NCBI GenBank assembly: GCA_965248265.1
Contig: CBDFJF010000002.1
Span: 2,513,214-2,577,213 of the forward strand
DNA length: 64,000 bases
Reading direction: 5' to 3'
Source: Candidatus Latescibacterota bacterium
GTDB taxonomy: Bacteria; Latescibacterota; UBA2968; UBA8231
Position numbers and translations under genes: made by a program. The notes beneath the pieces are model-generated. The model ran no database searches. It was not told the DNA's origin and was given only the letters and a program-made list of their open reading frames with translations. Below, in pieces: positions 1-64,000 of this stretch. Position 1 is the stretch's first letter. Every line of letters begins with the position of its first letter.

Positions 1-798
1 ACGCATGAACAGTTTTCTGCGTTTTGGGCTGGCCTGCTCCATCCACTCGGCCGGGATCTCCTGGGTATAGCGGTGCGGCGGGCCGACCTCTTTGAACACG
101 TCGATGGTGAAGATGCGATAGGGGGTTGGGGAATTCAGCGGTTTGGCCTCGACACCGTGGAAGATGCGGGCGTTGATGTAGACCATGCTGCCGGGAGGCA
201 GGGTTAGGCGTTTCTCTTCGAGCTTGCGTCCGAGCTCGGCGTCGTAGGCTCCTGACAACATCCGTTCGGGTGTGGCGTCTTCGGTGGGGGCAATCCGGTG
301 GCTGCCCGGGATCACCTTGAGGTTGCGGTCGCCGAGTGCAAAGCCGAGCGGGTAGTAGAGGACCTGGACGTAGTACTTCTCGCGTTCGGAAATATTGACG
401 GGATTGTGATGTTTCCAATGATGGTGATCCTGATGGTAGGACATGGGGCCGATGCCCCGTGGGGCGATGCGAAGGGCGGAGTGGCAGTAGTGGTACTGGG
501 TGCCGATGGTGGCCCTGAGTAACGCAGTAATAAAGGGGTCGTCGATGAGTCTGAGGGCATAGGGTCCCCGCTCGTCCCAGTTCCGAATCGCGTAGCGCTC
601 CGGTTCCCCCGACGGGTTGTCCAACGTAGCCAGGTATCCACGTATGGCGTCGTCGTGTTGGGTGATTTCCTCGATCAGGTTTTCTCTGGCCTCGTCGGTC
701 AGGACATCCGGAAAGACGATGTAGCCATCATCGTGAAAGGAATCGATGTCAGCTGGGGAAGTCCCTGGCAGGCGGAACAAAGAATCTTGGGGACTCAT
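1..798 (-). CDS. Phytanoyl-CoA dioxygenase (PhyH) family Fe(II)/2-oxoglutarate oxygenase; C-terminus cut by window edge
   Basis: Minus-strand ORF runs open to position 1, so it is absent from the ORF track. Own translation from ATG at 798-796: MSPQDSLFRLPGTSPADIDSFHDDGYIVFPDVL...GPMSYHQDHHHWKHHNP...NLKVIPGSHRI...VYINARIFHGVEAKP. It has the HxD (HQD) plus distal His (FHG) triad and the PGSH loop typical of the PhyH family. Confidence 0.8.
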   Translation of the reverse strand, partial: MSPQDSLFRLPGTSPADIDSFHDDGYIVFPDVLTDEARENLIEEITQHDDAIRGYLATLDNPSGEPERYAIRNWDERGPYALRLIDDPFITALLRATIGTQYHYCHSALRIAPRGIGPMSYHQDHHHWKHHNPVNISEREKYYVQVLYYPLGFALGDRNLKVIPGSHRIAPTEDATPERMLSGAYDAELGRKLEEKRLTLPPGSMVYINARIFHGVEAKPLNSPTPYRIFTIDVFKEVGPPHRYTQEIPAEWMEQASPKRRKLFMR

Positions 799-952
799 GG
801 TCTCTCGCGTTGTCGACGATGGAAAAGCCGGTCTTGTTGCAACAGGAAAAGCTAGAGCAAAGCGAAGTCGCTCGCTAATCGCGCTGAGTGCGCCAGTGTA
901 GCTCGATCTTGCCAGCAATTTACTTGACTATCTTCGTAAGAATCCTTACCTC

Positions 953-974
953 TATTGTAGGAATTCATACAATA
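953..974. promoter_or_regulatory. Inverted repeat TATTGTA-N8-TACAATA upstream of vapB; candidate TA autoregulatory operator overlapping a TACAAT -10-like box
   Basis: Perfect 7-bp arms at 953-959 and 968-974, about 70 nt upstream of the vapB ATG (1046). AbrB-type antitoxins typically bind palindromes in their own promoter. No convincing -35 at proper spacing (TTGACT at 924-929 is too far away). Confidence 0.35.
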
Positions 975-1045
975 GTACTGATGTGTGTCGGTTTTGGTAG
1001 CGTAAGCGGTATAACACCAATGTCACCGTGTAAGGGAGGTATTGA

Positions 1046-1267
1046 ATGAAGGCGATTCTTTCGCAGAAAGGACAGGTAACCATTCCCAAATCGTGCCGGG
1101 ATAAGCTCGGCTTGAAGACGGGAACGGTCCTTGATTTCGAAGCCGTCGACGGTACGCTGGTGGCTCGCAAGTTGCAGCAGCAAGACGTCTTCAGTAAGTG
1201 GCGGGGCAAAGGAAAACTTCCCGGAGGTCAGGGAGTAGACGAGTATCTCAAGGGAACGCGTGAGTGA
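1046..1267 (+). CDS. vapB: AbrB/SpoVT (MazE-like) family antitoxin, VapB-type
   Basis: 73 aa. MKAILSQKGQVTIPKSCRDKLGL matches the SpoVT/AbrB swapped-hairpin motif (GQVTIPK). SD GGGAGG lies 6 nt upstream. The stop overlaps the PIN gene start (GTGA). Confidence 0.8.
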   Translation: MKAILSQKGQVTIPKSCRDKLGLKTGTVLDFEAVDGTLVARKLQQQDVFSKWRGKGKLPGGQGVDEYLKGTRE

Positions 1268-1692
1268 TTTCTGCCGTAGACAGTTCTGTAATACTGGATG
1301 TCGTCACGGATGATCCAGATTTCGCGCAGGGGTCGGAGCGCGTTCTCCGCAAGGCAGCGGCTGAGGGACAGTTGGTCGTATGCGAGTGTGTTCTCGCGGA
1401 AGTCTTCCCAGCTTTTGGCAATGAATCATCATTCGAGGAATTTCTCACCGATTGGCAGTTGGAGTTCGTCCCCTCATCTAGAGAAAGCGCTGTGCTGGCA
1501 GGCAATCACTTCACCGTGTACCTGGAGCGGGGAGGCCGGCACGGTCGAGTCGTGGCAGACTTCCTGATCGGTGGGCATGCTGGCATTCATGCTGACAGGC
1601 TTGTAGTCAGAGATCGGGGATACCTGCGTGATTATTTCTCCGATCTTGTTATGTTGGATCCTCGACAGACCCTGGATTCGATGGGCGAATGA
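1264..1692 (+). CDS. vapC: PIN-domain ribonuclease toxin, VapC-type
   Basis: 142 aa. N-terminal acidic motif AVDSSVILDV, a conserved distal ADFLIGGHA block, and a 4-nt overlap with the upstream antitoxin gene. Confidence 0.85.
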   Translation: MISAVDSSVILDVVTDDPDFAQGSERVLRKAAAEGQLVVCECVLAEVFPAFGNESSFEEFLTDWQLEFVPSSRESAVLAGNHFTVYLERGGRHGRVVADFLIGGHAGIHADRLVVRDRGYLRDYFSDLVMLDPRQTLDSMGE

Positions 1693-1736
1693 GCCCAGCA
1701 GGGAATCGAAAGCACCGGTAACCCAGTGGAGACACC

Positions 1737-3281
1737 GTGATTCTCTTTCAACATGGCACCGTCATCGACGGATCAGGACAACCGGCGAAGCAGGCGTCGG
1801 TCCTTGTTCGCGATCAGCAGATAGATTCGGTCGGGGACATCGAAGCATCACCCGAGATGGAGGTCGTCGACTGTTCCGGCCTGGTTATCGCGCCGGGTTT
1901 CATCGACGTGCACAGCCATGCCGATCTCGAGGTCCTCGAGCACCGGCCCGAGAAGGTTATGCAGGGGGTGACGACGGAGGTCGTCGGCAATTGTGGTTTT
2001 TCCGTTTTCCCGAAGGTGCCTCTCACCGGGCTCGCACCCGTGTTCGATATCGTCTTCGCCGGGCGCGGTGACCGGGAATGGGAGGACGCCGGTTCGTACT
2101 TCGAAGACGTTGAGGGAGTGCAAACGCGCACCAATGTCGCCGCTCTCACCGGACACTCCAGTCTCCGGGCCGGAGTCACCGGCATGAAGGCGGGAAGCCT
2201 CCAGGGTGATGATCTGCGCGAAGTGGAGAAACGGCTGAGGGCGTGTCTCGAACAAGGTTCGATCGGGATGTCCACGGGCTTGAACGAGGTGCCCAGCAGC
2301 TACGGTGATTTCGACGAGCTGGTTGGTCTGTGCCGCATCGTCCATGAGCACGGCGCCCTCTACACCAGTCACCTGAGAGACTACAAATTCCAGTTTGTCG
2401 AGGCGGTGCAGGAGGCACTCGATCTGGGTCGCGCCTCCGGAGTGCCTGTCCAGCTCTCCCATCTGCAGGCCGCGGGGCGCAAGAACTGGGACAAGATGGA
2501 TCCGGTGTTGGAGCTGATCGACAAGGCTCACAGCGAGGGAGTCGACGTCGGTATCGATGCCTACCCCTATGTGGCCGGCTCGTGCAATATCACGCAGCTG
2601 TTACCCATCTGGTGCATGGAAGGGGGTACGGAGCAGCTGATGTCGAGGTTACGGGATCCGGAAAGCCGGGCGCGGATCGCCGAGGAGACCGACAGCGGGA
2701 TGTCCAATGTCTGGGCGGACATCATGCTGGCAACCCTGGACAATCCGGACCAACAGGCCATCATCGGCACCACGGTGCAGGATGTGGCGGATGAGCGAGG
2801 ATGTGCCGCGGTTGAAGCAGCCCTCGACCTGCTGATCGAGAACGAGTGCGGCATCATGATCATTTCATTCAATCAGTCTGATGAAAATCTGCGCAAGGTG
2901 TTGACGCATCCACTGACCTCGATCATCACGGATGGCCTCGTGACCGAGGGCAAACCCCACCCGCGAACCTTTGGGACGTATCCGACCTTTCTCGGGGAAT
3001 ACGTGCGCGACAAGGGCTGGATGTCATTGGAAGACGCCGTGCGTAAGGTGAGTGCGCTGCCGGCGGCGCGCTTCGGTCTGGAAGGCAGGGGATTGCTGCA
3101 ACCCGGATGCCACGCAGACCTCATCGTGTTCTCGGCGGACGGGATCGGCACGCGCGGCGACTACGTGGAGCCAGAGCACACCCCAGATGGGATCGAGCAC
3201 GTGCTCATCAATGGCGCCTGGGCGATACGGAAGGGTCGCTTCGATCAGGCAATTTGTTCGGGGCAGCCGCTGAGAGTCTGA
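1737..3281 (+). CDS. N-acyl-D-amino-acid deacylase (D-aminoacylase) family amidohydrolase
   Basis: 514 aa with GTG start after a GGAG SD. GLVIAPGFIDVHSHADLE is the metal-binding HxH motif. The overall pattern matches the D-aminoacylase subfamily (…LSHLQAAG…, …DAYPYVAGS…, …ITDGL…). Confidence 0.85.
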   Translation: MILFQHGTVIDGSGQPAKQASVLVRDQQIDSVGDIEASPEMEVVDCSGLVIAPGFIDVHSHADLEVLEHRPEKVMQGVTTEVVGNCGFSVFPKVPLTGLAPVFDIVFAGRGDREWEDAGSYFEDVEGVQTRTNVAALTGHSSLRAGVTGMKAGSLQGDDLREVEKRLRACLEQGSIGMSTGLNEVPSSYGDFDELVGLCRIVHEHGALYTSHLRDYKFQFVEAVQEALDLGRASGVPVQLSHLQAAGRKNWDKMDPVLELIDKAHSEGVDVGIDAYPYVAGSCNITQLLPIWCMEGGTEQLMSRLRDPESRARIAEETDSGMSNVWADIMLATLDNPDQQAIIGTTVQDVADERGCAAVEAALDLLIENECGIMIISFNQSDENLRKVLTHPLTSIITDGLVTEGKPHPRTFGTYPTFLGEYVRDKGWMSLEDAVRKVSALPAARFGLEGRGLLQPGCHADLIVFSADGIGTRGDYVEPEHTPDGIEHVLINGAWAIRKGRFDQAICSGQPLRV

Positions 3282-3288
3282 AGTGGGG
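3105..3288. repeat. Direct repeat copy 1 (3' end of the deacylase gene plus 7 nt)
   Basis: Recurs at 4625-4806 in the same orientation at about 90% identity by eye. Shared strings include CACGC(A/C)GACCTCATCGTG and GATCGAGCACGTGCTCATCAATGGCGCCTGGGCGATACGG…GGGCAGCCGCTGAGAGTCTGAAGTGGG. Confidence 0.85.
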
Positions 3289-3311
3289 ATCCGGGTGGCA
3301 ATGGTGAAGCG

Positions 3312-4109
3312 ATGAGCGACCTGGAACTGCAGAAATACCTGTTTGACCTCAACGGCTATATCGTTATCCAGAATGCGTTGGGTGCCGATGAACTGACGTT
3401 GCTGAACGAGATATTCGATCGTCAGGAGCGGCCGAGGGACTCCGTCATGATGTCCTACGGGGGTGGTTCCATTACCGGTCCCGGAGTCCTTGCGTATGGG
3501 CAGCCATTTGTCGATCTCCTTGACCATCCGGCGATCCTGCCCGTGTTGCGGTTTCGTCTGGGAGACTGTTTCCGTCTCGATCGACTGTACGCCATCGCGA
3601 TGAGTCGTGGCATGTCGAAGGGTGTGATGCATTCGGATTACGGCGCATCGTCGCCGATTGCCGGCTCAGCGCCGGGTGAATACTATCCGTTTCCGCTGAA
3701 CGAGATTCACAGCGGCTTCACGGTGGTCTCCTGGAATCTCACTGACTCCGGACCCGACGTCGGGGGGTTCAGCTGCATCCCCGGCAGCCACAAAAGCAAT
3801 TACAGATTGCCGCAGCAGCTGGCGGACGCGGGTGACGAGTCGCCGCACGCCACTATCCCGCACGCGCCCGCAGGTTCCGTTACACTGTTCACGGAAGCGA
3901 TTACACACAGTACATCGGCCTGGCACGGAGGACACGAGCGTCGCAATCTGCTCTACAAGTACTGCGTGTCGCAGATGGCCTGGGGCAGCAGCCGCGTACA
4001 AGCGCCCGACGACTGCGCGCTGACACCGCGCCAGGAAAGGCTGCTGTCAGAGCCTGCCGAACCCTACCGATTTTTTCCCTCCCTGTTCGAAGAAGAGCCA
4101 ACGTCGTGA
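3312..4109 (+). CDS. PhyH family Fe(II)/2OG oxygenase
   Basis: 265 aa. N-terminal LNGYIVIQNAL motif, HxD as MHSD, the GGFSCIPGSHKS loop and distal His in ITHSTSAW. Confidence 0.8.
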   Translation: MSDLELQKYLFDLNGYIVIQNALGADELTLLNEIFDRQERPRDSVMMSYGGGSITGPGVLAYGQPFVDLLDHPAILPVLRFRLGDCFRLDRLYAIAMSRGMSKGVMHSDYGASSPIAGSAPGEYYPFPLNEIHSGFTVVSWNLTDSGPDVGGFSCIPGSHKSNYRLPQQLADAGDESPHATIPHAPAGSVTLFTEAITHSTSAWHGGHERRNLLYKYCVSQMAWGSSRVQAPDDCALTPRQERLLSEPAEPYRFFPSLFEEEPTS

Positions 4110-4591
4110 TGCAGCTTGCGCAGATCGCGGAGCAGGTCGGAGCGCTGCTCAAAGAGCGCACAGAGACTGTGGCAGTTGCGGAATCATCAGCCGGCGGCGT
4201 CATATCGGCAGCGTTGCTCGCCGTTGCCGGAGCCTCCGCCTACTTCAAGGGCGGTGGTGTGGTGTACACCGGCGAGGCAAAGCAGACGCTGATGGCGATG
4301 ACGGACGAAGCCATGGCGGAGGCGCGTGCAGCCACCCAGAGCCATGCCCTGCACCTGGCCCGCGCCGCGCGCATTCGCCTCGGTACGGACTGGGGGATTG
4401 GCGAAACCGGGGCGGCGGGGCCCACCGGCAATCGTTACGGCGATTCGCCAGGGCACACCTGTATCGCCGTGTCGGGACCGCGCGAGAAAACCGTGACCAT
4501 CGAGACCGGCAACGACGGTCGCGAGCAAAACATGTGGGCCTTCGCGGGTGCGGCTCTAGATCTGCTCGGCGAATGTATTCGCTGCGAATGA
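4106..4591 (+). CDS. CinA-family protein (PncC-like nicotinamide-nucleotide amidohydrolase domain)
   Basis: 161 aa. VAVAESSAGGVISAALL corresponds to the CinA C-terminal domain AES(C/S)TGG motif. ATGA overlap with the upstream PhyH gene. Confidence 0.8.
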   Translation: MMQLAQIAEQVGALLKERTETVAVAESSAGGVISAALLAVAGASAYFKGGGVVYTGEAKQTLMAMTDEAMAEARAATQSHALHLARAARIRLGTDWGIGETGAAGPTGNRYGDSPGHTCIAVSGPREKTVTIETGNDGREQNMWAFAGAALDLLGECIRCE

Positions 4592-4624
4592 AGCTCGCCC
4601 CCGCCCCATCCTTGAGGATGTTGC

Positions 4625-4799
4625 GATGCCACGCCGACCTCATCGTGCTCTCGGCAGAGGGATTGGCACGCGCGGCGATTACGTGGAGCAGGAGCACACT
4701 CCCGATGGGATCGAGCACGTGCTCATCAATGGCGCCTGGGCGATACGGCAGGGTCGCTTTGATCAGGCAATTTGCTCGGGGCAGCCGCTGAGAGTCTGA
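4625..4799 (+). pseudogene. Decayed 3' fragment of a D-aminoacylase paralog (direct repeat copy 2, repeat extends to 4806)
   Basis: Reads CHADLIVLSAEG, then a 1-nt deletion relative to copy 1 (GGGATC versus GGATT near 4655), then DYVEQEHTPDGIEHVLINGAWAIRQGRFDQAICSGQPLRV* in the shifted frame. Copy 1 reads …DYVEPEHTPDGIEHVLINGAWAIRKGRFDQAICSGQPLRV*. No 5' part of the gene is present. Confidence 0.75.
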
Positions 4800-4811
4800 A
4801 GTGGGAGAGTC

Positions 4812-6749
4812 CTACTGAAACGGTACCGGTATACCGTTGCCATGCCACGGGAACGCGTATGATGGGTCGTTCAAGAAACGCTGCATGCCGGCGCCGATGC
4901 GGATGGAGGTCGATGGGGGTAGTTCAACGGTGAGGTGCTTGCCCCCTACGGTCATCGTCTGCGTCGTTTCGCCATCCTGGTGCTGAACATCGGTGAAATT
5001 GTGCTCGCCGAAGGCGCCGGCCTGGACGATGACGGTGCGAGATTCGGTCGCGCTCAGGTTTACCAGCTGCAAGCCAACTCGATTTCCCTTTATCTCGTCA
5101 ACCAGGGCGGCCACGTCTGAGGGCACTCCCGGGCGCCCGTTTTCGGGGTCGAAGTAACGGACGGTGGCGCGCAGCAAGCCGCCGTGATAGACGGACTGTG
5201 GGGCACCCAGCATGACGTTGGTCAGCACGTTGGTGTGCACGGGGTTCGGCGGCACGCGATTGTCGGCGATGATCTCGGCTGCCGTGCGGCCGTCGTCGCA
5301 GGTATCGCGATACACTTTCAGGGCGCTCTCCAGTTCCGCCTGCAGAATGGCGACGGGCCAGTCTGGATTCTGGCCCTCGTAGTACTGGAAGCGCGGGTAC
5401 TCGGGCGTCCAATGGTAGATATCCGGTCCCTCCACCTTGTTGTCATTCCAGTCGAAGCTGACATCCCCCTCCCGTACCCACATCAACAACTCGTGATCTT
5501 CATCTGATAGAGAAGCGTGGTAGAGGTGGGCGAGCTCGTTCATGCGCACCGGCTGGTCGCGGCCTGTCACCGGGTTCCACATCTTGTGTCCCCAGCCGTT
5601 GGCATCGTGACGGACCGCCTGCAGAAACTGGCCGTCCTCGCGGGTGATGCCGTTGTCGATGAGGACCTTAATCTGAGAGCGCAGCAGGTCGAGGTAGCCG
5701 AAGTCGCCGGTCAGCAGCTGGGCGCATTCGGCGGCGATGGTCAGTGAGTGGAAGAGGATGTTGAAGCCGCAGTAGCTACTCCAGCCATACATGGCACCCC
5801 ACCAGCAGCCATCGCGATGCTCGCCGATCTTTCCGGTCGGTCCGACGTTGTCGGGGATGACGCCGTTGTTCTGCTGGATGCGTTCCATCCAGGCATCCGT
5901 GTACTCGACAACCCAGTCCTTGTAGCGCGAGTCACCAGTGTAGAGGTAGGCGTTGGTAAGCAGGCCAGTGGCGCCCAGGTTGTTGGGGGTGTCGGCGTTG
6001 AGGACGATGTGATCGAAGAGGCCGACAATCTCCTCGCGGCGTTTGTCGTCCTTCCACCAATCAGGTTCAAGGTCCGGCACAATCGGGTAGAGGGATGAGC
6101 GGGTGCCGTAGTAGTTGACCTTGCCGTCGAAATCTGCGGGGCCGTACAGGAAGGCGTGGGTCTTTTGCGCGCTCGCCTTGTGCCACGGTCCCTGACCGGT
6201 CTGCATCGGCGAGCGTAGCACCTTGTAGCGCGGGTCGTAATTGGGTGCCGCCGGGTCTTCGCCCGTGTAGAAGGAGGCGAACAGTTTCGAGCGCCGCACG
6301 TTCTCCGAGATTGTCGGATCGGCCAGCCCCAGGTGGTAAAAAGCCATGTTGCCCTCGCCCTTGTGATGCCACTCGGCATCGCCCGGGTGGACCAGGCCAT
6401 AGTACTCCCTGTGAACGGAGGGGGTAAATCTGTCGTGGACGCGACTGACGATGCTGTCGTCACCATAGCGGGTCACGGCGTTCCAGTGCGCGAGGGTCAG
6501 ATCAAGAATGCGCTCGCTGGCTCCCATCGAATAGAACAGACCCCAGTTGTAAATCATCTCCCACAGATCATCGACATCATCGGAGTAGTAGGGCACGCCA
6601 CCGCGCTCAGAGTACTTGCTCGCCTTGAGCTCGACAGACTGCTCCATGACTTCAATCAGTTGACGCTCGAGGAGGGCCCACGCCGGCGGCGCGGATTGGC
6701 TGGTTGCTCTGACTGTGGGGAAGTCGATCTCGATGGCCCGGCTGCGCAT
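4812..6749 (-). CDS. Uncharacterised conserved ~650-aa protein, paralog 1 of 3 (family A); all-alpha region plus C-terminal beta-sandwich-like tail suggests a glycan-active fold
   Basis: 645 aa. Collinear with 14142-16088 (about 60% identity by eye) and 12120-14123 (about 45%). Shared blocks: PP(A/G/E)WA(L/V)…RQLI, GDAEWHHKGEGNMAFY, ADPTISENVRR, NYDP…RVLRSP, NAYLYTGD.KYK.WV.EY…WMERI.QNNGVIPDNVGPTGK(I/V)GEHRDG.WWG, and the C-terminal GIQLVNL…PSYAFPWHG. I recognise no named family. Confidence 0.85.
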   Translation of the reverse strand: MRSRAIEIDFPTVRATSQSAPPAWALLERQLIEVMEQSVELKASKYSERGGVPYYSDDVDDLWEMIYNWGLFYSMGASERILDLTLAHWNAVTRYGDDSIVSRVHDRFTPSVHREYYGLVHPGDAEWHHKGEGNMAFYHLGLADPTISENVRRSKLFASFYTGEDPAAPNYDPRYKVLRSPMQTGQGPWHKASAQKTHAFLYGPADFDGKVNYYGTRSSLYPIVPDLEPDWWKDDKRREEIVGLFDHIVLNADTPNNLGATGLLTNAYLYTGDSRYKDWVVEYTDAWMERIQQNNGVIPDNVGPTGKIGEHRDGCWWGAMYGWSSYCGFNILFHSLTIAAECAQLLTGDFGYLDLLRSQIKVLIDNGITREDGQFLQAVRHDANGWGHKMWNPVTGRDQPVRMNELAHLYHASLSDEDHELLMWVREGDVSFDWNDNKVEGPDIYHWTPEYPRFQYYEGQNPDWPVAILQAELESALKVYRDTCDDGRTAAEIIADNRVPPNPVHTNVLTNVMLGAPQSVYHGGLLRATVRYFDPENGRPGVPSDVAALVDEIKGNRVGLQLVNLSATESRTVIVQAGAFGEHNFTDVQHQDGETTQTMTVGGKHLTVELPPSTSIRIGAGMQRFLNDPSYAFPWHGNGIPVPFQ

Positions 6750-6797
6750 GCTGTATCTCCTAACTTCGACGCCAGCGCGGTGGCGCGGTCAGTTGAA

Positions 6798-7574
6798 TCA
6801 GGCGTTGCGGGCGTACTGCAAGCCGAGATCAGGGAGATCCTTCACCATTTCCCTGATGCAGGTGAACTCGCTGTTCAAGAAGGTCTCGTGGGGCTGAAAC
6901 ACCTTCGGACTGTATAGCTGAAGCGTGCGCAGGTGTTGTGCAGTGGTTGGTCTGGCGGCGAACTTGAAGGCGAGAAATCGTCGGCCTTTCCTGCCTCCAT
7001 GCAGGCCGTGCCACAGGTACTGGTTGAAGAGGACGACATCACCGGGTTCAGTCTCGACGGGGTAGGCCGGAATCTCCGCTTCCACTACGCCAAATGGATT
7101 ATCCGCAGCCCTGGATTCCTGTGGACTAAGGGCCTGGTGGAAATGCTGCCGGTGTGAGCCGAGGATGAAGCGGATGCATCCCGTGTCGACGGTCAGCTTC
7201 TCAAGGTACATCATAACCTTGATCCGCGGGTAGTCGACCCAATCGCGCTCCCACTTCTCGCCGTCGAGCTGGTAATAACGGCGGTCGGCATGCCACTGGC
7301 TCTTGGTGTACTCGGAAACAACACCCTCTGAGCCGACGAATATGTAGCCACTTCCGAGCAGCTTCGATATCGGGTCGTGAATACGATCGTCCGCGGCAAG
7401 CCGGGTCAGGCAGGCATTGCGTTCGGCGAAGTACCCACCCGATTCACTGCCCGTTTCCTCCCAGACCGTCTCGGCGGATCGTGTTATCTCCTCCATCTCT
7501 TCGGGGGTGAACGCTTGTCGCAGACACAGGAAACCGAAGGTGTCGAAGTGGGCGATCTGTTCTTGCTCGATCAT
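6798..7574 (-). CDS. PhyH family Fe(II)/2OG oxygenase
   Basis: 258 aa. FDTFGFLCLRQAF N-terminus, HxD as QWHADR, the CIRFILGSHRQ loop and distal His in YLWHGLHGG. Confidence 0.8.
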   Translation of the reverse strand: MIEQEQIAHFDTFGFLCLRQAFTPEEMEEITRSAETVWEETGSESGGYFAERNACLTRLAADDRIHDPISKLLGSGYIFVGSEGVVSEYTKSQWHADRRYYQLDGEKWERDWVDYPRIKVMMYLEKLTVDTGCIRFILGSHRQHFHQALSPQESRAADNPFGVVEAEIPAYPVETEPGDVVLFNQYLWHGLHGGRKGRRFLAFKFAARPTTAQHLRTLQLYSPKVFQPHETFLNSEFTCIREMVKDLPDLGLQYARNA

Positions 7575-7586
7575 GGCTGAGATCGT

Positions 7587-9134
7587 CTACGAAGGCGGCG
7601 GTATCTTGAGCGGGTCCAGGGATTCGGGACGGTCGCATTCGGTGTAGCGCATGTGGACCTCGACTCCCGTTAGCGTGCGGGCAAAGCCGGCCGTTTTCTC
7701 CTTGCGGACGATTTCAATCTCGAGGGTGTTGTCGCCTTGCACAACATCGTTCACGCCGAGTGTCCAACGCATCCAGTAGGTTCCGCGTCTGGGTTCGTAA
7801 GTGACCTTGCGATCGATGAGGAGGTTGTTGCCGTTGAATGCGATCGTCACCTCGTCCTCGACGCAGAACGATTGAAAAGTCAGTGTCAATATGGGGTTTC
7901 GCAGCTCGTCGTCGGCTTTGGCACCATCGATCTCATCGCCGATGACGATCGGTACGGTCTCCTTCGCCCCCTCCTGAAGCACCAGCGGAAGCTGGCGGCC
8001 GTCTGGTTTGGCGTAACTGGGCAGATCTTCCCGCGGCGGCAGGAAGTAGCGCTTGTCGTGACGTAGTGCCGCTTCGGGGTTGGACATCTCGCGAAGGAGA
8101 CGATACTCGGCATCGGCGAAGGGCCAGGGCAGGTAGCCGAGGTAGATGCCGGCAAAGCCGTGCCAGTGCGCCGTCTGCCTGAAGGCGCGGAACATCTCGA
8201 TGTTGGCGATGCTGGCGCGGGTGTCGTCCAGTTTTCGGTTGGGGCGCAGGTAGGCGGAAACGCCAGCGGCATTGGCGGCATCGGCCAGCCATTTGCCACC
8301 GTGGGCGCCGGTGTCGAGGAGCATGTTGGGAACCTGGCCAACGACGTAGTCGATGTCGCCGGCGGCGATCCAGGCTTCGACGTCGAGGCCGATGCTCAGG
8401 TTTTCCTCGCGGCGGTGCCAGACTCTGGCCTGGACTGGAATTGTACGCGATTGGAGCTCACCGATCTCCGTGGCAAGCGCCTTCACCTCAGCCACGAATC
8501 CGTTCATCACCGGTATACAGGCTTCCGTTTCGTTCTGCCGGAAGTAGAGTGGGAAGAACATGAAGTCGAGTTCGATTCCATCCGCTTCATAGTCCACGAG
8601 CACTTCGCGAATCAGACTCAGCTTCTCGGCGCGAACAACCTCGTTGGCATAGTCATAACACCATTCGGTCTTATGGTTGGCGAATCGGTCGTCACCGCTG
8701 CCAAGCGTAACCTCTTTGCCCTGGTGCCACTTCAACCAACCGCACCGTTCCCCGCCCTGCTCCGTCGGGTCCTGCAGCTTGAGACTGGGGAAGACCCTGA
8801 TTCCAGCCGCGCGGCCGTGTTTGATCACCTCGCGCAGCTGGTCGGTACCCATGGCCGCAGCGTCTTTGACGTTGCGCATAATGCGCCAGTTGATGAAGCC
8901 GCCGAAGACTTCCTGCTCCTGGCCGATGATGCGGCCAATCTTGGTCTGATGGAAGTAGACGTCGGCGAAGCCGAGGCCGAAGCTGAGCTGATCGACGCCG
9001 GTGCCCGAGAGCTCATCGATCGGCCAGCGCATCTTGTGCAGGTTCAGTGGGGGATCGAGACGCTTGAAATGGAAGTGGTGGGCGTCGCTGTAGTAGATGA
9101 GCCGGGGAGGTGGGGGCGTGCCGTGGGTAGCCAT
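7587..9134 (-). CDS. TIM-barrel glycoside-hydrolase-like protein (GHL10/DUF187-like), family B paralog
   Basis: 515 aa. Shares an architecture with 27642-29210, 59042-60601, 54758-56383 and 21446-23197: N-terminal RLIYYSD block, GIRVFPSLKLQD, W.YDYANEVVRAEKLSLIREVLVDYEADGIELDF (compare HPEW…PEVR…DGVELDW) and a C-terminal beta-sandwich. The family name is from memory of PF02638-type motifs, not a search. Confidence 0.55.
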   Translation of the reverse strand: MATHGTPPPPRLIYYSDAHHFHFKRLDPPLNLHKMRWPIDELSGTGVDQLSFGLGFADVYFHQTKIGRIIGQEQEVFGGFINWRIMRNVKDAAAMGTDQLREVIKHGRAAGIRVFPSLKLQDPTEQGGERCGWLKWHQGKEVTLGSGDDRFANHKTEWCYDYANEVVRAEKLSLIREVLVDYEADGIELDFMFFPLYFRQNETEACIPVMNGFVAEVKALATEIGELQSRTIPVQARVWHRREENLSIGLDVEAWIAAGDIDYVVGQVPNMLLDTGAHGGKWLADAANAAGVSAYLRPNRKLDDTRASIANIEMFRAFRQTAHWHGFAGIYLGYLPWPFADAEYRLLREMSNPEAALRHDKRYFLPPREDLPSYAKPDGRQLPLVLQEGAKETVPIVIGDEIDGAKADDELRNPILTLTFQSFCVEDEVTIAFNGNNLLIDRKVTYEPRRGTYWMRWTLGVNDVVQGDNTLEIEIVRKEKTAGFARTLTGVEVHMRYTECDRPESLDPLKIPPPS

Positions 9135-9145
9135 CGTGACTCCAG

Positions 9146-10282
9146 TCAGTGTCCGGGGATGTAGAGGCTGCGGTCCTCCACCGGGAGCGAGACCCGGGCG
9201 CCGCCCTGCAGATGGGAGTGAGCCACCGCGATCTCGGCCTCCGTAATCCGTAGTGTGCGGTCGATATTGCCGCTGGTCCGTTCGCCGGTGTCCAACTCGC
9301 GGATGATCTCGCGAATGATGACGACGGTCGGGCTTTCACCCTTTGGCCAGATGGTCTCCTCGACAATTCCTCCATTCGCCTTGCGCCGCACATGGAAGTC
9401 GTTGCCGCCATCCCAGGCGCAGGCGCGGCCGTCGCTGCCGTGGACTTCGAACTCGCAACCACCCTGTCGCGGGACAAACACGGACTCCGTGCCATCGGCG
9501 TAACCGACGCGGGCAAAACCCAACACCGGCTCCGCGTAGATGATGTCACCTGGAGGGACAAAGCGGTTGCCGGCGGTGTCGAAGGAGGGAATCGGCATCG
9601 GACGTTGGGTCAGCTCCGTGCCCTCGCGTGGTCCCATCCGCCCTTCGCCCGGGTCGAGGGGCTCGCCTGCCTCCACGAGCCGGCCTTCGACCCAAACAGG
9701 TTCAGGGTCACCCAGCAGCATGGCCACGGTGTCGAAGGAGTGACTGTGGTGTTTCATCAGATCCGTGACCCAGAAGGTGAACGCGAACTGGGGCTCACCG
9801 ATGTCACCACGCTCAATCGCCTGGCGCAGGCGCACGAAGCCGTCGTGGTAGCGGCGCTCGGCACCGAAGTTGAAAGCGACGTTGTTCGCCCTGCACGCAG
9901 CGGCGATGCGATCGGCCTCGTCAAGTGACGCGCACAGCGCCTTTTCCGCGTAGATACCGCGCACTCCGTTCTCGGCGGCAAAAATGATAGGCTCGGCGCG
10001 AAACTGGGATTGGGTGGTGACACTGACGATGTCCGGCTTTTCCTTCTCGATCATCTCGCGGTAATCGAGGTAGGTGTTGGTGATGCCGAAGCGGTCCGTG
10101 AACATCTGCAGTCGACCTTCGCTGCGCCCCGCCACGCCCACGACCTCGGTCTGCTCGATGAAGTCGTAGGCCGCGTAATGGCCGTGTGGTTTGCGGTATG
10201 TATTGTTCGGCTGCTCGTCTTCGAGCAAACCGCCGATGCGGCCGGCTCCGATGATGGCGGCACGGTATGTTGAATCACCCAT
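9146..10282 (-). CDS. Gfo/Idh/MocA family NAD(P)-dependent oxidoreductase
   Basis: 378 aa. Rossmann motif AAIIGAGRIGG, then the EKPDIVSVTT…YAEKAL block characteristic of the family. Confidence 0.9.
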   Translation of the reverse strand: MGDSTYRAAIIGAGRIGGLLEDEQPNNTYRKPHGHYAAYDFIEQTEVVGVAGRSEGRLQMFTDRFGITNTYLDYREMIEKEKPDIVSVTTQSQFRAEPIIFAAENGVRGIYAEKALCASLDEADRIAAACRANNVAFNFGAERRYHDGFVRLRQAIERGDIGEPQFAFTFWVTDLMKHHSHSFDTVAMLLGDPEPVWVEGRLVEAGEPLDPGEGRMGPREGTELTQRPMPIPSFDTAGNRFVPPGDIIYAEPVLGFARVGYADGTESVFVPRQGGCEFEVHGSDGRACAWDGGNDFHVRRKANGGIVEETIWPKGESPTVVIIREIIRELDTGERTSGNIDRTLRITEAEIAVAHSHLQGGARVSLPVEDRSLYIPGH

Positions 10283-10284
10283 CG

Positions 10285-11001
10285 CTATTCTCCTCCACCT
10301 CGACCCGACAGTCCAAGCCCCTTCAGATAGCCTTCACCGGATTGCCAGCGGGCGAATATCTGTTCTTCCTCAGTCTCAATGTCGCGTGCCGCCTCGATCA
10401 CCGCAGGAGCGTCCGTAGTCGAGCAGAACACGATGCCATCCTCATCGGCGATGACGAGATCGCCCGGGGTAACCCTGACACCGCCGATGTCGACGTCAAT
10501 GGCCGTCTCAGCACCGACATAGCCTTCTGGCACACGGCCGAGGAAGGAGTCCGTGCTGATCTGCCGGTGAAACATCTGCATGCCCTGGGCTGTGACGTCG
10601 GCGGTATCGCGAATGCAGCCGTCGATGACAACGCCGGTGAGACCGGCGTGAACGAATGAGCGACTGGCTCCGCCCCCAAATGGAGATCGCAATCCAAGGC
10701 GCGACTCCGTGACGAGGACGGGACTGGGAACCTGGCCAGCCTGCGTGAAGGCGGTATCGAATACGTACGGATGCGGTTCGGACTCGGTCGGGTAATAGTC
10801 GAGACGCAAGGTTACGACTGTGCCGGCGACGCGCTTCCCGGGAATGAGTGGGCGTAAAGCCGGGTCGGCGATGCGCCGCGGCATTGCCAGAACCTGCATG
10901 CCGTCAGCTATGAACGGCGAACCGAGCTCGTGGAAGGTCTTGATGCAGTCTATCGTATTCAAATCAGGAGTTCCGGACGACGTCGCCGACGAAAAAATCA
11001 T
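10285..11001 (-). CDS. RraA-like protein (4-hydroxy-4-methyl-2-oxoglutarate aldolase / oxaloacetate decarboxylase family)
   Basis: C-terminal 205-239 aa of track ORF 10285-11382. Motifs GLTGVVIDGCIRDTADV and GGVRVTPGDLVIADEDGIVF are RraA-family signatures. The start is uncertain: ATG 11001 overlaps the upstream gene by 38 nt, and TTG 10962 lies 1 nt after its stop. The long N-terminal extension in the track is Ala/Ser/Thr/Arg-rich overlap and is rejected. Confidence 0.75.
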   Translation of the reverse strand: MIFSSATSSGTPDLNTIDCIKTFHELGSPFIADGMQVLAMPRRIADPALRPLIPGKRVAGTVVTLRLDYYPTESEPHPYVFDTAFTQAGQVPSPVLVTESRLGLRSPFGGGASRSFVHAGLTGVVIDGCIRDTADVTAQGMQMFHRQISTDSFLGRVPEGYVGAETAIDVDIGGVRVTPGDLVIADEDGIVFCSTTDAPAVIEAARDIETEEEQIFARWQSGEGYLKGLGLSGRGGGE

Positions 11002-12112
11002 CGGGTAGAATGCTCTTGATTGGTATGGCGTGCCTGTATTCCGGCAAACCGATCGTCGTAACCACACCCATGGCGGTGAAGTGTCCACACTCGCCGCTGG
11101 CTCCGCACTTGTTGCCACCACTGTGGCTGCGCAGCCAATCCGGGTCGGTGATGCGCTCGCCCTTCCACATGCCGCGGGTAGCGTTGAGGTGGCCGAAGCG
11201 CGCCAGGTCAGAGGCGCTGAGGACACACCAACCAGGTCCGCTGCGCACTGGCACGCCTCCGATCTCGTACGGAGGATCCAGGTAGGTATAGGTGTCAGGC
11301 AGTCCGGGGTAGAAATCCTTCTGATCCTTGACGTCGCCGCCGTTGTACCAATCCCAACGTTCGTAGGGGATGCCGATGGCATCGAACAAGCGCTCCTGAA
11401 TTACGTCCTTGAGGTCGCGGCCCCACACATGGGTCAGGGCCTGACCAAGGCGCCAGAAGCCTGCGCTGCTGTAGATGGAATGGGCGCCTGGTTTCGCGTG
11501 TGAGTAGCAGTCGTAGAACGGGTCACCGGTCCAGGTGGCCCACTCGGCGACCCCGGGCACCGTATCAGCCTCTTGCAGGCCGGTCCGCTTCTCCGTCCAA
11601 CGGATGCCGATCTCGAAGGGGAAGCCGCCCCAGTGTACGCTGTCATCACGCCGTCCTACGAGGTGTCGCCAGGTGAGTGTCTGGTGGTGACCTCGGTCGA
11701 GGTGCTTGTGTTCGTGCGACAGTTCACCGGCTCCGGTCCAGGTTTTGTGGATTGGTTCGTCGGGATCGAGCAGGCCATCATTGGCGGCGCACCCCAGGGC
11801 GATCCAGGTCAACGCCTTGCCGACGGATGCGGTGTGATGCTGGTAGTGGCGGTCGCCCCATGACTGGACGATGTAGCCGCCTCTGGTCAGAACCGCGCCG
11901 TGTTTGTTGCCGCTGTGGTCCTCGCCGAGAAAGCTGGCGCCCTTCACATCCAGGCCGGTGACCCAGTCAGCGAATCTTTCGGGATCGAGGCCGGCTTCCT
12001 CCGGGGAGATTTCTATCCAGTCATCATCCGGATAGGTGACCCAGTCCGGTACCTCCACGGTCAGGGTCGGTGCGATCAGATCTGCATTCTTTTCCGTCTG
12101 ACTCAGTGTCAT
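10964..12112 (-). CDS. Beta-lactamase-fold serine hydrolase (class C / PBP-like family)
   Basis: 382 aa. SxxK nucleophile motif in HTASVGKALTW and a YSS (YxN-like) motif in IYSSAGFWRLG. Confidence 0.75.
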   Translation of the reverse strand: MTLSQTEKNADLIAPTLTVEVPDWVTYPDDDWIEISPEEAGLDPERFADWVTGLDVKGASFLGEDHSGNKHGAVLTRGGYIVQSWGDRHYQHHTASVGKALTWIALGCAANDGLLDPDEPIHKTWTGAGELSHEHKHLDRGHHQTLTWRHLVGRRDDSVHWGGFPFEIGIRWTEKRTGLQEADTVPGVAEWATWTGDPFYDCYSHAKPGAHSIYSSAGFWRLGQALTHVWGRDLKDVIQERLFDAIGIPYERWDWYNGGDVKDQKDFYPGLPDTYTYLDPPYEIGGVPVRSGPGWCVLSASDLARFGHLNATRGMWKGERITDPDWLRSHSGGNKCGASGECGHFTAMGVVTTIGLPEYRHAIPIKSILPDDFFVGDVVRNS

Positions 12113-12119
12113 AAGGTCT

Positions 12120-14123
12120 CTATTCTGAGCGCTTCATAGGGGGGAACGCATAGCTGGGGTCGTTAACGAAGCGCCGGGTGCCGACGTCGATACGAATCAT
12201 CGTCGAGGGGGGCAACTCCACTCTCAGGTGGCGGCCGTCAACGGTCATAGTTTTCGCGGTCTGAACACGCTCGGCACGGGGCCACATGGACGGATTCTCG
12301 TGTTTCGGATAGCTCTCTTCGTTGTAGCTGGCTTCCGTGAAGGCATGCTCCCCGTGGGTGCCGGCCTGCATGATCAGGATCCGACCTTCGGTCGGATGAA
12401 GATTAACGAGCTGGATCCCGGTGCGGTCATCCTGCAGGTCATCGACGAGGGCACCCACGTCCAGGGGGAGCCCGGGCCGGGAACGCTGTGAGTCAAAGAA
12501 GCGAACGCGTCCCAGCTGCATGCCGCCGTTGTATTGCGCCATCGGCGCACCCGTGGTCAGATGCACGAGGCCCTTGGCCGTAACCGTATTCACGGGCCAG
12601 TAGTTGTCTTCGAGCTTTTCGGTGACACCGCGGGCGTCCAGACGTATGCAGTCCATCGAGCGCAGGGTCCACTCCAGGTCCGCCCGCATCATCTGAGCAG
12701 GCCAGGCGTCATTTTGGCCGTCGTAGTAATTGAAGCGTGAGTGATCGGCCGAGCCGCCCTTGCCATCGCCACGCGGGACCACCTCGTTCCAGTCGGTCTC
12801 CTTGTCGCCTTCGCGCAACATGTAGATGAGCTCGCGATCCTCAGTTGACATCGAGGCGTGATACAGATGGTTTAGTTCCTTGAGCCCCATGGACCGGGGT
12901 TCCGCCCAGCCGTCGGGGCCGTAGCGGTTGGGGACTTGCAGCTGGCCATCCTCGCGCCGGGTTGCCTGTTCGAGGATCAGCTTGAGCTGCGAGCGCGGCA
13001 GGTCGAGGTAGCCGTCGTCACCACTGAGCAGCAGGGCGCACTCGGCGCCGACGGTGAGGGCGAACAGCATGCGGTCCCAACCGCCCCGGCGGTTCCAGCC
13101 CTGGACGCCGTTCCACCACAGACCATCGCGGTTCTCACCGATCTTTCCCGTCGGGCCGACGTTGTCCGGTAGTATCCCGTTGTTCTTTTCCGTGCGCTCC
13201 ATCCACACGCCGACATAGTCGAGGACCCATTTTTTGTACTTCTCATCCCCGGTATAGAGGTAGGCGTTGGTCACCAGTCCCGTGGCGAGCAAGTTGGCTG
13301 GCTCGTCGCCGGTGAGGATGATGCGGTCAAAGAGATCCATGATCTCGTCGCGGCGCTCGGGATGCTCGAACCAGTTGCCTTCGAGGCGCTCGACAACAGG
13401 GTACAGGTGCGTGAACAGGGGCTCCACGCTGGGGCCGCGGTCGGAGCCGCGTCGGTGCCCGAAGTCGCCGAGTGAACCCGGATCGAGGAAGGAGCGCACC
13501 ATCTCGAGCTCGCCGGTTACTTCACCGGTGCTGTGAATGAGCGGCGCGATGCCCCGCATCGTCAGCAATGGGCCCTGGCTGCTAGTGAATCCGGAGCGGA
13601 AGACTCTGTGCTCGGGGTCGTAATTCGGAGCTTGGGGGTCATCACCGGTGTACATGGCGGCGAATTTCTCGGCGCGGCGGATGTTCTCGACGATGGTCGG
13701 GTCGGCGAGGCCGAACTCGTAGAAGCTGGACGAGCCTTCGCCCATGTGGAACCAGTCATTGTTGAAGGCGACGGCGAAGTTCCACCATTCGTTGCGCAGT
13801 TGCGGCATGAACATCGGATGTATGGGCTGGCCCGCCTGCGGGTTGATTTCTTCACTGTAAAATCGGGTAGCGGCATTCCATTCGCGGAGCGCCATCTCCA
13901 GGAGCCGCTGGTCGCCTCCCAAAGAGTAGAGCAGGGCGCGTCCGCAGCGGCTCTCGTAGACGTCGTCGACGTCGTGGATGAAATGCTCGTTGCCGGCAGC
14001 GTCTTCGAAGCGTTCGACGAACAGGTCGGTGGCAGCCTCTATGGTCGAGATGAGCTGACGTTGAACGACGGCCCATTCCGGTGGCGCCGCGATCTGGGTG
14101 GCTCGTATGCTGGGCATTTTCAT
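12120..14123 (-). CDS. Uncharacterised conserved ~650-aa protein, paralog 2 of 3 (family A)
   Basis: 667 aa. Same block order as 4812-6749: APPEWAVVQRQLI, ADPTIVENIRR, NYDPEHRVFRS, NAYLYTGDEKYKKWVLDYVGVWMERTEKNNGILPDNVGPTGKIGENRDGLWWNG, GIQLVNL…PSYAFPP. Confidence 0.85.
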   Translation of the reverse strand: MKMPSIRATQIAAPPEWAVVQRQLISTIEAATDLFVERFEDAAGNEHFIHDVDDVYESRCGRALLYSLGGDQRLLEMALREWNAATRFYSEEINPQAGQPIHPMFMPQLRNEWWNFAVAFNNDWFHMGEGSSSFYEFGLADPTIVENIRRAEKFAAMYTGDDPQAPNYDPEHRVFRSGFTSSQGPLLTMRGIAPLIHSTGEVTGELEMVRSFLDPGSLGDFGHRRGSDRGPSVEPLFTHLYPVVERLEGNWFEHPERRDEIMDLFDRIILTGDEPANLLATGLVTNAYLYTGDEKYKKWVLDYVGVWMERTEKNNGILPDNVGPTGKIGENRDGLWWNGVQGWNRRGGWDRMLFALTVGAECALLLSGDDGYLDLPRSQLKLILEQATRREDGQLQVPNRYGPDGWAEPRSMGLKELNHLYHASMSTEDRELIYMLREGDKETDWNEVVPRGDGKGGSADHSRFNYYDGQNDAWPAQMMRADLEWTLRSMDCIRLDARGVTEKLEDNYWPVNTVTAKGLVHLTTGAPMAQYNGGMQLGRVRFFDSQRSRPGLPLDVGALVDDLQDDRTGIQLVNLHPTEGRILIMQAGTHGEHAFTEASYNEESYPKHENPSMWPRAERVQTAKTMTVDGRHLRVELPPSTMIRIDVGTRRFVNDPSYAFPPMKRSE

Positions 14124-14141
14124 GGTTTCGGCAGTCTCCGT

Positions 14142-16088
14142 TTACTGAAATGGAACCGGAATTTCGTCCCCGTGCCAGGGGAAGGCGTAACTCGGCTCGT
14201 TGACGAAGCGCGACATTCCGGCCTGCAGGCGAACGGCGGTCGCAGGCGGTAGATGCACGGAGAAGTGGCGCCCGTCGACCTGGGCGGAGTCGCCGTCGTC
14301 AGCGCTCACGCTCGTGAACTGGTGCTCGCCGAAGGCACCCGCCTGTACGATCACATTGCGCTCATCGGTCGAATTCAGGTTCACCAGTTGTATGCCTGTG
14401 CGGTTGGCAGCCAGCCCATCGACGAGGACGGCAACATCCGGCGGCACTCCCGGGCGGCCGCAATCCGGGTCGAAGTAACGGACCTGCGCTCTCAGCAAAC
14501 CGCCGTTGTAGACAGCCTGCGGCGCCCCCATCATCACCTGGGTCAGCCCCTTGGTGAGTACCGGGTTCTGGGGAACATGATTGGCCTCGATCCGTTCGGC
14601 ACGGCTGCGGGTATCGTTGCGCATGTCCTCGATGTGCTGCAATGCCCATCCGTACTCGGCGCGCAGGATCTGCTCCGGCCAGCCGGGGTTCTTGCCGTCG
14701 TAATAGTTGAAGCGTGCCAATTCTGTTTCGCCGCTGTTCTTCTCACTGGCCGCTTTTGCCGGAATCTCGTTCCAGTCGCGCTCGACATCGCCATCCCGCA
14801 CCCTGCATACAAGCTCGTAGTCCTCCTCAGACATGGATGCGTGGTAGAGATGGGCGAGTTCCTGCACGCGCATGGGGGCAGGACCGCTGAGGACGGATAC
14901 CTCCGGTTGGGTGAGGCACCAGCCTTTTTCGTCGTAACGCCGCGGCACCAGCAGCTGGCCGTCCTCGCGTTTGATCGAGTTGTCCAGCAGAACGTTGAGC
15001 TGCGAGCGCAACAGTTCGAGATACTTGTAGTCCCCGGTCAGCAGAAGACAACACTCGGCGGCGATGTTGATGGCGTGGTAGATGATGTTGAAGCCCTGGT
15101 AGTGACCCCAGCCGTAGAAGCCGCCCCACCATACGCCGTCGCGGTGTTCACCGACCTTGCCCGTGGGTCCCACGTTGTCGGGGATGACGCCGTTGTTCTG
15201 CTGGATGCGTTCCATCCAGGCCTCGGTGTACTCGAGGACCCATTGTTTGTACTTCTGATCACCTGTAGCCAGGTACGCATGGGTGACCAATGCAGTCGCC
15301 GCCAGGTTGTTGGCCGAGTCGCAGTCGAGGACGATGTGCTCGAACAGCTTCAGGATTTCGTCGGCGCGCTCGGGCACCTTCCACCAGCCGTCCTCCAACT
15401 CCTCAACCACCGGGTAGAGACTGGCGCGTATGCCCATCGGCTTGGGCTCCCACTGGTCTGCCGGCGTTTTTTCGAGATTGCCGCCCTGTAGCATGGCCAT
15501 GGCGACGACGAGGCGGGATTCGTGCCACGGTCCCTGGCCCGACTGCGCCGGTGAACGCAGGACACGGTGTTGCGGATCGTAGTTGGGGGCTTCCGGATCC
15601 TCACCGATGTACCACCCGGCGTACTGCCTGGCACGACGGACGTTCTCCGAGATTGTCGGGCAGGCCACGCCGAAGTCGTAGAAGGCCATGTTGCCTTCGC
15701 CTTTGTGATGCCATTCTGCGTCACCAGGGTGAGACAGATCGTAGTATTCACGAGAGAGATTCTGACGAAACAAACGGTGATCTCGGTGTCGGATATCATT
15801 GGCACAGATGCGGGTGGAGGCGTTCCAGGCTGTCAGTGCCATGTCGAGGATGCCGTCGTCGGCACCCATGGCATAAAACAGGCCCCAGTTGTAGAAGGCC
15901 TCGTAGAAGTCATCGATGTCATCCGCCCAGATCGCCGTGCCGCTGGGTTCGGTGCAGCGCCGCATGTACTCGGGCGCAGCCCCTTCCATGAGGGTTATCA
16001 ACTGGCGTTCCAACAGCGCCCACCCCGGTGGGGCGCTGACGCGGGTCGCCTTGAGATTGACTAGGTCAGGCATTTCAACTGCGGGCAT
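14142..16088 (-). CDS. Uncharacterised conserved ~650-aa protein, paralog 3 of 3 (family A)
   Basis: 648 aa, the closest relative of 4812-6749. Identical strings include GDAEWHHKGEGNMAFY, PTISENVRR, WMERIQQNNGVIPDNVGPTGK and the terminal PSYAFPWHG.EIPVPFQ. Confidence 0.85.
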   Translation of the reverse strand: MPAVEMPDLVNLKATRVSAPPGWALLERQLITLMEGAAPEYMRRCTEPSGTAIWADDIDDFYEAFYNWGLFYAMGADDGILDMALTAWNASTRICANDIRHRDHRLFRQNLSREYYDLSHPGDAEWHHKGEGNMAFYDFGVACPTISENVRRARQYAGWYIGEDPEAPNYDPQHRVLRSPAQSGQGPWHESRLVVAMAMLQGGNLEKTPADQWEPKPMGIRASLYPVVEELEDGWWKVPERADEILKLFEHIVLDCDSANNLAATALVTHAYLATGDQKYKQWVLEYTEAWMERIQQNNGVIPDNVGPTGKVGEHRDGVWWGGFYGWGHYQGFNIIYHAINIAAECCLLLTGDYKYLELLRSQLNVLLDNSIKREDGQLLVPRRYDEKGWCLTQPEVSVLSGPAPMRVQELAHLYHASMSEEDYELVCRVRDGDVERDWNEIPAKAASEKNSGETELARFNYYDGKNPGWPEQILRAEYGWALQHIEDMRNDTRSRAERIEANHVPQNPVLTKGLTQVMMGAPQAVYNGGLLRAQVRYFDPDCGRPGVPPDVAVLVDGLAANRTGIQLVNLNSTDERNVIVQAGAFGEHQFTSVSADDGDSAQVDGRHFSVHLPPATAVRLQAGMSRFVNEPSYAFPWHGDEIPVPFQ

Positions 16089-16149
16089 CGTCGGGGGTCC
16101 TCGTTCGGGGACGTCTTTGGCTGTGTCTCGCGAGTCGGCGCCGGGTGTG

Positions 16150-17307
16150 CTACTTCTTGTGTCTCTGCATTTCCTTCATGTACCACTGACCGCCGTAGAG
16201 GTCACGCTTGGAGTTCCAGCGATAGGGCACCGGCCACATTGGCTGCTCGCGTATCTCGGGCGGTAGTGGCAGGTGCATCGGAGCATGGGCGCGCCGTGCT
16301 GACTCCCTTAGGGCCAGGGTGATCTCGAAGGCCTGCTGCTGGTCGCGACCGCTGCAGCGCGGCTCGGTACCGTAGTCGATGGCGTCGATGATCGACTGCA
16401 CAGTATCGACAATGCGGCCGTCGGGCTCCAGCCAACCATCAGGTGACACCGCCGTCTCCTCTTGGGGTACGTTCGGCGCGAGTCCGAAGACCTCCTTCAT
16501 GCCGCAGAACACGTCGTCGCTGCTCTCGTCTGTCTTCTGCCAGAAGCGCAGGCGGCGGCCGTCGCTGGCGAATACGCCTGTCGTCCCGACGACTTCGACT
16601 CCGCGCCGGGCACTGGCATTGACATGCACGGTCATCTCAATGCCGTTACCAAAGTGGATGAAGCCGCCGATGCCATTGAGGCCTTCGTCGCCGTCGCTGA
16701 AAGGATCGCCAGCCGTCTTACCGATTACCCATTCGGCATCGGCGTCCTTGCCGCTCTTGCCGCGGATGAATTGCCCGAGGGCGAACATCTTTGCCCAGGC
16801 CAGGGCATTGCAGCCGCCCTGGACGATCTGGGTGAAACAGCTGATGCTGCGGACTTCGCCGATGGCGCCCTGAATGATGGCTTCCCGTGCGGCCCAGTTC
16901 TGCGGTCGCACGCGGTCGACGTTGCCGGCCTGGTATGGGACTCCCGCCTCGTCGCAGGCCTCGACCATGCGGTCCAGGTCGACGAGCCGTCCCGCGATCG
17001 GTTTCTCCGTCATGATGCCGCGCACGCCGGCTCTGGCGCTGGCGATGACGATCTCCGGGTTTGGCTTCACCGGTATGACAGTGGCGACGATGTCGAGTTT
17101 CTCGTCGCGCAGCATCTGTCGATAATCGGTGTATCCGGCAGTGCCGAAGCGCTGGCAGAACAGGTCCAGGGTGTCCTGGGAACGGTTGCAGGCAGCGACG
17201 ACCTCGGTAGCCGGATTTGTGGCGAAGGCGCGGGCGAAGAAGGTGCCCTGGCGGCCGGCACCGACGAGGCCCACGCGGTAGCGGCCTTCCATCAGATTCG
17301 CCGTCAT
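16150..17307 (-). CDS. Gfo/Idh/MocA family oxidoreductase
   Basis: Rossmann motif RVGLVGAGRQG and the MTEKPIA block. I place the start at ATG 17307-17305 (MTANLMEGRY…), forming an ATGA overlap with the stop of the upstream BNR gene. The track ORF starts 15 nt further upstream. Confidence 0.9.
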   Translation of the reverse strand: MTANLMEGRYRVGLVGAGRQGTFFARAFATNPATEVVAACNRSQDTLDLFCQRFGTAGYTDYRQMLRDEKLDIVATVIPVKPNPEIVIASARAGVRGIMTEKPIAGRLVDLDRMVEACDEAGVPYQAGNVDRVRPQNWAAREAIIQGAIGEVRSISCFTQIVQGGCNALAWAKMFALGQFIRGKSGKDADAEWVIGKTAGDPFSDGDEGLNGIGGFIHFGNGIEMTVHVNASARRGVEVVGTTGVFASDGRRLRFWQKTDESSDDVFCGMKEVFGLAPNVPQEETAVSPDGWLEPDGRIVDTVQSIIDAIDYGTEPRCSGRDQQQAFEITLALRESARRAHAPMHLPLPPEIREQPMWPVPYRWNSKRDLYGGQWYMKEMQRHKK

Positions 17308-18437
17308 TTGCCGTAAAACCACGAGATGGGCAGCGCCCGTAGCTTGGCGCCGTAATAGCTGCCCCTGGCCGCTGGCTTGTTGTAGCGCCGGTCGTCGTAG
17401 CGCAGGAATGCCCGGTCGTCGATGAACCTGACTCGCGGATGACGAATGGTCCGGTGACCTGATGTGGGGTAGGGGCCGCTCTCCGGGCTGACTCCTGACG
17501 AGATCAAGAAAGCCGGTGGTTGGTCCGCGGGAATGCGATCGATGTTCTGCATGCCCTCGGTCTGAACTATAGTGCGGAAATGCTGCCAGCTGGCACCAGA
17601 GTCCACGGAGACAGCTGAGCTCAGCCGAGAGCGATAGAATCCGCCCAACGTTTCCTCAGCGTTGACCTGATTCCACACGCAGAGCAGATCGCCCGTCTCC
17701 GGAAGGCGATCCAGCCAAATTTCCGAGCGGCTGCTGACCAGATCGTTGAACTCGCCCTGTTCCCAATGCACCCCACCGTCGCTACTGTAACTTTGGGCGA
17801 TGCGTTGCATCTCCGTGCGCATGAACATGAGTAGCCTGCCGTCCGTTGTCTCGGCAACGCAGGGCGCCTCCACGAACGAGGCATATGCACCGCGATCCTG
17901 TTCGCAAACGAATACGGTGTCCGTGGATTCTGACCATGAGACCCCTTCGTCATCCGAATAGAAGGCCGTGCAGAGTTTCATACTGTTGTGGGGGAACTGG
18001 CGGGTGTCCTGTCCAAAGGCGTATTCGTTCGGCATGATCAGCCGCCCACTGCCGGTCTGCATCAAATAGGTGGGATAGGATGGTGTGCCAGGCCAGGTCA
18101 CCAGCACCGGTTCGGACCAGGTCAGGCCTTCGTCCTCCGTTTTGCGGAACAGAGTTCGGACCTCGCGGGTGCCGACTGGGTCGGCGAGCCTTTGCCAGTA
18201 GTTGACGGCGATGGCGCCTGAGGCAAGGCGAATCACGCTCATGGGTTGGAAGGTATCGCCGGTGAGCGCCGGGTTTGCGGGTTCAGGGAGGGGACCCGAT
18301 GGCTCCCACGTCCTGCCGTCGTCGGAGGAATGCAGCAGGTTGAGCTTTCCATCCAGGCCCAACAGCCGTCCATCCGTCAGCCGGATCGGTCCGACGAAGC
18401 CCGTGGGGATTTCTACCTCGAACAGGGGTTCCGACAC
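17304..18437 (-). CDS. BNR/Asp-box repeat beta-propeller protein (sialidase/exo-alpha-sialidase-like glycosidase fold)
   Basis: 377 aa. Five Asp-box motifs (SxDxGxTW): SSDDGRTW, TEDEGLTW, SDDEGVSW, SSDGGVHW, SVDSGASW. GTG start with an AGGAGGG SD. Confidence 0.8.
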   Translation of the reverse strand: MSEPLFEVEIPTGFVGPIRLTDGRLLGLDGKLNLLHSSDDGRTWEPSGPLPEPANPALTGDTFQPMSVIRLASGAIAVNYWQRLADPVGTREVRTLFRKTEDEGLTWSEPVLVTWPGTPSYPTYLMQTGSGRLIMPNEYAFGQDTRQFPHNSMKLCTAFYSDDEGVSWSESTDTVFVCEQDRGAYASFVEAPCVAETTDGRLLMFMRTEMQRIAQSYSSDGGVHWEQGEFNDLVSSRSEIWLDRLPETGDLLCVWNQVNAEETLGGFYRSRLSSAVSVDSGASWQHFRTIVQTEGMQNIDRIPADQPPAFLISSGVSPESGPYPTSGHRTIRHPRVRFIDDRAFLRYDDRRYNKPAARGSYYGAKLRALPISWFYGK

Positions 18438-18514
18438 TGTCTATCCCTCCTGAAGATGGATCTCAACGCCGGCCACAAGTATAGGGTAGACGGCCTGCTG
18501 CTGCAGACTATTAC

Positions 18515-18958
18515 TCAGTCGGTCGGCAAGGAGGCGGTGTAGTTGCGCCACCCCTTCCATTGAGTGATCTCTTGCATACCCTCGCAGAGGACGGGCTCGC
18601 CGAGCACGCCGAGGACCTCCTCATCATCGGCGAGCTGAACCTTGCCGATACACAGACCGGGCGGTTCCGAAATCAGCAGCGTTGCCAGTCCGGCCACGGG
18701 GACGGACCAGATCTCCAGCTGGATGGAGATGCCCCCAGAGGAGACTTTGAGCATCGCCGGATCGATCGACCACAATCGATAGCAGGGTGCGGTTGCTGCC
18801 TCTCGAACAAACAGACCGCCGACTTCTGTCAGATTGCCGCTTAGCTCCAGGCCTCGCATCAATGTACCGTTGACGGCGAGATCGATCGATTTCACTGTTG
18901 TTGTCCTCCCTGGCGGGTTCACTATAGTTTCCGGGCTGCTCACAGACTGGTGCGCCAC
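18515..18958 (-). CDS. Stand-alone allophanate-hydrolase C-terminal-like / gamma-glutamylcyclotransferase-like domain protein
   Basis: 147 aa. IDLAVNGTLMRGLELSGNL…TAPCYRLWSI…IQLEIWSVP…PGLCIGKVQLADDEEVLGVLGE…ITQWKGWRNY follows the AH C-terminal domain pattern (LAVVGAHLSG.PLN…TAP.YRL…E.W.lP…PL.IG.V.L.DG..V.GFL.E…I..GGWRAY), recalled from memory. Confidence 0.6.
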   Translation of the reverse strand: MAHQSVSSPETIVNPPGRTTTVKSIDLAVNGTLMRGLELSGNLTEVGGLFVREAATAPCYRLWSIDPAMLKVSSGGISIQLEIWSVPVAGLATLLISEPPGLCIGKVQLADDEEVLGVLGEPVLCEGMQEITQWKGWRNYTASLPTD

Positions 18959-18990
18959 AAGATTGCGTAGTATCAGACCCTGGGCAAGCC

Positions 18991-21459
18991 ATGTACAAGA
19001 GGGTGAACTTGGAAGATACCGAGAACGAAACGCTCACTACAGCAGGTTATCTCGGACGGGTCGCGGTATTCGCCGCCAGTTATTACCTGGCGGGGAAGAG
19101 TGGTCTGTTGCCTGCAATATCGCCCGGATATGCCACCGCCATCTGGCCTGCCTCTGGCGTTGCCCTGGCAGCCATCCTGCTGTTCGGTTACCGCATGTGG
19201 CCGGCTATTCTGTTGGGTGCGATCCTGATCAATGGGGAATTGTCGATCGATGGCTACGCGCAAGGTCCGCTGAAGTGGACGGTAGTCACGCTCAGCGTCG
19301 CTGTGGGATCCACGCTTCAGGCCGTCGCCAGTGCTTTTCTGATTCGCCGATTCGTGGGCTTTCCCAACCCCCTAAATCAGGAGAGTGCGATACTGCGCTT
19401 TCTGGTTTTGGGAAGTCCGATCGGATGTTTGATCGCTCCTACGTGGGGCGCTGTGACCCTGCTCGTGAGTGGCGATCATCAATGGACAACGCTACCACTC
19501 GACTGGTTCACGTGGTGGGTCGGCGACGCGATCGGCGTGCTGATTTTTACACCCTTGATTCTGGTGTGGTTTGCCAGGCCTCGAAAGCTCTGGAGACCGC
19601 GCCGCTTTTCTTTGACCCTGGCCCTCGGCATTGCCTTCTCGCTCACGGTGTCCGTCTTCATGCTTGCCAGCGAGTGGGAGAGTAAACGGCAGCGTCTAGA
19701 ATTCCAACAACAAGCGAGCAGAATCACCTACAACCTGGAACTGCATCTCAGAGGTTACATCGAGGTGCTGCATTCAATCGACAACCTGTACAGCAGTTCC
19801 AGCGACGTGTCGCGGGAGAATTTTCGCGCCTTTGTGCGGCGGCATTACCAGCGACTTCACGCTATCCAGGCACTTGAATGGATTCCGTACGTGAGCGATA
19901 AGCGCAGAGCACATTTCGAGCAGGAAGCACGTCGGGATGGGCTCACCGGATTCCGAATCACCGAGCGGTCTGCTCAAAAGACCATGATCCCTGCTGCCCA
20001 GCGCGCGGAATACTACCCGGTGTACTACGTGGAGCCGTTGGAGGGTAATGAAGCTGCTCTAGGATTCGATCTGGCGTCCAGCGCGACCAGGCTGGCCGCA
20101 CTGAATGAGGCACGTGACAGTGGTGCCAACGTTGCGACCGCACCCATAACGCTCGTTCAGGAGAAGGGTAGTCAGGCCGCCTTCCTGGTATTCCTGCCGG
20201 TGTACCATGCAGGCCGCGATGTGGCTCCGACTTCCGTGCCCGAACGCCGTGATAGCTTGCGCGGATTCGTCCTGGGGGTCTTTCGCAGCGGTGACGTGAT
20301 TGAGGATGCGGCTCTGGCTGATCTGGCCTCCTCAGGAATCGAACTGTTGGTTGAGGATCGAGCCGCTGTCGCCGGAACGGAAGTCCTGTACGACAACCGC
20401 TCGCACGGCAGTACGCCCCAGGTAAGGCCGGAGTCGGCGGTCAACGAAGTGAGGACAACAACCGATATCGAGGTGGGCGGTCGGCGGTGGCATCTGAGTT
20501 TCACCCCAACACCCGGGTACCTCGCGGCGCAGGCAACGTGGCACCTGTGGATGGTGCTCATCGGCGGTGTCCTGTTTTCGGGGCTTCTCGGAGCCTTGTT
20601 GTTGATGATGTCCGGCCGTACAGAGCGCATTACGCAGCTGGTTGAGGAGCGCACGATCGAGCTCACTCGGGTCAACGCCGACCTTACCACGGAGATCACC
20701 GAGCGTCGGCGTATCCAACAGGAACTGGTCGAAGCCAAGCTGGTTGCCGAGAAGGCCGATCGGACCAAGAGTGAATTCCTGGCCAATATGAGCCACGAGC
20801 TCAGGACGCCGCTCAACGCGATAATCGGCTATAGTGAGATCCTGAAGGAGGACGCGGACGAGGCCCAGCAGACGTCGGCGTCTAAAGATCTTAGCCAGAT
20901 CCAGACCGCGGGACATCATCTGCTCGGTCTAATCAACGACGTCCTCGACCTGTCAAAAGTCGAGGCTGGCCGCATGGAGGTATCGCTTGAGCGTTTCGAG
21001 CCGCAGAGTTTGATCAACGAAGTAGTAGCCATGGTTGAACCGCTCGTGGAGAGGAACGACAACAAACTCGAAGTAGAGATCGTCGACGCCGGAACCATGT
21101 ACACGGATCAAACCAAACTGCGCCAGATTCTGTTCAACCTGCTGTCGAACGCGGCCAAATTCACTCAGCAAGGCTCGATCGTGCTCCGATGCAAGTCCCT
21201 GCAGGACGCGGGAACAACCTGGCTGGAATTTCAAGTCACTGACAGTGGCATCGGCATGACGGAGGCACAAATGGGGCAGGTGTTCGAGGCCTTCTCTCAA
21301 GCGGACTCATCGACGACGCGGCATTACGGTGGAACCGGATTGGGACTGACCATCACCAAGAGCTTTTGTGAGCTCCTGGGCGGTAAGATAGCGGCTGAAA
21401 GCAAGATGGGTGTGGGATCGACATTTACCGTGCGCGTGCCGGCGACTATCCCGGAGTGA
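18991..21459 (+). CDS. Sensor histidine kinase with MASE1 membrane domain, CHASE extracytoplasmic domain, HisKA and HATPase_c
   Basis: 822 aa. The MASE1-like multi-TM N-terminus reads YYLAGKSGLL…ATAIWPASGVALAAILLFG. The CHASE-like block reads LEWIPYV…YYPVYYVEPLEGNEAALGFDL…AR.SG. The H-box is FLANMSHELRTPLNAIIGYSE, and G-boxes are DSGIGM / GGTGLGL. Confidence 0.9.
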   Translation: MYKRVNLEDTENETLTTAGYLGRVAVFAASYYLAGKSGLLPAISPGYATAIWPASGVALAAILLFGYRMWPAILLGAILINGELSIDGYAQGPLKWTVVTLSVAVGSTLQAVASAFLIRRFVGFPNPLNQESAILRFLVLGSPIGCLIAPTWGAVTLLVSGDHQWTTLPLDWFTWWVGDAIGVLIFTPLILVWFARPRKLWRPRRFSLTLALGIAFSLTVSVFMLASEWESKRQRLEFQQQASRITYNLELHLRGYIEVLHSIDNLYSSSSDVSRENFRAFVRRHYQRLHAIQALEWIPYVSDKRRAHFEQEARRDGLTGFRITERSAQKTMIPAAQRAEYYPVYYVEPLEGNEAALGFDLASSATRLAALNEARDSGANVATAPITLVQEKGSQAAFLVFLPVYHAGRDVAPTSVPERRDSLRGFVLGVFRSGDVIEDAALADLASSGIELLVEDRAAVAGTEVLYDNRSHGSTPQVRPESAVNEVRTTTDIEVGGRRWHLSFTPTPGYLAAQATWHLWMVLIGGVLFSGLLGALLLMMSGRTERITQLVEERTIELTRVNADLTTEITERRRIQQELVEAKLVAEKADRTKSEFLANMSHELRTPLNAIIGYSEILKEDADEAQQTSASKDLSQIQTAGHHLLGLINDVLDLSKVEAGRMEVSLERFEPQSLINEVVAMVEPLVERNDNKLEVEIVDAGTMYTDQTKLRQILFNLLSNAAKFTQQGSIVLRCKSLQDAGTTWLEFQVTDSGIGMTEAQMGQVFEAFSQADSSTTRHYGGTGLGLTITKSFCELLGGKIAAESKMGVGSTFTVRVPATIPE

Positions 21460-23197
21460 TATTCGAAAGGTCCCAATCACCGAGTTTGGTGATTTTCATC
21501 GGCCCCGGTGTCATCGCTGGTCTTCCGTCCGCGACCCACGCGGCGATTTCCTCACGATGTCCCAGTCTGCGCAGGGCATTCCAGGACGGCGAGTAAACGG
21601 CCCGGCGCAGATCGGCATCCCAGAAAAACAAATAGTCGACGCCGCATTCGTAGAGGGCATGCGCCTTCTCGAAATATTCTTCCGGCGGGAACTGTCGCGG
21701 CATGACGTTAAGGGCCAGCTTGCACTGTGTTCCGCTGGTTCGTTCCAGCCAGTAGTCGACGTCAGCAGTGTCGCTCCAGGATTCGTTGAGGCTGTCGTAC
21801 CCAGGTTGCGAAGAATACGGCACGATCGTGTCCACGATGCTCTCCGTGATCCAGGCATCTACGTCGATGGCATCTTGCAGGTTCTCCTTGGCGTTCGCGC
21901 CCACGACAGCGGTGATTTCAACGCGCTTGCTTCGACCCATCTCCTCGGCAACGGCATCCAGGGTCTCACAGACTTCCCGCATAAACTGGGTCAGCGTCCG
22001 CGCACGGTAGGCCAACCAGCGACTGTCGTCCTCGGGTAGCCGACTCGGATGTTCTCCGAACTCTTCGACAAAGCCATCGACGAGTGGTGGCTCATGGTCC
22101 AGCAACGGAGGCCTGCGGTTGTACAGCAGCGCGATTCCGTCTACTCCGAGCAGGGCAATTTCACGCAGCACCGAAACCACGAACTGCCGAGCTTCTGGAA
22201 AGGCGTAGGAAATGCGCGGAGCGACGTTGCCCTCGCGGTCGATACCACGTAGTTCGGGGTGCCGCTTATAGAACGTGTCGCCGCTGTTGAAGTGGTCGTA
22301 GGGTGGGGGATAGTGAAACCCGGCGACGCGATAGCCGGCGTGCAGTTCGAGGCCCATCTCATGGGTTCGATCCAGGATGACGCGAAACGGGTCGACGTGC
22401 TGCTGCACGAAGTGGCGCCAGCTCTCAGCCTGGTATCGGTACAATGGGTCGGGGAAGTCCTCCACCAGGTCGCGTGTCGTCATGCGGCCAATCTCGGTGA
22501 AGTAGTTCAACTCGTCACCACCGCCCGCTTCCCAGTAAAGGCGCCCGAAATCGCTGTCCCCGAAGCACTCTATGTGCCGGCGCAAGGCCTCCTCGGTCAT
22601 GGGACGGCAGAACTGATGGGGACCATGCGCGTCGTTGTGGCCGAAAAGGCGTTTGGTGTCACGACGATCGCGGTCCACCTTGAGCGCTTCCACCTGATCA
22701 CTTGAAAGCGGAACGAGCTTGATGTATGCGATGCGGGTGGGAGCACTCTGATGGGCGCCAGATCCGTCGCCGTCGCTGACTGTCATGGACCGCTGGCCGA
22801 GAACAAGATCCTGATCCGTCAGATCGGCGGTCTTCCAGAATAGTTCGTGAATGCACCTGGTACGGTAGGCTGGAGTTGTCAGTCTGCCATCAGATTCCTG
22901 TTGTGGCGGCAACTGCGCCATCTCGACCATGGAGAACGTGGTGTCATCACTCAGCCGTGCCAGGAACTCGACTGGAAACAGGTACTGCGAGAACACGCCG
23001 AAGTGGATCTCATGCCACCCTTGAGTATCCAGAGTACACACGATATCCGCGGCGGCGGTTTCCGGTCCCGCCACCAGCATGGTGCCGGAAACCGAGTCGG
23101 TTTCGTAGGCCAGGGTGCGCCAGTGTCCGGGTTTGGGTTCGCGGGAGAGCAGGTGCGCTGGCAGGCACTGGCTCAGGTCGCTCAAATAAACGGTCAT
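21446..23197 (-). CDS. TIM-barrel GH-like protein, distant family B member with an extra N-terminal domain
   Basis: 583 aa. GLELHAGYRVAGFH…HPELRGIDREG…SYAFPEARQFVVSVLREIALLGVDGIALLYNR parallels the HPEW…PEVR…DG(V/I)ELD core of family B. The 14-nt 3' overlap with the convergent kinase gene is acceptable. Confidence 0.5.
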   Translation of the reverse strand: MTVYLSDLSQCLPAHLLSREPKPGHWRTLAYETDSVSGTMLVAGPETAAADIVCTLDTQGWHEIHFGVFSQYLFPVEFLARLSDDTTFSMVEMAQLPPQQESDGRLTTPAYRTRCIHELFWKTADLTDQDLVLGQRSMTVSDGDGSGAHQSAPTRIAYIKLVPLSSDQVEALKVDRDRRDTKRLFGHNDAHGPHQFCRPMTEEALRRHIECFGDSDFGRLYWEAGGGDELNYFTEIGRMTTRDLVEDFPDPLYRYQAESWRHFVQQHVDPFRVILDRTHEMGLELHAGYRVAGFHYPPPYDHFNSGDTFYKRHPELRGIDREGNVAPRISYAFPEARQFVVSVLREIALLGVDGIALLYNRRPPLLDHEPPLVDGFVEEFGEHPSRLPEDDSRWLAYRARTLTQFMREVCETLDAVAEEMGRSKRVEITAVVGANAKENLQDAIDVDAWITESIVDTIVPYSSQPGYDSLNESWSDTADVDYWLERTSGTQCKLALNVMPRQFPPEEYFEKAHALYECGVDYLFFWDADLRRAVYSPSWNALRRLGHREEIAAWVADGRPAMTPGPMKITKLGDWDLSNITPG

Positions 23198-23224
23198 GTC
23201 AGAACAGGACTCCGATGCCCAGGG

Positions 23225-24256
23225 CTACTCGTGTTCGAGCACGACCTTGACCGACTCCGGTCCGAGCGCGGTCTCCAGCGCTTCAGGCAGGGCTGCCAGC
23301 GGATAGGCATCCGTAATCAGCGGCTGAACGTTGAGCTTTTTTCTAGCGAGCAGATCAATGGCGAAACCGAATTGGTGGGCAAAGCGAAAGGAACCACGTA
23401 TAGTCAACTCCTTGACCAGCGCCAGATTAGCCGGCAGGGGTACATCGCCCAGCTGATTGCCTATCTGAACGATGACTCCTCCTGGCGTACAGCGTTCATA
23501 GGCGGAACGCAGAGCCGGAGCTGCTCCAGAAGCCTCCATTACGATGTCAAACCCGTCACAGATCTTCGCCACGGTCTCCAACTCTTCGTCGTCATCGGCC
23601 ATGATCGCGTGATCGGCCCACAGCTCGGAGGCCAGGTCGAGGGCGCGCTGCCGCACGTCTGTCACCGTGATCCGCGCAGCGCCGTGATGCCGGGTGACCA
23701 GCCCCAGCAACTGGCCGATCGGACCGGCGCCGGATATGAGCACTCGTTTCCCTGCCAAGCTGCCTGCCCGCTGCGCGGCCTGCAGGACGACGGACAGCGG
23801 TTCGAGCAGCGCTGCCTGTCGCCACGAGAGCCCCTCAGGAAGGATGTGGCAGCGCTCCGCCAGGGCGGGCACCAATTCCCGGAAACAGCCATCCATGTGG
23901 GGTGTGGTCGCGGCTGAGCCGAAGTATTTCATATGGCGGCAGAGATTATAGGCTCCTTCGACGCACTGACGGCATGTACCGCAGGGATGAGACGGGTCGA
24001 CAGCCACTCTGGTGCCAACTGGCAATCGATCGGAGTGGTCACCGGCATCCGCTACCTCCCCGGCGAACTCGTGACCGAGAACGAAAGGCTCCTTCACCTC
24101 GAAACCAGAGTTCCGCCCGTGTTCGAAGTAGTGCATGTCCGTGCCGCAGATTCCGGCTGCCTGCAGTCGTACCAACACCTGATCTGTGTCAATCGTGGGG
24201 ACCGATACTTGCTCGTCGCGCAGGTCTCTGGCTCCGTGGAGATAGAATGCCCGCAT
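23225..24256 (-). CDS. Zinc-dependent medium-chain polyol/alcohol dehydrogenase (L-idonate 5-dehydrogenase / sorbitol dehydrogenase-like)
   Basis: 343 aa. Zinc motif AAGICGTDMHYFEHGR….PFVLGHEFAGEV, structural-Zn cysteines CGTCRQC and the NAD motif ISGAGPIGQL. Confidence 0.9.
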   Translation of the reverse strand: MRAFYLHGARDLRDEQVSVPTIDTDQVLVRLQAAGICGTDMHYFEHGRNSGFEVKEPFVLGHEFAGEVADAGDHSDRLPVGTRVAVDPSHPCGTCRQCVEGAYNLCRHMKYFGSAATTPHMDGCFRELVPALAERCHILPEGLSWRQAALLEPLSVVLQAAQRAGSLAGKRVLISGAGPIGQLLGLVTRHHGAARITVTDVRQRALDLASELWADHAIMADDDEELETVAKICDGFDIVMEASGAAPALRSAYERCTPGGVIVQIGNQLGDVPLPANLALVKELTIRGSFRFAHQFGFAIDLLARKKLNVQPLITDAYPLAALPEALETALGPESVKVVLEHE

Positions 24257-24259
24257 TCG

Positions 24260-26938
24260 CTATGTCTGACTCGCTGAGGCTTCTGGGGTCGCGTCGGATT
24301 CGGCGTGTGGCGGCAGCAGTATGGTCAACGTAGTCCCCACGCCTGGCGTTGATTCGAGCTCGAGTCGTCCCGAGCATTGCTCGATGATGCTCCGACAGAT
24401 CGAGAGTCCAAGACCAGTGCCTTTGTCCGGATCCTTGGTCGTGAAGAACGGCTCCCAGATACGCTCATGGAGTTCCTCTGGAATGCCGGCGCCATTGTCA
24501 GTCACACTGATACTGACGTGTCCATCATTGAAGTCGGTGCGGATCTCGATGCGGGCTCCGTCCATCTCCGGTCCCATGCCCAACAGCGAATCCCTCGCGT
24601 TGACGAGCAGATTGAGGATGACCTCCTCCAGCGAGTAGGGATTGACGTTCACGGACGGAAGTTCGTTGCCGTTGGTGACGTTCAGCTCTATGCCCTGTGA
24701 TTTGAGCTGGGACCCAAGCAGGCCGATGCTTGACTGGACTATGTCGTTGACATCGGCAATTCCCGTATCCGGCCTTCCAGCCTGGCGGGCGAACAGCCGA
24801 ACGTGGTCGATGATGTGGACCATGCGATCGGCCTGATCGATGATCGACTGTTGCCGTGCCACCAGCTTATCCCCATCGAGATCCCAGCCTTTCTCCAGGC
24901 CGATCAGTGTGAGCTCGGCGTAGCCTCTTATGCCCGTGAGTGGCTGATTCAGTTCGTGAGCGATACCTGCCGCCATTTCGCCCAACGATCTCAAGCGGTC
25001 AGCGCGCATGCTGAGGACCTTCTGCTCTTCAAGCTCGACCTCGGCACTCATACGGTTGTGCTCGGCTTCCACGCGCGAAGTCACGTCGACGATGGAGCCG
25101 ACGATCTCGGACGGGTTGCCGTGTTCATCGCGCACTAGAAAGGTCTCGTCCCTGACCCAGCGGTACTCTCCATCTCCGCCTTGAATGCGATACTCCTGCG
25201 CCAGCTGACCCGAGCGCAGCACGCGCGACTGCTCGCCCATGACCCGGGGCAGGTCTTCCATGTGGATGCGCCACTTGAGGAAATTCGGGTTGGACAGAAA
25301 GGTCGAGACTTCCAGACCCAACAGAGGCTCGACGCTGGCTGACACGAAGGAGAAGCCGAAGGGTTGATCCAGCGGCCGGCTGTAGAGGACGGCAGGACTG
25401 CTTCTCAACAGATGCTGCAAACGTTCCTCGACTTCCATCAAGGCACGTGTTTCCTGTTTCCAGTGGCTGATATCGCGCGTCACGAGGCACACGATGCTCT
25501 CGCCCCGGTATTCGATCGTGTAGGCATCAATCTCAGCATCTAGGGCGGGGCCGGTCGTCGAGCGCAGGCGATGTTGCCCGGTATATGGCCGGTCAGCGTC
25601 CGCGGCAGCAAACAGATCCTGCAGTTCTTCGCCGACAGCAAAGATGGACTCAACCCGGATATTCCGGTGCTCGGGAGACGCGATATTTAGCTGCGAGACG
25701 AGCGAGGCGTTCATTTCGACGACGGCATGCGAGCGCGGGTCGAAGAACAGGATGCCTTCGGTACTCTTCTCAAGAATGGCGCGGTAGCGCGCATCGCGCA
25801 CCCGCAACGATTCCAGAGTCGCTCGCCGAAAGCGCCGGCGAACGCCGGAATAAATCAGCATCAAGACAACGGTTCCGGCCCCGATGCCACCAGCCCATCG
25901 AAGGGCGAGGGCGTTCTCTTTTTTCGAGTTGGCGATGTCGGTCGCGTCGCCGAACCATCGGGGATCCCCAATCGGCGTATGGTCTTCGCCCAACCAGAGA
26001 CATGGCGACTCTGGTAACAGGGAGAAGTCATCACTTTCCGAGTCGAAAAAACGTGGATCGGCCTTCAGGCAGTTCAGGCAGCGGGCCCCCTCAACGTGCT
26101 GGTGCTTTTTGGAATCGAAAATACAGGAGTTGAGAACGGATAGATGGTCGGTGCCGCCGACCACCTCGCCTCTGATGGTCGATAGAATGACCCCGGACAC
26201 GAGTGCGTCCGTCACATCTTTCAGGACGATGCCCTCACCAGCCTCGTGGATAGTGATGTCGGAAATTCGAACGGAAATCGGTTCGTCCTTCTGAGTGACT
26301 TGGATCGCCGTGTCGATGTCGTGAAAGGTGCTGTTGGATACCAGCAGGTTGCGAATCATGTCCCCGGAACCGAAGCCCAGGGCGCGACGACCGATATCAT
26401 GGAACTGGGAATTGTGTACCTCGCACCATGCGAAGGTTACCCCAACATCGCCTGAGATCGCATCCCCAGCGATGTTGCGGAACTGGCAATTTTCGACAAT
26501 CAGTGTGTTGGGCTGACGAGCCTGGGAGTAGATCGCGTACTCAGCCCCCTTGGCCCCATCGAAGGTGATGCCCTGCACCCGCAGATCGGAGTAAACCCGC
26601 AGCAGTACAGATTCCGCGGTCAAGATGGGTGGAGACTTGAGATCCGGTGCGGCGAGAAAGGTCAGCGGGACATCTGGCAGGGTGACCGTCGTGCTCTCTT
26701 CATAGCGTCCGCTGGCGGCGAATCGAACGCTGTCGCGCGCGGCCAACAGAGGCAGCAAGGCGTGGATTCGGTCGCGACCGGGGTGAATGTCGTGCGTGCG
26801 AGCCGAGGCGCCCGACGCGGTCAGCATCGCGATCAGGCACACCAGAAAACAGATGAAAGCTCTTGAATGAGCGGCGTCAGACAGAGTTACCCACCCTCGT
26901 TCTGGTCGATCTCTGTTTTGATTCGCGTTTTCTGCCAT
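24260..26938 (-). CDS. Sensor histidine kinase: signal peptide, periplasmic right-handed beta-helix (PbH1/CASH-like) domain, TM, two PAS-like regions, HisKA, HATPase_c
   Basis: Beta-helix repeats: VQGITFDG…, IVENCQFRNIAGDAISGD, CEVHNSQFHDIGRRALGF, LVSNSTFHDIDTAIQV, ISDITIHEAGEGIVL. TM helix: LRWAGGIGAGTVVLMLIYSGV. H-box: GEMAAGIAHELNQPLTGI. G-boxes: DNGAGI / GTGLGLS. Probable start is ATG 26938 (MAENANQ…, giving signal peptide AFICFLVCLIAMLTASGASA). The track ORF extends to 26989, and either start overlaps the upstream gene. Confidence 0.85.
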   Translation of the reverse strand: MAENANQNRDRPERGWVTLSDAAHSRAFICFLVCLIAMLTASGASARTHDIHPGRDRIHALLPLLAARDSVRFAASGRYEESTTVTLPDVPLTFLAAPDLKSPPILTAESVLLRVYSDLRVQGITFDGAKGAEYAIYSQARQPNTLIVENCQFRNIAGDAISGDVGVTFAWCEVHNSQFHDIGRRALGFGSGDMIRNLLVSNSTFHDIDTAIQVTQKDEPISVRISDITIHEAGEGIVLKDVTDALVSGVILSTIRGEVVGGTDHLSVLNSCIFDSKKHQHVEGARCLNCLKADPRFFDSESDDFSLLPESPCLWLGEDHTPIGDPRWFGDATDIANSKKENALALRWAGGIGAGTVVLMLIYSGVRRRFRRATLESLRVRDARYRAILEKSTEGILFFDPRSHAVVEMNASLVSQLNIASPEHRNIRVESIFAVGEELQDLFAAADADRPYTGQHRLRSTTGPALDAEIDAYTIEYRGESIVCLVTRDISHWKQETRALMEVEERLQHLLRSSPAVLYSRPLDQPFGFSFVSASVEPLLGLEVSTFLSNPNFLKWRIHMEDLPRVMGEQSRVLRSGQLAQEYRIQGGDGEYRWVRDETFLVRDEHGNPSEIVGSIVDVTSRVEAEHNRMSAEVELEEQKVLSMRADRLRSLGEMAAGIAHELNQPLTGIRGYAELTLIGLEKGWDLDGDKLVARQQSIIDQADRMVHIIDHVRLFARQAGRPDTGIADVNDIVQSSIGLLGSQLKSQGIELNVTNGNELPSVNVNPYSLEEVILNLLVNARDSLLGMGPEMDGARIEIRTDFNDGHVSISVTDNGAGIPEELHERIWEPFFTTKDPDKGTGLGLSICRSIIEQCSGRLELESTPGVGTTLTILLPPHAESDATPEASASQT

Positions 26939-27627
26939 TCGTAGTCGACTTCGCCGTCGTAGAAGACCTCCGGCGCCTCGATAGCCCAACCCTGTTTGCG
27001 GATGAGCCAGTTTTCTGGGTCAAGGGAGACGCCCTCTTGTAACGCCTGCAAGGCAGCCTGCGGCTTGCCTTCGTCGAGGTAGCCGACTGCGCGCTGCAGG
27101 CAGGCGTCGGATTGTCGCTCCTCCGGTGTAATCAGCTCTGCGGCTGCCGGTTCACTCGCCTCGTTCCATGAATCCGGCCGACTGCCCGTTGAAGCCCAAT
27201 TCTCCAACTCGCTTCGGAACGTCGAATCACCGATATCGACCATACTGACAGGTCGGGCGAGTTGTCCATCGGCATCGATGACAATACCGACGGGAACATA
27301 CTTCACGCCGAATGCCTTGCCGACCACGTTGCCCCTGTCCACTAAAGACGGAAAGGTCGCCATGGCTTTTTCGAGCCAGGGCTTGGCATAGTCCTCACCT
27401 TGAGCGTCTTGAGCGATCGAGATTACGTTGCAGTTTTCGCCGTTCTTATTGAAGAATGACTGCCATCCAGGCAGTTGCGATCGGCAGCGTCACCACGAGG
27501 CCCACATGTAGAGGACCGTTCGCCTGCCGAGAAAGTCCCGAGGTCCCAAGGATCGGTCGGAACCGATTTCGGGCAAGGTGAATTCTGGTAGTTCGCGGCG
27601 GGTGTCATTGGTACCTTTGCTGGTCAT
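26887..27627 (-). CDS. TlpA/ResA/redoxin-like thiol:disulfide oxidoreductase with a C-terminal TPR-like extension; in-frame TGA (27492-27490) at the catalytic position, so a candidate selenocysteine (alternatively a nonsense pseudogene)
   Basis: Own translation from ATG 27627: MTSKGTNDTRRELPEFTLPEIGSDRSLGPRDFLGRRTVLYMWASW-TGA-RCRSQLPGWQSFFNKNGENCNVISIAQDAQGEDYAKPWLEKAMATFPSLVDRGNVVGKAFGVKYVPVGIVIDADGQL…. It is in frame with track ORF 26887-27363. It matches the redoxin pattern …FWA(S/T)WC..CR..(M/L)P…, and a GAGGAGAG SD lies upstream. Confidence 0.55.
27459..27475 (-). promoter_or_regulatory. Candidate bacterial SECIS-like hairpin ACUGCC-UGGAU-GGCAGU, 14 nt downstream of the in-frame UGA
   Basis: Perfect 6-bp stem with a 5-nt apical loop containing GG. 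The loop starts about 20 nt after the UGA, within the UGA-to-loop spacing reported for bSECIS elements. Not verified with a SECIS model. Confidence 0.35.
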
Positions 27628-27641
27628 CGATAAACTCTCCT

Positions 27642-29210
27642 CTACTCTCCGTAGGCTATCCAGAATTCGACGTTCTCAATGCCCAGCGGCGGACGGATTC
27701 GGGCGTCGCGCTTGACGAGAACGACCTTGACTTCGTGGCCGCCCGGTGAAATCTGTGCCGCTTCAAGGTCCCACACCAGCCAGCTGTTCTCGTCGACGTC
27801 GGCCGGGTTGTTGGGATTCTCCGCGGTCTGATTGCGGATCGCGGGGGGACCCAGCGGCGTGCCATCCAGGGTCACCGCTACTTCGTCTCCGGTGGGCGAG
27901 AAGTGTGCCATTTCGAGCAATAACTGCAGGCTGCTGGCTTTCCCCGGATCCGCGTCGTGGGTGGAAATGTGGAAGGTCGGGCCGTCAGCAGTCAACGTCC
28001 GATGGAGGTCGACGGGGACCTCACCATAGATGCGATCATCCCGTTCGGAGTCCAGGCGCAGCGGGTTGGTGCCGATGCTTCGGTAAATGGCGGTATAGGC
28101 CTTGTCTTGATCCTTCAGCGTTTCAGTTGACCCAATCGTCGAAAGAGAATGACGCCGAGTCGTAGCATTTGCATGCCAGTTGAAGATGTAGATGCCGTGG
28201 GCGCCACGATCGAAGTGGCCCTGCGCCATGCCGGCGAACCAGCGATCGCGCCACCGAGTATGTGGGATCAGTCGATTGGCCAGCTGTCGTGAGTCGAAGT
28301 CCAGACCGGGATACACCTGGATGTCGGTGCCTTCTACAAGGCGGAGAAATTCCTCGGTCTCGAAACAGGGGTCCGTTCCGGAATTGCCGCCACCAATGAT
28401 GATGTCGCACAAGCCCTCTTTGACCCAGGTCTCTAGGTCGTAGCCGATACGACGGCATGATTCCAGGGTCGCAGCCACCCGTACGGCGACGGGGAAGGGG
28501 CGGCCGCGTTCTTCGGCCAGTCGATTGGTCATCTGGCGCACGGCCCGCTGCAGATCGGTGAGGGCGTAACGCAGCCGGTACTCGTGGTTGCCGGGCAGGT
28601 GAAAGGCATGACGTTGCCAGTCGAGTTCGACGCCGTCCCAGTCCGTCAGGCGACAGGCCTGCTCGATGAGGTCCAGCTTGTGTTCGCGAACCTCCGGAAT
28701 GGCCATGTTCCATGAGGTCGCGCACCACCCCGGTGCCTGGTCGCCGAGGCACCATTCGGGGTGCTGTTTGCGCAGATCCGTCATCTCATGTTCGTCGGAC
28801 TTCTGCATGGCTTCCAGATCCTGGATGGTCCAGAAGTGCTGGTCGTTCATGCGGATGGATGGCCACGCATCGATGCCGAGCTCGCGTCCGCGCGCTACCA
28901 TCGCGCCGTATAGATCCTCGCCGCGTTCCAGCAAGGCGCGGATGTTCTCCGTATCCCGCATGGCCAGGACACTGTCGTAGATCCTGCCGACTGAATCGCC
29001 CTTTACCGGTAGATTCCCTGACAACCACGTTGCTTCGTGGATGCCCATGCACCAGAACAGGGCGTCTACCTGGGTGTCGGCGAGGGGGGCGTAGACCTTT
29101 TCCAGGAACTGCTCTACGGTCTGGGGGTATTCGTCGTAGTGGTGAGGGGCACCATCCCAGTTATAGATGATTCGGTATGGGGATTGAGCCATGGTGGTCA
29201 CTCCTCGCAC
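27642..29210 (-). CDS. TIM-barrel glycoside-hydrolase-like protein (GHL10/DUF187-like), family B paralog
   Basis: 522 aa. YRIIYNWDGAPHHY…QVDALFWCMG, GIDAWPSIRMNDQHFW, HPEWCLGD…WNMAIPEVREHKLDLIEQACRLTDWDGVELDWQRH, then a C-terminal beta-sandwich. Closest to 59042-60601. Confidence 0.6.
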   Translation of the reverse strand: MRGVTTMAQSPYRIIYNWDGAPHHYDEYPQTVEQFLEKVYAPLADTQVDALFWCMGIHEATWLSGNLPVKGDSVGRIYDSVLAMRDTENIRALLERGEDLYGAMVARGRELGIDAWPSIRMNDQHFWTIQDLEAMQKSDEHEMTDLRKQHPEWCLGDQAPGWCATSWNMAIPEVREHKLDLIEQACRLTDWDGVELDWQRHAFHLPGNHEYRLRYALTDLQRAVRQMTNRLAEERGRPFPVAVRVAATLESCRRIGYDLETWVKEGLCDIIIGGGNSGTDPCFETEEFLRLVEGTDIQVYPGLDFDSRQLANRLIPHTRWRDRWFAGMAQGHFDRGAHGIYIFNWHANATTRRHSLSTIGSTETLKDQDKAYTAIYRSIGTNPLRLDSERDDRIYGEVPVDLHRTLTADGPTFHISTHDADPGKASSLQLLLEMAHFSPTGDEVAVTLDGTPLGPPAIRNQTAENPNNPADVDENSWLVWDLEAAQISPGGHEVKVVLVKRDARIRPPLGIENVEFWIAYGE

Positions 29211-29255
29211 AAGGCTGAATGCAGCGTCGATAATGGCATTACCGACAAATTAAGG

Positions 29256-30059
29256 TCAGCTGCCAGTCGATGTATAGTGTCTGACGCCGAAAAGCCACAC
29301 GCGCAAGGAGATCAAGAGAAAGAGGAAACCGACCAGAGGAGACAACCAGGAGAAGAAGTACACCGGATCACTCGTGGTTACCCGACCAAGCACGGCCAGC
29401 ATCGGGTAGTAGTTTACGCACGCCAGCGGGATCACGTAGGTGAACAGTTTTCGGAACCAGTCTTGATAGATCTCGAGGGGATATCGAATGGTTTCCACGC
29501 CTCCGTAGACGGCGGCATTCGCGATTTCAAGCCCTTCGGTCGTCCAGAAAGCCAGCGTCGCCTGAAAAACAACGATCGCGTAGAACGTTGCCGCGCCTCC
29601 GATGATACTGGAAACGACAAGCATGGATCGCTGCATGGTCCAGTCGATATCGAGAACCCAGACCGCCCATGCAAGCACCAGGAATGCTTGAGAAAAACGA
29701 CCGATTCTCCGCAACGTCAATTCCTGGCCGGCGAGTTGCAGAGCTGTGCTTCTCGGTCTGAGCAGCAGGCGGTCGAACTCACCAGCTTTCACGGTTTGGC
29801 CAAAGCGATCAAACCCCGCGGTAAAAGCATCGGCAATCGCAAAGGAGAGAGCCGCCGTTCCGTAGAAAAGAGCGACTTCCTGGAAGGACCAACCCTGTAC
29901 CGCCTTGAATCGATCGAACAGTACCCAAACAGAGATGAACTCAATCCCAGTCGTTACGAAGTCGCCGATCGTCAACATCACGAATGAGGCGCGATACTGC
30001 ATTTGCGCTCGTAGTGAAATCGCTATCAGTCTGGTATAGATCCGGATTGCGTCAGCCAT
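29256..30059 (-). CDS. ABC-2 type transporter permease (ABC2_membrane_6/DUF990-like)
   Basis: 267 aa with six predicted hydrophobic helices. The N-terminal YTRLIAISLRAQMQYRASF motif is shared with the neighbouring permease (FQTQLQYRVAAI). Confidence 0.75.
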   Translation of the reverse strand: MADAIRIYTRLIAISLRAQMQYRASFVMLTIGDFVTTGIEFISVWVLFDRFKAVQGWSFQEVALFYGTAALSFAIADAFTAGFDRFGQTVKAGEFDRLLLRPRSTALQLAGQELTLRRIGRFSQAFLVLAWAVWVLDIDWTMQRSMLVVSSIIGGAATFYAIVVFQATLAFWTTEGLEIANAAVYGGVETIRYPLEIYQDWFRKLFTYVIPLACVNYYPMLAVLGRVTTSDPVYFFSWLSPLVGFLFLLISLRVWLFGVRHYTSTGS

Positions 30060-30062
30060 CGC

Positions 30063-30854
30063 TCACCCTCCCTGCACGACGAGGTTGCGGCGACCTCGGA
30101 TGAAGAGGGCTCGACTCAACAGCATGAGGGCTACCGTCCACGCGACTTGATGCCCCAAGTATGGCAGTAATTCAGCCGCTGGTATGTGTCCCAGGTAGAA
30201 TCGAAACGGGATGTCGATGAGCCCGCGGAAGGGGAGGAAGTTGAGCACAGGCTGCATCCACTGCGGGTACAGTGGAAGGGGAACCGCCATACCAGACAGC
30301 GCATAGGCGATGGCAGGCATCATGCGCGAAATCCCCTCGCCGGAAATCGTCCAGAGCAGGCTGACGGTCATTACGGTGGCGAGGGCGCTGCTCAGGAGCA
30401 ACGCTCCAATCATCGCTGCGATCCAGGCTGAGAAAGCGGCCAGACTTGGAGGTGCTACCATATCCACGACGGTGAAAGCCAGGACAAGGATGGGGCTGGC
30501 TCTGAGGGCAACTGTGCCGACTCGTTGCGCCATCACCCTTGCGAACCAGTAGAAAGGGATGTCAACTGGCCTGAGCATTTCGTAGGCGACTGTACCCGTC
30601 CGGATTTGCTGGCGAACGTCGGGATCGGCTCCCCAGCCGATTATGCCGAGAAAGGCCTGGCCCAACCAGACGTAAGCGATCACATCGGTCAGGGTCATTG
30701 GCATGTCCGCCGTGGTTGACCGGTAGAATGCCTCGAACAGCATCATTCGGATCAATCCCCAGAAACATTGCGTCCCAACGCCGGAGATCGCGGCGACCCG
30801 GTACTGGAGCTGAGTCTGGAATCGAGCCAGGAAAACGCTGTAGTAGGCTCTCAC
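30063..30854 (-). CDS. ABC-2 type transporter permease (second subunit)
   Basis: 263 aa, polytopic, paralogous N-terminal motif. 4-nt overlap with the ATPase gene. Confidence 0.75.
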   Translation of the reverse strand: MRAYYSVFLARFQTQLQYRVAAISGVGTQCFWGLIRMMLFEAFYRSTTADMPMTLTDVIAYVWLGQAFLGIIGWGADPDVRQQIRTGTVAYEMLRPVDIPFYWFARVMAQRVGTVALRASPILVLAFTVVDMVAPPSLAAFSAWIAAMIGALLLSSALATVMTVSLLWTISGEGISRMMPAIAYALSGMAVPLPLYPQWMQPVLNFLPFRGLIDIPFRFYLGHIPAAELLPYLGHQVAWTVALMLLSRALFIRGRRNLVVQGG

Positions 30855-31834
30855 TCTTCTTCCTTCCCATACATCCGGGCGATGATCTCCTCGATCGGCG
30901 GATTCTCGACGAACAGATCTCGAACCGCGTGTCTTGCGGTGATCCGGCCGATCAAGTCTGCAGCAGACGTTTTTTCAGGCTGGAATCGAATCTCAACACG
31001 ATGCCCGTCTTGTCGGATGATCTCAGCGCTTTCGTCCAACACAGATTCGCTCTCATTTTCCAGGTCAACGATGAGCCGCCGCTCGCTGCTGACCTGGTTG
31101 CGAAGTTCCTCGATCGTCCCATCGGACAGAATTTTCCCCTCACCGATGACCAGAATCCGTGAGCAAAGCGCCTCGATGTCATCCATGTTATGCGTCGTCA
31201 GGATGACAGTAATGCCCTGCTTTTTGTTCAACTCCATAACAAAGTCGCGGACAGCCAGCTTAGATACGGCGTCCAGTCCGATCGTCGGTTCATCCAGGAA
31301 GAGCAACTCTGGCCGATGAAGTAACGAAGCTGCAAGATCGCAACGCATACGTTGACCAAGGCTCAACTGTCGGACCGGAACGTCGAGAAAACTGGACAGC
31401 TTGAGGCGGTCTACCAGCTCGTCTCGTGACTCGGCGTACCTGTCCGGAGGTATTCGATAAATGTCTCTGAGCAAATCGAATGACTCGATGGCAGGCAGAT
31501 CCCACCACAGCTGCGTTCGTTGTCCGAAAACCACACCAATCTCGTTCACGTGCCGAGTGCGCTGCTTCCAGGGCACGATCCCACCGATCTCGCAGACTCC
31601 GGAGTCCGGTACCAGGATGCCGGAGATCACCTTTACTGTGGTGGACTTCCCGGCACCGTTCGGGCCAATGTATCCAACCAGTTCACCCGGCTCGATCGAA
31701 AAACTGATACCGTGAAGAGCTGTCACCGTTCTGTGCTTGCGATGAACGACCCCCTTGACTGCTCCCCAAAAACCAGGGCTCCGCTCAGCTACCCGGAACG
31801 TCTTGACTATATTTTCTACATGGATTCCTGGCAT
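30851..31834 (-). CDS. ABC transporter ATP-binding protein
   Basis: 327 aa. Walker A GPNGAGKST, signature LSLGQRMR and Walker B LLFLDEPT. Confidence 0.9.
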   Translation of the reverse strand: MPGIHVENIVKTFRVAERSPGFWGAVKGVVHRKHRTVTALHGISFSIEPGELVGYIGPNGAGKSTTVKVISGILVPDSGVCEIGGIVPWKQRTRHVNEIGVVFGQRTQLWWDLPAIESFDLLRDIYRIPPDRYAESRDELVDRLKLSSFLDVPVRQLSLGQRMRCDLAASLLHRPELLFLDEPTIGLDAVSKLAVRDFVMELNKKQGITVILTTHNMDDIEALCSRILVIGEGKILSDGTIEELRNQVSSERRLIVDLENESESVLDESAEIIRQDGHRVEIRFQPEKTSAADLIGRITARHAVRDLFVENPPIEEIIARMYGKEEE

Positions 31835-32094
31835 GTGTTTCGTGGCGATCCTGACCCATTGGGCATTCTGACTCTCTCGAGGGGAATCGAATAGTAAGGA
31901 AACTCGAGTTCAACGGCATTCAGCCAGTTTCTCGCAGGCGTAACGCGGCGACGGGGAAGGGTTGCTGGACGACTTTGGAGCGTCCCGGGCGCTCGGCGCG
32001 TCGCTCGGACAGAATCGAATGTTGATCGGGAGCGCGGCAATGCTTCTCTTTCGTTTGTACAAAAATCTCACCAATCAACCAGCGAGCTCCTTCG

Positions 32095-32850
32095 ATGAGC
32101 GATGCCACTCCTCCCTCGCGCCACCTGCAGATCGCGGACACCTACAACATTCGCGATATCGGCGGTTACGCCACGGCCGACGGCCGGAACACCCAATGGC
32201 GCACCTACCTGCGGGCCGACAGCCTCCACAAGCTCTCACCGGAAGCGCAGCGAGAACTCCTCGATACCGGACTGAAGACGATCATCGACCTGAGGCGGGA
32301 ACGGGAGACCGCCAACACGCCAAATGTCTTCGCTTCCTCCGCCGAGATTGACTACCGACACATGAACCTGATCACCGATACGGATCCCGAAGGCTACGGC
32401 GAGCCCGGGGAGGGGCCGGCGTGGATAGCCGGCTCCTACAAGCTGTTGCTCGACAATAGAAAGCCGGAGATCGCCGCCATCATGGCCACGCTGGCAGACC
32501 CGGCCGTGCCTCCGGCTCTCTTCCACTGTGCCGGCGGTGCCGACCGGACCGGAATTATCGCTGCACTTCTATTGAGCCTGGCCGGAGTTCCAGATGAAAC
32601 GATTGCCGAGGATTACAACCTGACCGCGCCAACTCTATTCAAGCGCTATTCGACCGAGGGCCCGCCGCCGGGATGGTCGACGGACGATTTGAGGCGGGCG
32701 CAGAGCATGGACTATTTGGCCCCGGCTGAAACCATGATGATTACGCTGCGATACCTGGAAGACACGTACGGGGGAGTCGAGGCCTACGTGCGCGAGATCG
32801 GTCTGACGATGGAGCAGATCGAGTCCATTCGAGCATCATTCGTGGAGTGA
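32095..32850 (+). CDS. Protein-tyrosine phosphatase (Y_phosphatase3-like, CX5R)
   Basis: 251 aa. Active-site loop FHCAGGADRTG (HCX5R) and the N-terminal NIRDIGGY motif typical of this family. Confidence 0.8.
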   Translation: MSDATPPSRHLQIADTYNIRDIGGYATADGRNTQWRTYLRADSLHKLSPEAQRELLDTGLKTIIDLRRERETANTPNVFASSAEIDYRHMNLITDTDPEGYGEPGEGPAWIAGSYKLLLDNRKPEIAAIMATLADPAVPPALFHCAGGADRTGIIAALLLSLAGVPDETIAEDYNLTAPTLFKRYSTEGPPPGWSTDDLRRAQSMDYLAPAETMMITLRYLEDTYGGVEAYVREIGLTMEQIESIRASFVE

Positions 32851-32915
32851 TTCGATCACGTCGAGCCTGCGGCCGGCAACCAGTTTCATCCTTCGTGACA
32901 AGACAAGGTGGCATC

Positions 32916-34569
32916 GTGAACGAAGTCGAGACATCCAGAGTTGAACTGCAGGAGCAGCTGGCGGAGTTGCGTCTAAGCCACGACATGCTGTCGCGGTTGC
33001 TTCAGACCAGCCCGGAAAACATCATTCTGACTCGCTTGAGCGATGGCAAGATACTGGAGGTCAACGACGGCTTCTGTCGCAATTCCGGCCTATCTCGCAG
33101 CGATGCCATCGGAAAAACCACAGCCGAGTTGGATATCTGGGTCCATCAGGAAGACCGGGATCGGTTCGTCAGGATTCTCGAAGACAAAGGGGAGTGCCGC
33201 AACTTCGCTGCTTTGATCAGGTCGAACGGACGCATACTTCACAGTCTCATATCGGACCACATTGTCGAAGTTGACGGAGAGCAATGCCTGGTCGCGAATT
33301 CCCGAGACATCAGCGATCTGAAGGAGGCGGAAGAGGCGCTTAGGCGGCGGGCGGCGGAGCTGGCTGCGGCCAATCACAAGCTGGCCGCGCGCGAACGAGA
33401 GCTGGAAATTCACAACCAGCGTCTGCAGCAGGAAGTTGCGGAGCGCGAGCGGCTCGAGTCCGAAACCGTGCGCCTGGAACGCCTATCCGCGCTCGGCCAA
33501 ATGGCACAGGGCGTTGCGCACAATTTCAACAATCTTCTCGCCATCGTTCTGGGTCATGCCGAGATGCTTCAATCTCAGCTCACCGACGCGGCTCTGCGCC
33601 AGGAAGTCCAACTTCTGATAGATGGCGTAATGCGCGCAGCGGAATTGGTTCGACGCCTCAACCAGGCTGTGCGGACCGAGCAGGATGAAATGCAACCGGT
33701 CTCAGTCGAGACCGTCGTTCGCGATGCCCTGGAAGTTTCCCGGCCTCAGTGGAAGGATGAACCGGAGTCCAAGGGAATCCCCATCGACATTGTCACCGAT
33801 CTTGTTGAAACCCCACCTATCCGGGCAACCGAGTCCGGGCTGCACCAGATCTTTATCAACCTGCTCTTCAACGCCCTGGAGGCCCTGCCCAAGGGGGGAA
33901 CCATCCGGATTGCATCGAAGCTGGCACCAGACCGTGTGGAGGTGACGTTCAGCGATGACGGCATCGGCATGAGCGAGGAATCGCGCCCAAAGAGCGTTCG
34001 AGCCCTTTTTCACCACGAAGATGACCGTCGGCTCGGGCCTGGGTTTGTCCAACGTCCACGGCACGGTCGTCGGCTGGGGGGGCGAATGTGAGGTGGACAG
34101 CGCAATCGGCCTCGGCACGACCATAAGATTGCGGTTCTGCATCTCCGATCAGGAGCCGGATTCCCCGGTTGAGGTTGGTGATCCCGTTCCGGTCGGGCGC
34201 AGGGGAGCGATCATCGTGGTCGAGGACGAGGAGAGCATCTGTACCTTCCTGGTCAGCACTCTCTCTCGCCAGCACCAAGTCGACGCGTTCCAAAACGGCA
34301 CCGAAGCGTTGGATCAGTTCTCCGCGGGAAAGTACGATGTGGCGCTCATCGACCTGGGAATGCCCGGGCTGCCTGGCGATCAGTTGGCATTGAGGTTACG
34401 GGAAACCGATCCCGCCATCATCACCGTTCTGGTTACGGGTTGGGCTCTCGAAGAAGACGACCCTCGCTTGTCCCACTTCGACTTTCGGCTTACCAAACCC
34501 GCACGGTCCGTGGCCATCCGGCACACCGTTACCCGCGCGATTGATCTCTACGACACCCGACGGTCCTGA
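32916..34569 (+). pseudogene. Hybrid PAS sensor histidine kinase-response regulator interrupted by a +1 frameshift near 33986-33993 (authentic pseudogene or sequencing/assembly error)
   Basis: Track ORF 32847-34091 carries PAS, coiled coil, H-box (MAQGVAHNFNNLL), N-box and DDGIGMSEES, then degenerates. The expected continuation RAFEPFFTTKMTVGSGLGLSNVHG…GLGTT plus a REC domain (IIVVEDEE…ALIDLGMPG…KP) lies in the +1 frame (track ORF 34021-34569). The switch point is at the CCCAAAG run. Likely start is GTG 32916 after an AAGGTGG SD. Confidence 0.75.
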
Positions 34570-34753
34570 CGGCTGGACGTACGGTCATGATTCATCCGGT
34601 TCGGCAAAGGCGTCGGCAAAGAGATGGGTCTTTCGGTTGAGATTGCCGTAGCAGCCGCGGACTTCCTCATCCGGAAGTGACTGAGGACCGGTCCTGAGCG
34701 GAGCCCGTAGCAGGTCTGCACGGTCTTGCGCTCACGCGTCGAGGGTCACCCAC

Positions 34754-36373
34754 TCAAAGTCGCTTGGTCAACTCCCGGACCTCATCCGGCTTCAGCGCTC
34801 GACGATACATCCTGACATCGCAAATCTTTCCGTGGAAGTAATCGTGCGAGCCAAACCCGATGGTGATCGGCTGATCGTTCGAAAGGTCGAAGTCTGACGG
34901 ATCGAAACTCGAAGATCTGGCGACTTGCTGACCTTCGACATAAAGCTCCAGCGCGCTCCCGTTTCTGATGGCTGCGATGTGTTTCCAACCGGATGCGAGC
35001 TCGTAATCGTGCGTCACGCTGCGACCTGGTTCCAGGGACATCACCCGACCTGCCGGCAAGGTTCCGAAGAACAGTTTTCCATCGAAAACCGAGGTCGACC
35101 AGGCGCGGCGATACTTCACGTCCGGCGTGGTATCGAGTTGGCCTGTGCAAGTCCAGTTGTCGTCTCCGTCGTATCGATAAACCTGCGCGAGCGGCAGCGT
35201 GCCTGCGTAGAGCTTGCCGTTGTGAATCGACATGCCCATGACCTCAAGCTCGTCGCCGAGACGGCCTGTGTTCGTCCACTCTCCATTCTCTTCCAGACGA
35301 AACACGCATCCTTCCGGCCACGTGCCCACGTGTAACTTGCCACGGTACACCGCCATCGAGTAATTCTGCGTCGCTCCGGGGAGGTCCCCTAATCGACTCC
35401 AGCGCGTCCAGTCTTCGCCGCTCTCAAATCGATAGATGCCGCTGCCGTTTTCAACCGTGTTGAGGTTGCCGCGGTAGACGCCGATCGCGAACGCACGCCG
35501 ACCATGGCTGCCGCAGTCGTTCCAGCCATGGTCTCCGTCGTACCGGTAAAGCCCTTTCGTGTAGAGTGGAATGGCGTAGAGATCTCCCTGGAAGACCTCC
35601 AGGCTGTGAACAGTGTCGTGTTCGTACTCAGGGAAGTCGCGCTCCCCGCCCTGAAGCTCTCCACAGTCCACCCAACCGCTATCCTCCAATCGAAAGATGC
35701 GACCGCCGATTTCCCTGTTCGGCGAGTAGGACAATGCAGAGCCTGGGCCTTTCAGCCGTCCGGTCCCGGCATAGAGCTTGCCCTGGTAGGTGGCCAGTGA
35801 CATTACCGCGTTCGACGCATCCAGCGGCCCGCACTCCTCCCACTCACCGTTACCGGCATAGCGATGTACGTGTCCGGTTTCGCCTTCGCCGTCTTCGTAA
35901 GACCCGACATAGAGTGATCCATCGTGAACAGCCATCGACATGACAAACCTCGCGTTGCCTGGCTGGCCACAGTCCGTCCACTCAGGGATCGACGTGCCAT
36001 CGTCGATGCCAAACTGCACATTGCGATAGTTCGAGAGGCTGCTGGCCGCAGCCGAGTGCCTTTTCACATTGAGATTGAATCCGCGCCGATCGTCGGCATC
36101 GAAATTGCCCACGATGTCCCCTATCGGATCGTCCACGTGCTCTGTGTGAATGATCGCGCTGATGGTGAAATCACTTTCGCCGAGTTGAAGTGATTCACTT
36201 TTGGCAATCGATAGGAAAGACGAACGACCATCGAAAACTGCCGCCGTACCAACCTGTCCATCGGGCCCCGTGGCTGACAAATCCACGCCCCGATTCTCCG
36301 CATGGTTTTTATTCCCGGAGTGATCGTTGACGTCACCGGCGAGTTTCCAGTGTCCAACAAGTGTCGGTTCCAT
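34754..36373 (-). CDS. LamG/concanavalin-like lectin domain interrupted by a seven-bladed beta-propeller insertion
   Basis: Start placed at ATG 36373 (MEPTLVGHWKL…) with a GAGG SD. The N-terminal half-LamG reads HWKLAGDVNDHSGN…AVFDGRSSFLSI…SDFTISAIIH. Seven repeats of type G(K/S/D/N)L(Y/H)(A/V)GT…(Y/F)R(Y/L/F)…G.W..(C/T)G follow. The C-terminal half-LamG reads WKHIAAIRNGSALELYVEGQQVA…ITIGFG…FHGKICDVRMYRRALKPDEV. Confidence 0.7.
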   Translation of the reverse strand: MEPTLVGHWKLAGDVNDHSGNKNHAENRGVDLSATGPDGQVGTAAVFDGRSSFLSIAKSESLQLGESDFTISAIIHTEHVDDPIGDIVGNFDADDRRGFNLNVKRHSAAASSLSNYRNVQFGIDDGTSIPEWTDCGQPGNARFVMSMAVHDGSLYVGSYEDGEGETGHVHRYAGNGEWEECGPLDASNAVMSLATYQGKLYAGTGRLKGPGSALSYSPNREIGGRIFRLEDSGWVDCGELQGGERDFPEYEHDTVHSLEVFQGDLYAIPLYTKGLYRYDGDHGWNDCGSHGRRAFAIGVYRGNLNTVENGSGIYRFESGEDWTRWSRLGDLPGATQNYSMAVYRGKLHVGTWPEGCVFRLEENGEWTNTGRLGDELEVMGMSIHNGKLYAGTLPLAQVYRYDGDDNWTCTGQLDTTPDVKYRRAWSTSVFDGKLFFGTLPAGRVMSLEPGRSVTHDYELASGWKHIAAIRNGSALELYVEGQQVARSSSFDPSDFDLSNDQPITIGFGSHDYFHGKICDVRMYRRALKPDEVRELTKRL

Positions 36374-36381
36374 AATTGCCT

Positions 36382-36453
36382 CATTCAAAAGTTTCGGTCG
36401 GAATCGGATGGCTGTCATCAAACACAGCCATCGGTGCTGCATCCTCGACGGAT
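36382..36453. repeat. Non-coding module A, copy 1 (hairpin GATGGCTGT-N8-ACAGCCATC at 36407-36432)
   Basis: 69/72 nt identical by my count to 53686-53757, same orientation. Abuts the SD/ATG of the LamG-propeller gene. Confidence 0.85.
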
Positions 36454-36520
36454 GAGAACGATAAGGGGCCATTATACATAGTCAAGATTGCTTGGGGCTT
36501 TTGTGAAGGGGCCGGATGCG
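36454..36520. repeat. Non-coding module B, copy 1
   Basis: Matches 53029-53126 apart from a 24-nt indel and a few substitutions: GAACGATA(A)GGGG(A)CCATTATACATAGT(C/T)AA(G/C)ATTGCTTGGGGCTT…TTGTGA(A)GGGGCCGGATGCG. The minus strand shows TATAAT. Confidence 0.8.
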
Positions 36521-36782
36521 TGTTTCATGGAGCTTTCCGGGCATGGCAAACTTGGATTCAGGAATGAGATAGTTTGGGCGGTTTTGCAGACCTCACGAAC
36601 GAATCAGGCCGCGAATGCTGCAAGCAGCTGACGCTGGAAGTGGTAAGGGTTCGAACTCGGACTGCGGGGCAAACCGACGCCCTCAAGGTAGAACTGGTGG
36701 GAGGTTTGAACAGCCACAAGCTCTGAGTTCAGCCGCCCAGTGGTGCTTGCCCGGGCCAGGTCGCCAATCGCGGCTGGATCAC

Positions 36783-36804
36783 CCCGCCGCTGAGCGGCGG
36801 CGGG
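36783..36804 (-). terminator. GC-rich hairpin CCCGCCGC-N6-GCGGCGGG 6 nt after the susD-like stop
   Basis: Perfect 8-bp G/C stem directly downstream of the stop at 36811-36813. No U-tract follows, so it is not a canonical intrinsic terminator. Confidence 0.35.
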
Positions 36805-36810
36805 TCAGAA

Positions 36811-38175
36811 TCAGTAGTTGTCTCCCGGATCATTGTCGTTCCTCGCGGGCTGGTCGCTCGGAACCGGGATGTTCGAGTTGGCGTTGCGCTCGTCCTCACT
36901 GTAATAAAGCCGTCTGGGAATATTCGAGGTGTTTGCCAGTGCCGGTCGATTGGTGCGCTTCCAGTCGTTCCACACCTCGATGTTGAGGAAGAGCGCGATG
37001 TATTTCTCTTCCATAATGGCGTTGATCAGCGCCTCCCCCGACAGCCCAGACGCAACGCCAAGAGATCCGTCGTCCAGACTCCACCTCATCTCCAACCCTC
37101 GGCGCACCTCGTTCAGTTTTTCCAGGGCCGTGGCCTCGTCCCCGGTCTTGTAGGCGCATTCAGCCCAGATCAGTTGGGTTTCCTCCCAGGTGAGGATGTC
37201 GCTGGAGGCGTCCGGCGACAGGAAACCGGCGCTCAGGTTGGAGACATCGGTATTGCCGTCGCCAGGATCGACGCCGCTGTAGTCGCCCGACGCATCCGTG
37301 CCGAAGTAGAGCGCCAGGCGCGGGTCATCGCGCGATTGCAGCAGATCGACCATGAACTTGCCGGCCCGCTGGTAGGAGTCCCGCTCCCGCTGGAACTGGT
37401 ACCACGTGTTCGCCTCCACCTCCACCGTAGTGTGGTAACTCTTGAAGTCCCCGCTAGAAGACGAGATCCCCAACTGAGCCTGTTGCAGGGCCCTGTCGTA
37501 GTTCCCCGCATCGACCTCCGCCCAGTGCATATAGAGGCGCGCCTTCAAGGAGTGGGCCGCCTCGATCCACAACTGGTTGTCCCCACCGTAGACCAGGTCG
37601 TTGGGCGGGAGCGACCCGGCATCGCTCTCCAGATCGGCGATGGCCGCGTCCAGGAGACTCTGCAGGGTGTTATAGATATCCCACTGCTCGTCCAGCCTCG
37701 GCTCGGCGACGTCACCAAGCGCTTCGGAATAGGGCAGATCCCCCCAGATGCTGGCGGCCGTGCCCACGCTCAGGGCCTCCCAGACCTTGGCGATGCCAGC
37801 GTACACCCGGTTGCCTTGCTCCTCGTTCTTGGCGATGATCCTGCGAATGTCGATCAGTCCGCCGCCGACGTAGACGTCGTTCATCTCGCCGTCGTGGTCG
37901 GCCTCGGTGAAAGAAAAGGTGCCCAGTGACCGGAACTGAAGGTCGGTGCCAGCCATCTGCTGCGTCCAGATTGCGGCGGTGCGGGCCAGGTGTCCCTCCT
38001 GCATGAAAAATCCCGAAATCTGAATCGAGTTGAACATCAGGTCGGCGGACACCTCGGTGGCCCGGTTGGGGTCGTCTTCGACCTTCGAGCCCGTGATGAA
38101 ATCACCGCAGCCGATCACCCACGTGCAAGCGGAGATAATCCCGAGGGATAGCGCTGTCTTCGTTGCCTTGTACAT
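36811..38175 (-). CDS. SusD/RagB family outer-membrane lipoprotein
   Basis: Start at ATG 38175 (GGGAGGGG SD), 18 nt after the SusC-like stop. Lipoprotein signal MYKATKTALSLGIISACTWVIGC, the IWGDLPYSEA motif typical of SusD-like proteins, and about 454 aa. The 150-codon N-terminal extension in the track overlaps susC and is rejected. Confidence 0.85.
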   Translation of the reverse strand: MYKATKTALSLGIISACTWVIGCGDFITGSKVEDDPNRATEVSADLMFNSIQISGFFMQEGHLARTAAIWTQQMAGTDLQFRSLGTFSFTEADHDGEMNDVYVGGGLIDIRRIIAKNEEQGNRVYAGIAKVWEALSVGTAASIWGDLPYSEALGDVAEPRLDEQWDIYNTLQSLLDAAIADLESDAGSLPPNDLVYGGDNQLWIEAAHSLKARLYMHWAEVDAGNYDRALQQAQLGISSSSGDFKSYHTTVEVEANTWYQFQRERDSYQRAGKFMVDLLQSRDDPRLALYFGTDASGDYSGVDPGDGNTDVSNLSAGFLSPDASSDILTWEETQLIWAECAYKTGDEATALEKLNEVRRGLEMRWSLDDGSLGVASGLSGEALINAIMEEKYIALFLNIEVWNDWKRTNRPALANTSNIPRRLYYSEDERNANSNIPVPSDQPARNDNDPGDNY

Positions 38176-38192
38176 GGCTTTTCCCCCCTCCC

Positions 38193-41100
38193 TTAGTAGT
38201 CGAGCCGCAGCGTCATGACGTACGACCGCGTGTTCGGATTGTTGAAGTAGTCCAAACCGCGCAAGTTGCTCGCGCCGGTCAGGTTGGTCTCGGGATCGAT
38301 CCCCCTGTAGTCCGTCCAGGTCGCGAGGTTGCGGGCGCTGAGGCGGAGGTTGAGGTTGGTCAACCCGAGTTGCTGCACGAAATCCCCCCGGAAGTCGTAA
38401 GCCACGGCGATCTCGCGCAGCTTGATGTACCCGCCGTCCTCGACGAACTGAGACGCCGGGCCCGAAAGGCCGCTGCCCAGGTTTTCGAGATGCCAGGCCT
38501 GACCCTTGGCCACTTCCGTACCCGCACCTGGGCCCTGGCCCTCGAACACCTGGGTTCCGTCGCGATCCTCGGTGTCCTTGTGTGTGCCGAAAAAGTAGAG
38601 GGCCCCCCTGGTTCCGTTCCACACCTCCCCCCCGCTCCTGATGTCGAACAGCCCGGAGACCTCCAGGTTGTTGAATAGGGTGACGGTGTTGCGGATGCTG
38701 CCGGTCCAGTCGGGATTGGGATCACCGATGATGCGGATCTCCGGATCGAGGAGCGGGTATCCATCAGCCGCGATATAGAGATCGCCGGAGTTCCAGCCCG
38801 TGTACCTCTCATCGATGTTCACGTTCTGGGTCTCGCCATCGACCTCTTCGTCGATCTTGATGCCGCGCCCGAAGCGGATGAAGTCCTCGCCGCGGAAGAC
38901 GCCCACAGGCTCTCCCTCGATGGCATTGCCAGTGGCGCTGACCAAGCCGCCCAGGTTGACGAATTCGGCCCCTGGCAGGTCGGTCACCTCGTTCCGGTTG
39001 CGCGCGTAGACCGCGTTAACCGACCACTTGATGTCCTTGGTGCTCACCGGCTGGCCGTAGATACCGAGCTCGACTCCCTTGTTGGTGATGGTGCCCGCGT
39101 TCTTGATCTGCTCGAAGAAGCCGGTGGACGGCGGCAGTGACAGCGGGAAGATCACGTCCTCGGTCTTCTGGTCGTAGTAGGTCAGGTCGAAGCCCAGACG
39201 GTTGCCGAGCAGGCCGAGGTCGGTGCCCAGCTCCAGCTCTCTGGCGCGCTCGGGCTTGATCTTCTCCTGGCCCTTCGTGTCGTCGGTGAAAAACCCGCCC
39301 TGACCGAAGGCGGTCGAGTTGTGGACGACCCCCCAGCCCTGCTCGAAGATGTCGGTCTCAAAGGCCGTGATCGTCGAGTAGGCATTCGGCTCGCGGCCGG
39401 TCACGCCGTAGGCAGCGCGGAGCTTGCCGAAGGCTATGAGGTTCTGGTTCTGCAGCGCGTGCAGATTGGTGAAATCCCAGGCCGTACTGAACTTGGGATA
39501 CCAGTGACGTTTGCGCCCCTCGCTGAAGATCGATGAGCCGTCGTTGCGCACGCCTACCGTTAGGTAGAGCTGGTCCCACACGTCGACCAGCGCCTGGGCG
39601 AAGTACCCCTCGGTGCGGATGATCTCTTCGTACTCCTGCGGGGTGTACGAGGAGGTGTTTGACAGCTGTTCGAAGCCGTCCACCGAGATGCCGTTTCCTG
39701 TCGTGGAAAACTCGTTGTACTCCCGCTGGTTCAGGTTCTGGCCGACCATCAGATCCACTCTCATGTCCGCGGGCGCGAAAGCCCGCGTGGCGGTGATTGC
39801 CAGGTTCGCGTCGGCCTCGGTGGTGGTGTACTTGTCGCGGATAATCTTGCCCTGAGGCGAGTCGGAGTTGCCCAGAGGAAGCACCGTCCGCCGCTCGTCG
39901 TTGGCGTAGTCGTAGCCCAGGGTGTACCTGACGTTGAGCCAGTTGAGCGGATTGTAGTCCAGGTTCAGGTTGCCGAAGAAGCGACCCACATCACTGATGT
40001 TGGTGTGCTCGTTGACGATGAAGAACGGGTTGTCGTACCCGCGCGAGCCCGCCAGCGACTCCGGGTTCGGATTGCGATAGGAGCGGTGGAAGCCGGTCTC
40101 CGGATCGAGATATGGCCGGTTATTGAAGTCCGGCGGTGTCCGGTAAGCGCCCAGCAGCAGGCCGCCGACGTTGGAGCCCTTCTGGATGCGGTTGGACGAA
40201 GTGGAGGAGAAGGCCGCGTTCCCGGTGACGCTCAGCCGCCCGTTGATGCGCTGAGAAGCCTTGAGCCGGACCGCGTCGCGCAGGTAATTCGAGTTGCCCT
40301 TGATCGCGCCGTCGTGATCGGTGCGGCCGACGGACACGAAGTATGTCGTCATGTCATTGCCGCCCGATACGGTCAGGTTGTTCTCTACCCGGTTCCCGGT
40401 CTCGAACATCTCCCAGGCGTGGTCGTAGGTCGGTACGTCCAGAGTGTCGAGGCGGGGCCCCCAGGTCAGAGCGAACCCCTCGATCGCGCTGCCGTCGATG
40501 CCCTGGCCATAGCTGCGCTGCAGCGCAGCGCTCTCGTTTACCTCGTCGAAGCTGTAGGACATCTTGTAAGACACCCTCGGCCTTCCGGGCTGCCCCTGCT
40601 TGGTGGTGATGAGCACCACTCCGTTGGCCGCTCGGGAGCCGTACATGGCCGCCGCCGCCCCCCCCTTGAGGATCTCTACGGACTCGATGTCCTCAGGGTT
40701 GATGTCGGCGGCCCGGTTCTGTTGAGTGACCCCGGCCACGGCGTCGCCGAGCGACGTGTTGGCCTCGTGGATGGACTGGTTGTTGATCGGCGAGCCGTCG
40801 ACGACGAACAAGGGCTGCGTGCCGCCCATGATGGAGTTGACCCCGCGGATGCGGATGTAGGATGCCGCACCCGGCTCGCCACTCGTCTTGGTGATCTCCA
40901 CATTGGGCACCTTGCCAGACAGGGCGGTGACCACGTCCGCCTCATCGCTGTCGACGATCACCTTGGGTGCGACCTTGTTGATTGTGACGCCCAGCCTTTC
41001 CCTGCTCCTCCCCACGCCGAGTGCGGTGACCACTATCTCTTCCATGTACAACACATCGATGCCGAGGACGAAGTCCGTCTTGTTGGTTCCGGCCTTCGGC

Positions 41101-41381
41101 ACGAGTGCCGCCGTCTGGGCGCTGTGGCCGACGTAGCTGGCCTTCAAGGTGACCTCTTTACCCAAGAGGTCCCTTCCCACGGCGAACCGATAGAGCCCCT
41201 CGTCGTCCGTGATGGATCCGAGGGGATTGTCGACGATGCCGACGCTTGCCCCGCCCAGTGGAGCTCCGGTCTCGTCGGTCACAGTGCCCGTGATGACGAC
41301 ATCGCTCAACGCGGCTGCCCAGGTCGACATCAACACCAAGACGAAGACTAGAACCGGCAGCAAGAATGTGCGGTCTCTCAT
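38193..41381 (-). CDS. SusC/RagA family TonB-dependent outer-membrane receptor
   Basis: Start at ATG 41381 (MRDRTFLLPVLVFVLVLMSTWAAALS; GGGAGGGGG SD). Carboxypeptidase-regulatory-like domain VITGTVTDETGAPLGGASVGI. Plug motif INPEDIESVEILKGGAAAAMYGSRAANGVVLITTKQG. C-terminal aromatic end …MTLRLDY. Confidence 0.9.
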   Translation of the reverse strand: MRDRTFLLPVLVFVLVLMSTWAAALSDVVITGTVTDETGAPLGGASVGIVDNPLGSITDDEGLYRFAVGRDLLGKEVTLKASYVGHSAQTAALVPKAGTNKTDFVLGIDVLYMEEIVVTALGVGRSRERLGVTINKVAPKVIVDSDEADVVTALSGKVPNVEITKTSGEPGAASYIRIRGVNSIMGGTQPLFVVDGSPINNQSIHEANTSLGDAVAGVTQQNRAADINPEDIESVEILKGGAAAAMYGSRAANGVVLITTKQGQPGRPRVSYKMSYSFDEVNESAALQRSYGQGIDGSAIEGFALTWGPRLDTLDVPTYDHAWEMFETGNRVENNLTVSGGNDMTTYFVSVGRTDHDGAIKGNSNYLRDAVRLKASQRINGRLSVTGNAAFSSTSSNRIQKGSNVGGLLLGAYRTPPDFNNRPYLDPETGFHRSYRNPNPESLAGSRGYDNPFFIVNEHTNISDVGRFFGNLNLDYNPLNWLNVRYTLGYDYANDERRTVLPLGNSDSPQGKIIRDKYTTTEADANLAITATRAFAPADMRVDLMVGQNLNQREYNEFSTTGNGISVDGFEQLSNTSSYTPQEYEEIIRTEGYFAQALVDVWDQLYLTVGVRNDGSSIFSEGRKRHWYPKFSTAWDFTNLHALQNQNLIAFGKLRAAYGVTGREPNAYSTITAFETDIFEQGWGVVHNSTAFGQGGFFTDDTKGQEKIKPERARELELGTDLGLLGNRLGFDLTYYDQKTEDVIFPLSLPPSTGFFEQIKNAGTITNKGVELGIYGQPVSTKDIKWSVNAVYARNRNEVTDLPGAEFVNLGGLVSATGNAIEGEPVGVFRGEDFIRFGRGIKIDEEVDGETQNVNIDERYTGWNSGDLYIAADGYPLLDPEIRIIGDPNPDWTGSIRNTVTLFNNLEVSGLFDIRSGGEVWNGTRGALYFFGTHKDTEDRDGTQVFEGQGPGAGTEVAKGQAWHLENLGSGLSGPASQFVEDGGYIKLREIAVAYDFRGDFVQQLGLTNLNLRLSARNLATWTDYRGIDPETNLTGASNLRGLDYFNNPNTRSYVMTLRLDY

Positions 41382-41765
41382 GCTTTCCCCCTCCCGTGCG
41401 TGCAACCCCAAGGGCCTCCCCGATGCCAGTCCTCGGTTCAGTGCCGTCTGCATGGCGATATTGGAGACCAGTGCCCGCGCATCACCGACGAACGGTGAGT
41501 GCAGCAGAGACGTCCCCCTGGTTATCGAAACTTACAGATATTACCTGTAGAGGTCAGCATATATTATGCTCATTATCATTTGCTTGTCTGGTCACGGGTT
41601 TCAGGCTTTTTTTTTATGCTGCCGACTTTCACAGATACGCCCCGGACACGCAGGCGATCGTGAATCTGGGGGCCAGTGGTATGCACAGCTGCATCGGTGA
41701 AGCGGATCGGGGTCGAATGGGCGTCTACTCGAAACCGGCACGGGCCGCTAAAGTCGGTTGATCTC

Positions 41766-42515
41766 TCAGTGGATTCTGACGACGACTGCGGTCAAGTTGT
41801 CCGCGTTCCCGCCGCGCTCACTGCGCGCAGCATCCACGAGACGGCGCGCCAGGTCAGCGGAGGGCAGATCGAGGGACAGCAACTCGCCGATGCGCTTGTG
41901 GCCGAGAGGGTCGTGCAAGCCATCGGAGCTGATCATCAGGCGATCTGCTGGGAGGAGATCATGCGTGCCGAGTTGCGGTTGCACACGTCGGACCGTTCCA
42001 AGAAACCTGACCAGCACACTGCTGTCGGTCGAGCGCGCTGCGGATTCAGTGGGCAGCAGGCCGAGGGAGACCTTCTGTTGGGAGCGGGTATGGTCCAGGG
42101 TCAGCTGCTCGAGAGTACCCTGGCGCCAACGATAGAGCCGGGTGTCACCCACATGAGCGAAGGAGACGCTTCCCTCGGAAAGAACGGCAACGGTGAGCGT
42201 CGTGCCCATTCCGAGCAGTTCCGGCTCCTGGCGTGAAGCCTGTGCGATGAACTGGTTTGCCCGTTCGCAAAGATTGTCCAAGTCACGGACGAGATCCTCA
42301 GCATCGCGGTGGGCGACAAGATCCTCGCAGACCATGCTCACGGTCTCCACGGCGATCTGACTGGCGACTCCGCCGCCTCTGGCACCGCCCATGCCGTCAG
42401 CCACCGCACAAACACGACCACCCGCGGTGTTGACGGCACGATCTTCGTTGGATTCCCGATCGCCGCGATGGGTGCACGTCCCGGCATCCAGTGGGGACGA
42501 CTGCGGATCGCTCAC
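41766..42515 (-). CDS. PP2C-family Ser/Thr protein phosphatase
   Basis: 249 aa with AVADGMGGARGG, ISSDGLHD and NLTAVVVRI motifs. Confidence 0.9.
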   Translation of the reverse strand: MSDPQSSPLDAGTCTHRGDRESNEDRAVNTAGGRVCAVADGMGGARGGGVASQIAVETVSMVCEDLVAHRDAEDLVRDLDNLCERANQFIAQASRQEPELLGMGTTLTVAVLSEGSVSFAHVGDTRLYRWRQGTLEQLTLDHTRSQQKVSLGLLPTESAARSTDSSVLVRFLGTVRRVQPQLGTHDLLPADRLMISSDGLHDPLGHKRIGELLSLDLPSADLARRLVDAARSERGGNADNLTAVVVRIH

Positions 42516-42528
42516 GGCAGGGCCGGCG

Positions 42529-45500
42529 CTACGCCGATTTGGCCACTGGTTCCAGCTCGGCGATGACCGTGCGGACGTGGTCGAGATCGAGCGTCGCTTC
42601 GGCGCCCTCGAATATCTGTTCGGCCTTGCGCAATGGTTCCAGAGCGGCGTCGCTGTGGCCCGAATCGCGCTCCAACAGACCCAACTCGAACAGTGCTTCG
42701 GCCAGGCTCACAGATTCGCCAAACTGCCTGTTCATGTCGATGCTTTTCGCCAGGTACGTGCGTCCGTCGGCCCAATTGCGCTCGAGGCGGCAAAGGCGGC
42801 CGTAGAGGCGGAGTGCATCGGCGACTCCGAGTGAATCCTCGAGCCGGCGCAGACCCCGAAGCGCCGTTCCGCAAGCCATGCGGGCCTCGACGAGGTTGCC
42901 TTTGCCCAGAAGGGCTTCGGTGCGGTTCAACTCGATCGTAGGTTCGTGAAAAGCGAATCGAGCTGAGCGGCACAAGCTCAGACTGCGCTCGTACAATTCC
43001 AGCGCGTCGTCCCATCGCCGCTGGTCGGCCCGCAGCATACCCATGTTGTAATAGGTCAATGCGGTCTGTGGCGAAGGCTCCAGCTGTTCGTCCAGGGCGA
43101 GGACCCTTTCATACTGGTCCCAGGCGGCTTCGAGGTCCCCCCTCATAGTGGCTACGACGGCGAGATTGTTGAGGGCTTCCGACATCTCGCGCGGACCGTC
43201 TGCCGCGGCCAGTTCGACGGTTTCCCGCCAGCGGGACTCGGCCTCGTTGTAGCGCCCGCACTCGAAGTCGGCAACGCCCCAGTTGATCAGGATCCTGGCG
43301 CGCGCCAGTGGTGCGTCCAGCCCCTCGAGGCAGCGTATTGCCTTCTCGTATCCCTGAACGGCCTGTGGGAATCTCCTCTGGTGCTCGTCCACCTTGCCCG
43401 TGAGCTTGAGGGCTTCGGCTTCGTCCAGAGGGCGTCCGGCGCGATGGGCCTCCGCGCGCATGCGCTCGCAGTGCTCGCGCGCCCGGTCATGAGCAGCCAG
43501 ATAGACGTTGGCGAGAGCGCTTCGCTTCAGAGCGTGGATGAGCGCGTCGGTCGTTCCGTCCGCGATACTCTCGCAGGCCTCTATGACCTGGGCGAAGTAG
43601 GCGCTGGCCTTGCGCCAGCTGAACAGCTCGAAGGCTTCGTCCCCGGCGGTGGTCAGGTAGGGGATGGCACGAGCAAAATCACCGGCGCCGTGGAGGTGTG
43701 TGCCAAGCTCGGCTGCGGCTATGTCGGTACCCTGAGACGAGCGCTCTTCGAGGTACGATCCGACCACGCGGTGGTATTCGCGTTTCAACTCCCACGGAAT
43801 GTCTTCGTAGAGCACCTCACGTATCATCGAGTGGCTGAATTCGAATCCGTCTTTGACGGACACGATGAGCTGGCCCTTTTTCTCCAGTCTGAAAAGCGAC
43901 TTCAACGCATCCATTCTCGAGAGGCCGCCCGCCTCTTCCACAATGCTGGAGGTGAAGCGGTGGCCAACGACGGCGGCGAGCTGGATTACCTCGAACTCGC
44001 GCCCCTCCAGCAGATCGACTCGACGGCGCACCAGTGCCCTGACCCGGTCAGGTACGGCGATCTCGCCGAGCTCTGCGCGAACCGTCCAGGCACCGCCGTC
44101 GTAGCGCAGCAGTTCCTGGTCGCGCAGCAGCTTGAGGATCTCGACCGCGACAAGCGGATTGCCCTGCGCATGCTCGAACAGGAAATCCACGAAGTCGCTG
44201 CTATAATCCGATTCGTAGAACAAGGAGCCCACGAGACGGTTCGTGTCCTGCCAGGACAATCGGCGCAGGTGCCGTTCGACCAGCACGCCCTCAGCGTCAA
44301 GTTGCTTGATGAGACTCGACAGAGGCCCTTCGCTCACCTCTGCCGTCAGCTCCTCTGGGCGATACGTGACGACACACAGCACCTGGCATTCGGAGATACG
44401 TCGCACGAGATAGTGCAACAGCTGCAGAGACCCCTCATCGGCCCAGTGCACGTCTTCGAGGCAGAGGACCAGGGGCTTCAACTCGGACGCGGCAGCAAAG
44501 AGCTCGAACACGGTATCGAACAGACGCTGCCGCCCCGCATCAGCATCCGAATCGGAGCCGAAAGCAGCCGCGAAACTGGCCCGCACCTTGGCGGTCGTGC
44601 TCGAGCTGGTGGCGAGATCGACGAGCTCCGGAGCCTTCTCCCGCAGTATCTTCTCCAGCGCGCTTCGCTCGGATTCGGAGGCGTCGTCCCGCTCACCAAA
44701 CAGGTTGCTGACGGCGTCGAGGAAAGGCATGAATGGACCGAGTCCGTGTTCGTAAAAGCACGCGCCCTGCACGAAGCGACCACCGTGCTCGGTGGCGTAG
44801 CTGGCTAGCTGCCCGACGAGACGACTCTTGCCGATTCCAGCCTCGCCCGCCAGGAAAACCATCCGACCGCCGTCTGACAGCGCGTCGAAATCGGCCCGCA
44901 ACGCATCGAGCTCGCTTCGACGTCCAGTGAAACGCGGCTGGAAATCGCGATTGCGCAGACCGTAGTCCTCCTGCTCACCGTCATACGGCCGCGGCTCCAG
45001 GCCGGAGATCTCGCCCAGCTCCAAACGCCGTTGGATATCGAGAAGGGCGGCGATGGCGTCGCCTGCCGCGGCGAAACGATGTTCGGGTAGCTTCTCCAGC
45101 AGCCGCAGGACCAACCGGTCCAGCGCCGTCGGAATGGCCGGATTGTGGAACGACGGCGCCAGCGGCTCTTCGTTGAGCTGGTGGTAGACCAGAGTAGCCG
45201 GCGAGTCACCGGACACCGGCTGCGTTCCCGTCAGCATCTCGTAAAGGACGACGCCGACCGCGTAGAGATCGACGGCAGGCCCGATGTCCTCACCGAGAAT
45301 CTGCTCAGGGGCCATGTATTCGACCGTCCCGAGTATCTCATCGGCGCGCGTCAGGAAGGCGCCGTCCTGAAGCCTGGCGACGCCAAAGTCGAGGACCTTT
45401 ACCACGCCTTCGTCCTTCAACAAGACGTTGTCGGGCTTGATGTCACGGTGGATGATCGAGCTCTCGTGGGCGACTCGGGCGGCATCCATCAGCTGTAGCG

Positions 45501-45864
45501 CGATGGAAAGGCATTCGGGTACCGGCAGGCCGCCCATGCTGGCCTGCAGCAGGCTGCGCAACGACTGGCCCTCGATCAGTTCCATCGCCAGATAGAGATA
45601 GCCGTCAGCCCTCCCGCTGCGATACACCCGGACTATGTTGTCATGGTCAAGCTTGGCGGCCAGGCGCGCTTCGCGCACGAACCGCTCGTCGGCTCGCCCG
45701 TCGCCATCGAGGGATATCACTTTCAGTGCCACATCGCGTTCCAGCACTTCGTCCCAAGCTCGGTACACCGTCCCCATCCCGCCCCGTCCGACAACGTGCG
45801 TGATGCGGTAATCGTCGAAGGTATAGCCTATCAAGTGATCAAGCGGCGGCATGGATGACTTCAT
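42529..45864 (-). CDS. Ser/Thr protein kinase fused to an AAA_16/STAND NTPase and TPR repeats
   Basis: 1111 aa. Kinase motifs GRGGMGTVYRA, HRDIKPDNVLL, DFG and APE. P-loop LAGEAGIGKSRL and Walker B LVLCLEDVHWAD. The C-terminal ~450 aa is TPR-like. Confidence 0.9.
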   Translation of the reverse strand: MKSSMPPLDHLIGYTFDDYRITHVVGRGGMGTVYRAWDEVLERDVALKVISLDGDGRADERFVREARLAAKLDHDNIVRVYRSGRADGYLYLAMELIEGQSLRSLLQASMGGLPVPECLSIALQLMDAARVAHESSIIHRDIKPDNVLLKDEGVVKVLDFGVARLQDGAFLTRADEILGTVEYMAPEQILGEDIGPAVDLYAVGVVLYEMLTGTQPVSGDSPATLVYHQLNEEPLAPSFHNPAIPTALDRLVLRLLEKLPEHRFAAAGDAIAALLDIQRRLELGEISGLEPRPYDGEQEDYGLRNRDFQPRFTGRRSELDALRADFDALSDGGRMVFLAGEAGIGKSRLVGQLASYATEHGGRFVQGACFYEHGLGPFMPFLDAVSNLFGERDDASESERSALEKILREKAPELVDLATSSSTTAKVRASFAAAFGSDSDADAGRQRLFDTVFELFAAASELKPLVLCLEDVHWADEGSLQLLHYLVRRISECQVLCVVTYRPEELTAEVSEGPLSSLIKQLDAEGVLVERHLRRLSWQDTNRLVGSLFYESDYSSDFVDFLFEHAQGNPLVAVEILKLLRDQELLRYDGGAWTVRAELGEIAVPDRVRALVRRRVDLLEGREFEVIQLAAVVGHRFTSSIVEEAGGLSRMDALKSLFRLEKKGQLIVSVKDGFEFSHSMIREVLYEDIPWELKREYHRVVGSYLEERSSQGTDIAAAELGTHLHGAGDFARAIPYLTTAGDEAFELFSWRKASAYFAQVIEACESIADGTTDALIHALKRSALANVYLAAHDRAREHCERMRAEAHRAGRPLDEAEALKLTGKVDEHQRRFPQAVQGYEKAIRCLEGLDAPLARARILINWGVADFECGRYNEAESRWRETVELAAADGPREMSEALNNLAVVATMRGDLEAAWDQYERVLALDEQLEPSPQTALTYYNMGMLRADQRRWDDALELYERSLSLCRSARFAFHEPTIELNRTEALLGKGNLVEARMACGTALRGLRRLEDSLGVADALRLYGRLCRLERNWADGRTYLAKSIDMNRQFGESVSLAEALFELGLLERDSGHSDAALEPLRKAEQIFEGAEATLDLDHVRTVIAELEPVAKSA

Positions 45865-48284
45865 GCGTTTGTGGAGGAGGGTAGGTCGAGCAGCATCTGC
45901 TCGGTTTTTCTCGCCTGTTCGACAGATCCCACATCCCGGAAAAGAGTAGAGGACTCCCTCAGATGTGATCGGGCCGCCTCGAGATCGCCTTGTTCATGTC
46001 TCAAGAGGCCGATCTCGCGTGTGCACTCGGCCAGAGTCAGCCTGTCACCTTGGACCTGCAACCCAAAGCGGGCTTGTCCGAGCAGCTCAACGGCGCGGGG
46101 ATACTGCTGCTGGTTGCGATAAATCATGCCTTCCACCAGGTCGCATTGCGTCATGCCTTTGGCGTAGCCCATGGTTTCCATCGAGTTCCGCGCAGCGCGA
46201 CAGGCGGCGTCAGCGGCGCTGTAATCGCCCAGATTCAGGTGCGTTCGAGCCTCGTGTACCTGGCCGAGGGCTACCAGGTCCGTGGCTCCAAGTTGGCGGG
46301 CCAAGCCCACGCTTTCTGTGTAGCAGCGCAACGCCTCCTTCCACCGTCCCTGGTCTTGCTGGCTTGCTCCGAGTCCGGCGTAGGATTCGCAGATCCCGTA
46401 GCCGTCCCCCGACCTGCGCCGCGACCGCAGGGCTCGCATGTGATAGAGGGTGGCTTCGAGATGCTTGCCTTCCAGTCCAGAAAGGACGCCAAACTGCTGG
46501 CGGATCAAGGCACGCAGACGCCCATCGTCACCGGAGCCGGCCAACTGGCGGGCCTGCGCGAAATACCGGCGCGCCTCTTCGCGACGCGAAAGTGATAGCG
46601 TAGACAACCCGAACCGCACGTACAGCTCGGCCATGACGGATGGTTCGCCCAGCGGTTCGAGTGTGTCCAGGGCCTCGCGGTTCAGCTGTAGAGCTTCTTC
46701 CGGGTCCCCTTGGCGCAGTCTCAAGGAAGCCAGCTGCATCAGGGCCTTGCCGATCATGAGCGCATGTTGTTCCGGATGCGAGATGCGTAGGACCTCGCGG
46801 CAGCGTTGCGCCGACTGCGTCCATTCACCCATGTGCTCGTCGACCTGTGCCAGCACGAGCAGAATGCCCGGCTTTCTGATTCGAGTCTGCTCGGCTTCGA
46901 GAAACTCACAGGTTTCGAGGGCGGCTTCGTAGAGACGCCGGGTCGCGAGGTAGTCGCACGCGGCAAAGGCCCGCTGTCCCGACGTGATCAGATAGGGCAG
47001 CGCGCGAATGGATCTGTCACTGCGGAAGAAGTGAAATGCCAGCGATTCGATCTCGCGTGGCACTCGCCTTTCCAGCAGCTCAGCGATGCGGCGGTGAACA
47101 CGTTTTCTCTCGGCCGGCGGCAGCAGCTCATACAGGGTCTCGGCCAGGATGCCGTGGGCAAACTGGAACTGCCGTTCGGTCGATTCGATGACATGGAAAC
47201 GGCGCTCGATGCGGCCGAGGGTGTGCAGAACCTCCACAGTTGGGCGCCGCAGCACTGAGGCCAACAGCAGGCTTTCGAAACGCTGACCCTGTACGGCTGC
47301 ACGACTCAGAAGGGACTGATATTCACTTGGCAGACCCTGCACTCGCTGGCGCACGAGCTCACGTACCGAGTGAGCCACCGGCAAATCCTCGACCCGCCGA
47401 TTTCTCCAGATGCCCCGCTGGCGGTAGATGATGCCACGATCTCTCAGGAACTCCAGGCATTGCAGGACAAACAGAGGGGATCCCCCCGTCTTCGCGTGAA
47501 GCTGGCCGACGAGATCCTGGGTGAAGTCCGCAGGCGCGAAGCAGGAATCGGCCAGCGCTCTGGTCTCGCGCAGGGAGAGGGGTCCCAGGTTCAGCAGCTC
47601 GGTCTTGGACTCGGAGCACAGGTGTAGGACGAGTCTGTTCGGTCGCTGCCAGCGACCCTGCTCGTCCGCGTGTCCGCCAGTCTGATACGCACCGACCACA
47701 AGAATCGGCATCTGATGGACCTGCTGTGCGAGCTGGCGCAGCAGCAGGAGTGCTGGCCAGTCCGCCAGATGCAAGTCGTCGATGAAGAGGACGAGGGGAC
47801 GGTCTTCCGCCACCGCGAGCAACAGGGATCGGACTCGGACAACGAAGAGCGCGCGCCGCATTTCGGCATCGCCGTCGTCCTCCTCGGAGGTGACCTCTCC
47901 TTCACCGGAGAACAGGAACGGCCAAAGATGTGGTGCGAACTGCTCCACCGCGTCGCGCAGAGCTCGCTGTCCAGAGTCAGGAGCCTCGTGATCCAAGCCC
48001 TTCAGGATCTCGATGAGGCAGCCATAGGCGATCTCAGGGCCCGCTGGATCACCCCCGCCAGCGAGGTAGGGCATGCCGCACCTGTGAGCGATGCGACCCA
48101 CTTCGGCAGCGAGTCGGCTCTTCCCTGATCCATCTTCGCCGGCGATCAGCACCATCGATCCGCGTCCCGCTGCGGCGGCGGCCATTTTCTGGCGCAGCAG
48201 CGCAAGATCAGCGTCTCGGCCTATGAGGTCAGACTCTATTCGACTCCCAGGACCACCACTCACCATAGCTTTCCTCCAGGCCAC
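45861..48284 (-). CDS. AAA_16/STAND NTPase with C-terminal TPR repeats (no recognisable effector domain)
   Basis: 807 aa. LIGRDADL…LIAGEDGSGKSRL P-loop, LVLFIDDLHLADW Walker B, and TPR-like repeats to the C-terminus. ATGA overlap with the kinase gene. Confidence 0.8.
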   Translation of the reverse strand: MAWRKAMVSGGPGSRIESDLIGRDADLALLRQKMAAAAAGRGSMVLIAGEDGSGKSRLAAEVGRIAHRCGMPYLAGGGDPAGPEIAYGCLIEILKGLDHEAPDSGQRALRDAVEQFAPHLWPFLFSGEGEVTSEEDDGDAEMRRALFVVRVRSLLLAVAEDRPLVLFIDDLHLADWPALLLLRQLAQQVHQMPILVVGAYQTGGHADEQGRWQRPNRLVLHLCSESKTELLNLGPLSLRETRALADSCFAPADFTQDLVGQLHAKTGGSPLFVLQCLEFLRDRGIIYRQRGIWRNRRVEDLPVAHSVRELVRQRVQGLPSEYQSLLSRAAVQGQRFESLLLASVLRRPTVEVLHTLGRIERRFHVIESTERQFQFAHGILAETLYELLPPAERKRVHRRIAELLERRVPREIESLAFHFFRSDRSIRALPYLITSGQRAFAACDYLATRRLYEAALETCEFLEAEQTRIRKPGILLVLAQVDEHMGEWTQSAQRCREVLRISHPEQHALMIGKALMQLASLRLRQGDPEEALQLNREALDTLEPLGEPSVMAELYVRFGLSTLSLSRREEARRYFAQARQLAGSGDDGRLRALIRQQFGVLSGLEGKHLEATLYHMRALRSRRRSGDGYGICESYAGLGASQQDQGRWKEALRCYTESVGLARQLGATDLVALGQVHEARTHLNLGDYSAADAACRAARNSMETMGYAKGMTQCDLVEGMIYRNQQQYPRAVELLGQARFGLQVQGDRLTLAECTREIGLLRHEQGDLEAARSHLRESSTLFRDVGSVEQARKTEQMLLDLPSSTNA

Positions 48285-48313
48285 TCAAGCCCATGCCGTC
48301 ACACAGCCAAGAT

Positions 48314-49045
48314 TTACAATGCATATGAGGAGTTGCGAAGCCCGTATCGGGAAAAGTGCGGGACCTCGATTACAATGGTCACGGACTCGAATGACGCCGA
48401 CCCGTCGTCATCGTCATCATCGTCGTCGCCATCGTCATCATCACCATCGTCATCACCGTCATCGCCATCGTCATCGTCATCACCGTGGGTTTCGATGGAA
48501 ATGATGTTGGTTTCCCCGATTTGGCCGTCATCCGAGACAACCAGAGCCCGGAGCGTGGACGGATCCATGTCCACCAATTCGGCGTCGAGCTCGATCTCCA
48601 AATAGGGGCTGGGGGCCTCTTCGACAAACCAATAGGGCGACGGTCCCAGCTCGACGACGAGCAGGCTGAGGGGCGCTGGTCGCACCGCCATCCTGATGCG
48701 CACAGCCTCGGTGACTGCGCCCTCCGGGATCACCAGTTTCAGGCTGAGATCATCATCCTCGATCTTGAGCCGTGTTTTCTCATCAGGCTCGGCGACCTTC
48801 GATGTCGAGAGCCAGTCGCCGTCATCATCATCGTCATCATCCATGGCCTTGGCGGCGACGGGCGACTGCGGCGAGAACACGAGGTATACCTTGCCGTCAG
48901 GCGATGATGGTCCAACGGCATCGGTATCGGAGGATGTGGGCGGGTGCTCGACCCCGCAGCCCAAGGCGGCGATGGCGAGAGACAGCCCGACCACAATGAA
49001 CGGTGCAGTCAGTAGAGTTCGGATGCGCTGTGCGAACGGAACCAT
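48314..49045 (-). CDS. Lipoprotein with two poly-Asp/Gly tracts
   Basis: Start at ATG 49045 (MVPFAQRIRTLLTAPFIVVGLSLAIAALGC, lipobox LGC). Tracts DDDDDDGDW and HGDDDDDGDDGDDDGDDDDGDDDDDDDDG are encoded by the GA(C/T)-rich run at 48400-48480. Confidence 0.65.
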   Translation of the reverse strand: MVPFAQRIRTLLTAPFIVVGLSLAIAALGCGVEHPPTSSDTDAVGPSSPDGKVYLVFSPQSPVAAKAMDDDDDDDGDWLSTSKVAEPDEKTRLKIEDDDLSLKLVIPEGAVTEAVRIRMAVRPAPLSLLVVELGPSPYWFVEEAPSPYLEIELDAELVDMDPSTLRALVVSDDGQIGETNIISIETHGDDDDDGDDGDDDGDDDDGDDDDDDDDGSASFESVTIVIEVPHFSRYGLRNSSYAL

Positions 49046-49273
49046 AGGGGGAAAGCTCCTTTTCAAAAGGGGAAGCTCCTTTTCGAGCGAGACTGTCCAA
49101 GCATCACATGGCAAGAACCATACCAATGCTGAACTTGCTCATCGTCTACGATTCAGCTTGGAAAAAACATAGACAAATCAACGGGTTATGACCATTATTT
49201 AAAGGAGGAGGAACACCGGTTAGCGGATCTGTATACTGGGGAATAATCCCCAGTGGGCACTATTCCCCAGTTT

Positions 49274-49651
49274 TCACGCCGTGAACTTCATTAGAATGTG
49301 CCCCATTTTGAGCAGATCATCGTCTTGCAGCCGGGTGATCGCCGAGATTCGCTCTCCATTCACGAAGGTGCCGTTCGTGCTGTTGAGGTCTTCCACCCAG
49401 AAACACCCGTCGTCGTAAGTGATCCTGGCATGGCGGGAGGACACCTCCTCGTCGTCGACGACGAGGTCATTGGCTCCGTCACGGCCGATGGTTCGGGCGC
49501 TGTCCCCGACTAGGTACTCGCGGTTACCCTCGTCTCCCAGCAAAATGAGCCGCCCGACGATGAACGGGTCCTCCGCAAGCTTGTTGCCGCAGAACGTGCA
49601 GAAGGCGTTGTCGTTCTTGTTCTGATTGCCACAATTCGTGCACAGAATCAT
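49274..49651 (-). CDS. Zinc-ribbon plus FHA domain protein
   Basis: 125 aa. CTNCGN…FCTFCG zinc ribbon followed by FHA motifs RTIGRDGANDLVVDD..VSSRHARI…DLNSTNGTFVNG. Confidence 0.85.
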   Translation of the reverse strand: MILCTNCGNQNKNDNAFCTFCGNKLAEDPFIVGRLILLGDEGNREYLVGDSARTIGRDGANDLVVDDEEVSSRHARITYDDGCFWVEDLNSTNGTFVNGERISAITRLQDDDLLKMGHILMKFTA

Positions 49652-49932
49652 GATCCGAGTCGCGCTTTCGCCTCCTCGATGCGCTCCAGTAGAGCGTCGT
49701 TTCCAGGATCTCTCTCCAATGCTTTCTGCCAGGTCTCCAACGCCTCGCTGTACTGCTCCTGTTTGAAGTAGACGAGGCCGAGGTTGTAATAGATATCCAC
49801 TAGATCCAGGGATTTCTGTGTGCGGGCGCCACTATCCATGTATCCGACCTCGTCGGACAAGCGCTCACCGCACTGCCCGCAGTAGTGGTCCCCATCCGCG
49901 TGGGGTGCTCGACAATTGGCACACTCTGGCAT
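49648..49932 (-). CDS. Zinc-ribbon plus TPR protein
   Basis: 94 aa. CANCRAP…YCGQCG followed by one TPR-like unit YYNLGLVYFKQEQYSEALETWQKALERDPGN. Confidence 0.7.
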   Translation of the reverse strand: MPECANCRAPHADGDHYCGQCGERLSDEVGYMDSGARTQKSLDLVDIYYNLGLVYFKQEQYSEALETWQKALERDPGNDALLERIEEAKARLGS

Positions 49933-50489
49933 CAGGCCGCCGCCAGGTCAAAACCGCAGCTGCCGCAGAAACGATCGCCCGGGTCGTACGGCTCAGCGCA
50001 TTCGCTGCAGGTCAGCTCGCGTTGCAAAGCGCCCCCGCACTGACGGCAGAAGTGGTCGTCGGACTGAGACGGTGTGCCGCACTGAGGGCAATAGCGAAAT
50101 CGGCTGACCTCTTCACCCTCCAGCACGCGACGCAGCTCATCCATCAGACGCTTGACCTCGAAAGGTTTGGCGATTATGCCGCATATCCCGAGCTCGATCA
50201 GCGGGCCGATGCGATCTTCGTGCAGGTAACCGGACACGATGATCGTGGGCGGGATCGGCAAGTTCCTGCGTTTCAGGTGGGCCAGCAGGTGGTCCCCGTG
50301 CGGCCCCGGCATGTGCAGGTCCAGGAGCATGGCGTCAATCTGCTCCTCGACGATGGCGGAGGCAGCACGCGTCGCGCGCTCTACCGACAGACTCCGGTAA
50401 CCCATGCGTTCGACGATCCTCTGGATGGTATCCCGCACCGTCTTGTCATTGTCCACGATGAGGACGGTTTTCTCGCGCGTTCCATTCAT
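49932..50489 (-). CDS. Response-regulator receiver domain fused to a C-terminal double zinc ribbon
   Basis: 185 aa. REC motifs VLIVDND…, DAMLLDLHMPG and AKPF, then CPQCG…FCRQCG…CSEC…FCGSCG. Confidence 0.85.
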   Translation of the reverse strand: MNGTREKTVLIVDNDKTVRDTIQRIVERMGYRSLSVERATRAASAIVEEQIDAMLLDLHMPGPHGDHLLAHLKRRNLPIPPTIIVSGYLHEDRIGPLIELGICGIIAKPFEVKRLMDELRRVLEGEEVSRFRYCPQCGTPSQSDDHFCRQCGGALQRELTCSECAEPYDPGDRFCGSCGFDLAAA

Positions 50490-51523
50490 GGTGCTGAAGA
50501 TGGATTCTCGTGCTCTCTCGATAGCTCGTGGTCGAGGGGCAAGAGCAGTCGGAAGCTCGTGCCGGCGCCCGCCTTCGTCGCCACCAGGATGTCTCCTTCG
50601 TGGTCCTCCGCTATCTTGCGACAGATCGCCAGTCCCAGACCGGTACCCCGGTCCTCATCTTTCGTACTGAAAAAGGCATCGAAAATCGAATCGAGTGCCG
50701 TCGAGTCGATGCCGGGACCATCATCGCTCACCGCCATGAACAAGCAATCGCCTTCTGGAGTCTCGTCGCCGTCGACAGCGAGCCGAACCTGTTGGCCAGA
50801 GGCGCGCTCCGACTGAATCAGAGCAGGAATGCTGGAGATGCCGGTCTCGACATGGATATGGACGGATCCTCTTCGGTCGACCGCGTCCATGGCGTTGGTC
50901 AGCAGATTTGTCAGGACCTGCTCCATCTGCGCGGGGTAAGCCCGGACCATAGGCAGGTCCGCGGCCAGCGTCGAGTCCACGGTCGCCCGTTTCATCAGCG
51001 GGCCCAGAAATTCGAGCGTTTCCGAGACGATCTGATTCAGGTCGACGGAGTGAAGCTCGCTGGCGCTGCGTCTGGAGAAGCGCAGGACATTTCTCGTGAG
51101 CCGACCCAACCTCTGGCCGGCCTCGATGATCATCCGCACCTCCGCCTCATCGACCGGCTCGCCCGCCCTCATCAGGATCATCTCCGCCTGGCCGACGACG
51201 ACCGAGAGCGGGCTGTTGATCTCGTGCACGATGGCAGCCGCCATCTGTCCCATGGCGCTCATGCGCTCGGACCGCAGCAGCATGCGTTGCGTGTCGTGCA
51301 GCTGCTCATGGGCTTCGCGCAGCTCACTCAGCTGGGCCTGGAGCTGGTCGTTTTTCCTGCGCAACTCATCGTAGGCGAGGTGCGTCTCGTGGCCGGCGAA
51401 CTGCAGCACTTTCTCCATCTGCTGATAAGCCATGGCCAGCTCCTGGAGCAGGTGTGCATTGTCTCCTCGAAGGGCCAGCAGTTCGTCGCTGCCGTTATGG
51501 TCTTGCACGGTTTGCCGTCTCAA
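50486..51523 (-). CDS. Cytoplasmic histidine kinase (coiled coil, HisKA, HATPase_c)
   Basis: 345 aa with no TM segment. H-box MGQMAAAIVHEINSPLSVV, N-box LTNLLTNAMDA and G-boxes DDGPGI / GTGLGLAI. Confidence 0.85.
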   Translation of the reverse strand: MRRQTVQDHNGSDELLALRGDNAHLLQELAMAYQQMEKVLQFAGHETHLAYDELRRKNDQLQAQLSELREAHEQLHDTQRMLLRSERMSAMGQMAAAIVHEINSPLSVVVGQAEMILMRAGEPVDEAEVRMIIEAGQRLGRLTRNVLRFSRRSASELHSVDLNQIVSETLEFLGPLMKRATVDSTLAADLPMVRAYPAQMEQVLTNLLTNAMDAVDRRGSVHIHVETGISSIPALIQSERASGQQVRLAVDGDETPEGDCLFMAVSDDGPGIDSTALDSIFDAFFSTKDEDRGTGLGLAICRKIAEDHEGDILVATKAGAGTSFRLLLPLDHELSREHENPSSAP

Positions 51524-52899
51524 TCCCCGGAATTCAGGTCGTATTTGGCCATGCGATAGCGGATCTTGTCGCGGCTGACGTGCAGCAGGTTCGCCGCCCG
51601 GCTGACGTTGCCGTCGGTGTGCTCGAGCGCGGCATCGACAACCTGACGCTCGATCTCTTCCAGCGGAATTCCTTCAGGAGGGAAGGCAATCGACACACGC
51701 CCATCTTCCCCAAACTTCAGCTCCTCACCCGCGGCAGTGCGCTTCGATCGGCGATCGATGATCAGGTCATCGGCTTGAATGATATTTCTGTCGGCCATGA
51801 CCACGGCCCGTTCGATGACGTTACGCAACTCACGCACATTGCCTGGCAGGGAATAGGACATCAGAAGCTGCCGCGCATCTTCCGCCAGGCGTCGGGGAGG
51901 TGTCCCGTGCAGGGAAGAGTAGAGGTCGAGGAAATGCTCCGCGATCATCAACACATCTTCTCCCCGCAGGCGCAACGGCGGCAGTATGAGCGGCACAACG
52001 TTGAGCCTGTAATACAGATCCTCGCGAAAGTGCCCCTCCTTCACGCGCGCTTCGAGGTCCTCATTGGTCGCGGCGAGGAAGCGCACGGAGATCTCGATCT
52101 CCTCCGTTCCGCCAACGCGGCGGATTCGCTGCGTTTCCAGCACGTGCAGGAGTTTGGCCTGCAGGTGCGAGGGCAGGAGCCCGATTTCGTCGAAAAAGAG
52201 GGTGCCGTCGTGAGCTGTTTCGACCAGTCCCTGCTTCATCGTCTTGGCATCCGTGAACGCGCCCCGTTCATGGCCGAACAGCTCCGACTCGAGCAGGTTG
52301 CCAGGGATATTGGTGCAGTCGACGGTGACGAACGGGTTGTCGCCAAACGGGCTCAGCATGTGAATGGCGCGGGCGATGACCTCTTTGCCGGTGCCGCTTT
52401 CCCCCCGGATCAGCACCGTCGCCGTCGTCGCCGCCACCTTGTGCACCATCCGGTAGACCTCCTGCATGACCGGACTGTGGCCTATCACGCCTTCCAGTTC
52501 CCGGAATCCCGCCGTCGAGCCGGGCTCGTCGAGGAGATGGTCGATCAGGACGCGGAGCTCGGGCAGTGGAGTGGGTTTGGTCAGGTAGTTCTCCGCCCCG
52601 AGCTTCATGGCTTCGACGACTGTGTCGACATCACTGTAGGAGCTCATGATGACGACCCTGCAGCGCGGGGCTCTGCGTTTGAACAGGCGCAAGAGGTCGA
52701 GTCCGTCACCGTCCGGCAACTTGAGATCCATAATGACGACTTGCGGTTCGATGTCGTCGAACTGGATGATCGACTCTCGCGCCGAGCGCGCGCCGTGGGC
52801 TGGAAAACCACACTCGCTTATGAACTTGGTGAGGACGTCACACAGCTGCGGATCATCCTCCACCACCATCACTTTGCCGGGCATTTTCCCTCGAAACAC
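51520..52899 (-). CDS. NtrC-family sigma-54-dependent response regulator (REC, AAA+, Fis-type HTH)
   Basis: 459 aa. REC (VMVVEDD…VIMDLKLPDG), Walker A GESGTGKE, the sigma-54 interaction loop reading GAFTDA (consensus GAFTGA), Walker B LFFDEIG and a C-terminal HTH (NVSRAANLLHVSRDKIRYRM). Confidence 0.9.
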   Translation of the reverse strand: MFRGKMPGKVMVVEDDPQLCDVLTKFISECGFPAHGARSARESIIQFDDIEPQVVIMDLKLPDGDGLDLLRLFKRRAPRCRVVIMSSYSDVDTVVEAMKLGAENYLTKPTPLPELRVLIDHLLDEPGSTAGFRELEGVIGHSPVMQEVYRMVHKVAATTATVLIRGESGTGKEVIARAIHMLSPFGDNPFVTVDCTNIPGNLLESELFGHERGAFTDAKTMKQGLVETAHDGTLFFDEIGLLPSHLQAKLLHVLETQRIRRVGGTEEIEISVRFLAATNEDLEARVKEGHFREDLYYRLNVVPLILPPLRLRGEDVLMIAEHFLDLYSSLHGTPPRRLAEDARQLLMSYSLPGNVRELRNVIERAVVMADRNIIQADDLIIDRRSKRTAAGEELKFGEDGRVSIAFPPEGIPLEEIERQVVDAALEHTDGNVSRAANLLHVSRDKIRYRMAKYDLNSGD

Positions 52900-53028
52900 T
52901 CAGATGAGGTACCCTAACCCTCGTGCTGTTTGAACATAAGTTAACTGATCGCACATGGATCGGACAGAAAACAGTCGTGGTCGCCGCGAACTGACAAAAA
53001 CCACGCAATTCTGTAACAGTAAAGCGGT

Positions 53029-53126
53029 ACGGATTAAGAACGATAGGGGGACCATTATACATAGTTAACATTGCTTGGGGCTTGGTGTCGAGTGGAGTTT
53101 GGAGCTTTTGTGAGGGGCCGGATGCG
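53029..53126. repeat. Non-coding module B, copy 2 (with a 24-nt insertion)
   Basis: See 36454-36520. Lies between the divergent NtrC-type operon (start 52899) and the sigma-54 promoter (53248). Confidence 0.8.
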
Positions 53127-53247
53127 ATTGGTCTTGTGGTTGAGCACCCAGCTGGTTGTCAAATGACCGCACGGCCTCAACCATGGGTTACCGCCGCGAT
53201 CTGGGCAACTCTATGGGAGACAAGGAACTCTCATTTCGACATGTTGC

Positions 53248-53263
53248 GGGCACGCCGTTTGCC
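53248..53263 (+). promoter_or_regulatory. Sigma-54 (-24/-12) promoter
   Basis: GGGCACG-CCGT-TTGCC versus consensus TGGCACG-N4-TTGCW. The invariant GG (53249-50) and GC (53261-62) are at exact spacing. It lies 65 nt upstream of ATG 53328. Confidence 0.55.
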
Positions 53264-53327
53264 ATTGCATGACCATCGACAGAACACGGTCGCTCGGAAA
53301 CCGCGTTTCTTCAGAAAGGTGGCCATC

Positions 53328-53684
53328 ATGTATAGCGAATCGGTCTGCGGCCTGATTGCCCTGGTACTGTGGGCACTCGCCATCGTCGCGCGAGTCGGCA
53401 GTGTGAGGCTGACGGCCGCCGCCAGACGTCATCTGCACCTGCTGGAACAGCGCAAGGTCGCATTGGCGAAAACACTGCTGGCGCTGCGTGGAGAAAGGGA
53501 GCTGCTCGACCGAAATCAGGCGCGGGCGAGCCTGGACCATTCGGCGGCATGTGAGGATGTGGCCTTGTTGCGTGGACAACTCGAGGAGCTGCGACAGGGA
53601 ACCCAACGGCGCAATGACAGGATCGCGCGCCGCATCGCCACGCAACACCATGTGTGCCCCCAACAGATCGAAGCAGTCCCCTAA
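53328..53684 (+). CDS. Small (118 aa) single-pass membrane protein with a coiled-coil tail; hypothetical
   Basis: ATG preceded by an AAAGGTGG SD. MYSESVCGLIALVLWALAIVARVG (TM) is followed by a Leu/Arg/Glu/Gln-rich heptad-like sequence. Third codon positions are G/C-rich like the real genes here. The upstream part of track ORF 53082-53684 would precede the predicted transcription start. Confidence 0.5.
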   Translation: MYSESVCGLIALVLWALAIVARVGSVRLTAAARRHLHLLEQRKVALAKTLLALRGERELLDRNQARASLDHSAACEDVALLRGQLEELRQGTQRRNDRIARRIATQHHVCPQQIEAVP

Positions 53685-53685
53685 G

Positions 53686-53757
53686 CATTCAGAAGTTTCG
53701 GTCGGAATCGGATGGCTGTCATCAAACACAGCCATCTGCGCTGCATCCTCGACGGAT
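53686..53757. repeat. Non-coding module A, copy 2 (hairpin at 53711-53736)
   Basis: See 36382-36453. Begins 2 nt after the stop codon of the small ORF. Confidence 0.85.
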
Positions 53758-53786
53758 CCTTGTAGCTCAGGCAGGGGAAACCGGTC

Positions 53787-53820
53787 GCCGGGACGCCACC
53801 CGCGAGAGTGGCATCCCGGC
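53787..53820. terminator. Strong hairpin between convergent genes (13-bp stem GCCGGGACGCCAC / GTGGCATCCCGGC, 8-nt loop)
   Basis: Located between the small + strand ORF with module A and the stop of the minus-strand EF-hand gene (53843). One G-U pair, and no clear U-tract on either strand. Confidence 0.45.
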
Positions 53821-53842
53821 AACCAGCTGAGGGAGGGATGTT

Positions 53843-54571
53843 CTACGGACCGCCAGTCGGGTAGTCGACGTAGCTGAACGTGAATACGGCCGCTGGTATA
53901 CCAGACTCGATCAGTTCGACGTGGTAGATACCCGGGCCCAGGACCAGAGACTCGAACACCGCCTGCGCATCCTCCTGCATGGAATGCCAGATTACCGGCG
54001 GCGGCTCGCTCGGAGGATCGGTCTCCTCGATGATCTGGAACTCATTTGCCATGGTCTCGAGGTCACCACCGGTCACTTCCAGGTGGAAGCAACCACCTTC
54101 CCGGGCTTCGGGGAGGGAGATGGCCATGGCGGTCGGGCCCGTCGCAATCGAGATGCTGAACTCCACGTGATTGCCGATGAAGTCGCCACAAGGCGCACCC
54201 GGCTCACCTTCTGGCGGCTCGCCCTCGGGGGGTGGCTCGCCTTCGGGGGGAGGCTCCATGGGCTCCATGGGCGGGATGTGCACCCAGGCCACCCAGGCTC
54301 GCACTTCCTCATAGCTCAATCCGCCGCTGCCGTCGCTATCCATCATCGGGAAGGTTATCCCGAGGAGCCAGTCTTTGGCTGCCTCAGGGTCCATGGGGGG
54401 TTCGCCCACATCCTCAGGTGGTTCGGGTGGAGGTTCCCCTTCCCCGGGCGGTGGCGGCATGAGCGTTATCTGCGGCATGTCCTCCGGGGGCGGGCCTTCG
54501 TGCATGTCGGCTAGCAGCTGCCCGGTCATCAGCATCAATGCCCCTGCTGCGAGAATGATCTTCTTCATCAT
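53843..54571 (-). CDS. Secreted Pro/Glu-rich protein with one EF-hand calcium-binding loop
   Basis: 242 aa. Signal peptide MMKKIILAAGALMLMTGQLLA, PPPE/EGEPP repeats, the canonical 12-residue EF loop DSDGSGGLSYEE, and a C-terminal beta-rich domain. Confidence 0.7.
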   Translation of the reverse strand: MMKKIILAAGALMLMTGQLLADMHEGPPPEDMPQITLMPPPPGEGEPPPEPPEDVGEPPMDPEAAKDWLLGITFPMMDSDGSGGLSYEEVRAWVAWVHIPPMEPMEPPPEGEPPPEGEPPEGEPGAPCGDFIGNHVEFSISIATGPTAMAISLPEAREGGCFHLEVTGGDLETMANEFQIIEETDPPSEPPPVIWHSMQEDAQAVFESLVLGPGIYHVELIESGIPAAVFTFSYVDYPTGGP

Positions 54572-54757
54572 TGGCTCCTTGTAAAGGGGTTTAGGGTCGT
54601 GGATCTCCGGAATATCCCTCCCGTGCCGGATCCTTATTCAACCCTGATATGCGCTAACATAGGGCAGTTTCGACGATTTAGCGGTGCGAAAAATCACATT
54701 TCTGAAGCGAGATACCTTCGGCCAATTCGTGAGAGAATCCTCCTCGCACCCCCGGGG

Positions 54758-56383
54758 CTATTTCGGCTGCATCCAGACTTCCACTTCGTCGATGACGATC
54801 TCCCCGGCGGCCTGAGGGTCCCCGCTTGTCAGCGTAATGCTCAGTCGGTTCTCTCCGTACAGCATCGCCTCGGGGGGAACCGGGTACCATCGCACATCGG
54901 GTGGTTGGTTGATCATATAAGTGGCATCGGACGAGCCCAGCAACGCCGACGCCATGGTCACGCCATTGAGCTGCACTTCCACTTCGTCCCGTTCGGTCAG
55001 GCTGCCCCGCAACAGCAGTGTGGCCTGGATTACGTGATCCATGTCTTCGTACAGCCGGAACGGGTACACACCCGATGGCTTCGGGTCGCTGCGATCAAGG
55101 ACGACCCGAAGCGCCTCGGGCGCTCCGGTCTTCCAGCCATCCGGTCCGGAGTTCGCCTCCCGCTGCCAAGCCACCTGCTTCCACTTGTTCTCAGCCAGAT
55201 CTCCCCCGGCCAGTCCCCCCCAGTTTTCCTCTGTGGGGTCGAAGACATAGTGCCGCTCGCCGCTTGCCACCTTCTGCGGGTCGCGCAGCTCGTGGAATAT
55301 CTGCAAGGCCTGCGGATAGAACGGGGGAAAGCGCAAGTAGCCGACGTAGTGGTTGTAAATGGAGATCCCGTCGGCGCCTGCTCCATAGAAGGTATGGGCC
55401 AGCGCCCTGCAGTTAGACGGAGTCATCGTACTCTTCATTATCCGCCGTCTGCGGTCACTGATCCACGGGTGCAGTCCCGGATACAGCATGCATTGGCTGT
55501 CTCGGGTGAGGGCGCCGAATTCCGCGTAGCCGGCGTTGAAGTCGGAGTACATGGTGTTTTCCGGGCAGAGACAATCTATCAGACCCTCATCGATCCAGGT
55601 CGACACATCGAGTCCCTTGTCCAGACACTCATCGAGCGTGGAGAACACGCGGGCCCCCAAGGTCAACCGCCGGCCGTTGCTGCGCTCGTCCAGCAGGCCG
55701 CGCAGGCGCCGGACCAGATCGGTCATCAGGTGGGCGCGCTGCCTCCCCTCGGGAATCGGGAAGTAGGCCGGCTCCCGGAAGGTCAGTTCCATGCCATCGA
55801 TGTCGAAGCGGTTTAGTAGCTCCTCTGCTACTTCGATGACGAGCTCGCGCACTCCGTCGAAGGTGTAGTCGAGGATCCGTCCCTCATACAGATCCCGGTT
55901 GGGCCCGGGCTCACGCGTATCCGGCAGCCACCACTCCGGGTGTGAATCGACGAACTCGGCGCGGTCGGGGAAGTGAGCAAGTCCGTGGTTGTCGTTCATG
56001 CGAAACCCGGCCACGAATGCCATGCCGCGTTCGTGACTCTGGTCGAGAAGCACCTGCAGGGGTTGGATGCCCGCATCCAGCATGGGCAGAAACCGCTTGT
56101 GCTGCCGTCGCGGGTCGTACTGAAACTGGTCTGACCGCCAGTAGACCGTGCACCCCTTGTGATAGGCATCCTGCTGGAAGACGTCGACGCCACTGTCGGC
56201 GACCATATCCACCCACCGCCGAAGTTCGTCAGCCTCTGCCGGGTCGGACAGCAACCCGACGGCGATGCTGGACGGATCGCTCACAAAGTGGATACGCTGG
56301 GTGCCGCGTGGAGCGATCGGCACCTCGGCCTCGCCTGGCCTGTCTTGAGACGGATTCACGGAGCTCCTCCCTTTCGTATTCAT
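54758..56383 (-). CDS. TIM-barrel GH-like protein, family B paralog
   Basis: 541 aa. GMAFVAGFRMNDNHG, SHPEWWLPD…, LDYTFDGVRELVIEVAEELLNRFDIDGMELTF, and a C-terminal beta-sandwich (…EVEVQLNGV…ITLTSGD…IDEVEVWMQPK). Confidence 0.55.
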   Translation of the reverse strand: MNTKGRSSVNPSQDRPGEAEVPIAPRGTQRIHFVSDPSSIAVGLLSDPAEADELRRWVDMVADSGVDVFQQDAYHKGCTVYWRSDQFQYDPRRQHKRFLPMLDAGIQPLQVLLDQSHERGMAFVAGFRMNDNHGLAHFPDRAEFVDSHPEWWLPDTREPGPNRDLYEGRILDYTFDGVRELVIEVAEELLNRFDIDGMELTFREPAYFPIPEGRQRAHLMTDLVRRLRGLLDERSNGRRLTLGARVFSTLDECLDKGLDVSTWIDEGLIDCLCPENTMYSDFNAGYAEFGALTRDSQCMLYPGLHPWISDRRRRIMKSTMTPSNCRALAHTFYGAGADGISIYNHYVGYLRFPPFYPQALQIFHELRDPQKVASGERHYVFDPTEENWGGLAGGDLAENKWKQVAWQREANSGPDGWKTGAPEALRVVLDRSDPKPSGVYPFRLYEDMDHVIQATLLLRGSLTERDEVEVQLNGVTMASALLGSSDATYMINQPPDVRWYPVPPEAMLYGENRLSITLTSGDPQAAGEIVIDEVEVWMQPK

Positions 56384-56446
56384 GTGCGCCTACCCACCGG
56401 GCCTGAACGGCTGGCACCGATGCACACAGATGCGGCGCTTTGGCTT

Positions 56447-57982
56447 TCACCGTTGGAACATCAAATCCAGATTCTTCGATATGTACGTCAGAATGACCCC
56501 GCGACGCGGCTTCTCGTTCATCCACGGATAGGCGCCGTGCGTCTGTGCCGCCCCCATGAACAGAAGCACGTCTCCCGTCTCCATCTCTACGTGCCTCACC
56601 TCATCCATCTCCTCCTCGCACAGAGCCAGACGTTCCGGAATCGGATGGTTGGCCTTGTGACTCCCCGGGATGCAGACATAACCGCCGTCTCCGGCTTTGA
56701 CGTCGCACAGCTGCCATGTCGCGTTCACCTGCTCGCTGTAGCATCGGCCGTTCTGCAGTGCATACCGATTCCGGGGCGTTGCAGGTTCGGGCGTACTGTG
56801 AAGGAAAAGCCCTGACGTGCCCCTGTCGTAATGAATGCCTCGAGCCCGTCGCAAGTAATACCCGCTGCCCATCATCCAATTGAGCCGTTGAATCACCGCC
56901 GGATGCGCGATCATCTCGCGGAACGGATCGCAGTAGGGATGTGGTAGATCGAACAAGCCGTGGAGCGACGGCAGCGGTGTCCCGGCCAGACGCTTGGATC
57001 CGCGGGTCGCGTCGTTTTCATACTCCAGCCGATCCGAGAACCGGTCGATCGCCTCGTTCGCGGCCGTCACCCACGACTCGTCCATCAGGCCGCGAAGGAC
57101 GAGATAGCCGCACAGGTCCCAGAAGTAGAGCTCCTTCTCGTCGATTTCCGAATCGGGATCGCGGACATGGATTGATGGATGAAAGCCTTCCGCATCTTCT
57201 TCAATCGAGGTAGCCTTTCCATCCGATTTCACCACGGACCTGTTCGTGTCGATCGACAGAACAACACGCTGTTCGGGCGTCATCTCATCCACCCACGTCG
57301 CCTTCTCTCCCTCCTCGATCGCGTTATCCGATCGTCGCACCAATCCGCCGATGTAGCCGTAGCTCAGAAGACGCTTCGGTTCCGCTTTCCACGGTCGCAC
57401 GCCGTGAAGCAGGGTCTGGGCACACAGAAGCAGATCCCCCGCCCCGAGCGCCGGTTGTTCGACCAGCCCCATGTCGTCCGATCCGTCGCGAATATCGGCC
57501 GGCACGATGAGGTCGGACCGATGGCTACCCGGAATCAGGACGAATCCTCCGTCTCCTTCATTCACGTCCGACAGCGCCCAGATCACTAGAACGCCGTGGA
57601 GATATCGGGTTTTGTTGACGTGCTGGTATGCCCTTGACCAGTTTCGCGGCTCGTTCCCCCCGACCAGAGGTCGACACGCTACTTCCGGTCGCTGTTCAAT
57701 CAGCCGAGGCGGCGCATCCAGTCTGACGTCGCCCCAACACAGCTGATCGAGAATCTGCGTCAGGGCTGGATGATCCCGAAGCTTGACGAACGGATCGCGC
57801 CATGGTTCCTCCCATTCCAGCATCCCCACAGTTTCGGCCGTTTCGTCCAGTGCGCGGTTACAGGCGCCGACCTCTTCGGCGTTCAGCACGTTTCGCACGA
57901 TCAGGTAGCCTGCGACGTCGAGGCGATAGTCGTCTTCGTGGCTCATTGATTTCGAATCGATGGTCATCTCGCGGAACTGCAT
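56447..57982 (-). CDS. Tandem double PhyH-like domain protein
   Basis: 511 aa. Two collinear halves each carry a (V/C)AGYL(I/V)(V/L)R N-motif, a GDGG(F/Y)V(L/C)IPGSH(R/K) loop and a distal His (TLLHGVRPW; AQTHGAYPW). Confidence 0.75.
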   Translation of the reverse strand: MQFREMTIDSKSMSHEDDYRLDVAGYLIVRNVLNAEEVGACNRALDETAETVGMLEWEEPWRDPFVKLRDHPALTQILDQLCWGDVRLDAPPRLIEQRPEVACRPLVGGNEPRNWSRAYQHVNKTRYLHGVLVIWALSDVNEGDGGFVLIPGSHRSDLIVPADIRDGSDDMGLVEQPALGAGDLLLCAQTLLHGVRPWKAEPKRLLSYGYIGGLVRRSDNAIEEGEKATWVDEMTPEQRVVLSIDTNRSVVKSDGKATSIEEDAEGFHPSIHVRDPDSEIDEKELYFWDLCGYLVLRGLMDESWVTAANEAIDRFSDRLEYENDATRGSKRLAGTPLPSLHGLFDLPHPYCDPFREMIAHPAVIQRLNWMMGSGYYLRRARGIHYDRGTSGLFLHSTPEPATPRNRYALQNGRCYSEQVNATWQLCDVKAGDGGYVCIPGSHKANHPIPERLALCEEEMDEVRHVEMETGDVLLFMGAAQTHGAYPWMNEKPRRGVILTYISKNLDLMFQR

Positions 57983-59035
57983 CAGCCAGGCGGGCCTCCC
58001 GCGTGATAGACGACATCATCTCCGAACCGCTTTCTTCCCTTTGCTGCGGGCCCGACGATATCCAGTTGCCCCCTGCCCATTACGGCTTCGCGAGATCCAT
58101 CCCGCATAGGGTCTGCGTACCGCACGAACCAGGTTTCCAGATCCTCCTTCAGCCGTTCAACCACAAGCTGGTGTTTTGACTGATCGATGAGATTCTCCCG
58201 TTCATCAAGATCATGCACCAGATCGTAGAGTTCATGCGGGCCGTATGGATACCGATGGATATATTTCCAGGCGGCCGATCGAACCATACGCGTTGGCCCG
58301 TATTCGTCAAATACGACCACAGAATCATGGCCCTCCGAATCCCGTCCCTGCAGCAAGGGTGCGAAACTCCGTCCGGGAAGCGAATCAGCCTGAGAGTGCG
58401 CGATATCCAAGTAGTCGAGCAAGGTAGGCATGATGTCGTAAGGCTGTAAAGCGACTGGATGACCCGCCGCTGAGGTACATGCTCCGGATGGGAGATCAGT
58501 GTGGGCACTTTCACAGAGGTATCAAACATGTTGGGCGGGAACGTGCCATTGCCTTTTCCGTAGATGCCGTGCTCTGGTAGGCCTTGCCATCCCGAATCAT
58601 CGGCGCCTTGTAGTACGGTCCGCCACCGTTTGCGTGAACGTCCCAGAATGTGAAACCCTTTTGCGGTTTCTCCGAATAGCCTAAATGCCACTTTCCACTC
58701 AAGCCGCACACATAGCCTTGTTCGGCCAATAGATCAGTATAGGCGGTTTGACCATGCAGGTACTCGATGCCAGAATCACCCGGTCCGTAAACGCCTGAGT
58801 TACCGGCACGCAAGAAATCCTGAACCCCGTGCTGAGATGGAATGCGCCCGGTCAAAATAGAAGCACGAGCTGGCGAGCAAACCGGCGAGGCACAGAAAAA
58901 ATGCTCGAAACGTAAACCAGTCGCCGCCAGCCGATCGAGGTTAGGCGTGTGAATTTCTGCATTCCCCGCACAACCCATTGCCCAATAGCCCTGGTCGTCG
59001 GTCAGAATGAAAAGAAGATTGGGTGTTCGTGACAT
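57982..59035 (-). pseudogene. Decayed formylglycine-dependent sulfatase (two frameshifts, probable internal deletion)
   Basis: Three track ORFs in three frames cover one gene. 58511-59035 reads PNLLFILTDDQG…CSPARASILTGR…GKWHLG. The middle of 58149-58709 reads LPEHGIYGKGNGTFPPNMFDTSVKVPTLISHP. 57982-58431 reads MPTLLDYL…GRSF.PLL…LYDLV.D..E..NL. Frame breaks lie near 58570-58600 and 58436-58450. Total length is only about 350 codons against about 450-500 typical for the family. Confidence 0.8.
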
Positions 59036-59041
59036 GAAGTT

Positions 59042-60601
59042 TTACATGTACTTCACATGCACGTCTACGTGGTCGATGGTCAGGGGGACGCTGATTCGAC
59101 GATCTCGATTGATCAGGACGACCTTGACGATGTGCAACCCCTTGGCGAGCTGATCGGGTTCCAGGCCCCAGACCAGCCACTTGTTCTCCGACACCCTTGG
59201 GGGGGCATCGTCGTTTTCGGCCACGTCGACGATGGCCGGGGGGGCGAGGGCGTGGCCGTCGAGGCTGACCTCAACTTCGTCCTGTGGTGCCCAATGTGCG
59301 ATCTCGATGTGGAGTTGCAGCGCCGTGACGTCAGCTGCTAGTGCTACCACGTCGTCGTGCATGGAAAGCTTGAAGGTCGGACCATCCCCGGTGAGGGTCG
59401 GCATAAGCACCGCTGCCGTTTCACCGTAGATGCGATCGTTCACGGCGTTCGGCCCGACACCGTCGACGTAGGTCGGACCACGACGCAGCACCGAGTACAG
59501 TTTGTCCTTTTTTTCCAGCGTTTCCAGCGTTCCCATGCTCTTGAGCAGGGGGCTCCAGTCATCCTTCTTCGGGAACCAGTTGAAGCAGTAGACTCCATCC
59601 CCGCCCTGGTCGAGGTAGCTGGCGGCGGTGGCTCTGAAGAAACCGTCCCGCCACTGGGTGTAGGTGATCAACCGGGCACCATCCTGCCGGTAGGTGCTGT
59701 CGAAACCACCATACAGTCGGATGCCGGTGCCATCCGTGTGTCGCTTGAACTCGCTCACCTCGAAGCCCGGATCGGTGGCTGAGCCGCCGGCGCCGATGAT
59801 GATGTCACACAGGCCATCCACCGTCCATTGCGGAATGTCATAGCCGATGCGCCGGCACGATTCCAACGTCGTGGCCACGCGCACGGCGACATGGAAGGGG
59901 CGGCCCTTTTCGGTGGCGATGTCGTCGGCCATCTGCCGGAGGGCACGCTGCAGATCGGTGAGGGTGTAGCGCAATCGGTAGGCATCGAATTGGGGCAGGT
60001 GATGGGGGTGCCGCTGCCAATCGATCTCGACGCCATCCCAGTCAGCCTGGTCGCAGGCCTCGCGGATATAGGAGAGCTTGTGCTCGCGGACTCCCACGTT
60101 GGCCATGTTCCATGAGCCTACACCTCGTTGCTCGGGCACATCATCGACATCCAGGAGCCATTCGGGATGGTCCTGCCGCAGCCTGGTGCCTTTGTTGAGC
60201 TTCTTGAACTCGTGTGGGCGGGTGTTGTAGAAGTGGTTGTCATTCATCCGCATCGAGACGTACACGTGCATACCGAGCTCGTGTCCGCGCTCGACCATGC
60301 CCTGATACGGATTTTCTCCCTTTTCGAAGAGGTTCCACACATTCTCGTCGTGGCGCATGGCGCGGATTGAATTGTAAGTCCGGCCGCTGCTTTCCCCGGC
60401 GCGCTCGTTGTTCTGGGCGGGAAACAGCGCTGCGTGACTGCCGATGCTCCAGAACATGGCGTCGACCTGGGTGCCTTCGAGCGAGGCGAAGGTCTCGTCG
60501 ACGATCTGCTCCGTTGACTGCGGATGCTCGCCGTAGGCCAGGCTGTCACCGTCCCAGTTGAAGATGATCCTGTACCGTGGTGGCTGTGTTCTCTTGTTCA
60601 T
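59042..60601 (-). CDS. TIM-barrel glycoside-hydrolase-like protein (GHL10/DUF187-like), family B paralog
   Basis: 519 aa. YRIIFNWDGDSLAY…QVDAMFWSIG, GMHVYVSMRMNDNHFY, HPEWLLD…WNMANVGVREHKLSYIREACDQADWDGVEIDWQRH. Collinear with 27642-29210. Confidence 0.6.
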   Translation of the reverse strand: MNKRTQPPRYRIIFNWDGDSLAYGEHPQSTEQIVDETFASLEGTQVDAMFWSIGSHAALFPAQNNERAGESSGRTYNSIRAMRHDENVWNLFEKGENPYQGMVERGHELGMHVYVSMRMNDNHFYNTRPHEFKKLNKGTRLRQDHPEWLLDVDDVPEQRGVGSWNMANVGVREHKLSYIREACDQADWDGVEIDWQRHPHHLPQFDAYRLRYTLTDLQRALRQMADDIATEKGRPFHVAVRVATTLESCRRIGYDIPQWTVDGLCDIIIGAGGSATDPGFEVSEFKRHTDGTGIRLYGGFDSTYRQDGARLITYTQWRDGFFRATAASYLDQGGDGVYCFNWFPKKDDWSPLLKSMGTLETLEKKDKLYSVLRRGPTYVDGVGPNAVNDRIYGETAAVLMPTLTGDGPTFKLSMHDDVVALAADVTALQLHIEIAHWAPQDEVEVSLDGHALAPPAIVDVAENDDAPPRVSENKWLVWGLEPDQLAKGLHIVKVVLINRDRRISVPLTIDHVDVHVKYM

Positions 60602-61857
60602 GAAGCCTGGCCCTCCCAGACCGGTGGTTTGTCGAAATAGCTTTGATCACCGAAATAGCAATGCATGCCATACATGTCTTTGCTGCCCTGCTCCCAGACA
60701 ATGCCGGCTTCGGCATACGCCGTACCGGCCCCGTGAGATGGCGGGCTGTACTCTGGATGACTCAACTGGTCCGCCCGGTACCAGACCGCGCGATTTTCAA
60801 GCGAGCGGGCCCGGCGTTCGCCGTCGGGCACCCAGTGAACGACGCGTTTGTTCTCCAGTTGCTTGTCTACGCCGGGGCCGTGCTCGGTTACGGCGTGAAG
60901 CTCGGCAGGTGTGAGCTGCTGCAACTCTTTCGTTGACAGTGGTACTCCGTCGCGGATGAACATGGCATCGAAGTTGGGATCGACCATCGCCCACTTCTCG
61001 TGCTCCTGCGACCACCATTCCGCGGTGAAATGACCATCGGACTTGCCCAGCTTGCCGGCCCAGATGGCACAGCGGCCGGGGATGCCGATGGCCTGGACGG
61101 CGTTGGCGAAACTGACGCCGAAAAAGATGCAGTTTGCGATCGGACGCAGGCCGTTGTGGCCGATTTGATCAGGCGCCCAGGCCAGAATGGTTTCGGGATC
61201 CCAGGGAGTGCAGACGACACCCAGGTCAGGCCCCCAGGGGGTGTGTTCCCAACTGGAGCCGAGCCAGGTGGAAATGGCGCGCACACGCTGCAGAGTCGGT
61301 AGCGACTCATCAAGCGCCTGTGCCGGCAGGATCTCTCGTAATGATGCCAACCTCGGGTGCTCGGGATCATTGAAGACCATCTGCGGTGGGGCCGGATCCA
61401 CGCCCTCGGCCAGCCTGACGCGCACGACGTACTCGCCTCTGAACGTATTGAGGTAGCCCATGTGGTCGTTGCGCCAGGTGGTGCCGGCGTCATCGGTGAT
61501 GAAGCTGCGCGGATCGGCGTGGCCAGGCTCGATCGCCAGTGACCAGGCGTTCATCGGTTTGGCGTCGCACCACAAATCGATGGTGTTTTCACCCCCGATG
61601 AATAGGCCCGGCTCTATATCAACTGTATACCACCAGTGAAGAGGCAATTCGGGTGATACCGGGGCGATCTCTTTACCATTTACGGAGATGCGCAGGGGGA
61701 GCACGGAATCGGGCCAGGCCCGGGCCATGAAGTACAGCTTGGCGGCGGAAGTGGTGGCCTCGAGGTGGAGGGATTTGCGCGCGCGCCGGAAGGTCGTCAA
61801 CTCCTCGGCGAGCGTGGGAATGACGTGACCGCTCTCAGTGTGGTACAGCTTGCTCAT
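60598..61857 (-). CDS. Transglutaminase-like (Cys-His-Asp) superfamily protein with an N-terminal beta-sandwich
   Basis: Start at ATG 61857 (MSKLYHTESG…). The core ANCIFFGVSFANAVQAIGIPGRCAIWA…DGHFTAEWWSQEHEKWAMVDPNFD fits the transglutaminase-core pattern C..F….R..GIP.R…H.W.E.W….W..D. Confidence 0.65.
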   Translation of the reverse strand: MSKLYHTESGHVIPTLAEELTTFRRARKSLHLEATTSAAKLYFMARAWPDSVLPLRISVNGKEIAPVSPELPLHWWYTVDIEPGLFIGGENTIDLWCDAKPMNAWSLAIEPGHADPRSFITDDAGTTWRNDHMGYLNTFRGEYVVRVRLAEGVDPAPPQMVFNDPEHPRLASLREILPAQALDESLPTLQRVRAISTWLGSSWEHTPWGPDLGVVCTPWDPETILAWAPDQIGHNGLRPIANCIFFGVSFANAVQAIGIPGRCAIWAGKLGKSDGHFTAEWWSQEHEKWAMVDPNFDAMFIRDGVPLSTKELQQLTPAELHAVTEHGPGVDKQLENKRVVHWVPDGERRARSLENRAVWYRADQLSHPEYSPPSHGAGTAYAEAGIVWEQGSKDMYGMHCYFGDQSYFDKPPVWEGQAS

Positions 61858-61965
61858 GGTAGCTCCAGGTAACTGCGAGTTGTGAACGATATCGTCAGTG
61901 TTCCCGATTGTCAAAGAGTGACTCCCTGCGATCTCCGGTCCAGCAGCTTCCAAGGGCACCGGTAG

Positions 61966-62151
61966 GCGGCGCAGCGGGACAGGAAGGGAATGCCGGCAGA
62001 TCGACCAGTGGTGCAGGCAGGGTTCGGCTCGAAGGTCCGATATTCCCGAGAGAAAGCCTGCCGGCTTCTCGGCTACGAGCCCGAGGTCGAGTTCGCCGAG
62101 GAGATGAAGTTGACCGAAGCGTGGGCGCGGGCGTCAGGGCTCTTGCCCTGA
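61966..62151 (+). pseudogene. Orphan C-terminal remnant of an NAD-dependent epimerase/dehydratase (SDR) gene
   Basis: Own translation, too short for the track: …GMPADRPVVQAGFGSKVRYSREKACRLLGYEPEVEFAEEMKLTEAWARASGLLP*. It resembles the conserved epimerase tail (…D.SKA...LGW.P...L.EGL..T..W…). An in-frame TAG at 61963 removes everything upstream. Confidence 0.4.
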
Positions 62152-62244
62152 TCGGCCGGTGTGATGGCCAGATCTTGACCATGGTCTAACTCTGGTCTTA
62201 CTCTGGATTTTTTGGACTTGCCCAGTAGAGCAGGACTCAATCCG

Positions 62245-63303
62245 ATGAATCATTCACCGCCGTATCCCGAGGGTATCAAGATCGGGAATTTCTTCCCGCC
62301 CGAGCACTGCGGCGCTTCCGGGGGGTTGCTGTCTCTTACTACCGACGAGGAAGGGGCCGCTGAGGATTGGGCGTTCCTCCGTCACACCGGTGTCGAGTAC
62401 CTCTCCACATGGACGACCATCGACGGCTCCAGCTACGAGGCCATGCTACGGCACCGCCAGCAGGTGGAGGCCCAGGGCATCAAGGTCTACAACATCGGTA
62501 TCCTTGATCTACACTGCGACCCGACGATCGTGCTCGGGCTCAGAGGAGTTGACGAGAAGATCGACCAGTACCAGCAATACCTGCGAAATCTGGGCAAGGC
62601 CGGCATCCCCTATACCACCTACGCCCACATGGCGAATCTCAAAAACCAGGCCATCCCGGGTTATTATCAGACAGCCAACGTGCGTGACCGGGGTGGGGCA
62701 ACGACGCGCGAGTTCGACCTCGACGTTGCCAACCAGCTGCCGCTCTCGCAGGACAGGGATTACCCAGAAGATCACATCTGGGGCACTTTTACCGACTTCA
62801 TTCGCGCTGTGATGCCGGTGGCCGAGGAAGCGGGTGTCCGCATCGGCCTGCACCCCGACGATCCACCGGTCGCCTCGCTGGGGGGCATTGCGCGTTGCTT
62901 CCGTAATTTCCAGGCCTTCGAGCGGGCCATGGAGATTGCCGACAGCGATAACTTCGGTCTCTGCTTCTGTGCCGGAACCTGGGCAGAGGGCGGCCCGATG
63001 ATGGGGAAAGACGCGTTGGAAATGATCCGACACTACGGATTCCACAAGAAGATCTTCAAAGTGCATTTCCGCAATGTTGACCGCCCCTTACCGAAGTTTC
63101 AGGAGACCTTCATCGACAACGGATATCTCGACGCGTACCAGGTGATGCGGGCGCTTCGGGAAGTCGAATTTGATGGTATAATTGTCCCCGATCACGTCCC
63201 TGCCGGGGGCTATCCACAGGTGAACAACGCGTACACGATCGGTTATATGAAAGCCCTTCGCGATCGCGTCAATGAAGAGTTTGGGGAGGTGGGACCGCGA
63301 TGA
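62245..63303 (+). CDS. uxuA: D-mannonate dehydratase
   Basis: VMPVAEEAGVRIGLHPDDPP…GLCFCAGTW…KVHFRNV…PDHVP closely parallels E. coli UxuA ([20 protein letters not shown]…TMCTGSY…THLRST…RPDHG). ATG 62245 is preferred over the TTG at 62212 used by the track. Confidence 0.85.
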   Translation: MNHSPPYPEGIKIGNFFPPEHCGASGGLLSLTTDEEGAAEDWAFLRHTGVEYLSTWTTIDGSSYEAMLRHRQQVEAQGIKVYNIGILDLHCDPTIVLGLRGVDEKIDQYQQYLRNLGKAGIPYTTYAHMANLKNQAIPGYYQTANVRDRGGATTREFDLDVANQLPLSQDRDYPEDHIWGTFTDFIRAVMPVAEEAGVRIGLHPDDPPVASLGGIARCFRNFQAFERAMEIADSDNFGLCFCAGTWAEGGPMMGKDALEMIRHYGFHKKIFKVHFRNVDRPLPKFQETFIDNGYLDAYQVMRALREVEFDGIIVPDHVPAGGYPQVNNAYTIGYMKALRDRVNEEFGEVGPR

Positions 63304-64000
63304 ATGACGTGGAGAAGTACGAATTCGACCGTCTGGGTTACCTGGTGATTCCCAACCTGCTCTCACCGGAGCAGGTGGCTTCACTGGTGCCTGTCGTCGA
63401 CGGGGTGGAGGAGCATGCCGTCGAGCACGTCGACGAGCCCCCACGCAAGAGAAGCGGCTGGGGCATGGACACCCATAGCAATCCCGAGCGCGGCTACCAC
63501 GTGTACGGAGCAAGGGGAGACAGCAAGACGATCGTCATCGAGGATTTCTGGAACGCGGACCCGGCATTCGATTTCCTCATGGATTGGCCTCGCACGATGG
63601 AATACGTCAACGCCGTGATACGCGGCCGGCCGACGATCAACAACTCTGAGATCCGCATTCGCTACAAGGGGAATCAATCGCCCAGTCATGGCGGCGGCGG
63701 CAGACCGGTGAATCACAAATACCGCTACAATGCCGACGATCAGGGTATCGACTGCATGATGGTGCGGATGGTGTATTTCATCCACGATGTGAGTGACGAA
63801 CAGGGCGCATTCAGCGTCGTTCCGGGAGCACACAAGTCCAGCTTCCCAACTCCGTATGAAGCGAATCCGGACACCATGCCGGGCATGATCGGTCTGCAGG
63901 TGAACGCCGGGGATGGCATCTTCTTCACCGAGGCCCTGACCCACGGGGGCCTGACCAACCACTCCGAGCAGGTGCGCAAAACGCTGCACGTGGGATACGG
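63300..64000 (+). CDS. PhyH family oxygenase-like protein, 3' end cut by window edge; first metal-binding motif reads H-G-G instead of HxD
   Basis: Not in the track because there is no stop in the window. Own translation from ATG 63300 (ATGA overlap with the uxuA stop): MNDVEKYEFDRLGYLVIPNLL…GNQSPSHGGGGRPVNHKYRY…DEQGAFSVVPGAHKSSF…FFTEALTHGGLTNHSEQ…. Confidence 0.75.
   Translation, partial: MNDVEKYEFDRLGYLVIPNLLSPEQVASLVPVVDGVEEHAVEHVDEPPRKRSGWGMDTHSNPERGYHVYGARGDSKTIVIEDFWNADPAFDFLMDWPRTMEYVNAVIRGRPTINNSEIRIRYKGNQSPSHGGGGRPVNHKYRYNADDQGIDCMMVRMVYFIHDVSDEQGAFSVVPGAHKSSFPTPYEANPDTMPGMIGLQVNAGDGIFFTEALTHGGLTNHSEQVRKTLHVGY

What the first reader, a model, noticed from the sequence alone, without database searches (positions are those of the whole stretch)
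26887..27627. In-frame TGA at the catalytic position of a TlpA/redoxin-like gene, followed by a SECIS-like hairpin: candidate selenoprotein hidden by the ORF track
Reading the minus strand from ATG 27627 gives MTSKGTNDTRRELPEFTLPEIGSDRSLGPRDFLGRRTVLYMWASW-TGA-RCRSQLPGWQSFFNKNGENCNVISIAQDAQGEDYAKPWLEKAMATFPSLVDRGN…. That ATG has a GAGGAGAG SD and lies directly after the stop of 27642-29210. The reading continues in the same frame into track ORF 26887-27363, so the 158-aa ORF is only the tail of a 246-codon gene.

Both sides of the TGA fit the thioredoxin-fold redoxin template (…P.F.LP...G…L.DF.G+.V.L.FWA(S/T)W-C-xx-C-R..(M/L)P…V.(I/V)…D…). The TGA (27492-27490) occupies the position of the first catalytic Cys. 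Fourteen nt downstream is a perfect hairpin ACUGCC-UGGAU-GGCAGU (27475-27459) with G residues in a small apical loop about 20 nt from the UGA. That geometry matches the one described for bacterial SECIS elements.

TGA is a normal stop elsewhere in the window, which excludes genome-wide recoding. A frameshift is excluded because the frame is unchanged across the TGA.

Caveats: the motif is U-R-C (one residue between Sec and Cys) rather than UxxC. No sel genes or tRNA-Sec are in the window. A simple nonsense pseudogene remains possible.
Basis: partly seen in the sequence, partly recalled or inferred. Interest (0 to 1): 0.7.

Follow-up and report, generated by a model that had tools for sequence, protein, structure and literature searches.

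The report
Hidden selenocysteine redoxin gene, known family
The in-frame TGA is almost certainly a real selenocysteine codon in a thioredoxin-fold redox gene that gene callers cut in two, but the gene belongs to a selenoprotein family that is already catalogued, so it corrects an annotation and does not reveal a new kind of system.

Summary
On the minus strand, ATG 27627 opens a 246-codon frame. It passes an in-frame TGA (27492-27490) and ends at TAA 26889-26887. An AhpC-TSA/Redoxin domain spans the TGA. Of 49 homologous loci fetched from at least six phyla, 48 carry TGA in the same column, in the motif WASW-U-x-C-R-x-QLPGWQ. The roughly 45 upstream codons are conserved, with more synonymous than non-synonymous changes. 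Full-length Cys forms (CGC, CTC, CRC and others) exist. The hairpin 27475-27459 is present in 48 of 49 TGA-bearing sequences (weakened by one A·A mismatch in L036). Its variable positions change only by synonymous, compensatory substitutions. It meets the published bacterial SECIS model. In 25 related genomes the gene sits beside tRNA-Sec, with selD and/or selA-selB also adjacent in 24 of them.

The family is known. [quoted passage not shown] NCBIfam NF041054 (WAxxUGC) is the best model hit, but at 121 bits it is below the 300-bit cut-off.

The window copy is a short form with no signal peptide and reads U-R-C. Whether this genome has Sec machinery could not be tested. My verdict is a real selenoprotein gene and a new member of a known kind, of modest interest.

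The parts
26887..27627 (-). Complete selenoprotein gene: 246 codons (Sec at codon 46) plus the TAA stop. It is a short form with no signal peptide.
   Evidence: The start MTS is conserved in orthologs L050-L056, while the sequence upstream of it diverges.
27635..27641 (-). Shine-Dalgarno-like AGGAGAG, 7 nt before the ATG and directly after the TAG stop of the upstream ORF.
   Evidence: Read directly from the sequence.
27490..27492 (-). Sec-encoding UGA (codon 46). It aligns with the first, nucleophilic Cys of the CxxC motif of ResA/TlpA proteins.
   Evidence: TGA in the same column in 48 of 49 homolog loci; Cys forms; alignment to the ResA motif WGTWCKpC.
27484..27486 (-). TGC codon for Cys48, the likely resolving Cys of the U-x-C redox pair.
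   Evidence: Invariant TGY in all 49 sequences. It aligns with the second Cys of the ResA CxxC, with a one-residue gap.
27459..27475 (-). SECIS-type hairpin inside the coding sequence. Stem 27475-27470 pairs with 27464-27459. The loop UGGAU is at 27469-27465. It encodes part of QLPGWQS.
   Evidence: fold; core MFE -9.7 kcal/mol. Searches show the stem is kept in 48 of 49 sequences. The pair C-G/U-A changed on both sides at least twice. Loop positions 1 and 4 are always complementary, with at least 7 independent double changes. The hairpin fits the bSECIS model quoted.
27256..27597 (-). Thioredoxin-fold redoxin domain (residues 11-124).
   Evidence: Pfam PF00578 and PF08534. PDB sequence hits to ResA, StoA and TlpA. 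A model of homolog P0081 superposes on DsbE and ResA with TM about 0.8.
26908..27150 (-). C-terminal all-helical (TPR-like) domain, residues about 160-240. It contains the near-invariant motif LDPxNWLIRKQxWAxExPxxFYxGxVDYxWQK (residues about 201-233, 26929-27027).
   Evidence: Weak TPR hits at residues 174-206. Invariant columns are listed. The model shows helices 160-241.
26887..27363 (-). The 158-aa ORF that an ORF finder reports (P0001). It is only the tail of the gene.
   Evidence: In orthologs the gene callers split the gene into a 47-aa ORF and a 153-aa ORF.

Best explanation
The region 26887-27627 (minus strand) is one gene for a selenocysteine-containing thiol-disulfide oxidoreductase of the ResA/TlpA type.

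Decoding (inferred from the established bacterial mechanism): during translation, the UGA at codon 46 is read as Sec. The hairpin 14 nt downstream acts as a bacterial SECIS. It binds SelB·GTP·Sec-tRNA(Sec) and delivers it to the ribosome when UGA is in the A site.

Product: the protein has a thioredoxin fold. Sec46 takes the place of the attacking Cys of the CxxC motif. Cys48 is the resolving residue, one position closer than usual (U-x-C). The catalytic cycle is therefore expected to run through a selenenylsulfide.

Other features: a conserved C-terminal helical, TPR-like domain probably binds a partner or substrate. The window copy lacks a signal peptide, so it is probably cytoplasmic, whereas most relatives are exported.

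Shown: one continuous gene, the conserved TGA, Cys forms, the conserved and covarying hairpin, the fold, and linkage to sel genes in relatives.

Inferred: actual Sec insertion in this organism, the selenenylsulfide chemistry, and the substrate.
For: - The domain spans the TGA.
- 80 of 81 database homologs are N-terminally truncated ORFs that start after the TGA column.
- 48 of 49 fetched homolog loci from Latescibacterota, Gemmatimonadetes, Planctomycetota/Phycisphaerae, Acidobacteriota, Actinomycetota and Dehalococcoidia have TGA in the same column, within WASW-U-x-C-R-x-QLPGWQ.
- There is purifying selection on both sides of the TGA.
- Cys forms with C-x-C exist.
- Hairpin covariation comes from synonymous sites only. 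The one homolog without TGA (L041, Ser) has lost the stem.
- The hairpin meets all four constraints of the published bSECIS model.
- tRNA-Sec lies 25-1300 nt downstream in 25 loci, confirmed by Rfam RF01852 at 73 bits.
- selD, selA and selB are adjacent in relatives.
- The best NCBIfam hit is the curated selenoprotein family NF041054, WAxxUGC.
- The family is listed in the literature.
Against: - No selA, selB, selD or tRNA-Sec lies in the 64-kb window, and the rest of the genome could not be read. Sec decoding in this organism is therefore inferred.
- The hairpin on its own is not statistically unusual.
- Part of the hairpin sequence encodes a protein motif (LPxW) that is also kept in some Cys forms.
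- No Rfam SECIS family matches.
- The NF041054 score of 121 bits is far below its 300-bit cut-off.
- There is no experimental evidence of any kind.
Confidence: 0.88

Rival explanations
1. Nonsense pseudogene, or a relic selenoprotein gene in a genome that has lost the Sec machinery. Translation stops at codon 46 and the rest of the gene is dead.
For: No sel genes or tRNA-Sec were found in the window. A contig-length match for SelD found nothing.
Against: Four distinct close orthologs (window, L050, L054, L056; 81-85% amino-acid identity) all keep the TGA, the U-R-C motif, the hairpin and intact frames. Synonymous changes exceed non-synonymous changes on both sides of the TGA. The same TGA is kept across at least six phyla. 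A dead gene would accumulate frameshifts and further stops. One relative, L036, does look degraded, which shows what decay looks like in this family.
Confidence: 0.05
2. Two separate products. A 45-residue leader peptide ends at the TGA, and an independent protein starts at ATG 27363 or another internal start.
For: Gene callers annotate it this way in the window and in orthologs.
Against: One thioredoxin-fold domain spans the TGA (residues 11-124). The internal ORF would lack strand 1, the active site and helix 1. The internal start positions differ between homologs. The 43 codons between the TGA and ATG 27363 are conserved as protein.
Confidence: 0.03
3. UGA is read as a standard amino acid (Trp, Cys or Gly), either by suppression or under an alternative genetic code, and not as Sec.
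For: Two database entries (P0081, P0117) show Trp at this site.
Against: The Trp in P0081 is an artefact of gene calling with another code. Its contig L049 has TGA at the site and does not translate to P0081 under table 11. TGA is the commonest ordinary stop in the window, and it ends this same gene in many homologs. Physical linkage to tRNA-Sec, selA, selB and selD in 25 relatives and the SECIS-type hairpin point to Sec.
Confidence: 0.03
4. A sequencing or assembly error turned TGC or TGT into TGA.
For: None that is specific. Cys forms of the family do exist.
Against: The same TGA appears in 48 independently assembled loci, several of them complete chromosomes, and in four close orthologs from different samples.
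Confidence: 0.01

Closest known systems
NCBIfam NF041054 'ResA-like WAxxUGC motif-containing protein' (WAxxUGC_long)
   Same: This is the best-scoring curated model for the window protein and for six tested homologs. It shares the WAxxU-x-C active-site motif on a ResA-like fold. It also matches the C-terminal region, as a second matched stretch, or as a single stretch covering model positions 25-325 of 354 in L045.
   Different: The window protein scores 121 bits and the homologs 110-151 bits, against a cut-off of 300. The model is 354 positions long and includes an N-terminal domain of about 80 residues that the window protein lacks. The window has Arg, not Gly, between Sec and Cys.
[quoted passage not shown]
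   Same: It shares the Pfam PF00578 hit, the U-G-C redox motif (most of my 48 homologs are U-G-C) and environmental, uncultured sources.
   Different: I could not compare sequences with the papers' example accessions (MDE0950781.1, MBL6689828.1). Identity of the families therefore rests on the domain, the motif and the NCBIfam hit. The papers I read give no function, no C-terminal domain and no gene context.
ResA / TlpA / StoA / DsbE extracytoplasmic thiol-disulfide oxidoreductases (CxxC)
   Same: They share the fold: Foldseek TM about 0.8 over about 136 residues to 3gl3, 1st9, 4nmu and 3erw, and sequence E-values of 5e-10 to 1e-4. The surrounding motif is also shared, W-x-x-W-[C/U]...C-[R/K]-x-[E/Q]-x-P.
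   Different: Sec replaces the first Cys. One residue is deleted between the two redox residues (UxC, not CxxC). There is an added C-terminal helical domain. The window copy has no signal peptide or membrane anchor.
Consensus bacterial SECIS model (bSECISearch; summarised in PMC13188914, Fig. 2A)
   Same: The hairpin has a 5-6 bp upper stem and a 5-nt apical loop with G at loop position 2 followed by G (or U in 3 homologs). There are 20 nt between the UGA and the loop, within the allowed 16-37. The MFE is -9.7 kcal/mol, below the -7.5 limit.
   Different: The covarying loop pair (positions 1 and 4) encloses only GG or GU and leaves a 3' U unpaired. This is close to, but not identical with, the published loop pattern N1-G-[G/U]-N-N2. 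No Rfam SECIS model matches.
Eukaryotic Selenof (Sep15), thioredoxin-like with a C-x-U motif (from my own knowledge, not tested here)
   Same: It has a thioredoxin-like fold with Sec and Cys separated by a single residue.
   Different: The order is reversed (CxU against UxC). It is a eukaryotic ER protein, is unrelated in sequence and has a different SECIS type.

Membership tests
Bacterial selenoprotein gene | An in-frame UGA conserved at the same column in orthologs, with coding conservation on both sides. | tested here: met
   48 of 49 loci have TGA in the same column. Synonymous changes exceed non-synonymous changes upstream and downstream.
Bacterial selenoprotein gene | Homologs with Cys aligned to the UGA position. 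| tested here: met
   P0100 (CGC), P0113 (CTC), P0107 (CQC), P0124 (CYC), P0134 (CHC), P0176 (CRC) and P0129 (CIC).
Bacterial selenoprotein gene | [quoted passage not shown] | tested here: met
   The window hairpin has a 6-bp stem, the loop UGGAU, 20 nt spacing and an MFE of -9.7 kcal/mol. It is conserved with compensatory changes.
Bacterial selenoprotein gene | selA, selB, selC and selD present in the same genome. | not testable with these tools
   None is in the window, and the rest of the 4.14-Mb contig cannot be read. The feature is met in relatives: selC lies next to the gene in 25 loci, and selA-selB and/or selD lie adjacent.
Bacterial selenoprotein gene | Physical demonstration of Sec in the protein by 75Se labelling or mass spectrometry. 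| not testable with these tools
   This requires an experiment.
NCBIfam NF041054 WAxxUGC_long (equivalog) | HMM score at or above the curated 300-bit cut-off. | tested here: not met
   The window protein scores 121.2 bits. Homologs L003, L004, L001, L039, L042 and L045 score 110-151 bits.
NCBIfam NF041054 WAxxUGC_long (equivalog) | The literal WAxxUGC motif. | tested here: not met
   The window has WASW-U-R-C. Among homologs the middle residue is G (most), R, T or A. The spacing and the flanking residues are met.
UGC-containing Prx-like / TlpA-like selenoprotein family (literature) | A PF00578/cd02966-type domain with Sec and Cys separated by one residue. | tested here: met
   PF00578 E 4.4e-12 and the U-x-C motif. 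The family is described.
ResA/TlpA CxxC thiol-disulfide oxidoreductases | A thioredoxin fold with the central insertion typical of TlpA-like proteins. | tested here: met
   Tested on a model of homolog P0081 (pLDDT 81.8), which superposes on DsbE, ResA and StoA. The window sequence hits ResA, StoA and TlpA chains.
ResA/TlpA CxxC thiol-disulfide oxidoreductases | A CxxC active site. | tested here: not met
   The active site is U-x-C, one residue shorter (alignment).
ResA/TlpA CxxC thiol-disulfide oxidoreductases | An N-terminal signal peptide or membrane anchor (extracytoplasmic location). | tested here: not met
   The window N-terminus MTSKGTNDTRRELPEF has no hydrophobic stretch (by inspection). 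Medium and long homologs do have one.
Peroxiredoxin (AhpC/TSA proper) | The PxxxTxxC peroxidatic-Cys motif. | tested here: not met
   The sequence before Sec is YMWASW, with no Thr or Ser at -3 and no Pro at -7. The motif is of the TlpA type (WxxW-C).

The most novel reading that the evidence does not exclude
The U-x-C redoxin may not be a general redox enzyme. It may be an accessory component of the selenium/Sec pathway, for example handling or reducing selenium for SelD.

In Latescibacterota and Gemmatimonadetes MAGs its gene is embedded in the sel operon. The order is selA-selB-redoxin-selD-selC in L003, L021 and L037. It is selA-selB-redoxin-selC in six others. In L004 the redoxin stop overlaps the start of selD (ATGA), and that SelD is itself a selenoprotein.

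The window copy would then be a dispersed, cytoplasmic paralogue or orthologue. I did not find this linkage mentioned in the papers I could read.
Probability: 0.15. Interest if true: 0.6.

Novelty: new member of a known kind. Interest (0 to 1): 0.3.

Why it matters
In practice this is an annotation fix. Standard ORF callers split or truncate the gene here and in essentially all of the roughly 80 database homologs, so the catalytic half of the protein is missing from public protein sets. The case also gives a clean, covariation-supported SECIS for this family. The variable positions of the hairpin are all synonymous sites of QLPGWQ. That could seed a covariance model to recover the family automatically.

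Biologically, it adds a short, apparently cytoplasmic U-R-C form to a catalogued selenoprotein family whose function is unknown. The frequent embedding of the family inside sel operons in relatives suggests a testable link to selenium metabolism. None of this changes what is known about Sec decoding.

Tried and rejected
- Rfam gathering scan of the whole window and a permissive scan of 27380-27540 found no SECIS or tRNA family. Rfam's bacterial SECIS models are specific to particular genes and clades, so this says little.
- The look-up of encoding contigs for the window's own ORF (P0001) returned no record, so the source contig could not be identified.
- I tried to find this genome's SelD by matching the 4,141,828-bp contig length among SelD homologs. 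Only the best 120 of at least 7,974 hits were listed and none matched, so the result is inconclusive.
- tblastn with SelA, SelB, SelD and MsrP from relatives against the window gave no hits.
- A scan of the window for other ORF pairs split by TGA gave about 100 mechanical candidates. Only this gene has a redox-type context.
I modelled homolog P0081 instead.
- The ARAGORN 'tRNA-Ala' of 91 nt at 61549-61639 was considered as a possible odd tRNA-Sec. I rejected it: the anticodon is GGC and there is no Rfam hit even at E <= 1.
- A search of the literature for 'WAxxUGC' found nothing. The Haft & Tolstoy 2025 paper is not held.
- A frameshift was rejected because the frame is the same on both sides of the TGA.
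Full report
**1. The observation**

- ATG is at 27627-27625.
- AGGAGAG (27641-27635) lies 7 nt upstream of the ATG and directly after the TAG stop (27644-27642) of ORF 27642-29210.
- The frame runs 45 codons to an in-frame TGA at 27492-27490, then CGC and TGC (Cys48, 27486-27484).
- It continues through the reported 158-aa ORF (26887-27363) to TAA at 26889-26887, which makes 246 codons.
- The hairpin ACUGCC-UGGAU-GGCAGU is at 27475-27459. It starts 14 nt after the TGA, and 20 nt separate the TGA from the loop.
- Pfam AhpC-TSA (E 4.4e-12, residues 11-124) and Redoxin span the TGA, so the TGA interrupts a single domain.
- TGA ends 24 of the 48 ORFs of 250 codons or more in the window, so the code is standard.

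The hairpin by itself is not statistically special. The window has 58 perfect hairpins with a 6-bp stem and 5-nt loop, and the local fold has a z-score of -0.95. The weight of evidence has to come from comparison with relatives.

**2. Comparative evidence for a conserved UGA**

A search of 5.8 billion predicted proteins with the read-through product gave 81 hits. Eighty of them are 141-195 aa and start after the TGA column. This is the usual signature of a selenoprotein family that gene callers truncate. The one 'full-length' hit, P0081, shows Trp at the site. Its contig (L049) has TGA there and does not translate to P0081 under table 11, so the Trp is an artefact of gene calling with another code.

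A scan of GTDB species-representative genomes returned 48 loci. By record title they come from Latescibacterota (the majority), Gemmatimonadetes, Planctomycetota/Phycisphaerae, Acidobacteriota, Actinomycetota, Dehalococcoidia and unclassified 'bacterium' MAGs. With L049 that makes 49 loci.
- 48 of the 49 have TGA in exactly the same column, within [MW]ASW-U-[G/R/T/A]-C-R-x-QLPGWQ.
- The upstream segment is recognisably conserved (PPxFxLPD...G...).
- The single exception, L041, has Ser at the site.

Four close orthologs (L050-L056, 81-85% identical) keep the MTS start, the U-R-C motif and the gene order (516-aa unknown protein, redoxin, PAS histidine kinase). Gene callers split the gene there into a 47-aa ORF and a 153-aa ORF. 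Against these orthologs, the 34 codons upstream of the TGA show 10 synonymous versus 3 non-synonymous differences (L054) and 8 versus 2 (L056). The ratios downstream are similar. Both sides are therefore under protein-level selection in one frame.

A HMMER scan of 1.84 billion representative proteins found full-length Cys forms with C-x-C at the same two positions and the same C-terminal domain:
- P0100: WASW-CGC-RNDLPAWQ
- P0113: CTC
- P0107: CQC
- P0124: CYC
- P0134: CHC
- P0176: CRC
- P0129: CIC

A few forms lack the redox pair (DSC, SGS).

**3. The hairpin**

I aligned the 49 TGA-bearing sequences without gaps (A2).
- RNAalifold recovers the 5-bp stem CUGCC/GGCAG.
- The outer variable pair is C-G in 34 sequences and U-A in 15. 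It is never half-changed. It is made of the first base of the Leu codon (CUG/UUG) and the third base of the Gln codon (CAG/CAA), so both changes are synonymous.
- The third positions of the Pro and Gly (or Val) codons, which are loop positions 1 and 4, are always Watson-Crick complementary: U-A 31, C-G 16 and A-U 2 (distinct-row counts).
- On a neighbour-joining tree built from the rest of the protein, parsimony needs at least 2 independent double changes for the stem pair and at least 7 for the loop pair. No intermediate state is observed. Two control third positions show 13 unordered combinations.
- In the count of structure pairs, 95.9% of cells are paired, against 26-78% when the partner is slid. 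None of 500 shuffles reaches the observed covariation.
- The two central loop bases are GG (46 sequences) or GU (3).
- L041, which lacks the TGA, has lost the stem (CUGCU...GGCAA).
- L036 has an A·A mismatch together with WASR and an internal deletion, so it looks decayed.

The window hairpin meets the four constraints of the published bacterial SECIS model (PMC13188914):

| Constraint | Model | Window hairpin |
|---|---|---|
| Upper stem | 4-16 bp | 6 bp |
| Apical loop | 3-9 nt | 5 nt |
| G in first two loop positions | followed by G or U | position 2, followed by G |
| UGA-to-loop spacing | 16-37 nt | 20 nt |
| MFE | -7.5 kcal/mol or lower | -9.7 kcal/mol |

One caveat applies. LPxW is also a protein motif, corresponding to the C-[R/K]-x-E-x-P motif of ResA/TlpA, and it is kept in some Cys forms. 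Sequence conservation alone would therefore not prove an RNA element. The synonymous covariation does.

**4. Link to the Sec machinery**

ARAGORN finds a 98-nt tRNA-Sec (anticodon UCA) on the same strand, 25-1300 nt downstream of the gene, in 25 of the 48 genome loci. Rfam RF01852 confirms it in L004 at 73.3 bits. Across those 25 loci the surrounding gene order takes three forms.

| Loci | Gene order |
|---|---|
| 18 loci | selD (TIGR00476, 349 bits) lies between the redoxin and selC |
| L011, L013, L022, L026, L031, L036 | selA (TIGR00474, 571 bits) - selB (TIGR00475, 368 bits) - redoxin - selC |
| L003, L021, L037 | selA - selB - redoxin - selD - selC |

These genomes therefore encode the full machinery right next to the gene. 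The window has none of these genes. I could not reach the rest of its 4.14-Mb contig. Sec competence of this particular organism is thus inferred from the intact, selected state of the gene in it and in its close relatives.

**5. What the protein is**

phmmer against PDB sequences hits ResA, StoA, TlpA, DsbE-like proteins and tryparedoxins (E 5e-10 to 1e-3). In the alignments, Sec46 falls on the first Cys of CxxC and Cys48 on the second, with a one-residue gap (WASWCr.Crsqlp against WGTWCKpCEKEMP).

An AlphaFold model of homolog P0081 (pLDDT 81.8, pTM 0.72) shows a thioredoxin fold followed by an all-helical C-terminal domain, residues about 160-241. Foldseek places the N-terminal domain with DsbE, ResA, StoA and TlpA-like structures, with TM about 0.7-0.83 on the target. 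The Sec position lies in the short loop between strand 29-35 and the first helix, like the attacking Cys of thioredoxins.

The C-terminal domain carries a near-invariant motif, LDPxNWLIRKQxWAxExPxxFYxGxVDYxWQK. Only weak TPR hits describe it.

Three architectures exist:
- Long forms of about 370-390 aa have a signal peptide and an N-terminal domain containing VCRxDLCIPL.
- Medium forms of about 276 aa have a signal peptide.
- Short forms of about 246 aa have neither. These are the window, L001, L002, L019, L043/L044 and L049.

The most likely mechanism is a thiol/selenol-disulfide exchange cycle through a Sec46-Cys48 selenenylsulfide. This rests on the known chemistry of CxxC and Sec oxidoreductases. 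The substrate is unknown.

**6. Comparison with what is known**

NCBIfam holds a curated selenoprotein model, NF041054 'ResA-like WAxxUGC motif-containing protein'. It is the top hit for the window protein (121 bits) and for six diverse homologs (110-151 bits). All are below its 300-bit equivalog cut-off.

The literature lists the family under three names:
- 'Prx-like (UGC-containing)': pfam00578, motif UGC, 46 Sec sequences in the GOS data (PMC2398784).
- 'UGC-containing Prx-like protein' (PMC9312934).

The kind is therefore known and catalogued, but its function is uncharacterised. The window gene is an unannotated member with three departures. It is a short form without an N-terminal domain or signal peptide. 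It has Arg instead of Gly between Sec and Cys. Its locus is away from the sel genes. It fails the literal tests for the NF041054 equivalog (score and UGC motif). It meets the broader definition of the family: a PF00578/TlpA-like domain with U-x-C.

**7. Verdict**

Rival readings are each contradicted by the comparative data: pseudogene, two genes, a non-Sec reading of UGA, and sequencing error. The only untested link is the Sec machinery of this genome.

Novelty: a new member of a known kind. Interest is modest at 0.3. The finding is a solid annotation correction with a well-supported SECIS. The one less expected side observation is that relatives carry this gene inside their sel operons.

Noticed in passing
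L003, L021, L037 (about 1400-8000); L011 2061-6967; L013 2142-6800; also L022, L026, L031, L036: In these MAGs the redoxin selenoprotein gene is embedded in the sel operon. The order is selA-selB-redoxin-selD-selC, or selA-selB-redoxin-selC. In the L004 clade (14 loci) the order is msrP ... redoxin-selD-selC. I did not find this linkage mentioned in the papers I could read.
   Followed up: partly
L004 6696-7745 (TGA at 6750-6752); L003 6758 onward: SelD in these loci is itself a selenoprotein: MKWRNRAKRLTQLVSCGG-TGA-ASKL. The called ORF starts after the TGA. In L004 the redoxin stop and the selD start overlap as ATGA, which suggests translational coupling.
   Followed up: partly
window 61549-61639 (-): ARAGORN calls a 91-nt 'tRNA-Ala (GGC), anticodon at position 32'. 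Rfam finds nothing there even at E <= 1. A similar 92-nt 'tRNA-Pro' call falls inside the redoxin gene of L012. Both look like false positives.
   Followed up: yes
L041 about 6109-6160; L036 about 6091-6700: L041 (Acidobacteriota) is the only homolog without TGA. It has Ser-Leu-Cys at the site and has lost the hairpin stem. L036 keeps the TGA but has WASR, an A·A mismatch in the stem, QLPGWK and an internal deletion. It is probably a decaying copy or a poor assembly, although it lies next to selA-selB and selC.
   Followed up: partly
L049 787-789 (P0081); P0117: Public protein sets contain 'full-length' versions of this family with Trp at the Sec site. For P0081 this is because its Logan contig was gene-called with a code that reads TGA as Trp; P0117 probably arose the same way but its DNA was not checked. 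This is an annotation artefact that could mislead motif analyses.
   Followed up: yes
L003 5593-6096, L011 5542-6096, L039 5557-6129 (N-terminal extensions): Long forms carry a signal peptide plus an N-terminal domain of about 120 residues with a conserved Cys pair (VCRxDLCIPL). NF041054 covers part of this domain. Its function is unknown.
   Followed up: no
window 26887-26989: The downstream PAS/HisKA/HATPase sensor kinase ORF (24260-26989, TTG start) overlaps the end of the redoxin gene by about 100 nt as listed. In orthologs the called kinase start overlaps by 52 nt. The pairing of redoxin and kinase is conserved in L050-L054 and L001.
   Followed up: no
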